DNA of 39,524 nucleotides from Candidatus Doudnabacteria bacterium CG10_big_fil_rev_8_21_14_0_10_41_10. GTDB taxonomy: Bacteria; Patescibacteriota; Doudnabacteria; UBA920; 2-01-FULL-50-11. Under the pieces are notes generated by a model, which worked only from the letters and a program-made list of their open reading frames with translations, ran no database searches and was not told the origin of the DNA. How positions within the stretch are numbered: the first letter of the stretch is position 1; every line of letters starts with the position of its first letter. The stretch is taken from the NCBI GenBank assembly GCA_002773695.1, contig PFAJ01000015.1, positions 1 to 39,524 on the forward strand, in the 5' to 3' direction. This document shows positions 1 to 39,524 of this stretch, piece by piece. A program made the translations under genes and the position numbers.

Positions 1-1190
<1,190 letters not shown>

Positions 1191-1351
1191 CTAAGGAGTT
1201 ATCCTTAGCGAAGTTATGAAATAAGCAACGCAAGCCTGGCCTAGAGCTGGGACTCGCAATCGATTATTTTCGTAAACTCGTTATGGTCGATTTACTCTTA
1301 TTCTATAAGGGTAAACGGAATCAACTAACTTCCTGTCACTATCTATTGGTT

Positions 1352-1379
1352 AAAAAAATCGCCCCAAGGCGGTTTTTTT
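1352..1379 (+). terminator. Intrinsic terminator ending the 16S transcript
   Basis: AAAAAAATCGCC-CCAA-GGCGG-TTTTTTT hairpin plus U tract about 160 nt after the 16S end. Confidence 0.8.
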
Positions 1380-1393
1380 GTATGTACATAATA

Positions 1394-1477
1394 CTTTACA
1401 TACATAAATAAATGGCTCCTGACCCTTTTTTCTTTCTTTACATACATAAATAAATGGCTCCTGACCCTTTTTTCTTT
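1394..1477. repeat. 42-bp tandem duplication carrying the GCTCCTGACCC repeat motif
   Basis: CTTTACATACATAAATAAATGGCTCCTGACCCTTTTTTCTTT at 1394 and 1436; related motif at 12108-12170. Confidence 0.9.
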
Positions 1478-1498
1478 TCCTTTTTTCTTTTCTTTTGT

Positions 1499-1632
1499 AT
1501 CAGGTCCGTCGGCCCCATAAATTGGGCAACTACAAACCGACTATCTTTAAAAGGGAATATTTTTAAAATAATATTTTTGTTGTAGTTGCCTGATTTATCA
1601 GGCCGGTCGGCCCTATAAATGTGGCAACTACA
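1499..1632. repeat. GTAG-type REP/REPIN cluster
   Basis: TGTAGTTGCC (1581-1590) is inverted to GGCAACTACA (1623-1632); near-direct copies of ATCAGG..GTCGGCCC.ATAAAT..GGCAACTACA start at 1499 and 1597. Confidence 0.75.
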
Positions 1633-1728
1633 GCTGGTTATAAATTTATCAGGCCGATGAATCGGCAAATTTTCTCTATGGAATTTTGTGGATTTGGATG
1701 GAAAGGGATATACTGAAATTAAGAAGGT

Positions 1729-2382
1729 ATGGAAGGAGAAATAAAAAAAAGTTATCGGGTTGAATTTTCGGATGTTACTGTGAAGGTCCGGCCAATTCGA
1801 CATCAAAAGCAACAACAAAACAGCGCCTGGTGTAAAGTTGAGGGCGGGGTTTTTCTTTTACTGTTGAGTGTTTTCGTTGCTCTTGGAAGCTTTACTCCTC
1901 TGAAAATATCTTTAAATTCTATAAGTTCGGACAACTTGCGGTATACGGCTGTTTCTGTTGAAAAACAGATTGAACCAAGCAAATTTCCTATAAACGAAGG
2001 TTTGGGTGACCGATATATCCTGGTTAATTTACAAGAGCAAATTTTAAAAGCTTACGATCAAGGGAAAAAAGTTTTTGAGACAACGATTTTATCCGGGCAC
2101 AAAGACCGGCGGACTCCTCGGGGCGAGTTTAAAATAATTAATCAGTCACCCCGCGCTTACTCGCAGGTCGCGGATTTGTATATGCCTTACTGGATGGCTT
2201 TTACTCACGATGGCAAGTATTGGCTGGGCTTTCATGAACTACCTGAATATCCAGACGGTAGCAAAGAAGGTGAAGAAAATTTAGGCTGGCCGTATTCCGG
2301 CAGATGTATTCGCCTTGGCATAGGCGCAGCAGAGGAGTTTTATAACTGGTCTAAAGTTGGCGACAAGGTATTGGTTTATTGA
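1729..2382 (+). CDS. Membrane-anchored L,D-transpeptidase (YkuD family)
   Basis: TM segment, then ILVNLQEQIL..TPRGEFKI..MPYWM..GFHE..YSGRCIRL (His/Cys catalytic motif; SGRC in place of SHGC). Confidence 0.88.
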   Translation: MEGEIKKSYRVEFSDVTVKVRPIRHQKQQQNSAWCKVEGGVFLLLLSVFVALGSFTPLKISLNSISSDNLRYTAVSVEKQIEPSKFPINEGLGDRYILVNLQEQILKAYDQGKKVFETTILSGHKDRRTPRGEFKIINQSPRAYSQVADLYMPYWMAFTHDGKYWLGFHELPEYPDGSKEGEENLGWPYSGRCIRLGIGAAEEFYNWSKVGDKVLVY

Positions 2383-2407
2383 GAGGCAATTATCAAATAG
2401 TCAAATC

Positions 2408-2459
2408 AAAAATCGCCCTGCGTCAGTCAGCCGCGGCTGACTTGATCGGGGCGGTTTTT
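2408..2459 (+). terminator. Terminator hairpin with an embedded 29-bp palindromic repeat
   Basis: AAAAATCGCCC...GGGGCGGTTTTT enclosing CGTCAGTCAGCCGCGGCTGACTTGATCGG (2421-2449). Confidence 0.7.
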
Positions 2460-2534
2460 GAAATTATTAAAGTACGATGATTAATAACAGGTATTTTTTT
2501 CGACTTATTAACCCCTCTTGTCATTTTTTAGTAA

Positions 2535-2623
2535 GGTTTACAATTATAAGACAATTAAAAAAGATAGGTTTACAATCACTTGACAATTGATATCGTTACG
2601 GTTTACAATAACAATAAGTCAAT
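2535..2623 (+). promoter_or_regulatory. Sigma70 promoter overlapped by three phased GGTTTACAAT direct repeats (putative operator)
   Basis: GGTTTACAAT at 2535, 2567, 2600; TTGACA 2580-2585 and TACAAT 2604-2609 (18-nt spacer). Confidence 0.65.
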
Positions 2624-2647
2624 AATCGTCATATTTATAAACCATTT

Positions 2648-3685
2648 ATGAGTAATCTTGATAAGGAAAAAATTCTATCATTTGCCCAAAAAAAAGGTCA
2701 GATACGATCGAAAGATTTGGTAGGTAATTATAAAGTGTCACGTCAGTACGCTTCCTCATTGTTGAAGGGTTTAGTTAAAACCGGAAAATTATTAAAAGTA
2801 GGATCTACAAATAAAGCTTTTTATGTCCTTCCCCAGTACGCTTCAACACACCTTGAAGTGTTTCCTACACGGATCAGAAAAAAATATAAAAATAAGGGTT
2901 TGGAAGAACATGTGGCGCTCGATGATATAGAAAATGAGTTTCCCTTACTTTTGAAATTATCGGAAAATGTGCGAAGCATTTTTACCTACGCCTTTTCTGA
3001 AATGTTGAATAATGCTATCGAACACTCAGAGTCAGATTGGATTGAGATAGAAATAATATTAGAAAAAAAAGAGCTGAACTTTAAAATCAATGATTTTGGA
3101 ATTGGTGTTTTTAGAAACGTTATGAAGAAAAGAAGCCTTAATTCAGAACTTGAAGCTACGCAGGATTTATTAAAAGGTAAAACTACTACGCAACCAAAAT
3201 CCCATTCAGGCGAAGGAATTTTTTTTACTTCAAAAGCCGCGGATTTTTATGAATTAGAAAGTTATGGTTTCCAATTAGTTGTCGATAATAAAATAAACGA
3301 TGTATTTTTTAACAAGGTGAAAGCTGATAAAAAAGGGACAAGGGTTGGATTTACGATAGCGACAAGTTCGACTAGACACCTCAATCATGTTTTCAAAAAA
3401 TACACAAGTAAGGTAGATAGCGGAAGCGGTTTTGATAAAACCGAAATTCAGGTAAAGCTTTATACAATCGGAGGGGTCTATGTATCACGCTCGCAGGCAC
3501 GAAGAATAATAGCAGGATTGGATAAGTTTAGGTCTATTATTTTAGATTTTAAAAAGGTTCCCATGGTAGGACAGGCATTCGCCGATGAAGTATTTAGAGT
3601 GTTCAGGAATCGGTATCCCAATATAAAAATCAAGGCGATCAATACTAATGAAGAGGTTAAATTCATGATTGATAGAATTGAATAA
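2648..3685 (+). CDS. wHTH + HATPase_c + STAS-like (DUF4325-type) protein
   Basis: N-terminal HTH (VSRQYASSLLKGLVKTGKL), N box EMLNNAIEHS, DFGIG, HSGEGIFFTS, C-terminal SRSQARR..LDFKKV..GQAFADEVFRVF. Confidence 0.85.
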   Translation: MSNLDKEKILSFAQKKGQIRSKDLVGNYKVSRQYASSLLKGLVKTGKLLKVGSTNKAFYVLPQYASTHLEVFPTRIRKKYKNKGLEEHVALDDIENEFPLLLKLSENVRSIFTYAFSEMLNNAIEHSESDWIEIEIILEKKELNFKINDFGIGVFRNVMKKRSLNSELEATQDLLKGKTTTQPKSHSGEGIFFTSKAADFYELESYGFQLVVDNKINDVFFNKVKADKKGTRVGFTIATSSTRHLNHVFKKYTSKVDSGSGFDKTEIQVKLYTIGGVYVSRSQARRIIAGLDKFRSIILDFKKVPMVGQAFADEVFRVFRNRYPNIKIKAINTNEEVKFMIDRIE

Positions 3686-3738
3686 AATTGGGCATGTAAA
3701 AGGGGGGCGGCCCTTTTTTAAATACTTTTTAATAAATG

Positions 3739-3905
3739 TAGGACTTACGCACTTGCCGCTTTTTGGCCGGGCGGAGCCCGGCCCCGCCAAGCGGTTTGGC
3801 CAATTTCTTCGTTATTTTCTTGCGGTTTGCCTCGACGTAGCTACACTACGCCTTCGGCCAATCCTCGGAAAATGCCTCGAACTTGGCTCAAATGCGTAAG
3901 TCCTA
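3739..3905. mobile_element. MITE, 167 bp
   Basis: Perfect 13-bp TIR TAGGACTTACGCA/TGCGTAAGTCCTA (16/17 when extended), 5-bp direct repeat AAATG at 3734-3738 and 3906-3910, GC-rich interior, no transposase. Confidence 0.85.
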
Positions 3906-4058
3906 AAATGAATAAAATTGACGCAAAGGAAACAATTATATACGATTTTAATCAAAAGCCCTTAACAATAATAGGTAGCCCAAATATTCTCTAAAAAAAT
4001 TAAACTAAATTCCGGAAAAATGCTTTAACGGAAAAATCCTTGGTAACATATTCAGTAT

Positions 4059-4598
4059 ATGTATAACCAAATACTTAAAAAAAATATAATTGGGCAAGGC
4101 AGTAGGTTCGGATTAAAATTTGCTAAAGGTTTTACTTTAATCGAATTATTGGTAGTTATCGCGATTATCGGAATTTTAGCCTCGGTGGTTTTAGTGGCGC
4201 TCGGTCCGGCTCGGCATAAAGCCCGTTTTGCGCGCGTGGCCAGCGAACTCAAGCAGCTCGCCTTGGCCGCACAATTGGATTACGATGCCAATAACGGTTG
4301 GGCACCTAATACTTCTCCCGGAGTTGCACCAAGGTTCGTCGGTCCCTATATCGCAAGATTTCCAACCCCTCCGTGTTCAGGCTGGGTTTATGATTGGGAT
4401 AATTGGGCGCATCTTCCGCAAACCGGGCGAACCGTAAGGATGACCGTCCGTAAAAATTCCAATCCAAATGATAACAATAACTCCGTGTTCTATATCTGCC
4501 TTCAATCCTCGCTAGACTGTGGCGAAAGCTGGCATTTGGGCGGAGGCGGAGTCGATATTTATGAGACCTCGGTAAAGGAAATTACCTGCAATGAATGA
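4059..4598 (+). CDS. Type IV pilin / pseudopilin
   Basis: Class III signal [22 protein letters not shown]; Cys residues in the C-terminal domain. Confidence 0.92.
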
Positions 4599-4660
4599 CC
4601 ATTGGGTTAAGTAGACAATAAAGAATGGTGTCTTCTCATAAGAAGTCGCCCTTCTTTTGT

Positions 4661-4723
4661 TAAACGGCTTTAGTTTACCGCGTTAGAAATAGTTTTCCAC
4701 TTTTCATCGGGGTGAGCCGTTTA
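4661..4723. repeat. Small inverted-repeat element (TAAACGGCT/AGCCGTTTA family)
   Basis: Ends at 4661-4669 and 4715-4723; the motif recurs at about 5958 and 19330-19417. Confidence 0.55.
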
Positions 4724-4928
4724 TTTATTATTTTCCAAAAAATCATCAGCGTTAAGCTGGTGGGGGTAGTTCGGAGAGAGTGCCATTATTACTTAGAAAC
4801 GATTTGGTTTTGTATTTAGGTTTTTGATTAAAAGTCTTGATAAAAAAATTATTATTTGATAATATATTAAAGTTGCTTGCCGGCAGTTTTTTTATCTAGC
4901 GGGTAGCAACTAAAAAAAAAGAGATACA

Positions 4929-5537
4929 ATGACAAAGATGACAAAGCTTTTGGCGATTTTGGTTTTGACTATAGCGGTTTCCGTTCCAGCTATGGCCGGA
5001 CCGCCGAGTAGCTGTGCCACCATCCAGCGTGGAAGCATCACTGACACCGCCGGCAACCCGATTTCGACCGGCTATGATCAGTGGGGCTACAATTATCAAG
5101 CCATGCTCTACAATGGCCTGTACGGGAATTTTTCTCGCCCCGCCCAACTGGTAACCGAGGGCGACAACCTCTCAATGAAGTGGAATGACGCTTGGCTTTC
5201 CAACAAGGATTGCGACAACGACGGCAAGCTCGACCGTCATTACGGCTTCGCAAGCTATAAAGGCTCGGGCGCTTGGCTGACCAACCACATGACCGGTAGT
5301 TATGAGGTCGACGGCAAGACCTATCATTGGTCGTACTTCGTCAAGATCGTCGCCGCTCCCGCTGACGCTGTGAATGTTGGAGGAGTGTGGCAGACGGCCG
5401 GTGGCGTGGAGATTGGCCCTGTGATCTGGGGCGAGTTCGCCATAATCCAAGAGGTCGAGAACGACCAAGGCGCGGGAGTTAACGGCGTGCAGTACAAGAG
5501 TCCTGCATCGCCGGGACTCGGTTCGTACAAGCATTAG
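4929..5537 (+). CDS. Secreted hypothetical protein
   Basis: Signal peptide ending VPAMA; DCDNDGKLD Ca-binding-like loop; Trp/Tyr/Gly-rich; visibly GC-richer codons than the neighbours. Confidence 0.8.
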   Translation: MTKMTKLLAILVLTIAVSVPAMAGPPSSCATIQRGSITDTAGNPISTGYDQWGYNYQAMLYNGLYGNFSRPAQLVTEGDNLSMKWNDAWLSNKDCDNDGKLDRHYGFASYKGSGAWLTNHMTGSYEVDGKTYHWSYFVKIVAAPADAVNVGGVWQTAGGVEIGPVIWGEFAIIQEVENDQGAGVNGVQYKSPASPGLGSYKH

Positions 5538-5558
5538 TCGTGAATCCTTTTCCGTAAT

Positions 5559-5586
5559 ACTGCTCGGTTTACCGGGCAGTTTTTTT
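5559..5586 (+). terminator. Intrinsic terminator
   Basis: ACTGCTCGG-TTTA-CCGGGCAGT-TTTTTT. Confidence 0.8.
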
Positions 5587-5701
5587 ATGAGAAAATAGAC
5601 AAAGCTTAATTTTTATGATATAATATAAATAAGTTAGGAGGGGTTCGACAAAGAAACAAAAATACAATTTAGTTGGGCGCCTTGAAAGGGGTGAATAAAT
5701 A

Positions 5702-5896
5702 ATGAAAAATAAATTTGCAGGCGCAATGTTGGTTTTTCTCTTAGTTATTACATTTTGGCCAACAGGTTCCGGAATACGAGGTATAATGGACTATAGGCTC
5801 AGTCTTCTTTCGGAAAAAGTTGACACTACTCAGTTTAGTGCGGTGATCCGTGATCGCTTGGAAGAAGTATTCGCACCAGCACCACCCACTCTTTAG
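5702..5896 (+). CDS. Small exported or membrane hypothetical protein
   Basis: SD-like GGGGTG upstream, hydrophobic N-terminus, upstream TAGACA..TATAAT promoter, downstream terminator. Confidence 0.6.
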   Translation: MKNKFAGAMLVFLLVITFWPTGSGIRGIMDYRLSLLSEKVDTTQFSAVIRDRLEEVFAPAPPTL

Positions 5897-5918
5897 TCAT
5901 TGAATAAGAAATTAGAGT

Positions 5919-5954
5919 AAACCGCCTACGGCAATATTAACCGTAGGCGGTTTT
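5919..5954 (+). terminator. Intrinsic terminator
   Basis: AAACCGCCTACGG-loop-CCGTAGGCGGTTTT. Confidence 0.75.
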
Positions 5955-5980
5955 GGTTAAACGGCTCAGTGAGCAATTTC

Positions 5981-6009
5981 TTGACAGGTACCCCCAGGGG
6001 GTATAGAAT
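5981..6009 (+). promoter_or_regulatory. Sigma70 promoter with a CsoR operator in the spacer
   Basis: TTGACA (5981)-17 nt-TAGAAT (6004); palindrome TACCCCCAGGGGGTA at 5989-6003 matches the CsoR/RcnR G/C-tract operator type. Confidence 0.92.
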
Positions 6010-6050
6010 AGAAGTGTAAAGTTAAAAATGTAAAATGCAACGTTAAAGTT

Positions 6051-6320
6051 ATGAAGAAAATTGTTAAAAAAAGGGCAATCCGCAGACTAAAGATCATTGA
6101 AGGGCAAATCCGGGGTTTGCAGAAGATGGTTGATGAGGAAAAATATTGTGTGGATATTATTACCCAGTCAATGGCGGTCAAACAGGCCTTGTCCGGTGTT
6201 GAAGGTTTGGTTTTGGAAAACCATTTATCCACGCATGTCGTTCATCAGATGAAGCATGGCGACGATAAAAAAGCCACAAAAGAATTACTTAAAATTTATA
6301 AGTTATCAAACAAATCATAA
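6051..6320 (+). CDS. csoR: CsoR/RcnR-family metal-sensing repressor
   Basis: RRLKIIEGQIRGLQKMV..YCVDIITQ..ENHLSTH. Confidence 0.93.
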   Translation: MKKIVKKRAIRRLKIIEGQIRGLQKMVDEEKYCVDIITQSMAVKQALSGVEGLVLENHLSTHVVHQMKHGDDKKATKELLKIYKLSNKS

Positions 6321-6324
6321 AAAT

Positions 6325-6804
6325 ATGAAGAAAAAAATAACCTATCTTATCGTTTTCGGATTAATCATTGGCGCTGGTTTTCTTTTTTACCAAACAGATC
6401 GTAACGGAGGACGTCTGGTTGATTCCGTTTTAGCAAGTACCGATATTACCGTGTACAAAACACTAACCTGCGGGTGTTGCGTAAACTATATTGGTTATGC
6501 CACTCGGCAAGGTTTGGAAATAAAAGCAGAGACCGTGAATAATCTTGAACAAATAAAAATGGACTATGAGATCCCAGAAGATATGTGGAGTTGCCATACT
6601 TCTATAATGGGAGATTATATAGTGGAAGGTCACATTCCGCTCGAAGCTGTTGAAAAGCTGGTTTCGGAAAAACCAGATATTCGCGGGATTGCTATGCCTG
6701 GCATGCCCTCTGGCTCCCCGGGGATGCCGGGTTCAAAAACCGGGCCGTTTGAAATTTATTCTCTCAACCACGACGGTAGCACCTCGCTGTTTATGAGTCT
6801 ATAA
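6325..6804 (+). CDS. DUF411 (CopG-like) exported metal-binding protein
   Basis: CGCC, SCHT, EGHIP and PGMPSGSPGM motifs; start moved to ATG 6325 just after the csoR stop. Confidence 0.88.
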   Translation: MKKKITYLIVFGLIIGAGFLFYQTDRNGGRLVDSVLASTDITVYKTLTCGCCVNYIGYATRQGLEIKAETVNNLEQIKMDYEIPEDMWSCHTSIMGDYIVEGHIPLEAVEKLVSEKPDIRGIAMPGMPSGSPGMPGSKTGPFEIYSLNHDGSTSLFMSL

Positions 6805-6806
6805 TT

Positions 6807-7334
6807 ATGGAAAAAATAGCCTTCCTTACATTTTTTGGATTATTTTTTTTGGTCACGCCGGCTTTTGCTCATTGTCCTTTGTGTACTATCGGGGCGGGGG
6901 TTATTGCGTCTATAGCCGCTTGGCTTGGGGTTAGCACTTTAGTTATCGGAGTTTTACTTGGTGCTTTTGCTACCGCGCTAGGACTTTGGATAGCGCGGAT
7001 TATTAAAAAGAAATATTTCCCACGGCAAGATTTGGTAGTCGCGGTTGTAATATTTTTATCTACAATTTCACCGATCTTTCCTATCGCTGGGGGAAAAAAA
7101 AGTTCAATTTATATTTCTCTTGTGGGGGATTATGGTTCACTTCTTAACAGAACCTATGTAATCGATTTGTTTTTGATGGGGTCTTTGCTCGGCGCTTTGA
7201 TTATGATCGTTTCTCCTTTTCTAAGCAGGAAAATTACAAAATGGCGAAAAGGTAAAATGTTTCCATATCAAGGGGTCACGATCACTTTTATTCTTTTAAT
7301 AATTACCTCAATAACACTCCAGTTCACCATATGA
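6807..7334 (+). CDS. Membrane protein with an N-terminal HCPLC motif
   Basis: Signal-like AFA-HCPLC, several TM helices, tight operon spacing. Confidence 0.8.
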   Translation: MEKIAFLTFFGLFFLVTPAFAHCPLCTIGAGVIASIAAWLGVSTLVIGVLLGAFATALGLWIARIIKKKYFPRQDLVVAVVIFLSTISPIFPIAGGKKSSIYISLVGDYGSLLNRTYVIDLFLMGSLLGALIMIVSPFLSRKITKWRKGKMFPYQGVTITFILLIITSITLQFTI

Positions 7335-7771
7335 ATTCTTTGTTGACAGTTTTTACAACAATCATCGCATTATTTTTTTTACTGCTCGCGGTAAAGAGTT
7401 TGTTTAAAGGAAAATTTTGCGTCATTTGCTCAAGTATCAGTTTTACCTGGGCAACTTATCTTGTATTAAATAAACTTGGATATTTTCAAGACACGGTTTT
7501 ATTGGGGATTTTGATGGGGCAGACTGTAGTGGGGATTTATTACCTTATAGATAGAAAAATAAAAGAAGACTTGCGCATTTTTCGGTTGCCTTTTATTTTA
7601 TCCCTGACACTGGCAGCCTACTTTACCCTTAATCCCGTAAAAGAGGGACTGCCTGTGTTTTTGTTGCTCGTGATTTTGTGGGTGGTATTTATTCTAACAT
7701 ATACTTTTAGGCGTCAGTCAGGTTTTGGTGGATTTGTGAAGAAAATAATTGAGTGTTGTAAAAATTGGTAA
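7331..7771 (+). CDS. Membrane protein with CxxC and C-terminal CC motifs
   Basis: FCVICS, IIECCKNW; ATGA overlap with the upstream gene. Confidence 0.8.
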   Translation: MNSLLTVFTTIIALFFLLLAVKSLFKGKFCVICSSISFTWATYLVLNKLGYFQDTVLLGILMGQTVVGIYYLIDRKIKEDLRIFRLPFILSLTLAAYFTLNPVKEGLPVFLLLVILWVVFILTYTFRRQSGFGGFVKKIIECCKNW

Positions 7772-7784
7772 TTAAACAAAAAAA

Positions 7785-8741
7785 ATGGCAAAAATAGATA
7801 ATTGCTGCCACGAAGAAGGTAGTCGCGGATCAGAGACTGAAAAAACCGAAGAAAGTAGATCAAATAATAATTTTTGGAAGATTATCGCTCTTGTCTTCAT
7901 CGCTTTACTTTTCGCAACGCAGGTTTTTGGCGTTAATATAAAATCACGGATGGTCGGGGTCATTGAAAGCTATCAAACGACAAAATTAGAGCAGGCGGTT
8001 TTGCCGGCAGGAGGGGTAGATTTGCCGGTAGTCTGGGGCGATTTGGGCGCGCAGATGGTTGCGGTTGGAGTTATAGATCCGCAAGAATTCGAAGAACTTT
8101 ATCAAAAACGAGAGGGGTTAAGCGACGAGATGAAGGCCGCGCTTTATAGTTCCAATAACGGACGGATTAAAATAACCTCTGACAATGCTCACGTATTGCT
8201 AAATTTATTATGGGCTTTTGGGTTAAGTAATAAAAATTCTATATTGGAAGAAGGCCCAATGGTAGACGAGAAGTATGGCGGGGATGCCGGCAAGTTCGCC
8301 TCTACCGGCGGGTGGAGCCTTGGTATTGGCTCGGCCATGGATCATTACAGTGCGCATGAGTTTGCCGTTTTGACCCCGGCGCAACAAGAACTCGTGGAGA
8401 GAGTTTCAAAAAATATTTATCGTCCGTGTTGCGGCAATTCGGTTTATTTCCCCGACTGCAACCACGGCATGGCAATGCTGGGACTTTTGGAATTGATGGC
8501 CGCCCAAGGCGTTGTGGAGGATGAGATGTATAAAGCGGTTTTGCAAGTGAATTCTTTTTGGTTTCCCGACACTTATTTAACTATTGCTAAATACCAGAAA
8601 GAGAAACACGGGATTCCATGGGATCAAGTTAGTCCCAAAGAAGTTTTGGGCTCGGTATTTTCCAGCGCGGCCGGCTACCAGGGAATTTTGGCAGAGATTG
8701 AGCCGCCAAAGGCAGGCGGAGGGCCAAGTTGCGGAGTATAA
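7785..8741 (+). CDS. Membrane-anchored Cys/His-motif hypothetical protein
   Basis: TM anchor; IYRPCCGNS..PDCNHGMAM; C-terminal GGGPSCGV. Confidence 0.82.
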   Translation: MAKIDNCCHEEGSRGSETEKTEESRSNNNFWKIIALVFIALLFATQVFGVNIKSRMVGVIESYQTTKLEQAVLPAGGVDLPVVWGDLGAQMVAVGVIDPQEFEELYQKREGLSDEMKAALYSSNNGRIKITSDNAHVLLNLLWAFGLSNKNSILEEGPMVDEKYGGDAGKFASTGGWSLGIGSAMDHYSAHEFAVLTPAQQELVERVSKNIYRPCCGNSVYFPDCNHGMAMLGLLELMAAQGVVEDEMYKAVLQVNSFWFPDTYLTIAKYQKEKHGIPWDQVSPKEVLGSVFSSAAGYQGILAEIEPPKAGGGPSCGV

Positions 8742-8750
8742 TAAATTTAT

Positions 8751-10913
8751 ATGGAACACAATCATCATCACAATCAGTCGTCTTCATCTTATACTTGCCC
8801 GATGCATCCAGAGGTTCACAAAGACAAACCGGGAATGTGTCCGGAATGCGGGATGAACCTTATAAAAGGGAAGAATAAAGATAATCAACACCATCATAAT
8901 CACCAAGGGCTCAACAAACGTTCCAGCGCTAAAGCTATGGATGGCAGGCATGCAGGGCACAGCACTAACATATTCAAAACCAAGTTTTGGGTAAGTTTGG
9001 TTTTATCTGTCCCCGTCGTCTCTTATTCAGACATTGTTCTGAATTTATTAAATTATCAAGCCCCGGTTTTTCCCGGTTCAAAATTTTTACCGTTTGTTTT
9101 AGGATCAGTAATATTTTTTTACGGCGGTTTAGTTTTTTTGCAAAGCGCCTATCGTGAACTCAAAGCCAGGATGCCCGGCATGATGACGCTAATTGCGCTT
9201 GCCATAACCACGGCTTATGTTTATAGCGTGTATGTAGTTTTTACCGGTGGCGAAAAAACATTGTTTTGGGAGCTGGCAACTTTAATCGTCGTAATGTTAC
9301 TCGGACACTGGATAGAAATGCGGGCGGTAAGCGGCGCGCAAGGCGCTTTGAAAGAACTTTCGAAACTGTTGCCAGATGAGGCCGAAGTAATCCGTGAAGG
9401 AAAAACCATCATGGTTTCCTTGGATGAAGTTAAAACAACCGATCTTGTTTTGGTAAAGCCTGGAGGAAAGATACCAACCGACGGGGTGGTTTCCGAAGGT
9501 AGCTCTGATGTGGATGAAGCCCTGGCAACCGGCGAGTCCAAGCCGGTTGAAAAAAAGAAAGGAAGTGAGGTTATTGCCGGCACCATAAATGGCGACGGGT
9601 CTTTGAAAATTGAAGTTACAAAAATTGGCGACGAAACTTTTTTGGCGGGAGTTATGCGGCTCGTTGCCGAGGCGCAAGCTTCCAAATCGCGGATGCAGCT
9701 ACTTTCCGACCGCGCCGCTTATTATTTAACAATTATCGCTGTCGTTACCGGTACCATAACTTTTGCAACATGGCTTGCGTATGCCGAACCAGCTTTTGCC
9801 ATAGAAAGAATGGTTGCGGTATTGGTTATCGCCTGCCCGCACGCCTTGGGGCTTGCTATCCCTTTAGTCGCCTCAATTTCCACTACCAAAGCGGCCAACA
9901 ACGGATTTTTGGTCAAACAACGAATGAGCCTGGAGGCGGCGCGAAAAATTGACGTGGTGTTGTTTGATAAAACCGGAACGCTTACGAAAGGTGAATTCGG
10001 CGTTGATACAATTGTCCCTTCCGTCGGTAACGACGAAGATGAAGTATTACAGTTAGCCGCCTCGGTAAATTCGCGTTCCGAGCATCCAATAGCTCGTGCG
10101 ATAGTAAAATTTGCAAACGAAAAAGGAATTGATTTGAAGCCAGTAAAGAATTTCGAAAGAATTGCGGGCAAAGGCGCACGGGGAGAAGTGGGTGCTCAAA
10201 ATCAAAAAGTGCAAGTAGGCAGTCCGTCATTAGCTGAAGAGTTAGGCGTTCAAATCGACAGTTCTTTGCGACCACGGATAGAAGAATTGTCTGGGCAAGG
10301 AAAAACAGTTATTCATGTAATTTCTGAAAATAAATTGATTGGTAGTATCGCGCTTGGAGATATTATTAGACAAGAATCAAAAGAGGCGATTAAACAACTC
10401 AAACAGATGGGAATAAAATCGGCGATGATTACCGGGGACTCGGAAGACGTCGCCAAGTGGGTCGCCAAAGAACTTGAATTGGACGAGTATTTCGCTAAGG
10501 TAATGCCTGAACAAAAATCGGATAAGGTAAAACTTTTGCAGTCGAAAGGTCAGAAGGTTGCGATGGTCGGTGACGGCATCAATGACGCGCCGGCATTGAC
10601 CCAAGCAGATTTGGGAATTGCTATTGGAGCAGGCACTAACGTCGCGATTGAATCTGCCGGGATAATTTTAGTTAAAAATGATCCGTGCGATATTGTGAAG
10701 ATTGTTCGGCTCTCAAAGATGACCTATACAAAAATGATTCAAAATCTATTTTGGGCAGCCGGATACAATATTGTCGCCATACCGCTGGCCGCCGGCGTGT
10801 TGGCGTTTAAAGGCATAACTTTGCAACCGGCACTGGCCGCGCTTTTTATGTCGCTGTCAACCATTATCGTTGCTATTAACGCGGTGATGTTAAAGAGGAA
10901 ATCATTAAGTTAA
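8751..10913 (+). CDS. copB: Copper-exporting P1B ATPase (CPH type, CopB-like)
   Basis: His-rich N-terminus with YTCPMHP..CPECGM, TGES, CPH, DKTGT, SEHP, GDGINDAP, YN, MSLS. Confidence 0.95.
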   Translation: MEHNHHHNQSSSSYTCPMHPEVHKDKPGMCPECGMNLIKGKNKDNQHHHNHQGLNKRSSAKAMDGRHAGHSTNIFKTKFWVSLVLSVPVVSYSDIVLNLLNYQAPVFPGSKFLPFVLGSVIFFYGGLVFLQSAYRELKARMPGMMTLIALAITTAYVYSVYVVFTGGEKTLFWELATLIVVMLLGHWIEMRAVSGAQGALKELSKLLPDEAEVIREGKTIMVSLDEVKTTDLVLVKPGGKIPTDGVVSEGSSDVDEALATGESKPVEKKKGSEVIAGTINGDGSLKIEVTKIGDETFLAGVMRLVAEAQASKSRMQLLSDRAAYYLTIIAVVTGTITFATWLAYAEPAFAIERMVAVLVIACPHALGLAIPLVASISTTKAANNGFLVKQRMSLEAARKIDVVLFDKTGTLTKGEFGVDTIVPSVGNDEDEVLQLAASVNSRSEHPIARAIVKFANEKGIDLKPVKNFERIAGKGARGEVGAQNQKVQVGSPSLAEELGVQIDSSLRPRIEELSGQGKTVIHVISENKLIGSIALGDIIRQESKEAIKQLKQMGIKSAMITGDSEDVAKWVAKELELDEYFAKVMPEQKSDKVKLLQSKGQKVAMVGDGINDAPALTQADLGIAIGAGTNVAIESAGIILVKNDPCDIVKIVRLSKMTYTKMIQNLFWAAGYNIVAIPLAAGVLAFKGITLQPALAALFMSLSTIIVAINAVMLKRKSLS

Positions 10914-10921
10914 TTATTAAC

Positions 10922-11091
10922 GAGAACTTACGCGTTTTCTCTGTCTTTTGTAAAGGTGACCTTTGGCTGTGAAAATACCCGCACGTGGATGGAATAACGT
11001 AAATTCAAGAGTTTTTTCGCCTAAGCTGCCAGATTTAGGAGCCAAAGGTCACCTTTGCAATTGATGGTTGCGACCAAGTGCGTAGGTACTA
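10922..11091. mobile_element. Degenerate MITE related to the 3739 element, containing a GGTGACC inverted pair
   Basis: Ends GAGAACTTACGC / CAAGTGCGTAGGTACTA (right end 15/17 to the 3739 TIR); internal perfect 17-bp IR at 10952-10968 and 11040-11056. Confidence 0.65.
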
Positions 11092-11099
11092 ATAAGAAT

Positions 11100-11591
11100 A
11101 TGAAGAAAGCAATTTTAGTTGTTGCGAGTTTATCGTTAATCATTCCCGGTGTTGCCTTGGCTCACGGCGGCACAATGATGGATTTTGAGAGCGCCGATGA
11201 TAATTTTGACATGATGCGTTACGTGGAAGACCAAGTGGTGGGCGATGAAGTGCATGAGGAAATGGAAGATTTAATGATAAAGATGATGTCAGGCGAGATG
11301 ACGCAAGATGAAACTCAAAGAATGGTCGAGTTGATGGACGAATATCCGGGCGCGGGCGGCATGATGTCGGCGAGAATGATGGGAAGTGGAATGCTTGCCC
11401 GCCACAGTCAGCTTTGGACTGACGGAGGTGGGATGGGCGGGGGAAACGGATTTGGGATGATGGGCGGCTTTGGTATGATGCCCGGATTTGGTTTTGCCGG
11501 CGCCAATATTTTTTCCTGGCTAATTTCGCTTGTCTGGCTGGCGGTTGGGGCGCTGCTGGTTGTCTTTCTTGCGAAAAAGATTTGGAAGTAA
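11100..11591 (+). CDS. Met/Gly-rich exported, membrane-anchored protein (probable Cu(I) binder)
   Basis: Signal ALA-HGG, very many Met residues, HEEME, C-terminal TM; start reassigned to ATG 11100. Confidence 0.8.
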   Translation: MKKAILVVASLSLIIPGVALAHGGTMMDFESADDNFDMMRYVEDQVVGDEVHEEMEDLMIKMMSGEMTQDETQRMVELMDEYPGAGGMMSARMMGSGMLARHSQLWTDGGGMGGGNGFGMMGGFGMMPGFGFAGANIFSWLISLVWLAVGALLVVFLAKKIWK

Positions 11592-11632
11592 GTTTGACAA
11601 GGTCATTTACCAAATATCAAAAAACCTCCCTT

Positions 11633-11661
11633 CGTCAGTCAGCCGCGGCTGACTTGATCGG
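11633..11661. repeat. Second identical copy of the 29-bp palindromic repeat
   Basis: Identical to 2421-2449, again inside a terminator-like stem after a gene. Confidence 0.9.
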
Positions 11662-11753
11662 TGCGGTTTGTTTTTTGCAAGCGAGCTTGACGGTTGGGAA
11701 ACGAAAAGATATTATGACCGGAAGGTGAGAGGAGGATTACGATCGATCTGGAA

Positions 11754-12008
11754 GTGACCTTCCACGCCTATAATGGCAGACTTATCCGTTGCGTGAGGTG
11801 GAAGGGCAGTGTGTTCTTGCACCAGTTAGATTGGAGGGGATGGCATGACTACTATGGTTCAGTATATTCTGCGCATGCCGGAAATAAGCTGACCATACAA
11901 AAGGCGGCCGATTGTCTCGCAGGCATTTTGAAATCAGAGCCGGGTATGGTTGAGCGAGAACGTTTGCTGTATGAGTTCAACTTGAAAGATTTTCTTCTGG
12001 ACGCCTGA
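11754..12008 (+). CDS. Small orphan hypothetical protein (start uncertain)
   Basis: Upstream TTGACG..TATTAT promoter, GGAGG at 11731, downstream hairpin with U tract. Confidence 0.55.
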   Translation: MTFHAYNGRLIRCVRWKGSVFLHQLDWRGWHDYYGSVYSAHAGNKLTIQKAADCLAGILKSEPGMVERERLLYEFNLKDFLLDA

Positions 12009-12107
12009 GCCCAACGCCTCATTACTATGGCGCACGCCTTGCCGACATGGCAGGAGACGGAGTTTTTTTATCACATATATAGAGAAGAAGAGAATAGCCC
12101 TCAAATA

Positions 12108-12170
12108 GGGTCAGGAGCAATTTTCTTCTCTACATATCTACATAGATAAATAGCTCCTGACCCCTTTTCT
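12108..12170. repeat. GGGTCAGGAGC/GCTCCTGACCC inverted pair (REP-like)
   Basis: 12108-12118 is inverted to 12153-12163; TACATAGATAAATAGCTCCTGACCCCTTTT resembles the 1394 unit. Confidence 0.8.
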
Positions 12171-12324
12171 TCACAGACTGAAAAAAATTCCTGATTGTTT
12201 TTTCTTTTTAGGTATATAGATTGATGGAAAGTCCGATCATTATTTATAAATCAAAAAGATTTATCAGGTGAGTCGTAAGATTACAACCATCGCTGAAAAT
12301 ATTAAGTAGTTTTGTTAGGATTTT

Positions 12325-12951
12325 ATGTTAAGCTTACCATTGAATACCCGTAACGGATTGGTTATAGTCGCTCATCCAGATGACGAAACTATTTGGATGG
12401 GAGGGACGATTTTTTCCTTTCCGCAGGTCAACTGGACGATTTTTTCGTTGTGCCGGAGCAGTGATTCCGATCGAGAGCCAAAATATATGCGGGTCTGCTC
12501 GCTCTACCCCGCACGCGGGATTATAACAGATTTAGAGGATGAAGGAATAATGAGCGTAGAAGAAAGCGTCGGTAAAATAAAAAGAATAATCAAAACTGAG
12601 CTGGTAACGAAAAGTTATGATATAATATTCACTCATGGATCCAATGGTGATTATGGCCATCTACGTCATAAAGGTGTTCATCGGGCAGTGACCGATTTGA
12701 TTAAAGCTCGCACCCTTTCCTGTCGGAAGCTTTATTATTTCTCCTATTTCCTTGATTCCAAAAAGAAGATTGCGCTACCCAAAGTTCCCGCGAAATACTT
12801 TATGAACCTACCTCTACCGGTCTGGCAGAAGAAAAAAAATTTAATACATGAAATTTATGGATTTAGCAGAAAATCTTTTGAATATCGAAGCTGTTCTAAA
12901 ATAGAAACTTTTGTTGATTCTAAATATAATGAAAACATTAATACTTTTTGA
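12325..12951 (+). CDS. PIG-L/LmbE-family deacetylase
   Basis: VAHPDDET and THGSNGDYGHLRH motifs. Confidence 0.88.
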   Translation: MLSLPLNTRNGLVIVAHPDDETIWMGGTIFSFPQVNWTIFSLCRSSDSDREPKYMRVCSLYPARGIITDLEDEGIMSVEESVGKIKRIIKTELVTKSYDIIFTHGSNGDYGHLRHKGVHRAVTDLIKARTLSCRKLYYFSYFLDSKKKIALPKVPAKYFMNLPLPVWQKKKNLIHEIYGFSRKSFEYRSCSKIETFVDSKYNENINTF

Positions 12952-14074
12952 TTACCCGCCAACCCCCACAGGGCTTTCTATGCAGGGCGATATGCTTTAT
13001 CGAGGTATGAAAGATAATGGTGAGGAAGTCATGTCATGCAATTTGACTGGCAGTTTGCAAAAGCAATGGTTATATGGTTCATTCAAACCCGATATTGTTG
13101 TTGGAGTTGGGCACTGGGGAGATGTTCCCGACGTGGTAATCCATCCTCAAAAATTTGGTGTAATCCCGGTGCCATGGTTTGTGGCTGATGGCTGGGTGGC
13201 GAATTATCATGATATACTCAGTTCCTTGCCTTTGGCCTTTATTACCAGCGAGTGGGTGAAGACAACTTATGCCCGGGATGGTGTGGATGTTAAGAATTTT
13301 GTAGTTGCTCATATTGGGATTGAACCTGATATTTACAAACCCATTTCAAAATCCGATCCAAGGGTAAAGCTGGTAAGAAACGCACTCGGGATCGCAGATG
13401 ACGAAGCCATGATTTTGACAATCGGCGGGGACGTGACCTCCAAGGGCGCGCAGGAGATGTTTAAAGCTTTAAAAATAGTAAATAAGGATTTCCGAAATTG
13501 GAAATATGTTTGCAAGACTTGGGGAGGAGGATCTTCAATAGACCATCGAGCGGATGAGTTACGGTTAATTGAGGAATTAGGAGACGCAAAGGATCGGGTG
13601 ATTTATCAGCAAGGTTCTTTTTCTCGCGATTTTTTACCTTACTTAATAAATGCCTGTGATATATACGCAGCCCCTAGTCGACTGGATGGGTATGGGATGA
13701 TACAGGTAGAGGCCCAAGCTTGCGGGATCCCAGTAATTTCGATAAATAAAATGGGACCACAAGAAACCATAGTTAATGGTAAGACCGGGTTTTTAGCGCG
13801 AGTTGCAGAGACTGTTGATTTATCAGAAGAGTGGGTTTACGAAGATATGGGATTTGAAAAAAAACATAAAAAAAAATTCGATCGTCCAAAAACCTTTGCC
13901 TATCGGGCGGATGTTGGAGAACTGGCAAATTATTTGATCAGTCTACTCGCCTCCCCAAAGTTACGTGAAGAGATGGGCCGGGCAGGACGTGAACATGTTT
14001 TGTTAAATTTTGAATATCACAAACTTGCGAAAGAAATGACTAAAAAGGTTAAACAACACCTAAATATTTCGTGA
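12929..14074 (+). CDS. GT4-family glycosyltransferase
   Basis: KGAQE, CDIYAAPSRLDGYGMIQVEAQACGIPVI, GKTGFL, REEMGRAGR; start at ATG 12929. Confidence 0.9.
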   Translation: MKTLILFDYPPTPTGLSMQGDMLYRGMKDNGEEVMSCNLTGSLQKQWLYGSFKPDIVVGVGHWGDVPDVVIHPQKFGVIPVPWFVADGWVANYHDILSSLPLAFITSEWVKTTYARDGVDVKNFVVAHIGIEPDIYKPISKSDPRVKLVRNALGIADDEAMILTIGGDVTSKGAQEMFKALKIVNKDFRNWKYVCKTWGGGSSIDHRADELRLIEELGDAKDRVIYQQGSFSRDFLPYLINACDIYAAPSRLDGYGMIQVEAQACGIPVISINKMGPQETIVNGKTGFLARVAETVDLSEEWVYEDMGFEKKHKKKFDRPKTFAYRADVGELANYLISLLASPKLREEMGRAGREHVLLNFEYHKLAKEMTKKVKQHLNIS

Positions 14075-14187
14075 ATAATTTTTAATCGAAAGAAAAATCC
14101 AAGCCAAAAGCCAGGACCGATAATTGTTCTACTATCGATAATAAAAAGTTTTTACTTCGCTAAACCAGAGAAAGCTCACCCGGGTTT

Positions 14188-15321
14188 TTAGAGGAAGAAA
14201 GGAATTTTTTTTTGTTTGAGACAATGATAGGCGAAAAGGTAAGAACCGGCAGACCATCCTTGAAAAGTAACCCCCATAGGTTTTCCGGTTTGGCCACTTA
14301 GCCATTCATTAAATTCCCAGAGCTTGTGTTTCCCCGCTCGATTAGCTAAAGCTAGTTGTTGAAGATTCCGGCCTGCTTTTTTTAGTTGTCCAGTTTTAAC
14401 TAAAGCCGCGATATACCAGCCTCCAATATATGGCCAGATTCCACCGTTAAGATAATGGTGAGGAGTTTTTGCCGCACATTTGGAAAAATAGGAGTGCCAT
14501 TCTTTGTCGTTTGGTTTAATGGGTGGATGTATGGTTTTACAAGGGAAAGGTTTATTGATTTTATTTTTTTCGATGTGTCGCAAGATCCCAAGGGAAATTG
14601 GTCGGGTTGCCAGTCCGGTCACGATTGCAAGAATATTACCAAACGTATCAAACCATGTTCCTTGCTCTCGGTCACCGTCGTGACCCTTCCAAACCCAAGG
14701 AAGGTAATACCCTCTCGTTTTGTCGTAAAGAGAGTTGTATTTTTTACCATTTATAACTTTTTTTATATGTTTTGCAAGGGCCATTTTATCATGTATTTTA
14801 AGCGCGGCATAGTAGAGTGCTAGTGTATTTAATACGCGGCCGTATTTATGGGGAAAAGCGTCTTGCCAGTCCATTGTGGGTTGTTGGACAATCAATTTGT
14901 CTTCGTTGGGGTCTTGATAAGATAACCATGCTAGTGCTTTTTTTAGGCTGGACTGGTATTTGTTGATTAGATTTAAATCGTGGTACTTTTTAGAGTACGC
15001 ATGATGTCCAATTAAATACCATAGCGTGGAGTCAATCGTATTAAAGGTTACATCTGATTGCCTTTCAAGATTATAGTCGCCTACCGCGTTAGGAATTTGT
15101 CCCAAACCCGACTGGTTTTTCGCCAAAGTTACCAAGCTTTTGGCGAAAGGAGTTTTGAATTTTTCCCCAGCTAAAGACGCGCCGATTGAAGTAATCATGC
15201 TATCTCTTGCCCATAGCGCCTCATATCCGCCAGGCAATCCAGACGCACTAAACCCTCGTCGATTAACACAATGTTCTAACACTTTTATTGCTTGTTGATA
15301 GCCTTCTTCTACAACGCTCAT
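14188..15321 (-). CDS. Six-hairpin glycosidase (GH100/debranching-enzyme-like)
   Basis: WARDSMI, IDSTLWY, DWQD, YLNGGIWP, FNEWL, QGWSAG. Confidence 0.85.
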   Translation of the reverse strand: MSVVEEGYQQAIKVLEHCVNRRGFSASGLPGGYEALWARDSMITSIGASLAGEKFKTPFAKSLVTLAKNQSGLGQIPNAVGDYNLERQSDVTFNTIDSTLWYLIGHHAYSKKYHDLNLINKYQSSLKKALAWLSYQDPNEDKLIVQQPTMDWQDAFPHKYGRVLNTLALYYAALKIHDKMALAKHIKKVINGKKYNSLYDKTRGYYLPWVWKGHDGDREQGTWFDTFGNILAIVTGLATRPISLGILRHIEKNKINKPFPCKTIHPPIKPNDKEWHSYFSKCAAKTPHHYLNGGIWPYIGGWYIAALVKTGQLKKAGRNLQQLALANRAGKHKLWEFNEWLSGQTGKPMGVTFQGWSAGSYLFAYHCLKQKKIPFFL

Positions 15322-17552
15322 ATTTTTTCTAGGTGGTCTCTTACTTGTGAATTTTCAAATTCTAGCCTAGCCAAAAGATAGGACAGGGTTGATTCAGCTC
15401 CCTCATTGAGGTTTAAAGAGTATTGTCCCACCCCATCGTGGCAACCGCCCGTAACTTCGTCATAAACCATTTGTTGCAGATTGTTTTTACCGAGAAACCA
15501 GGTGAAGGCCTGATAGGCATTGGTTAAGTGCTTTAATTTTTTTGTAGTTTTGTAAGCGGTAATTTGAGACTGCACCATTGACGCGGTGTCTTCCGGCTGT
15601 TGGTCGTAATAGGATCGGTGTTTACCTTTGGCGTACCAGCCATTTTGTCCGATAGGTGAGTAATGTTTTTTTTTAAAAGTAATATCAGTAAGAAAATTGA
15701 GACTAGTCTGACCGACTTTTAAATATTTTTTTTCACGAGTGATATCGTAAGCAAAAAATAAACACTCCGAGAGTTTGCTGTTGGAATAGGTTAGGTTGTC
15801 TTCAAACCATAGCCATTGAGGAGCCGCCGATTCTTGATATAGTTTGATCTGTTTATCAGCAAGTTTTTTAAAGATTATCAGTAGTTTTTTGTTGGGATAA
15901 TTTTTTAGATAAAAATACAGACCAGACATTGCAAAAGCGATTGCTCGCGGAGCCTTTAGCGCATTTATGGTCACAAGAGATTTTTGGAACAAGTTTTTTG
16001 CCTTAGTCAAAATATTTTTTGGTAAATAATCTTGGGCGGTAAGGTATCCCAAAGCCCAGATTATCCGGCCTTGCGCATCTTCCTCAAAAGTCGTATCTTT
16101 TTTCTTTTTAATACTTACTATGTTGGCAAAACTACCATTGGGTCGTTGAACGAAATGGAGAAAATTTAAATAGGTTTGGATTAAATCTTCCACTTTTTGC
16201 GTGGGTTCGAGTAGATAATATTGGCCGCACACTATCAATGCCCGGGCATTGTCGTCAGCGCTGTAACCAAACCGCAAGTTTGGTTTATCGTAGGTGGCGT
16301 GTTGGATCAGTCCAAACTTATCAGTTAGTTTAACTAAATGGTCAAGTTTTATATCAGGAAACTTTTTTTCTTTTTCGGCAAAATTAGCAATTCGATTGTA
16401 GACATCAAAATATAAAGAGGCGACATTGGGCCAGATCATATGGCGGGTGGAAGCGTAAGCCGCTTGACTCATGGTTTTTAGGAGTTGTTCATTTCCTGCA
16501 AGTTTAGAAATAGCATGGCTGATAGCGCTTGGATTTCTAAATTTAACAAGGATTCCATTTTTATCGTTTATTACCCATTTGGCATATTCAGAGGGCGTAC
16601 TAACAGCAGGCCGACCACAGCCAAGAGCATAAGAAAGAGTTCCACTGACTGATTGGTTTGGATTGAGAGATGGTGAGATATATATATCAGTTGCTTTAAG
16701 GTAGTTAACGAGTTCCTCATATGACAGATATTTATTATAAAATTTTACGTATTTTTTTAAACCCAGAAGTTCAATTTCCCGCACCAAGGAATTACGATAG
16801 GCTTCCCCTTCACGCGACCGTAACACAGGATGAGTGGCGCCAAGTAATAAGTAGATGAGATTCGGATGCTTTTTAATCAATCGGGGCAAGGCTCGGATGA
16901 CATATTGGATCCCTTTGTCCGGACTCAGAAAACCAAAGGTGGTCAATACTAGACGGTTTTTTAGACCAAAATCAGATTTGAAAGAATCGCTTGGATCAAA
17001 AGTGGTCGAAGGAATGCCATGGGGAATAAGAATAATTTTAGATTTTGGTATGGAGTAATTATTTTCAAGCAGAACTTTTGATCGGTGGTTCATGACAATT
17101 ATCGCTTTGCTGTATTTGGCGATTGTTTTAACATTATCTATGATATTTTTTTTGGGTTGAGGAAGGACTGTATGAAAACTGGTAACCACCGGCTTTTTTA
17201 TAACCTGTAGAAAAGGGATTATATAATCACCCCAATTGCCCCCAAAAATTCCAAATTCATGCTGGATGTTAACCAGCTTTATAGGATTAAGCTTGTTAAT
17301 CTCTTGGGCTAAGCTCACATAATGGGAGGCATGATCAGCGGCTATTTGGCCCTGGACAATACCCGGGTAGTTATAAAGACTTGTTTCATTTTCATTGATA
17401 GCTATAACTTTGGATTTTATAGTTGGGTTATAGCGTTTGTTTATCGCTCGACATAAGTCCTGGGTAAAAGTTGCAATGCCACATTCTCTCGGAGGGTAAG
17501 TGCTCAATGATAAAATTATTGTATCGTGAGAACTAGGTTTCTTGATAAGCAT
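15318..17552 (-). CDS. GT4 glycosyltransferase fused to a C-terminal six-hairpin-like domain
   Basis: STYPPRECGIATFT, IQHEFGIFGG, SGTLSYA; C-terminal DDNARAL, DQQP, NEGAESTLSYL. Confidence 0.9.
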   Translation of the reverse strand: MLIKKPSSHDTIILSLSTYPPRECGIATFTQDLCRAINKRYNPTIKSKVIAINENETSLYNYPGIVQGQIAADHASHYVSLAQEINKLNPIKLVNIQHEFGIFGGNWGDYIIPFLQVIKKPVVTSFHTVLPQPKKNIIDNVKTIAKYSKAIIVMNHRSKVLLENNYSIPKSKIILIPHGIPSTTFDPSDSFKSDFGLKNRLVLTTFGFLSPDKGIQYVIRALPRLIKKHPNLIYLLLGATHPVLRSREGEAYRNSLVREIELLGLKKYVKFYNKYLSYEELVNYLKATDIYISPSLNPNQSVSGTLSYALGCGRPAVSTPSEYAKWVINDKNGILVKFRNPSAISHAISKLAGNEQLLKTMSQAAYASTRHMIWPNVASLYFDVYNRIANFAEKEKKFPDIKLDHLVKLTDKFGLIQHATYDKPNLRFGYSADDNARALIVCGQYYLLEPTQKVEDLIQTYLNFLHFVQRPNGSFANIVSIKKKKDTTFEEDAQGRIIWALGYLTAQDYLPKNILTKAKNLFQKSLVTINALKAPRAIAFAMSGLYFYLKNYPNKKLLIIFKKLADKQIKLYQESAAPQWLWFEDNLTYSNSKLSECLFFAYDITREKKYLKVGQTSLNFLTDITFKKKHYSPIGQNGWYAKGKHRSYYDQQPEDTASMVQSQITAYKTTKKLKHLTNAYQAFTWFLGKNNLQQMVYDEVTGGCHDGVGQYSLNLNEGAESTLSYLLARLEFENSQVRDHLEKI

Positions 17553-18576
17553 TATTGTGACGAGATTTTTTTATTTCGGCGATTAGATTTTTGAGTTTTA
17601 CCGAGGCAACAGCAACAGCTCGATCCGCCGCTCCGTAATAGATATACAAATCAGGGCCAAACAAAGCGGTTCCGGTGGGAAAGACCACATTGGAAATCAA
17701 ACCTTTTTTTTCCCATTTTTTTGTAGGTGAAAACAGAGGATCGTGGAGCCGAGCAATTATTTTGCGGGGATTTTTTTTGTCAAGCAGGGCGGCACAAGCG
17801 TGATAAACTCGTCCTTTGTTGTTTTCTTCCACCGTATGAAAAATTAAAAGCCAACCGTCATCGGTGAGCAAAGGTGGACAGCCGCCGCCGATATTTCGAG
17901 ATTCAAACCAGTGCTTATTTTCTAAGATTATGTTTTTTGAAAGGTTTTTTATTTGACCCCGCCAATAGTCAGGAGTAAGCTCATTGAAGTTTTTGAAGAA
18001 AGCTATTTGAATATCAGGAAGGATACGATGGATAAGGGCGTACTGCCCATTGATTTTTTTGGGGAACAAAAACACATCTTTTTCCCAAATCAAGACATTT
18101 TTACCTTCATGGTTTTGATAATACGAGGAGAAGAAATAATAAGAATCTTTTAAAGAAGACTCAGAGAACAGCTTTTCAGCTTCTCGATAGGAAATGAGCG
18201 GGGAAATAATTCCCTGCTTTTTAAATTTTTTTAAATCTGTGCTGGTCGCGTAGGCGGTGACTGCATTTTTTCCATCATGGGCGACGTAAAAAACATAAAA
18301 AGTTTTCCCAACTTTTACTATGCGCGGATCTTCCACCCCGACTTTTTCATAGTCAAACTCCCTTGTCATTATCGGAAATTGTCCGCGCTCAACAACTGTG
18401 GTTGGACCTTTGAGTTTGGCGTAACCGATAGTTGATTTATTTTGTGAATCAATTGCTCTATAAAAAATATGGACGAATTCTCCATCTTTCCAAATACCCG
18501 GGTTTAGGACGCTTTTTTTTTCAAATTCCAGCTCACTTGGTTCGAGAATTACGCCATGTTTTTTGATTTTTAACAT
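17533..18576 (-). CDS. GH130-like glycosidase/phosphorylase
   Basis: VLNPG, GVEDPRI, KDVFLFP, HRI, IGGGCPP, NVVFPTG, YYGAAD. Confidence 0.9.
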   Translation of the reverse strand: MLKIKKHGVILEPSELEFEKKSVLNPGIWKDGEFVHIFYRAIDSQNKSTIGYAKLKGPTTVVERGQFPIMTREFDYEKVGVEDPRIVKVGKTFYVFYVAHDGKNAVTAYATSTDLKKFKKQGIISPLISYREAEKLFSESSLKDSYYFFSSYYQNHEGKNVLIWEKDVFLFPKKINGQYALIHRILPDIQIAFFKNFNELTPDYWRGQIKNLSKNIILENKHWFESRNIGGGCPPLLTDDGWLLIFHTVEENNKGRVYHACAALLDKKNPRKIIARLHDPLFSPTKKWEKKGLISNVVFPTGTALFGPDLYIYYGAADRAVAVASVKLKNLIAEIKKSRHNNAYQET

Positions 18577-18972
18577 AGTATTGATTCGGTTTTTTGTAAT
18601 TTTCTAATTCTGTATAAGGAAGTGGGGTTTTAGACCCGGTTTTCGAATTGGCGTTATTAAGGTTTTGAGGAAGTTATTTAAGTTTATTATATCTTTTTCT
18701 GGTCTGGAGAGCAATTTATTAGATTTAAAATTAATAATCAAATTTGCTTTTATAAATGGCTATCTTATGTCACGGTCAACCGTTATCGTTCCAGTTAACG
18801 CGGTAATATTAAAAAAGAAATCGTTGTAACCTTCATTATTATATGAAAATACCCTTGTTAGGGTGTTTTTATATTTTGAAATTTTATTAAAATCTATTAT
18901 CAAACCTCTTGACTTTTTTAAAAAAAATTATTAAGTTAGATATTAGTCTAAATAAACATCGGAGGAATAATA

Positions 18973-19278
18973 TTGAAAGGTTATGAAATCAAGATGCCCT
19001 GTCGCGTCATACTCGCTTCATCCAGAGTTTATATCGGCGAAACTATCAGGGTGGGTAGCAGAAAAATTATTTTTGGGATTTCGGAAGTATGCGATCTTTT
19101 CATGCCGGGATCAAAAATAACCGTTGAAATGCTTTGGCCGATTTAATTCGACGGAGTTACTCGCATGAAACTCAAAATAGACGGTAAAATCGCTGAAGCC
19201 AATGGGAGGTGGATAACCATCACATTCAATTCGTATCAGTATGAGTTTCGGACGATGGGGTCGAAGACTTCAATTTAG
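18973..19278 (+). pseudogene. PilZ-like beta-barrel gene with an internal TAA (absent from the ORF track)
   Basis: GGAGG at 18961, TTG start; MKGYEIKMPCRV..GSKITVEMLWPI*FDGVTRMKLKIDGKI..YQYEFRTMG; stop at 19144-19146; terminator at about 19280-19320. Confidence 0.65.
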
Positions 19279-19435
19279 TCGCGGTGGCGCGGTTCTATCG
19301 CGCTCCTGCGCTTTTTTTTTATCAAAAAATAAACGGCCCACCTGAGCCGTTCGCGACGCGACGAGTCGTAAAGTCGCTATCTATTTTTAATCTCTAACGG
19401 CGTAAACTTGAGCCGTTAACAAAACCGGATTTTTT

Positions 19436-19849
19436 TTATATCATTTCCTCAGTATTTTTTTCAGATCGGAAAAACTTACCAATTTCCTCCGCCAGGTCTT
19501 CCGTGGTTAAAAAAGCTTTCAAAAAGTAAGATTGGATTTTTAGTGCATTTGCCATATCCTTGTTTTGTTTATCCCAAAGGTTGGTCAAAATAATAACCGG
19601 CACATCGGCAATTTGCTTGTCTTCATTTTCACGGACCAGTTTAAGCATTTCAAAACCGTTCATTTCCGGCATAAGCAAATCTAGCACGACCAAGTCGGGT
19701 TTTTCTCCCAAACATTTTTCGAGGCCGACTTTACCGTTGACCGCGTCAATTACGTCATAGCCTTTAGATTTAAGCTTTTTGACGATGATTGACCTCATCA
19801 TTCCATCATCCTCGACCACCAGAACCTTTTTATTATTTTGATTTTCCAT
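19436..19849 (-). CDS. Single-domain response regulator
   Basis: VVEDD, LDLLMPEMNG, ILTN, conserved Lys. Confidence 0.95.
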   Translation of the reverse strand: MENQNNKKVLVVEDDGMMRSIIVKKLKSKGYDVIDAVNGKVGLEKCLGEKPDLVVLDLLMPEMNGFEMLKLVRENEDKQIADVPVIILTNLWDKQNKDMANALKIQSYFLKAFLTTEDLAEEIGKFFRSEKNTEEMI

Positions 19850-19917
19850 GGTAGAATATAGTGTTTATATTGTATCACAGATTGATTTATATCAAAAATA
19901 ACGATATATTTATTTAA
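19850..19917. promoter_or_regulatory. Divergent, probably leaderless promoters
   Basis: + strand TTGATT (19882)-17 nt-TATATT (19905-19910), 7 nt before ATG 19918; - strand TATATT 5 nt before ATG 19849; no SD on either side. Confidence 0.55.
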
Positions 19918-20961
19918 ATGCATAAAATTAATCGAATGGTTTTTAAAGAGTATGATAAACATCGATCGGTCTTTTATTTTGATCGACCTTCTTTGAATTT
20001 AAAAGTTTTTATCGCGATCCACCGAAACAAAACCATTTTTCCTTCTTTTGGGGCTACAAGAATGATGATGTATGCCAATGAGGATGAGGCGCTCAATGAT
20101 GCTTTGCGGCTGTCACGGTTGATGTCTTACAAATCTGCTTTGGCGGGGTTGAATTATGGCGGGGCAAAAGGAGTGATTTTGTTCGACGGCAATCATCCTG
20201 ACAAATCAGAAGTTTTAAAAATATATTCCGATATGGTCAACGAACTGAAAGGAAAATTTATCACCGGGGCAGATGTCGGTCTTAGCCAGGAAGACGTTCA
20301 ACTAATGACTAGAAATAGTCCATATTTTGTTGGGACAAAAAATAAACCCGAAAAATGCACCGCATTGGGGATTGTTAAGGGCATTGAAGTTTGCTTAAAA
20401 CAGGTTTTTGGTAAAGGATTTATTTCTGACCATACTTTTGCAATTCAAGGGTTAGGCAAGGTAGGTTTGGATTTGTTAGGTTTGATTTATAATCAAGCTG
20501 GTAAAATTTATGTTTCGGATATATCATCAGAAAAAATTGAAGTTGCAAAAAATTTGTATCCGAACATTGTTCCGGTCCCCGTAGAAGATATTTTTAAGTT
20601 GGAGATAGATGTTTTTTGTCCGTGTGCGCTAGCACATGCGATTAGTCCAAAAATGATAGCCGAATTGAAATGCAAGATAGTCGCCGGTGGTGCTAACAAT
20701 CAGTTGTTTAATCAAGAGGTTGGAGATGCATTATTCAGTAAGGGTATTTTGTATGCCCCAGACTATGTGATAAACAGTGGCGGTTTGATCAGCGTTGCTG
20801 ATGAGTATGAAAATCGTTTTAAGAATGAAAATCATATTGAAAAAAAATTGGAACATATTAAATCGGTTCTGGAAACAATTTTTGAACAAAGCCAAACCCA
20901 AAACCTGGCGACTAACCGGGTGGCGGATCGGTTAGCTGAGGATATTTTTAATAATCACTAA
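19918..20961 (+). CDS. Leu/Phe/Val-type amino acid dehydrogenase
   Basis: GATRM, LSRLMSYKSALAGL.YGGAKGVI, TGADVG, IQGLGKVG, PCA, GGANNQL, APDYVINSGG. Confidence 0.92.
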   Translation: MHKINRMVFKEYDKHRSVFYFDRPSLNLKVFIAIHRNKTIFPSFGATRMMMYANEDEALNDALRLSRLMSYKSALAGLNYGGAKGVILFDGNHPDKSEVLKIYSDMVNELKGKFITGADVGLSQEDVQLMTRNSPYFVGTKNKPEKCTALGIVKGIEVCLKQVFGKGFISDHTFAIQGLGKVGLDLLGLIYNQAGKIYVSDISSEKIEVAKNLYPNIVPVPVEDIFKLEIDVFCPCALAHAISPKMIAELKCKIVAGGANNQLFNQEVGDALFSKGILYAPDYVINSGGLISVADEYENRFKNENHIEKKLEHIKSVLETIFEQSQTQNLATNRVADRLAEDIFNNH

Positions 20962-22485
20962 ATGTTGTCGGAAACTTTTCCAAAAGATTTGCAAAATCCG
21001 GTAAATTTGATTGCTCAATTACAAAAACAACCTGAAAAATACTGGCAGGAACGTGGTTTTCTAATGGCAAAGGATTTATTTTGGCAAAAAACTCAACGTG
21101 TCCCCGCTTATAAAAAGTTTTTAGCCGGTCGCAATATTAATCTAAAATTACCTGATACGGTTAGTGATTTTGATAAAATTCCCCCGGTAGATAAAGATAA
21201 TTATTTAAGAAAATATAAAAGAAGTGATTTGTGCTGGGACGGTAATTTTTCAAACCAACATTGGGTGATTTCCACTACCTCTGGTTCTACCGGTAAACCT
21301 TATTATTTTCCCAGACAGGATTTTCAAGACCAACAGTACGCGGTCACTGCAGAACTATATCTTCGGACAAATTTTGAGATCCATAAAAAAAGCACTTTAT
21401 ATATAGTGGCGTTTCCGATGGGGGCTTGGATTGGCGGGCTATTTACTTATCAGGCATTAAAAAATCTTTCCAAAAGAGGCGATTACAGGCTAAGCATTAT
21501 CACTCCCGGTATTAGTACCGCGGACGTTTTAAATGCTTTGCAAAATTTAGGCAAAGATTTTGACCAGGTTATCATCGGCAGTTACGCTCCGTTTTTAAAA
21601 GATATTCTAGACGAAGGGGATCGATTGGGACTGGATTGGAAACAGTATAATTTGGGTTTTGTATTTTCCGCTGAAGGATTTAGTGAGGACTTTCGTGACT
21701 ATGTGGCAAAAAAGACCGGAATTGATAATATTTTTAAAAAAACTCTGAATCATTACGGAACGGTGGATATGGGGACAATGTCTTACGAAACTCCGCTCGC
21801 AATACTTGTTCGAAGGCTTGCTTTAAAAAACCAGAATATTTTTCGCAGGCTTTTCCCCAAAGCCTCAAAATTACCAACTTTAACCCAATATATTCCAGAG
21901 CAGTTTTATTTTGAAGAAGTCGAGGGAAGACTCCTCTGCTCATCGTTTAGCGGTTTACCTTTGGTACGTTATGATTTGAAAGATTCCGGCGGGGTTATTG
22001 GCCTGGAAGAAGTAAAAGAAATTTTTTTGAAAGAAGGGATAGATCTTTCAAATGAAGTTAAGCTCGCTGGAATCTCCGACACTATATGGAACATACCTTT
22101 TGTTTATGTTTACGAACGGACCGATTTTTCAGTTAGTTTTTTTGCTTTCCAAGTCTACCCGGAAACCATCCGAAAAGCGCTTATGGAGGATAAAGCAAGA
22201 GAGTACACTACAGGGAAGTTTACGATGCTGGTTCGGGAAAATGAACAAATGGATCAAGTTTTACAGATAAATATTGAACTTAAAAAAGGGTTTTCAGAGT
22301 CAAACGAAACGGTAAAAGCGTTAACCGAAGAAATTACAAATATATTAACAGCCGAAAATTCTGAATACCGAAAAACGAAAGAAATGTATCCGGAAAAAAC
22401 CGTTCCCGAGATCATATTGTGGCCTTATGAACATGAAAATTTTTTTAAGAGAGGAGTGAAACAAAAATGGATAAAAAACCGATAA
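20962..22485 (+). CDS. Phenylacetate-CoA-ligase-like (PaaK-type ANL) adenylating enzyme
   Basis: TTSGSTGKP loop, SAEG, HYGTVDMG, PLVRYDLKD. Confidence 0.88.
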   Translation: MLSETFPKDLQNPVNLIAQLQKQPEKYWQERGFLMAKDLFWQKTQRVPAYKKFLAGRNINLKLPDTVSDFDKIPPVDKDNYLRKYKRSDLCWDGNFSNQHWVISTTSGSTGKPYYFPRQDFQDQQYAVTAELYLRTNFEIHKKSTLYIVAFPMGAWIGGLFTYQALKNLSKRGDYRLSIITPGISTADVLNALQNLGKDFDQVIIGSYAPFLKDILDEGDRLGLDWKQYNLGFVFSAEGFSEDFRDYVAKKTGIDNIFKKTLNHYGTVDMGTMSYETPLAILVRRLALKNQNIFRRLFPKASKLPTLTQYIPEQFYFEEVEGRLLCSSFSGLPLVRYDLKDSGGVIGLEEVKEIFLKEGIDLSNEVKLAGISDTIWNIPFVYVYERTDFSVSFFAFQVYPETIRKALMEDKAREYTTGKFTMLVRENEQMDQVLQINIELKKGFSESNETVKALTEEITNILTAENSEYRKTKEMYPEKTVPEIILWPYEHENFFKRGVKQKWIKNR

Positions 22486-24683
22486 TTTATGATCCAAAAA
22501 CGGAAACGCTGGAATCATTTAAACAATCGCGCCACATTTCAGAGATTGTTGACCAGTATCGAGAAATGGTTTACGAGCTTTATTCGGTACGGTTTCCAGA
22601 ATCCCGGCTAGATCCTGAAATAAAAACCAAGCAACAACAATTTTACAGCGAGCATTTAGAAAATGCTTTATCTGAATTGGCAGGGGTATGGTTTTATTTT
22701 CCTTGGAATCAAAAATTGGTTCATTATTTAAAAGAGGATTTACATCAAGAGCTGCGAACCGCAAGAAATAAAAATATTGTCACTAAAGCCGAGCAGGAAA
22801 AACTGTACGATTCAACAATTGGGATAGCCGGATTGAGCGTTGGGAGTCACGCGGCGTTAACTTTGGCTTTGTCGGGGATTGGAAAAAGAATGAAACTGGC
22901 TGATCCTGACAATATTTCCGGTTCGAATCTAAATCGAGTACGCAAAGGATTTGGGACAGTCGGTAAAAACAAAGCTTTGCTCACGGCACAGGATATATAC
23001 GAAATCAATCCTTATATGGAAATTGAGATTTTTGAGGAAGGAGTTAATATTGAAAATATCAACAGATTTTTTAATGATCCAACAAAGTTGGATTTATTGG
23101 TTGAGGAGGTTGATGATTTGAGATTGAAGATTTTGTTGAGAGAACAGGCAAAAAAGGAAAACGCTCCGGTAGTTATGGCGACCGATAACGGCGACAATGT
23201 TATTGTTGACATAGAGCGATATGATTTGAACAGCGGTACAAAACTGTTTAATGGTTTGGCTGGTGATATAAATTATCATGATTTTAAAAATTTATCACAA
23301 CGAGAGTTGCCAAAATTATCCACTTTGATTGCTGGAAAAGATTTGGTAGTTCCTAAAATGCAGGACTCTTTGTTAGAAGTTGGCAAGACTCTCTATTCAT
23401 GGCCTCAGCTTGGACTGGCCGCAACTTTATCCGGAGTTGCGGTTGCTTATGTCGCAAAAAAGATATTGCTAAATGAACGAATTCGGGATGGAAAATTGGA
23501 GATTAATTTGGATTCGATTTTTGATCCAGAATACAATTTTCCTGATAAAATAAAATACCGACAACAAAAAATACAAAATTTTCATAAACAAATAGGTATG
23601 GTTGATGATTTATTTGGGTTGTTGCAGGAAATTATTCACAATTCAGTAAATGCCCCGTCAGGTGACAATACCCAGCCGTGGCGTTTTGAATTGGGTAAAA
23701 ATTTCATAAATTTATATAATTTTCCAGATCGTGATAATCCAGTGTTAAACTATGAACAAAGCGGCTCGTATATTGCCCACGGTTGCTTACTTGAGAATTT
23801 ACGATTAAACTGTTTATATGGTGGTTATGAGCCTGAGATCAAACTTTTTCCGGACATCAAACAGCCAAATTTGGTAGCAACGGTAAGTCTGAAAGAAAAA
23901 ACCGAAACTCGAGATGAATTACAAAGTTATATAAAAGATCGTCATACTAATCGGCGGCCATACAATAATCAACCTCTTACCGAGAAACAAAAAACCGAAA
24001 TTAAAAATTGTGTTTTGGAACTGGGATTGGAAGATGGTTATCAGGTTAAGATTGTGGCAGATGAAAAAGAAGTTTATCAACTAGCAAAGACCGCAGCGTC
24101 GGTTGAAGAAGTTATTTTAGAGAATAAAACTACCCACCGATTATTTTTTGATGATATTGTTTGGACCAAAAGAAAAGAGAGCAAGGTGAAATCTGGTTTA
24201 TATCTAGCCACCATGGAATTCGCAGTCCCGCAAAAAGTATTTTTTTGGCTAGCAAGCCACTGGCCGATTATGAAATTGATGAATAGGTTTGGACTATCAC
24301 GATTTATAGCCCGGGAAGACACAAAACTTTACGCAAAAAGTTCAGCGATTTGCGGTGTAGTAATCCCTAGAACCACTCCTGAATCTTATATAAACGCCGG
24401 AAGGATTTTACAAAGAGTTTGGTTAAAGACGGTGAAATTGGGGTTAGCCCTTCATCCTGTGAGCGCTTTGCCATTTGCCGCTAGAAGAGCGCAAGGTTCC
24501 GGTTCAGAAGTTTTTAACAGTTTACATAGAGAGAAAATAACAAAAAATTACGGAGAGCAACTTTCTTTATTTAAAATAACCACAGAATTTGTTGGAATGG
24601 TTTTTCGAGTAGGTTTTGCACAACCTCCTAGCGCAGTTTGCTCAAAAAAAGAAGCACAAATAAAAATAATCTCTGAAAAATAA
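22467..24683 (+). CDS. ThiF/E1-like adenylase fused to a nitroreductase-like domain
   Basis: LRTARN, IAGLSVG, ADPDNISGSNLNR, MATDNGD, SWPQL; then APSGDNTQPWRF, RHTNRRPY, GRILQRVWL..GLALHP. Confidence 0.9.
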   Translation: MDKKPIIYDPKTETLESFKQSRHISEIVDQYREMVYELYSVRFPESRLDPEIKTKQQQFYSEHLENALSELAGVWFYFPWNQKLVHYLKEDLHQELRTARNKNIVTKAEQEKLYDSTIGIAGLSVGSHAALTLALSGIGKRMKLADPDNISGSNLNRVRKGFGTVGKNKALLTAQDIYEINPYMEIEIFEEGVNIENINRFFNDPTKLDLLVEEVDDLRLKILLREQAKKENAPVVMATDNGDNVIVDIERYDLNSGTKLFNGLAGDINYHDFKNLSQRELPKLSTLIAGKDLVVPKMQDSLLEVGKTLYSWPQLGLAATLSGVAVAYVAKKILLNERIRDGKLEINLDSIFDPEYNFPDKIKYRQQKIQNFHKQIGMVDDLFGLLQEIIHNSVNAPSGDNTQPWRFELGKNFINLYNFPDRDNPVLNYEQSGSYIAHGCLLENLRLNCLYGGYEPEIKLFPDIKQPNLVATVSLKEKTETRDELQSYIKDRHTNRRPYNNQPLTEKQKTEIKNCVLELGLEDGYQVKIVADEKEVYQLAKTAASVEEVILENKTTHRLFFDDIVWTKRKESKVKSGLYLATMEFAVPQKVFFWLASHWPIMKLMNRFGLSRFIAREDTKLYAKSSAICGVVIPRTTPESYINAGRILQRVWLKTVKLGLALHPVSALPFAARRAQGSGSEVFNSLHREKITKNYGEQLSLFKITTEFVGMVFRVGFAQPPSAVCSKKEAQIKIISEK

Positions 24684-26375
24684 ATGGAAATTTTTGCGAA
24701 TTTAGATCTGTTTACAGTAGGTTTAACCGTAACCGGGATTGGGGTTTTGGGTTTTTTGGTTTGGTTAACTAACCGTCGGAGTATTACGAATCGGACTTTT
24801 TTTGCTTTTTCTGTGATTACAGTTAGTTGGGGGATTATAAATTATTTAAATTATCAAACCGCCTCCCCGATGGACACTTTATGGCTTTTGAGGATTGTAT
24901 TATTTTTTGCTGTGTTACAAGCCTTTACTCTGTTTCAGTTTATTTATGTTTTTCCTTTGGAACAAGGAAATTTTTCTAAGGCCTATAAATATGGGCTTGT
25001 CCCATTGGTAATTTTTACAGCAATACTGACCCTCACACCAGCGGTGCTTAAAGAAGTCTTGGAAATTTCTTCCACCGGTGGAGCGACCAGAGTACGCAAT
25101 GGAGTTGGTATCGGTTTGTTTGGGTTGGTTAGTGTTGGGTTAGTTTTAGACGGACTTTTAACTTTATACAAGAAAATCCGCATTGCTGTCGGCGTGCAAA
25201 AATCCCAGCTAAAAACTATTGCTTATGGTGTTTCTATTACTTTCGCTTTGATTATCTTTTTTAACTTTTTTCTGCCGGCATTTTTGGACAACGCTCTTTT
25301 TATCCCTTTCGGCGCGGTTTTTATTTTACCTCTAATTCTTTTTACTTATCATGCAATCATTCAACATCATTTTTTGAACGTGAAGGTAATAACTGTAGAA
25401 GTGTTAATAATGGTTTTAGCGGTAACATCTTTCCTTGATGTTTTAATTTCTGAAAGCTTAATCGAGGTTTTGATAAGGGTGGTGACATTTATTTTAGTTT
25501 TAGTTATTGGAGTTTTGTTGATTAAAGGGGTTTTAAAAGAAATTAAACAAAAAAATGAATTGCAAGTTCTTAGCATAAAACTTAAAAGTGCCAACGAGAA
25601 ACTAAAAGAATTGGACCAAGCGCGGGCGGAGTTTATTTCTGTTGTCTCACACCAACTTCGTACGCCGCCCGCCACCCTCAAATGGTATTTAGCCGCTTTG
25701 TTAAGTGGAGATTTCGGGAAAGTCACAGCCGAGCAACTCGATGCCTTGCAAAAAGCCAACATCACCAACAACAATCTTATCTCATTAATAGAGGATATGT
25801 TGAATGTCTCTCGTATCGAGCGTGGTCGGATGGAGTTTGATTTTGTAAAAGGTGATTTAAACAAGCTAATCGAAAGTGTGATTGTTCAGCTAAAACCGCC
25901 GGCAGACGATAAAAAAATAGGTTTGGTTTATAAAAAACCGAAAAAATCTTTACCGGAAGTAGTGATGGACGGTGAAAAGGTAAAGCAGGTAGTAAACAAT
26001 TTGATTGATAATGCTATTAAATATTCGAAATCGGGCAGCATTACAATCGAACTTTCACAAACTAACGAACAAGCGAAGGTTCGAGTTACGGACACCGGTA
26101 AAGGAATTGACCAAAAAGAATTAGAAAATATTTTTTCTAAATATGGCCGGGGAAAAGATTCTAAAAAATACGCTACTGGTTTGGGTTTGGGTTTGTATGT
26201 TGCCAAAATAGTAATAGAACAGCACGAAGGAAAAATTTGGGTGGAAAGTCCGGGACGGGGGAAAGGTTCAACGTTCGCTTTCACCTTACCGATGAAAGTC
26301 GGGGCAAGAGCGGAGAAAAAAGTTTTTAACATGGCTCAAAAAAGCAATTTAACAAAAAAACAACCTTCTGGTTGA
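24684..26375 (+). CDS. Multi-TM (7TM-like) sensor histidine kinase
   Basis: About 280-aa hydrophobic N-terminus; SHQLRTP, NLIDNAIKYS, DTGKGI, GLGLGL, GKGSTF. Confidence 0.95.
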   Translation: MEIFANLDLFTVGLTVTGIGVLGFLVWLTNRRSITNRTFFAFSVITVSWGIINYLNYQTASPMDTLWLLRIVLFFAVLQAFTLFQFIYVFPLEQGNFSKAYKYGLVPLVIFTAILTLTPAVLKEVLEISSTGGATRVRNGVGIGLFGLVSVGLVLDGLLTLYKKIRIAVGVQKSQLKTIAYGVSITFALIIFFNFFLPAFLDNALFIPFGAVFILPLILFTYHAIIQHHFLNVKVITVEVLIMVLAVTSFLDVLISESLIEVLIRVVTFILVLVIGVLLIKGVLKEIKQKNELQVLSIKLKSANEKLKELDQARAEFISVVSHQLRTPPATLKWYLAALLSGDFGKVTAEQLDALQKANITNNNLISLIEDMLNVSRIERGRMEFDFVKGDLNKLIESVIVQLKPPADDKKIGLVYKKPKKSLPEVVMDGEKVKQVVNNLIDNAIKYSKSGSITIELSQTNEQAKVRVTDTGKGIDQKELENIFSKYGRGKDSKKYATGLGLGLYVAKIVIEQHEGKIWVESPGRGKGSTFAFTLPMKVGARAEKKVFNMAQKSNLTKKQPSG

Positions 26376-26393
26376 TAGGCTGTTTTCTTGTTG

Positions 26394-26813
26394 TTATTTA
26401 GGATTTATTAACTTGCCTTCTTTTACCCCCGCTCGTTTTGGCTGTACAATCTTTTGGATTCTTTCAATAAATTCGTCCGGGTCGATACTTTTGTGAAAAT
26501 AATCTACTACCCATTTTTCTTTCGCCCATTGTTCGCCTTCACGAGAAAGATCTTCGTTGGTTAGAAATATGATAGGGATATCTTTCGTCGGCTCTTCTTC
26601 GTGGAGACGCCTGGCGACCGCAAATCCATCTTCGTTGGGCATGCGAATATCAAGCAGTATTAAAGCCGGCTGTAACCGTCTGGCGATTTCTCTTCCGGTG
26701 GGGGAATCGTTAGCATACAATACTTCGTATCCCGCCTTGGAAAGTTTTGCTCCCATAAGCCGTTGAATTACCGGATCGTCGTCGATTAGTAGAATGTGAT
26801 GTTTTGACTCCAT
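26394..26813 (-). CDS. Single-domain response regulator
   Basis: LIDDD, LDIRMPNEDG, FLTN, conserved Lys. Confidence 0.95.
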   Translation of the reverse strand: MESKHHILLIDDDPVIQRLMGAKLSKAGYEVLYANDSPTGREIARRLQPALILLDIRMPNEDGFAVARRLHEEEPTKDIPIIFLTNEDLSREGEQWAKEKWVVDYFHKSIDPDEFIERIQKIVQPKRAGVKEGKLINPK

Positions 26814-27055
26814 ATAATTTATTATTTCTGACAGAATTCCCCCGCGGTTTATTTTGGGTATCGGTATTTAATAATAGTATATATCGAAAATTAATCGTTT
26901 TCAATAGCTTTTAGTGTAAAAATATGCAAATAATTTTTATCGAGATGGGCATTATTTTTTTGGCGATTTCTTAGTGTTATTTAACAATCTGATACCGCCC
27001 TATTAATTTTTCAGATGATTTGATATAATTCATTATATTAGTAATAAGTAATTTT

Positions 27056-27712
27056 ATGAACAAAATTGCTGGGATAGTTATCGCAATCATTATAGTGATT
27101 GCGGGTGGTTTATTGATTTTAAACTTTAATAGTTCGACAGTAGATGATAATTCAATGATGGGAGGAGAGAGTGATCCGACTGAAAAATTACCAACCGATG
27201 CGCAGTTTACGCTCGACGCAGAAAGCTCAACTCTCACTTGGTCAGCATCAAGAATTGTAGGGGAGTCTCACACAGGGACAGTCGATATTGCTCGTGGAAG
27301 AGTCGTGCGTCAAGATGGAGAATTTATTGGTGGCGAATTTGTGTTTGATATGAATACAATTTCGGAGAGTAAAGATAACCAGATTTTTCTGAAAGACGTA
27401 AAGTCAGATGATTTTTTTGGAGTTGAACAATTTCCAACCGCCGATCTGGTAATCACCAGTATCGTGCCCGCAAGCGATTCAAGTTTTGCGGTAACTGGCG
27501 AATTGACCATTCGTGGCATCACCAACGAGATTTCGTTTACGGCCGACACTTCATTTTCCAAAGGGATACTTTTAGCTGAGGCCAATTTCGAAATCAACCG
27601 GACACGTTGGGGAATTGTGTTTGATTCGGGAACGTTTTTTGCGAATCTTGGAGATGAAGCGATTAAAGACGAAATACAGTACGAGTTGGATTTGGTGTTT
27701 ACTCAAAATTAG
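27056..27712 (+). CDS. YceI-family lipid/polyisoprenoid-binding protein
   Basis: SSTLTW, HTG, SDDFFGVEQFPTA, GELTIRGITNEI, INRTRWGI. Confidence 0.9.
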   Translation: MNKIAGIVIAIIIVIAGGLLILNFNSSTVDDNSMMGGESDPTEKLPTDAQFTLDAESSTLTWSASRIVGESHTGTVDIARGRVVRQDGEFIGGEFVFDMNTISESKDNQIFLKDVKSDDFFGVEQFPTADLVITSIVPASDSSFAVTGELTIRGITNEISFTADTSFSKGILLAEANFEINRTRWGIVFDSGTFFANLGDEAIKDEIQYELDLVFTQN

Positions 27713-27926
27713 TCGAACGGGACAAGGCGCTTTCTATATAGCAGACGTTTTTAATATTTTCTTACAATAAACCTCGCGTGAATTGCATGTGGTAGTAATT
27801 AAGATGTTTGTTTTTCCTCCCGGCAATGAGTTTATTCGCAAGCACGGGTTTCAGTTTTGTGGAGAAAGATACAGAAGACCCGAAGATTCTGGGACGCGCG
27901 AAGCGCGACCTTATGTCTCTAAAATA

Positions 27927-27976
27927 CGCTCGGGCGAGGCGGCAAAAAAAATAGGTTTGAGGAAATGAATTCCCGC
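27927..27976 (-). repeat. Left copy of an imperfect ~48-bp inverted repeat
   Basis: Reverse complement GCGGGAATTCATTTCC..CCGCC..CCCGAGCG matches 29816-29861. Confidence 0.85.
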
Positions 27977-28054
27977 TCCACACTTGCTTTTGGTTGCCAG
28001 CGGACAAAAATAATAGAAACTTCTTACACATTGTAAAAATGTTATCTTGTTTAC

Positions 28055-29764
28055 ATGTACGAATATAAACTTAACCATATAGAGTCTGCTTCGCGCAGCC
28101 CGAACACAAAAATTGAACAAGAAAGCGCTTTTGAAATTGATGCGGCATCCTTTCAAAATGGTGTCACGGATTATTTTAAACTGATTTCTACAAACGAAAA
28201 AAGCGCCAAAGATTTAAAGGTTTACGTAGAAAAATTTTATGATGAACAAAAGATTTCTTCACCTGAAAACAGAGATGCAATACTCGGTTTCGCTGTTGCG
28301 GCGGCTAAACATCGCAATCCCCACATTGTTTTTGAAGTTTTGAAAAAAGAAGGTTTTTTGTCCGATAATCCGGAAAAATTAAATAGATTTTTAGAGTGTC
28401 TCGGCTCTCAAAAAGAGGATTTTCTTCCTGCTTTAGCGAAGGTTAATAATCCTGTAGAACAAAATCTTGGTATAGATGTAGACCCGGAAAAAGAAATTCG
28501 TCAGATATATTTATTTGAACAACTGACAAGGGCGATCCGAGCAAAAAATCCCAGCCAAGCTCATGCAATAGCGGAACAACTGTGCGGTCAAGTCGTGGAC
28601 ATTACCCACGCAACAGATTCATCGAGATTAAAGGCCATTTTACGTTCGGGAGAAATTTGGTCCAGTGAGGGTGGTGGTCATTACTACGGTAACGGGGTTT
28701 ACGCTGGCGTTAACGGTGGTTTTAGACATTGGGGCGATCAAATGATATATTTTAAACAAGTTCCCGCGGAAAAGCTGTTGCCCGTAATAAACGCTAAACA
28801 ACCCATGACAAACATACCGATAGAAAAAATAAAAATAAGCGACCCAAAACGTTTTGACGATATTGACGGACTTTCTCCGGATGATCCTTTTTTCTATTTG
28901 CCTTCAATAATCGAAGCTACGCCAAATCTTGATGAAATGAACAGTTATAGATTTCCCGGTTTTATGGAACCGGTAGATAAAGCAGTTTTAAAACAAATTG
29001 ACAATTTACTCGGCTTGGTGAAAGTTGAAAAAGCCTTCGATGATTTTTATGGAATCTACGATCGGGTTTACGTGCAAGATAAGCGTCCTTTGGTATGCAT
29101 GGCAGTTATGAACTCTTTATATACTGTTGGCGAAATAGTATGGGATGAAAAAACTGAACTGAATGTCGCAGAACCAATAAACCTTGAGGATGAAAAGGAA
29201 GTCAATGTTATTGTTGAACAAATATTGAGTTGTTACGTAACCGAGAGTCGTGATATTGATTCTCCCCATGGCCGACGGCATATAGAGCGGGTTATTGAAA
29301 ATATTAAAATTTTATCGGACGAAATAAAAGCAGATATTAAAACTCGCCATATGGCTATAATAGCTGCCGCCGCGCATGATATTATTCGATATACTCGGGA
29401 CATTTCTCCAAACTGGGCGTCCGCTCTTTGGGTAAAAAGATTATTAAACGGATTGTTGGAACGCCAATCTTTAAAAAAGATACGAGACGCCATTGTTCAA
29501 CATAGTAGTCCAAAAGATGATCGGATTAACGATACTGTCATTACTCAACTTCTTTATGATGCGGATAAAATGGATACGAGAGCGGATAGATTTCATATGC
29601 ATATAAGGGATGAACAATATAATAATGTGTCAGACGGACTATTTGAAGATTATATTGAGATGGTAATGGAGAGCGTTTATTCAAAGGTAGCCCGTGAATA
29701 TTTAGAAGATCTTTTAAAACAGCAAAAACATCGTAAAGAAACGTTGCCTCATAAACAATTTTAG
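28055..29764 (+). CDS. Protein with a central ART-like motif and a C-terminal HD domain
   Basis: THAT..AILRSGEI..YYGNGVY; HGRRHIERV, AAHDI, QHS, YDADKMD. Confidence 0.75.
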   Translation: MYEYKLNHIESASRSPNTKIEQESAFEIDAASFQNGVTDYFKLISTNEKSAKDLKVYVEKFYDEQKISSPENRDAILGFAVAAAKHRNPHIVFEVLKKEGFLSDNPEKLNRFLECLGSQKEDFLPALAKVNNPVEQNLGIDVDPEKEIRQIYLFEQLTRAIRAKNPSQAHAIAEQLCGQVVDITHATDSSRLKAILRSGEIWSSEGGGHYYGNGVYAGVNGGFRHWGDQMIYFKQVPAEKLLPVINAKQPMTNIPIEKIKISDPKRFDDIDGLSPDDPFFYLPSIIEATPNLDEMNSYRFPGFMEPVDKAVLKQIDNLLGLVKVEKAFDDFYGIYDRVYVQDKRPLVCMAVMNSLYTVGEIVWDEKTELNVAEPINLEDEKEVNVIVEQILSCYVTESRDIDSPHGRRHIERVIENIKILSDEIKADIKTRHMAIIAAAAHDIIRYTRDISPNWASALWVKRLLNGLLERQSLKKIRDAIVQHSSPKDDRINDTVITQLLYDADKMDTRADRFHMHIRDEQYNNVSDGLFEDYIEMVMESVYSKVAREYLEDLLKQQKHRKETLPHKQF

Positions 29765-29815
29765 AATAAAACTTGTCTTTACTAAGTTTCCACCACCTGC
29801 CGAAGCGAGGGCAGG

Positions 29816-29861
29816 GCGGGAATTCATTTCCCCAACCCCCTCCTTCCGCCACACCCGAGCG
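29816..29861 (+). repeat. Right copy of the inverted repeat
   Basis: 16-bp perfect core GCGGGAATTCATTTCC at 29816-29831. Confidence 0.85.
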
Positions 29862-30014
29862 GTCAGTAATTTTTGGTAAAGTAAGTTCGAGCGAAGTCTA
29901 AAGACACTTGAGAAATACTATGGAGGAGGAAAGTAAGTCGCTTTATAGGAGCGGCTTTTTTATTGGCAGGATTTGAAATAAATTTTGAGATTTGTTGTAA
30001 TAGTTTAGATAGGA

Positions 30015-30584
30015 ATGATTCTCAATTTAAAAGCACAATCCGATGAGGTAATAGCGAAGTTAGTGCAGACAGGCGACCGAGAGTCGTTCGGTCTTTTGGT
30101 GGAAAGGTATGAACAAAAAATGAAACGATATGTCCGCCGGTTTCTTTTTAACGAGCAGGAAGATATTACGCAGGAAATATTTATCAAAGCTTATTCAAAC
30201 ATCCAAAGCTTTGATACCAGCCGCAAATTTTCCCCTTGGCTTTATCGGATCGCGCATAACGAGTTGATTAATCAAATAAAAAAACGAGGGAAAGAGCAGG
30301 TGTCGTATTTTGATTTTGACACGGTATTCCCACACCTTAAAGCCAAAGAAACGGCAGACTCGGATATTTTACAAAATCAGGATAAAGAATTAATTGGCAA
30401 GCTGTTGCCAAAGTTGGACCCAAAATATCGCGAGCCGTTGTTACTATATTATTTCGAAGATCTGGATTATAAAGAAGTGGCTGAAATAATGAGAATTCCG
30501 GTTTCTACTGTGGGGGTAAGAATTAAGCGAGCAAAGGAAATTTTAAAGAAGCATATTATTGAATCTGAAACTAAATATGAATAA
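30015..30584 (+). CDS. ECF sigma factor
   Basis: EDITQEIFIKAY, FSPWLYRIAHN, YKEVAEIMRIPVSTVGVRIKRAK. Confidence 0.95.
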   Translation: MILNLKAQSDEVIAKLVQTGDRESFGLLVERYEQKMKRYVRRFLFNEQEDITQEIFIKAYSNIQSFDTSRKFSPWLYRIAHNELINQIKKRGKEQVSYFDFDTVFPHLKAKETADSDILQNQDKELIGKLLPKLDPKYREPLLLYYFEDLDYKEVAEIMRIPVSTVGVRIKRAKEILKKHIIESETKYE

Positions 30585-31323
30585 TAAAGAAGAAAAATCG
30601 ATTAAAGACCAGATTTTGGGAAAACTGGAAAAAGGCGGAATGAAGATGCGTCCAAAGTATTATTTTGTGATCAGAACAATTTTAGTTGTGTTAACAGTCG
30701 TTCTTTTGGTCTTAACCGTGTTGTTTTTAATAAGTTTTGTGTTTTTTCAGCTACGGTTTTCCGGATTACACCATACCCCATCTTTTGGTCTTCCTGGCGT
30801 GAAAGCGTTTGTGGTTTCTCTTCCGTGGGTGTTGATTGCTTTAATTGTGTTCCTAACTTTTGCATTGGAGTATCTTTTAAAAAAATATTCATTTACTTAT
30901 AAGCGGCCATTAATCTATTCGTTGATGGTGGTGGTAGTTGTGGTTCTGGTGGTTGGTTTTGTAGTTTCAAATACGCCGTTGCATGATCGGTTTGCTATGC
31001 GCGCCATGGAAAATAGGTTGCCGGTTGCCGGGGGTCTGTATCGAGAGATAGAAAAAAGAGCTCTTGGTCACGCGCAGTTCGGACAGGTTACAGCTGTGCG
31101 TGACGACGAGTTTGATTTGGAAACCAGGTTGGGAGAAAGATTAACAATAAAAATAAATGAGAGGACGATATTTCAAACCGCCTTGAATTTGCGGGTGGAT
31201 GACGTGGTTATGGTTATTGGCAATAAAGACAATGGAACAGTGGATGCCGTAAGAATTCAAAAGGTGCCAGACGAAAAATTTCCAATGCAAAGAATAAAAG
31301 GCAGATTTCATATGATGAAATAA
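30577..31323 (+). CDS. Membrane protein, putative anti-sigma factor with an OB-fold-like C-terminus
   Basis: Overlaps the sigma stop; 3 TM helices; start at ATG 30577. Confidence 0.7.
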   Translation: MNNKEEKSIKDQILGKLEKGGMKMRPKYYFVIRTILVVLTVVLLVLTVLFLISFVFFQLRFSGLHHTPSFGLPGVKAFVVSLPWVLIALIVFLTFALEYLLKKYSFTYKRPLIYSLMVVVVVVLVVGFVVSNTPLHDRFAMRAMENRLPVAGGLYREIEKRALGHAQFGQVTAVRDDEFDLETRLGERLTIKINERTIFQTALNLRVDDVVMVIGNKDNGTVDAVRIQKVPDEKFPMQRIKGRFHMMK

Positions 31324-31374
31324 TTTATTCCCCCGATTGTAGTAATAGTTGAAAGAGGGTGAATAATAAACATT

Positions 31375-31806
31375 ATGAAAAAGTACGCAATCATAACTTT
31401 AGTAGGAATTGGAGCATTGAGTCTTGTCGGGTTGGCTTCTGCTCATGGAGGGTTTGGAGGATTTCACGATGCTACACCCGAAGAACAAGCGCAACATCAA
31501 CAAGAGATGTTTGAAGAAAAGGCAGAATTTCTAGGAATTACTGTCGAAGAAGTGAAAGACGTTTGGGTTGAAAATAAATCTTTTAAAGATTTAGCAGAAG
31601 AAAACGGGATTTCTGAAGAAGAGCTGAAAACACACATGCAGGAACAGCACAAGGTTCGTGCCCAGGAGCGGATGCAGAATTTGGTTACCGAAGGGATAAT
31701 AACCCAAGACCAGGCTGACCAAAGGCTTGCAACAATGCGAGAGCGGATGGAGAGTGGAGAACTTCATCGAGGAGGGAAAGGTTTCCATTGTGGTTTTGGT
31801 AAATAA
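31375..31806 (+). CDS. Secreted helical protein
   Basis: Signal ASA-HGG, KAEFLGIT.EE, GIITQDQAD, Gly/His tail. Confidence 0.78.
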   Translation: MKKYAIITLVGIGALSLVGLASAHGGFGGFHDATPEEQAQHQQEMFEEKAEFLGITVEEVKDVWVENKSFKDLAEENGISEEELKTHMQEQHKVRAQERMQNLVTEGIITQDQADQRLATMRERMESGELHRGGKGFHCGFGK

Positions 31807-31969
31807 TTTAGGCCTAATAATTTAAAAGTAATAGGTAAAAAACACTTTCCGGAAGTGCTTTTTATTTTTTAAAGCTTACTTGCAAAGGTTGGTTTCTATG
31901 TTATAATCTAAGTGTTATAAACTACGGATCAGAAATAAAAAATGTAATAGTAATATTAAATACAATCAT

Positions 31970-32386
31970 ATGTTGCAAACTCCAATTAAAGCCTTTTTAA
32001 TAGTCGTGTTAGTTTTAGTCGTGATTGGGTTTATTTTAGCCGTCGCGCAGTCGCCGAGCGAGCAAGGGACCCAAGTATCCATAAATCCGGTAGACGAACC
32101 TTTGGTTTTGGGTCATACGTACTTTGCGGGAGCGAATACGTACTCCGGTAGTTTTATGACCCCAACTCCGTGCTACGATTGGGGCCAGACTGATGTTGAA
32201 TTATCCGATACAAAACCGGAAAAAATAAAGCTGGTAATCTCTGCCCAGGAAGTTGGAGATTGCGTTGATGTTAAAACTCCGGCAAAAAAAGATTTTACTT
32301 TTTTAGTTCCATCTTCTCCTGATGCGGGATTGGTTGGGGTTGAATTGAACGGCAAGGAAGTTAAATTCGAAATTCGAAAGGACTAA
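31970..32386 (+). CDS. Membrane-anchored hypothetical protein
   Basis: N-terminal TM helix, PTPCY..C disulfide pair. Confidence 0.72.
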   Translation: MLQTPIKAFLIVVLVLVVIGFILAVAQSPSEQGTQVSINPVDEPLVLGHTYFAGANTYSGSFMTPTPCYDWGQTDVELSDTKPEKIKLVISAQEVGDCVDVKTPAKKDFTFLVPSSPDAGLVGVELNGKEVKFEIRKD

Positions 32387-32469
32387 ATTTGTTCAAAAAC
32401 TATTTGCCCGCTTTTGGAATTTCGATGTAATATAGTCACCGAAATTCTTAAGGCGGGTTTAAAATTTTT

Positions 32470-33927
32470 ATGAGTGAATTGGTAAAAAAATCACAAAGAG
32501 TCGATCCTTCAATGCTGGTGCTGTTTGGAGCAACCGGTGATTTGTCGGCAAATTATTTACTGCCGGCTTTTTATCACCTGGACGCCTCGGGTTTTTTACC
32601 GGATGATTTAAAAATTGTGTGTGTTGGTCGTCGCGATTTTAACGAACAGAGTTACCTGGATTTTATCATAGAAAAATCAAATTTTCTTGAAAAACTAAAA
32701 AAACCAAAAATCAAAAAATATTTTCTAAAACACATAGTGTACTATCAAGGCGATTTTAGTAATCCTGATTCGTTTGCCGGGCTAACATCGGTCCTTTTCA
32801 ATCTGGAAAAACCTACTCACAAATGTTACAACCGGTTATATTATTTTGCGACTTCCCCAGAATTTTTTTTATCAATAGCCGAAATGTTAGAAGGAGCCGG
32901 TCTTTTGAAGAGTTGTGAAGTTCATAACCGCACAATCCGAGTGCTTGTTGAAAAGCCGTTTGGTTTTGACCTGAAATCCGCAAAAAAGTTAAACAAATTA
33001 TTGTTAAATTATTTTACCGAGGACCAAATCTATCGCATCGATCATTATCAAGGCAAAGAAACCGTACAAAACCTCATGGTGGTAAGGTTTGCCAACAGCA
33101 TATTCGAACCATTGTGGAGTAAAGATAATATTGATCATGTTGAAATAAGCGTTTTAGAAGATGAGACGGTCGGTGGTCGCGGAAAATTTTATGATAGAGC
33201 CGGAGCCTTGCGCGATATGGTGCAAAACCATCTATTGCAGATGTTGGCTTTGGTTTTAATGGATGAGCCAAAAGAGTTGAAGACCGAATTGATCCGAGAC
33301 GAAAAGCTGAAAATTCTCAAAGGACTAAAGTTATTTTCAAAAAAAGACTGTAAAACTGAAGTTGTGCGCGGTCAGTATGGCGGGTATATGAAAGAAACGG
33401 GGAAACAGAGTGTAACCGAAACATATGTTGCGTTGAAAGTTTTTGTCGACCTGCCCAGATGGCGCGGCATGCCGATTTATCTGCGTACTGGCAAAGCGCT
33501 TTCCAAAAAGGTTACAGAAATTTCTATTCATTTTAAAGAGCCTTCGAAATGTCTGTTTACGCATTGCGCTTCCAATATTATGACCTTGCGAATCCAGCCG
33601 GATGAATCGGTTGATTTGCGAATAAACAACAAGATCCCGGGGTTTGGAGTTGATTTAACCCAAAAGAAGCTGCAATTTGGTTACAAGAAAGAATTTGAAA
33701 AGGACTTGCCTCCCGCTTATGAACGATTGCTTTTGGATTTTATTCAGGGTGATCAGCGGTTGTTTATTAGAAGCGATGAAATAGAAGCCGCGTGGAAATT
33801 TGTCGGGTCTATTACGGATAGTTGGCGCGATTTGCCGTTGAGTATGTATAAAAAAGGAAGTCATGGTCCGGAAGCGGCGGAGAATTTGATAAAAAAGGAT
33901 ATGAGGGAGTGGTGGACGGGGGAATAG
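32470..33927 (+). CDS. zwf: Glucose-6-phosphate 1-dehydrogenase
   Basis: FGATGDL, EKPFG, YRIDHYQGKE, RDMVQNH, LRTGK, AYERLL. Confidence 0.98.
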   Translation: MSELVKKSQRVDPSMLVLFGATGDLSANYLLPAFYHLDASGFLPDDLKIVCVGRRDFNEQSYLDFIIEKSNFLEKLKKPKIKKYFLKHIVYYQGDFSNPDSFAGLTSVLFNLEKPTHKCYNRLYYFATSPEFFLSIAEMLEGAGLLKSCEVHNRTIRVLVEKPFGFDLKSAKKLNKLLLNYFTEDQIYRIDHYQGKETVQNLMVVRFANSIFEPLWSKDNIDHVEISVLEDETVGGRGKFYDRAGALRDMVQNHLLQMLALVLMDEPKELKTELIRDEKLKILKGLKLFSKKDCKTEVVRGQYGGYMKETGKQSVTETYVALKVFVDLPRWRGMPIYLRTGKALSKKVTEISIHFKEPSKCLFTHCASNIMTLRIQPDESVDLRINNKIPGFGVDLTQKKLQFGYKKEFEKDLPPAYERLLLDFIQGDQRLFIRSDEIEAAWKFVGSITDSWRDLPLSMYKKGSHGPEAAENLIKKDMREWWTGE

Positions 33928-33973
33928 TGAATTGTAAAGCTTAAAGCGAAAAACGAAAAATGAGTATCCTTTT

Positions 33974-34048
33974 GTCATCCCGGACGCCATAACGGGTGGT
34001 CCGGGATCCAGGAATCTGGATTTCTCCGCCTAGGCGGACGGGAATGAC
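33974..34048. repeat. GTCATCCCG...GGGAATGAC palindromic element
   Basis: Terminal IR with internal hairpins, lying between zwf and gnd. Confidence 0.7.
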
Positions 34049-34093
34049 TCACGTAGTAGATTGGAAATTATTAATTTAAAATTCTAAAATGAT

Positions 34094-35029
34094 ATGTCTA
34101 AATCACAAATCGGTGTTATAGGTTTGGGTAAGATGGGGATGCAGATAGCCAGAAGACTGCATAAAAAAGGGCATAGGGTTTATGCATGGAACCGTAGCGT
34201 GGAACCGCGAAAGAAATTTAAAGAATATACTTCTCGACTTCGCTCGAAGAATAAGAGCGGAGTCGCGGGTTCGGTACCAGAGCTTGTTTCCGGTTTAAAA
34301 AAACCAATGATAGTCTGGACTATGCTGCCGGCCGGCAAGCCCACCGCGGATGTTATGAAAGTTTTGCTTAAAAATTTATCTCAAGGAGATATCGTTATAG
34401 ATGGCGCTAACGAAAACTATCAAAATACCCAAAAACGCGCGAAAATTTTTGCAAAAAAAAGCATTGCGTTTTTTGACGCGGGCACCAGTGGAGGCGTGCA
34501 TGGCGAAAAGAACGGTTTTTCGATAATGGTCGGTGGGCCAAAAAAACTCTGGAAAAAAGTTCGGCCGATCTTTGCCGATTTGGCAGCCGGTGATTCCTAC
34601 GGCCTGGTTGGCGAGTCTGGTTCTGGCTAATTTGTTAAAATGGTCCACAACGGTATTGAATATGGGATGATGGAGGCACTTGCCGAGGGCTACGCAGTTA
34701 TCAATAAATGGAACCCGAAAGTGGACCTGGCGCAAGTAAGTAAAATTTGGCAAAAAGGATCGGTGATTTCTTCCTGGCTTGTGGATTTGTCACGAGATAT
34801 TTTTGAAAAAGAGGATATGCGAAAAGTGGTTGGGTTTGTAAAACACACCGGCGAAGGAATGTGGACAGTGGAGGTCGCAAAAAGATTGGGCGTGGATGCG
34901 CGCGTGATCAAAGCTTCTTTAGATGTTCGCAAAGAATCAAAAAATAAAAAAAATCAGAAGTTACTTCGGAATAAAATTTTGGCGTTACTTCGCAATCGTT
35001 TCGGCGGACACGATGTGATTAGGACATAG
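34094..35029 (+). pseudogene. gnd: Short-chain 6-phosphogluconate dehydrogenase interrupted by an in-frame TAA
   Basis: GLGKMG, DAGTSGG, GSG*FVKMVHNGIEYGMM; both ORFs are in one frame, stop at 34628-34630. Confidence 0.9.
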
Positions 35030-35066
35030 TATCAGGTATTTAGTATTAAGCATCTAGTATAAAAAT

Positions 35067-35528
35067 ATGAGAGCTTATGAAAGGACACCATATCGGGAGG
35101 TTCCAAAAAAGAATGACCCAGAGACTTTGAAAGCAATTACAAGTATTTATAAACAAATAAAAAATTTCCCAGAGGGAGTTAGAGGGGCGGTAATGAGAGA
35201 AATCCAAGGCGGTAAGCTAGAAGATTTAGCAAAAGAGAGCCCGGAAGAAGCCCTGACCGCAATACGGTCGATTGTGCAAAAAAATAGACCGAAGCCAGGC
35301 GGTGAAGGAGGTCTGGTATTATCAGTTGATTTACCAAATGCCTCGGAGTTTCCGCGACAAAGGTCTTCGAAAAAGCCAAAAATGGATCCGCGTGAAAGAA
35401 TAAAAGATGATTTTATCCAAACTCACCACACCAAACCGCTAAAACCTCGCGGGGATTCTCGATCGGTAAGAACCGAGCCGGATCGATTATCCGAAGACAG
35501 GAAGCACGATTTTGAAGAAGTGGTATAG
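35067..35528 (+). CDS. Hypothetical charged protein
   Basis: 153-aa ORF with host-like composition; no motif recognised. Confidence 0.65.
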   Translation: MRAYERTPYREVPKKNDPETLKAITSIYKQIKNFPEGVRGAVMREIQGGKLEDLAKESPEEALTAIRSIVQKNRPKPGGEGGLVLSVDLPNASEFPRQRSSKKPKMDPRERIKDDFIQTHHTKPLKPRGDSRSVRTEPDRLSEDRKHDFEEVV

Positions 35529-35555
35529 GTAGGTTATTGTTTAATATCAAGAGAA

Positions 35556-35595
35556 AACAAGGGTGACCCTTGCGGAAGCAAAGGTCACCTTTGTT
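35556..35595. repeat. 40-bp GGTGACC hairpin, copy 1
   Basis: AACAAGGGTGACCCTTGC-GGAA-GCAAAGGTCACCTTTGTT. Confidence 0.9.
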
Positions 35596-35710
35596 GGAAT
35601 GTCGTCGTTTATTTTTTTATTTTACATAAAGACATATTTCATATAGAATACCTGATTCTCGTCGTGTGAGACGTGGAAATGAAAGGCGATTATCGCCATA
35701 AGGAGTGACA

Positions 35711-36139
35711 ATGAAACTAAGTTTGAATACGATATCTCAACACGAAGTTTTCGAGAGAGGGGTCGACCATGTTAACCCAAACCCCACCCAACTTGAGTGG
35801 GTATTCCAGATTTTTTTGAGTATCAAAGAGAAACTGGGAAACATTGCGGAAATGGTCGAGGTCGTGAAGATGGGATTTCGTCAGTTTTCGTTCGAGACCA
35901 AATACCCTCTCGTTCTCGACATTGAGGTGATTCTCGCCGAGCCGGGAGAGGTTCCTCATCCGAGAAGGAAGATCATTGTAAAAGGGGAGGGGAAAGGTTA
36001 TTGGCAAGAATCAAACACATCGGCGACGAAACTCCCCGATGAGGTTGCGGATGACATAACTGTTCGCGTCAAAGGTGCCCTTTCCGACTTCGCCACCAAC
36101 CTCAGACTTATGGCGGATCATATGGATCCCAACAAGTAA
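35711..36139 (+). CDS. Orphan hypothetical protein
   Basis: AAGGAG SD then ATG 35711; upstream TTTACA..TAGAAT promoter; terminator at about 36157-36200. Confidence 0.7.
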   Translation: MKLSLNTISQHEVFERGVDHVNPNPTQLEWVFQIFLSIKEKLGNIAEMVEVVKMGFRQFSFETKYPLVLDIEVILAEPGEVPHPRRKIIVKGEGKGYWQESNTSATKLPDEVADDITVRVKGALSDFATNLRLMADHMDPNK

Positions 36140-36246
36140 CCGCCGAACCGGATTTCAAAACGCACCCAGTAGCGCTAGCTACCCGGTGCGTATTTTTTTT
36201 GACAATAAATATCGATCGGTATAAATTGTAAAGTCTTATCGCATAA

Positions 36247-36286
36247 AACAAGGGTGACCCTTGCTAACGCTGAGGTCACCCTTGTT
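36247..36286. repeat. 40-bp GGTGACC hairpin, copy 2
   Basis: AACAAGGGTGACCCTTGC-TAAC-GCTGAGGTCACCCTTGTT. Confidence 0.9.
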
Positions 36287-36292
36287 GGTTTA

Positions 36293-36946
36293 TTATTTCC
36301 AAAGAATCACTCTCGCGGGCGAGCCGTCGCTTGCTTTTATTTTGAGTGGCAACGCGGCAATATTGTATTTTCCCGGTTTTATCCGTGATAAATCCACCGC
36401 TTCAATAATCACTATCCCTTTTGCAAGCAATGTTTTATGCACCGGATGTCCGGGCGCGGATTTGGCCTCGATACCAAAGTAGTCAATCCCAACCAGGTCA
36501 ATTTTTTTACTAGCTAAATATTTGGCAGCGTCTAGCGCGAGCGACACATAGTTGTCGACAAATGTTTTCTTTTTTAACAGTTGTGAGTTTCTGGTTTTGA
36601 ACAAGATTTTGTCGCGCGCTTTGATATTTACATGAGCGAAGTCTTTGGGTCTGATAAGAGATTCTTTTTGAACTCCCCCCAAACCCTTCTTTGGTAAAGA
36701 GGGGGAGACAGATCGGACTTCGATCACCAGACATTTTCCAATCAGTTTATTTACCGGAATAGAATCGATGCCAGGACGGTTAAATAAAAAATGTTTTGGC
36801 GCGTCAATGTGTGTGCCAAAATGAGTTGCTATATCCATCCGAGAAGTTATGGCGGAGCCTTTTGACTCGACTCTTTTGAATTTGCCGTCGCCGGGCCAAA
36901 CAATCGTTTTTTCGGAAAGTTCCAGAGAGATATCGTAATATTTCAT
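36293..36946 (-). CDS. Cyclase-family (KynB-like) metal-dependent hydrolase
   Basis: THFGTHIDAPKH, VGIDYFGIE, HKTLL, IIE, DGSPARVIL. Confidence 0.92.
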   Translation of the reverse strand: MKYYDISLELSEKTIVWPGDGKFKRVESKGSAITSRMDIATHFGTHIDAPKHFLFNRPGIDSIPVNKLIGKCLVIEVRSVSPSLPKKGLGGVQKESLIRPKDFAHVNIKARDKILFKTRNSQLLKKKTFVDNYVSLALDAAKYLASKKIDLVGIDYFGIEAKSAPGHPVHKTLLAKGIVIIEAVDLSRIKPGKYNIAALPLKIKASDGSPARVILWK

Positions 36947-36957
36947 AAAAATAATTC

Positions 36958-37030
36958 GTCATTCTAAGGCGGAGCTGAAGAATCTTCACAGTCATCGTTT
37001 ATAGAGATCCTTCACTTCGTTCAGGACGAC
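36958..37030. repeat. GTCATTCT...CAGGACGAC palindromic element
   Basis: GTCATTCTAAG..GAAGAATCT...AGATCCTTCACTTCGTTCAGGACGAC. Confidence 0.65.
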
Positions 37031-37095
37031 AGAGGGTTATTGATAATTTTTCAGTTAATAACTATACTTAACTTACTCAATTATAACATACCATT

Positions 37096-37824
37096 ATGGA
37101 TAATGATTTACAAAAACGATTTCGCGCGTTTGAACTTTTCAAACATCTTAGCGATCAAGATATTGTCGATTTCGAACGGATTTGCGTGACAAGAAAGTTT
37201 AACAAAGGAACCACGATTTATGTTCCGGGAGAGAAACGTGACCGGGTTTTTTTGGTTATTTCCGGCGAGGTTAAAGTTTACCAAATTTCTAACGGGAAAA
37301 AGATTACCATTGATGCGCATCGGGAAGGTGGTTTATTCGGAGACCTTTCTTTTGCCCACAAGCCTTTTGACGCAAAACCGACTAATTACGCGGAAGCGTT
37401 GTCTGATGTTTCGGTTTGCGCGATATCTTCCTACGATTTAACCGATTATTTAAAATCCCATACTCGCTTGGCTCTTGGTCTGTTGGTAAATATGCGCAAC
37501 CGTTTACATATGGCGGAAAGCAAGATTCGCGACCTGGCGCTGTTTTCTGCTGACATTCGGATAATCAACGAGCTTATTCGTCATTCTCTTAAACACGGTA
37601 ACGATCAAGGAGATTATTTTGAAATCCCAGAGCGACTCACCCACCAGGAAGTATCGGAAATGACCGGACTGGCTCGCGAAACCGTGAGCAAGGTTTTGGC
37701 GGGACTCACCAAAAGTGGAATGATAGAACTTTCCGATGATAAATTCTTTAAACTCAACAAGAAAAAAATAATAGAAGATTGCATTGATTGCATAAAGGTC
37801 GCAAAACTCGATATATTTTCTTAA
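37096..37824 (+). CDS. Crp/Fnr-family transcription regulator
   Basis: cNMP-binding fold (SGEVKV, GGLFGD), HTH LTHQEVSEMTGLARETVSKVL, C-terminal CIDC. Confidence 0.93.
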   Translation: MDNDLQKRFRAFELFKHLSDQDIVDFERICVTRKFNKGTTIYVPGEKRDRVFLVISGEVKVYQISNGKKITIDAHREGGLFGDLSFAHKPFDAKPTNYAEALSDVSVCAISSYDLTDYLKSHTRLALGLLVNMRNRLHMAESKIRDLALFSADIRIINELIRHSLKHGNDQGDYFEIPERLTHQEVSEMTGLARETVSKVLAGLTKSGMIELSDDKFFKLNKKKIIEDCIDCIKVAKLDIFS

Positions 37825-37867
37825 CCCCTTTTAACTTCCTTTTGGAAAGCGGAGGAAGTGGGGCAGA

Positions 37868-37910
37868 TGTGACCAAGATTACAGATAAAGTCGTGCTTTT
37901 TTTATATGAT
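37868..37910 (+). promoter_or_regulatory. Crp/Fnr box with a class II promoter
   Basis: TGTGA-N6-TTACA at 37868-37883; -10 TATGAT at 37905-37910; box centre near -41.5. Confidence 0.75.
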
Positions 37911-37934
37911 TAAATCATAATTAATAAAACCAGT

Positions 37935-38168
37935 ATGAAAAATGTTACGATTTATACGACTTCCACATGTGGCTATTGCAAAATGGCCAAATCGTTTTTT
38001 AAAGATAAAAACGTAAACTATAAAGAGGTCAACGTTGAGGCCGATCCAGCCGCTGCCCAGGATATGATAAAAAAATCCGGGCAGATGGGGGTGCCGGTTA
38101 TCGACATCGACGGCCAGATTGTGGTCGGATTTGATCGAGGCGTGCTTTCAGAATTGTTGGGAGTATAA
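37935..38168 (+). CDS. Glutaredoxin-like protein (NrdH/YruB type)
   Basis: CGYC, GQMGVPVI, VVGFD. Confidence 0.93.
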   Translation: MKNVTIYTTSTCGYCKMAKSFFKDKNVNYKEVNVEADPAAAQDMIKKSGQMGVPVIDIDGQIVVGFDRGVLSELLGV

Positions 38169-38271
38169 AATTTATTTCTTTCTTTAAGATAAAGGGAGAT
38201 TAAGAAAGGTTATGAATTTTTTAATCTCATAACTCTCTTAGCCTCCTCTGGTCTTAAGAGGGGGAAAAATT

Positions 38272-39300
38272 ATGTCATCAAAAGTTGTCTATGTGGTAAT
38301 AATTATTGTTGTCGCCTTGGTGGCCGGTTTTGTGTTAAAGCGAGCTATTTTCGCCGAGAGTTTTGATTGGCCAACCAGTGGTCAAAAAAGTTTAGAAAAA
38401 GTTTCAGTCGCAGATGGCGAGACTGAAGAAATTATGATAACAGGCGGGTATCGCCACAGCGTTCTTTTGGAAGAGATTGTCGGTGGAGGTCCAGAAAAAG
38501 ACGGAATCCCATCTATTGACGACCCGAAATTTGTTGACGTTAGAGAGGCGGAAGATTATTTAGACGACACAGAGCCGGGGATTTCTTTGACTATTGGTGA
38601 CACTACCAGGTTTTATCCTTTTCAGATTTTGGTTTGGCATGAAATTGTCAACGATACGATTGACGGAAAACGGGTGATGGTGACTTTTTGTCCGCTGTGT
38701 TTGACCGGTGTGGTTTTCGATCCTATCGTTTCAGGTGAACGCGTCGAGTTTGGTACCAGCGGAAAATTATGGAATTCAAATTTGGTTATGTATGACCGAA
38801 AAACAGATAGTTTGTGGTCGCAAGTTTTAGGCGAAGCTATTGCGGGGGAAAAAACCGGAACAAAACTTGGAATAATCCCTTGGGACCAGATGAAGTTTGG
38901 CATCTGGAAACAAAAATATCCAAACGGCGAAGTTCTTTCCCGTGATACCGGCGCGACAAAGTTTTACGGCATTGATCCTTACGGGGACTACTATACCAAC
39001 GACAAACTTTTGTATTCCCGGGTTAACAATCGAGACGATCGGTTAATCGAAAAAGACAACATTTTAGGAATAGTAATAAATGGAAAACCAAAAGCCTATT
39101 TAGTAGACGCGGTTCGCGCCGCTGGCGGAGTTGAGGACGATTTTTCCGGTGAAAAGATATTTCTGGAATATGATAAGGAGTTGGACGCAATAAGAATATT
39201 TAGAAATAACAAAGATGGAGAAAAGGAAAGAATAAACCCAATACCCAGTTTTTGGTTTTCGTGGGTTGCCATATATCCAAACACAGAGTTGTACAAATAA
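38272..39300 (+). CDS. DUF3179-family exported protein
   Basis: GGPEKDGIPSIDDP, WHEIVND, FCPLC, FGTSGKLWNSNLVMYDR, FWFSW. Confidence 0.9.
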   Translation: MSSKVVYVVIIIVVALVAGFVLKRAIFAESFDWPTSGQKSLEKVSVADGETEEIMITGGYRHSVLLEEIVGGGPEKDGIPSIDDPKFVDVREAEDYLDDTEPGISLTIGDTTRFYPFQILVWHEIVNDTIDGKRVMVTFCPLCLTGVVFDPIVSGERVEFGTSGKLWNSNLVMYDRKTDSLWSQVLGEAIAGEKTGTKLGIIPWDQMKFGIWKQKYPNGEVLSRDTGATKFYGIDPYGDYYTNDKLLYSRVNNRDDRLIEKDNILGIVINGKPKAYLVDAVRAAGGVEDDFSGEKIFLEYDKELDAIRIFRNNKDGEKERINPIPSFWFSWVAIYPNTELYK

Positions 39301-39316
39301 TCATTAACAAAAAAAT

Positions 39317-39436
39317 ATGAGCTTTCACCAAGACGGAGATGGTCACGATCATGGGCAAGAAAAAACGAAAGGATGCCCTGCCTGTGGGCAGCAGCATAAC
39401 ACTGACGGATCCTGCGATTGCAGCTGTGAAAAGTAA
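39317..39436 (+). CDS. 39-aa His/Cys-rich metallothionein-like peptide (absent from the ORF track)
   Basis: MSFHQDGDGHDHGQEKTKGCPACGQQHNTDGSCDCSCEK*, starting 16 nt after the DUF3179 stop with an A-rich leader. Confidence 0.72.
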   Translation: MSFHQDGDGHDHGQEKTKGCPACGQQHNTDGSCDCSCEK

Positions 39437-39524
39437 GAACATCTTGTCAATTGCCACGCAAGACAAGAGTAAGGAATTCTCTACATGAGAATTTTTTTGC
39501 TCGTCCAAACGACTTAACCTTGGA

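Follow-up and report, generated by a model that had tools for sequence, protein, structure and literature searches.

The window, by which we mean the whole 39,524-nt stretch of DNA analyzed, contains at 19436-26813 an operon that recurs across CPR bacteria and that may quite possibly, at a probability a little under even, couple acyltransferase-independent oxazolone (azlactone) synthesis to a dedicated membrane receptor kinase sensing the product. Amino acids would then be the starting material, with neither fatty acyl-CoA nor an N-acyltransferase needed, and the kinase would be a candidate receptor for oxazolone-type molecules. Many ultra-small CPR bacteria carry the operon, which would pair the making of an amino-acid-derived molecule with a possible sensor. 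The first-pass annotation had seen here a circuit for synthesizing and sensing a small-molecule signal; that interpretation is partly supported, its gene linkage being conserved and its idea of an acyl precursor strengthened, while the surprise it expressed at the lineage is tempered.

Organization of the Locus

Six ORFs span 19436-26813, each recovered where the first-pass annotation had placed it.

19436-19849, minus strand: RR1, stand-alone receiver of 137 aa, divergent from the operon (PF00072, 68.4 bits)
19850-19917, no strand: divergent intergenic region of 68 bp, read from the sequence
19918-20961, plus strand: amino-acid dehydrogenase, 347 aa (PF02812 and PF00208)
20962-22485, plus strand: PaaK-like ANL adenylating ligase, 507 aa (PF14535, ortholog profile, AF2 and Foldseek)
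22467-24683, plus strand: ThiF-oxidase fusion, whole ORF
22467-23606, plus strand: ThiF-like adenylating/cyclizing half of the fusion (PF00899; NCBIfam Rv1355c family)
23616-24683, plus strand: flavin-dependent oxidase half of the fusion, nitroreductase-superfamily, Acg-like (NCBIfam Acg family)
24684-26375, plus strand: kinase, whole ORF (HisKA and HATPase_c behind about 290 hydrophobic residues)
24684-25553, plus strand: predicted nine-helix membrane sensor region of the kinase (PF16927 in orthologs; AF2 model)
25554-26375, plus strand: kinase core, HisKA (residues 313-381, H323) and HATPase_c (429-538) (PF00512, PF02518)
26394-26813, minus strand: RR2, second stand-alone receiver, convergent with the kinase (PF00072, 74.3 bits)

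Rereading the sequence bore out the earlier description of a tightly packed four-gene unit: the dehydrogenase/ligase junction is cacTAAATG (20959-20964), the ThiF-oxidase/kinase junction is aaaTAAATG (24681-24686), and the ligase and ThiF genes share 19 nt (22467-22485). The domain calls also agree with those made before (ELFV dehydrogenase, PaaK-like ligase, ThiF-nitroreductase type and membrane histidine kinase). The 68-bp divergent region is the probable promoter region for both the operon and RR1; two promoter-like matches (9/12) lie on the plus strand at 19843-19871 and 19882-19910, in a scan that overall did not rise above chance (28 matches vs 22.3 ± 5.0 in shuffles).

Conservation Across CPR Genomes

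Comparisons were made with 61 related genomes and 17 loci fetched from related genomes, a wider set of 80 further CPR loci (the best of the ligase relatives present in at least 587 species genomes, and labeled CPR almost throughout), a well-covered set of 63 non-redundant loci, related genomes not being independent observations, and an evenly drawn phylum-level sample of 301 genomes. The genome itself measures 1.08 Mb and is 94% complete. Samples containing the sequence are labeled groundwater or aquifer.

Gene set and order were identical in 17/17 fetched related loci, all with ligase, ThiF and kinase, and in most of the 80 further CPR loci, a recurrence that puts the gene set far beyond chance. 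The ligase occurs in 18/61 related genomes, and the kinase sensor (E ≤ 1e-20) occurs in the same 18, side by side with it; ThiF/oxidase was found in those 18 plus one weak paralog, and among the 61 genomes an orthologous kinase at that threshold was never seen without the enzymes. In the well-covered loci, ThiF was present in 63/63, the oxidase in 59/63, the kinase sensor in 57/63 and a deaminating enzyme in 47/63, none being recognizable in the remaining 16. Six of these loci gave no 7TM kinase match in the stretch covered, of which one (L030) keeps a kinase core and another (L091) ends at the stretch edge. In 75/76 loci the kinase follows the ligase in the same orientation; in 68 loci its immediate 5′ neighbor is one of oxidase, ThiF, ligase and c14, and there the spacing has a median of 9 bp (≤100 bp in 64/68).

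At phylum level the ligase was present in 34/301 genomes, and in 31 of the 33 strong cases the contig also carried a 7TM kinase no more than 7 kb away, as judged by eye from place lists. A pathway this common in CPR bacteria is less unexpected in a lineage with minimal metabolism than had been proposed. Linkage of the enzymes to the kinase in other genomes, which the first-pass annotation had offered as a test of its idea, was strongly conserved (17/17 fetched loci, all 18 ligase-bearing genomes of the 61, and 57/63 well-covered loci) and ranks among the tightest features of the locus, so the objection that no such linkage exists fails.

Proposed Route From Amino Acids to an Oxazolone

Known oxazolone pathways begin with an N-acyltransferase of the OxzA, TyzA or TrzA type. 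ORF and domain calls found none in the operon, as the first-pass annotation had stated. A search of the genome (94% complete) for PF13444, the family of N-acyl amino acid synthases, gave no match, and CoaE was likewise not found, while one GNAT match lies elsewhere in the genome. In the route that we favor, the dehydrogenase would first deaminate a hydrophobic or aromatic amino acid to a 2-oxo acid. This protein (PF02812, ELFV_dehydrog_N, 67.6 bits; PF00208, ELFV_dehydrog, 63.3 bits) belongs by family to the Leu/Phe/Trp-type NAD(P) enzymes that convert an amino acid to a 2-oxo acid. Among solved structures it comes nearest to the leucine dehydrogenase 3vpx (234 bits) and the tryptophan dehydrogenase 5b37 (225 bits), with GluDH at ≤69 bits. 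Its score of 285 bits against NCBIfam ScyB does not reach the equivalog cut-off of 600, so that the assignment goes as far as the hydrophobic-substrate branch of the family.

Across loci, the position before the ligase is held by one of three non-homologous deaminating enzymes: the ELFV dehydrogenase, a PF00155 class I/II aminotransferase, which would do the same job, or a PF00221 tyrosine-ammonia-lyase-like enzyme, which would give an arylacrylic acid. For the lyases the best NCBIfam model was the FlxA tyrosine ammonia-lyase (577-639 bits vs 428-480 for HutH). All 7/7 lyase-linked ligases fall in one clade of the ligase tree (SH-aLRT 95), and dehydrogenase-linked and aminotransferase-linked ligases are intermixed, as expected if both enzymes supply the same kind of acid. 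Besides the ThiF-oxidase fusion of the window itself, gene fusions join the ligase to ThiF at P0120 and P0121 and the lyase to ThiF at P0044, and the ligase-ThiF fusions argue that these two proteins catalyze consecutive steps. The alternation in the deaminating slot, the fusions and the failure to find PF13444 independently support the suggestion that dehydrogenase and ligase make the acyl precursor.

These same observations bear on ordinary catabolism, in which a PaaK-type CoA ligase would serve a branch of Phe or Leu breakdown and the neighboring two-component system would be unrelated. Deamination of an amino acid followed by ligation of the acid does open known aromatic acid catabolism, and the ligase profile matches PaaK. 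However, no further catabolic genes were found in the operon by ORF and domain calls, the ligase is joined to ThiF in 63/63 loci and sometimes fused to it, a lyase giving an arylacrylate can stand in for the dehydrogenase, and the genome is small and CoaE was not found in it, so that we consider this explanation barely credible.

In the second step of the oxazolone route, the ligase would adenylate the deaminated acid. It may then directly acylate a second amino acid at its amino group, with an N-acyl amino acid as the result. Its assignment as a PaaK-like ANL enzyme draws on profile and structural comparisons. PF14535 (AMP-binding_C_2) is the sole Pfam match (25.2 bits, cut-off 25), beside a weak PaaK match, and the AMP-binding core PF00501 was undetected in the window ligase and appeared in 2/18 orthologs at E 0.19. 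An 18-ortholog profile searched against the PDB reached PaaK (2y4o, E 6.9e-17), and the AF2 model (pLDDT 87.3) had PaaK1/PaaK2 as top Foldseek matches (E 1.9e-21 to 7e-19), with TM scores of 0.54-0.69 to the PaaK and BT_0428 structures and a predicted ANL two-domain fold with a PaaK-type N-terminal region. The window protein resembles PaaK-family aryl-acid ligases (PaaK1/2, 2y27 and 2y4o; ClxA, 9s45; AjiA1, 6wuq; a "PaaK-like ligase," 6siw) in fold, N-terminal profile and a TSGSTGKP-type phosphate loop, but is about 70 residues longer and only 13-17% identical in structural alignment.

In the third step, the ThiF half of the fusion would activate the carboxylate by adenylation and cyclize the molecule to an oxazolone, which the flavin oxidase half would then desaturate, by homology with TrzS, TyzBC and OxzB. 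The ThiF half (PF00899, 70.7 bits, residues 103-238) is extended at its N-terminus by approximately 95 aa, as is typical of Rv1355c-type proteins. R100, N101, G122, G126, D146, D148, N154, N156, R157, K169, D209 and D216 do not vary across 17 sequences, named Rv1355c-family members among them, and the residues from G122 onward are conserved ThiF nucleotide-binding/adenylation residues. The oxidase half matches NF047509 (Acg family FMN-binding oxidoreductase) with 140.6 bits over residues 389-667 (cut-off 199) and PF14512/PF00881 weakly; its invariant residues are P397, N401, Q403, P404, R492, R496, R650, W652 and R714. Most CPR loci encode the two halves separately. The oxidase adjoins ThiF or is fused to it in 59/63 well-covered loci and is very divergent at some loci (21-27% identity). 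Over residues 12-729 the fusion scores 452.4 bits against the Rv1355c family model NF005901, 24 below the cut-off of 476, and it is only 25-31% identical to named members. Sequence homology points to a putative oxazolone synthase of the Rv1355c/TrzS type.

TrzS (Rv1355c) makes N-acyl tryptazolones (PMC12856293). The TrzAS system (Rv1356c/Rv1355c) of Mycobacterium tuberculosis and relatives has in common with the window fusion the N-terminal extension, the ThiF-like cyclase and the fused flavin-dependent oxidase, and the family model is matched end to end, though at the low identity and sub-cut-off score given above. In contrast, the window locus lacks a TrzA-type N-acyltransferase; a deaminating enzyme and a PaaK-like ligase precede the fusion and a membrane kinase follows it. 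OxzAB of Pseudoalteromonas rubra and TyzACB of M. tuberculosis likewise process an acylated amino acid with a ThiF-type cyclodehydratase and an oxidase of the nitroreductase superfamily, but take the acyl group from acyl-CoA via an N-acyltransferase, and the ThiF-oxidases of their length class (650-670 aa) are without the N-terminal extension and insert of the window protein. According to the excerpts available, the physiological role of the tyrazolone pathways is not established and a signaling role has been suggested (PMC10404671); the word "kinase" has 0 occurrences in the excerpted literature on these pathways.

A different chemistry appears rather improbable. In it, either the ligase would make a CoA thioester for an acyltransferase encoded elsewhere, or ThiF and oxidase would have a different carboxylate as substrate, and the product would be something other than a 2,4-substituted oxazolone. 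The nearest solved relatives of the ligase are CoA ligases (PaaK, BT_0428, HCL), as are its top structural neighbors, which keeps a CoA route in play, and the sub-cut-off fusion score, the divergence of some oxidases and the single GNAT match are in keeping with it. Against it are the failure to find PF13444 and CoaE, the succession of steps argued from the ligase-ThiF fusions, the retention, in both the ThiF and the oxidase half, of residues that do not vary among named Rv1355c-family proteins, and the presence of the non-CoA couplers ClxA, AjiA1 and McbA among the PaaK-like structural neighbors.

The Kinase and Its Possible Ligand

If the operon does yield an oxazolone, gene context suggests that this hydrophobic product would enter the membrane and bind the putative HisKA_7TM sensor of the translationally coupled kinase, which would then alter the phosphorylation of RR1. 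The kinase core matches PF00512 (40.2 bits) and PF02518 (98.6 bits), both over cut-off, H323 and the G-box residues are invariant in 17 orthologs, and identity to orthologs is 33-50% overall and 40-50% to most, making orthology clear. PF16927 (HisKA_7TM) was found in 8/9 orthologous N-termini scanned, six of them over the 28.6-bit cut-off, and the orthologs cover the Pfam model at full length; the N-terminus of the window kinase itself gave no match even at E ≤ 10. The seven-TM sensor described earlier did not hold up, since hydropathy and the AF2 model (pLDDT 80.8) both predict nine helices, two of them following the seven of the HisKA_7TM kinases of archaea and bacteria; the model also shows a beta hairpin at residues 122-139. 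By hydropathy, the invariant R70 and E239 fall within helices. No ligand is named for the domain in the excerpted literature on it; here it has a consistent genetic partner.

Autoinducer synthases are paired with multi-pass sensor kinases in CqsA/CqsS, LqsA/LqsS, PhcB/PhcS and LuxM/LuxN. The window operon has the same layout, with a synthase gene beside a kinase that has a membrane-helix bundle and no large external domain, a form of sensor suited to hydrophobic ligands; the likeness is one of layout, the window sensor being of the predicted nine-helix HisKA_7TM type, its receivers being without DNA-binding output and its chemistry being different. Related HisKA_7TM kinases in ligase-negative CPR genomes also lie directly 3′ of other small-molecule enzymes, among them LuxI/N-acyl-amino-acid-synthase-like proteins, methyltransferases, class I/II aminotransferases, pyruvoyl decarboxylases and ThiF-like proteins, in a survey made without an unrelated-kinase control set. 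As in autoinducer systems, synthase genes and membrane kinase are conserved as one predicted transcription unit (17 related loci, and 63 and 76 CPR loci), and such co-transcription is equally expected if the kinase only shares regulation with the enzymes.

The product of the enzymes might instead reside in the membrane or serve in defense, as an N-acyl dehydro-amino-acid or an oxazolone lipid analogue, with the kinase a co-regulated intramembrane envelope or lipid sensor that does not bind it as a signal, an explanation that we regard as unlikely but deserving of weight. The predicted sensor has no sizeable extracytoplasmic domain, just the hairpin at 122-139. HisKA_7TM kinases occur in 126/301 sampled genomes, mostly without these enzymes (ligase, 34/301), and the sensor is therefore not exclusive to oxazolone chemistry. 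In the survey of related kinases, some come after lipid-type enzymes, UbiA prenyltransferase and PlsC acyltransferase among them. Furthermore, excerpted reports place tyrazolones and tryptazolones mainly in cell fractions and describe N-acyl tyrosine derivatives as antimicrobial (PMC12856293; PMC10404671). Conversely, adjacency in 57/63 loci and a median spacing of 9 bp make a closer association than a general stress sensor usually shows, and in relatives the kinase is lost together with the enzymes.

A very unlikely variant would have the kinase carry the product as its prosthetic ligand or chromophore, a 4-arylidene-oxazolone held in or reacting with the helix bundle to sense light or redox state. 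Conjugation and electrophilicity are features of unsaturated oxazolones, synthesis genes and receptor are obligately paired, and charged residues are invariant inside predicted helices (R70 and E239, with K234 nearly invariant before helix 8). However, nothing points to a chromophore specifically, the samples containing the sequence are labeled as dark settings (groundwater or aquifer), and related kinases partner chemically unrelated enzymes.

Under the preferred reading, in which the kinase senses a diffusible oxazolone, the output would pass through a receiver. The first-pass annotation had placed one on each side of the operon; both ORFs are indeed Response_reg alone, but only RR1 is conserved, an RR2 query in the 17 related loci matching only RR1 homologs (26-34% identity) and no counterpart of its own, and it is doubtful that RR2 belongs to the system. 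All five receivers of the genome are without output domains. RR1 is the likely phosphoacceptor partner of the kinase: its homologs (40-54% identity) lie near the cluster in 9/17 related loci, and a receiver match lies within 9.5 kb in 26/63 well-covered loci.

Gene Organization of the Operon Region

All six genes that the first-pass annotation had called in this region were recovered at the same coordinates by an ORF listing:

19436-19849, minus strand, RR1, a stand-alone receiver
19918-20961, plus strand, amino-acid dehydrogenase
20962-22485, plus strand, PaaK-like adenylating ligase
22467-24683, plus strand, ThiF-oxidase fusion
24684-26375, plus strand, multi-helix histidine kinase
26394-26813, minus strand, RR2, a second stand-alone receiver

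Their packing is as tight as had been described, with TAAATG stop/start junctions at 20959-20964 and 24681-24686 and a 19-nt overlap of the ligase and ThiF-oxidase genes. The divergent RR1 gene is separated from the operon by a 68-bp spacer, as read from the sequence. Scans of the window region gave no excess of promoter matches (28 vs 22.3 ± 5.0 in shuffles) and a terminator scan likewise none (9 matches vs 8.0 ± 3.1 in shuffles). Among the sequencing runs searched there was no RNA dataset with this sequence; 16 DNA rows matched, labelled groundwater or aquifer. The window is contig 54 of its source genome, which is 1.08 Mb in size and 94% complete. Records of loci from genomes of its order bear titles such as ‘Patescibacteria group bacterium’, so the placement in CPR holds.

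Elsewhere in the window, a 5′-cut bacterial 16S rRNA lies at 1-1190 (Rfam, 1162 bits), and since neither 23S nor any other Rfam family follows it in the 39.5-kb window, the rRNA genes appear to be unlinked. Upstream of RR1, the genes for a GT4-type glycosyltransferase (744 aa) and a GH130 mannoside phosphorylase-like protein overlap by 20 nt (15318-18576, minus strand). Two genes past the operon, a 569-aa ORF (28055-29764) is without Pfam or NCBIfam match.

Conservation and Distribution

Among 61 genomes of the same order, the ligase profile matched 18 and the ThiF-oxidase query 19, one of the latter only as a weak ThiF paralog. At E ≤ 1e-20 the kinase sensor region was found in exactly the ligase's 18 genomes, always beside the enzymes, and ten more of the 61 gave weak matches only (E 8e-12 to 5e-4). 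Ligase, ThiF and kinase are present in all 17 related loci fetched; the oxidase was called in 16 of them, the seventeenth having a fragment at the contig edge. ThiF and oxidase are separate genes in all 17, so that the window's fusion is the exception there; fused homologs occur elsewhere (P0005-P0010 and locus L030). The description of a receiver on each side held in part: both are present and RR1 homologs are kept near the cluster in 9 of the 17 loci, but RR2 has no counterpart of its own in any of them.

A species-level pattern scan (one genome per species) returned at least 600 candidate stretches, at least 587 of which encode a ligase relative. The best 80 of these at least 587 carry the titles of many CPR lineages (among them Gottesman-, Magasanik-, Yanofsky-, Lipton-, Wildermuth-, Kaiser-, Wolfe-, Adler-, and Vogelbacteria, Paceibacteria, and ‘Saccharibacteria’) or titles without a lineage, and two are labelled ‘uncultured Gammaproteobacteria’, MAG lineage labels being as deposited. 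After two duplicates were dropped (L106 is the same contig as L018), 96 loci were surveyed by mechanical ORF calling, 63 of them well covered, with at least 3 kb upstream and at least 6 kb downstream of the ligase. These 63 contain ThiF in every case, the oxidase in 59, the kinase sensor in 57, and a recognizable deaminating enzyme in 47; the enzyme-kinase linkage on which the first-pass annotation had staked its proposal is therefore conserved across CPR. Where a kinase ORF was called, it follows the ligase in the same orientation in 75 of 76 loci. The gene before it is the oxidase, ThiF, the ligase, or an ORF designated c14 in 68 loci, at a median gap of 9 bp and within 100 bp in 64 of the 68. 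In an even draw of 301 genomes of the phylum, 34 had the ligase (one a weak partial match), and in 31 of the 33 strong cases a 7TM kinase lies within 7 kb on the same contig, as judged by eye from two hit lists; of the two exceptions, G105 is cut by the contig end and G143 has no adjacent 7TM kinase. Because related genomes share ancestry, none of these counts represents independent events. A role in plain catabolism, which the dehydrogenase and ligase would suit, is very unlikely, the least likely of the readings considered here.

Several features of these loci were recorded in passing. The c14 ORF (~310 aa; e.g., L043:9830-10876, plus strand) is conserved between oxidase and kinase in 7 loci and has no family match, with faint methyltransferase hints only (E 0.04-0.25). 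L099 (~11700-16600) carries three same-family kinases in tandem after the enzyme genes. A TrmB-type HTH regulator (PF01978; cluster c11) recurs near the cluster (9 proteins in 8 loci, e.g., L013:5273-6055, plus strand) and is a possible transcriptional output partner.

The Enzymes

Both ELFV domains of the dehydrogenase were found by Pfam. Compared with solved structures, it scores 234 bits against leucine dehydrogenases and 225 bits against a tryptophan dehydrogenase, glutamate dehydrogenases being far. As its score lies under the ScyB equivalog cut-off (NCBIfam), its probable substrate is put at a hydrophobic or aromatic amino acid with no single one named; nor do the leucine and tryptophan dehydrogenases, which score alike, narrow the choice to one.

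The ligase is very divergent, and the evidence from the single sequence consists of PF14535 at threshold and a marginal PaaK match. A profile of 18 orthologs retrieves PaaK at E 6.9e-17, and a confident AlphaFold model (pLDDT 87.3) matches the fold of PaaK1/2, BT_0428, 2-hydroxyisobutyryl-CoA ligase, and ClxA. It is here that the proposed chemistry may be doubted: most of its nearest solved relatives are CoA ligases. ClxA, AjiA1, McbA (an amide bond synthetase), and a ‘PaaK-like ligase’ are also structural neighbors, and some of these couple without CoA. We regard this second rival to the reading set out below as improbable. A GH3-type amido synthetase was also considered and is unsupported, the fold matching PaaK-type and other ANL enzymes with no GH3 among the matches listed.

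The ThiF-oxidase fusion matches the NCBIfam ‘Rv1355c family’ from end to end (452.4 bits, under the cut-off of 476), and its C-terminal half matches the model of an Acg-type FMN oxidoreductase (NCBIfam). Rv1355c is TrzS, which in vitro cyclizes N-acyl tryptophan with ATP and desaturates it with O2 to give N-acyl tryptazolone (PMC12856293). We aligned fused CPR homologs with shorter ThiF-oxidase proteins and named Rv1355c-family proteins from Algoriphagus, Polyangium, Saccharothrix, and Umezawaea. The 30 invariant positions correspond to the ThiF nucleotide site and oxidase motifs and are all present in the window protein, which also has the N-terminal extension of the Rv1355c type and an insert exclusive to that type in the alignment. 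Modification of a peptide by ThiF and oxidase, as in RiPP pathways, was rejected as unlikely, since junctions of 0 and -19 nt leave no room for a precursor gene and the alternating deaminating enzymes described below point to free amino acids. ThiF domains of the same family also occur fused to a GGDEF diguanylate cyclase (P0082 and P0084, one named from Gordonia polyisoprenivorans).

Probable Source of the Acyl Group

The gene preceding the ligase, recognizable in 47 of the 63 well-covered loci, varies among three unrelated families that remove the alpha-amino group. Over all 96 loci it is an ELFV dehydrogenase in 36, a class I/II aminotransferase in 17 (PF00155, 198-229 bits), and an aromatic amino-acid ammonia-lyase in 7 (PF00221, 497 bits in the one copy scanned). 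Six lyases scanned with NCBIfam had as top model FlxA, the flexirubin tyrosine ammonia-lyase, at 577-639 bits (cut-off 700), ahead of the histidine ammonia-lyase model at 428-480 bits. Among the 17 related loci, 16 have the upstream side present and carry there a dehydrogenase (10, plus one fragment) or a lyase (6). In a maximum-likelihood tree of the 96 ligases, the seven lyase-linked ligases all group together as a single clade (SH-aLRT 95). Those linked to a dehydrogenase or to an aminotransferase are mixed with one another; L109 (aminotransferase), for example, is sister to L077 (dehydrogenase) with support 100. The tree fits a scheme in which dehydrogenase and aminotransferase would both deliver 2-oxo acids and the lyase a different acid (arylacrylates). 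As the link to a lyase arose only once, it carries little statistical weight.

Natural fusions tie the pathway steps together: ligase to ThiF in P0120 (889 aa, from a Liptonbacteria record) and P0121 (901 aa), lyase to ThiF in P0044 (924 aa), and, as a third kind, ThiF to oxidase. The first-pass annotation had noted the absence of an acyltransferase, and indeed none is encoded in the operon. In the 94%-complete genome neither PF13444 (the N-acyl amino acid synthase family) nor dephospho-CoA kinase (PF01121) was found, and the one GNAT match lies on another contig. Given these absences and the ligase-ThiF fusions, direct amide formation by the ligase would be the simplest route. Its product would be an N-acyl amino acid, the kind of substrate known for ThiF-oxidase enzymes.

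We consider it most likely, if still tentatively, that the operon directs an acyltransferase-free synthesis of an oxazolone, in which deamination of an amino acid would supply the acid, the ligase would attach it to an amino acid independently of CoA, and the ThiF-oxidase would close and desaturate the ring. The kinase would then sense the product and change the phosphorylation of RR1. Of this scheme, the analysis establishes the gene families and their order, the close and widespread linkage, the alternating deaminating enzymes, and the fusions; the substrates, amide formation independent of CoA, the oxazolone itself, and its sensing are inferred. Since the acyl group would come from an amino acid, such a pathway seems fitted to cells in which pools of fatty acyl-CoA may be missing.

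The Kinase and Receivers

The operon kinase has HisKA and HATPase_c domains behind ~290 hydrophobic residues. HisKA_7TM (Pfam) was found in 8 of 9 orthologous N-termini, 6 above cut-off; the window's own kinase, 33-50% identical to its orthologs, gave no such row. AlphaFold models it (pLDDT 80.8) as nine long helices plus a beta hairpin at 122-139, and hydropathy together with the positive-inside rule predicts an N-out, C-in topology. Invariant R70 and E239 are predicted to lie within helices 3 and 8, and a nearly invariant K234 before helix 8. Searched against the PDB with Foldseek, the sensor fold had no match at E ≤ 0.001; eukaryotic GPCRs head the weaker matches (TM ~0.5, E from 8e-3 upward), a resemblance that we ascribe to helix bundles in general. 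In the portions of the literature available, HisKA_7TM is given as a sensor domain with no ligand named.

It is at the kinase that the main rival departs from our preferred reading: the chemistry would be the same, and the kinase would be a co-regulated envelope sensor. The constancy of the kinase's pairing with the enzymes inclines us toward sensing of the product, leaving the envelope sensor a somewhat unlikely alternative. A bolder extension of product sensing, in which the conjugated oxazolone would be a bound chromophore of the kinase, is less likely and, as a separate reading, very unlikely.

The window's own genome encodes no more than three HisKA kinases, along with five receivers (contigs C41, C45, and C54). 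All five receivers are in open frames of 120-157 residues and are thus stand-alone, without an output domain. The H-box is atypical (kinase residues 321-336, window 25644-25691), reading SHQ(L/M)RTPP..(I/L)KW in 14 of 17 orthologs; the canonical SHQLRTPLTAIKG is kept by the other three (L017, L023, L029).

Novelty and Significance

ThiF-oxidase oxazolone synthases and synthase-plus-kinase layouts are both of known kinds; what is new, as far as could be seen, is that the two are combined, that the supply route would do without an acyltransferase, and that the system is spread across CPR. A full-text literature search found no publication on the CPR cluster; CPR sequences might already be among the taxa listed for the networks of PMC12856293 (Fig. 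S1) and PMC10404671 (Table S1). The passages searched in the oxazolone literature do not mention kinases or such ligases. The papers that established OxzAB, TyzACB, and TrzAS describe their physiological role as unresolved, with signaling merely suggested (PMC12856293; PMC10404671).

Hundreds of genomes link this type of synthase genetically to a receptor-like kinase, which makes the purpose of natural oxazolones testable. The same small set of genes opens two more questions to test: whether CPR bacteria, for all their ~1-Mb genomes and scant biosynthesis, produce small molecules of their own and sense them, and what the HisKA_7TM sensor domain binds. Two further predictions follow from the operon: a PaaK-like ligase that would make N-acyl amino acids by a new, CoA-free route, and novel oxazolones bearing 2-oxoacyl or cinnamoyl groups.

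Related Kinases Elsewhere in CPR

The HisKA_7TM kinase family was found in 126 of the 301 phylum genomes, and because it is thus wider than the enzymes, we surveyed the genes preceding the kinase in 50 loci of ligase-negative genomes, taken from the top of a ranked list with contig-edge loci skipped. In the first ten, L111 and L113 carry divergent ThiF and oxidase without ligase. In L112 a 208-aa LuxI/N-acyl-amino-acid-synthase-like protein (9810-10433, minus strand; Autoind_synth PF00765 at 43 bits, Acetyltransf_5 PF13444, FeeM) lies directly upstream of the kinase (8101-9720, minus strand). UbiA prenyltransferases occur in two of the ten and methyltransferases in two; in one locus an AMP-ligase and a weak GNAT occur together with a methyltransferase, and another has a PlsC acyltransferase and a ThiF/Rossmann protein. 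In the tenth, L120, the nearest co-directional upstream ORF encodes a PLP-dependent Orn/DAP/Arg-type decarboxylase, behind a divergent 197-aa ORF.

The other 40 loci include 31 with a co-directional ORF ending at most 160 bp from the kinase start. These 31 ORFs comprise 5 class I methyltransferases, 3 class I/II aminotransferases (two preceded by an AMP-ligase), 2 pyruvoyl-type decarboxylases, 1 ThiF protein, and 1 UbiA protein; 3 match FeeM (E ≤ 1e-3), and BLAST clustering places six with the synthase-like protein of L112. The counts, made in this family alone, suggest that its kinases are generally paired with amino-acid- or lipid-modifying enzymes.

It is conceivable, at rather doubtful strength, that HisKA_7TM kinases serve throughout CPR as receptors for membrane-soluble signals which the cells themselves derive from amino acids, with the oxazolone-type product of this operon as one ‘dialect’ among several. 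Others would be made by LuxI/N-acyl-amino-acid-synthase-like, methyltransferase, ligase plus class I/II aminotransferase, pyruvoyl decarboxylase, and prenyltransferase cassettes, each presumably coupled translationally to its own kinase. If so, a chemical language between cells (or between symbiont and host) would be on record for the first time in ultra-small bacteria, natural oxazolones would have the role long looked for, in signaling, and a first class of ligands could be named for the HisKA_7TM domain.

Beside ThiF in the ligase-less loci L111 (12217-13281, minus strand) and L113 (4193-5215, minus strand) lies an unannotated ORF of 341-355 aa. The 355-aa ORF of L111 matched nothing in Pfam or NCBIfam, and BLASTP found no resemblance between it and the synthase-like protein of L112; protein-atlas feature scores of 0.86-0.88 to GNAT/FeeM-like clusters are weak and serve as a lead only. 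In L160 (327-3402, minus strand), L161 (317-3389, minus strand), and L140 (2329-3555, plus strand), a protein of the class I/II aminotransferase family (~410-420 aa) lies 1 bp before the HisKA_7TM kinase, and in L160 and L161 an AMP-binding ligase comes ahead of it, a layout that we take to resemble CqsA/CqsS.
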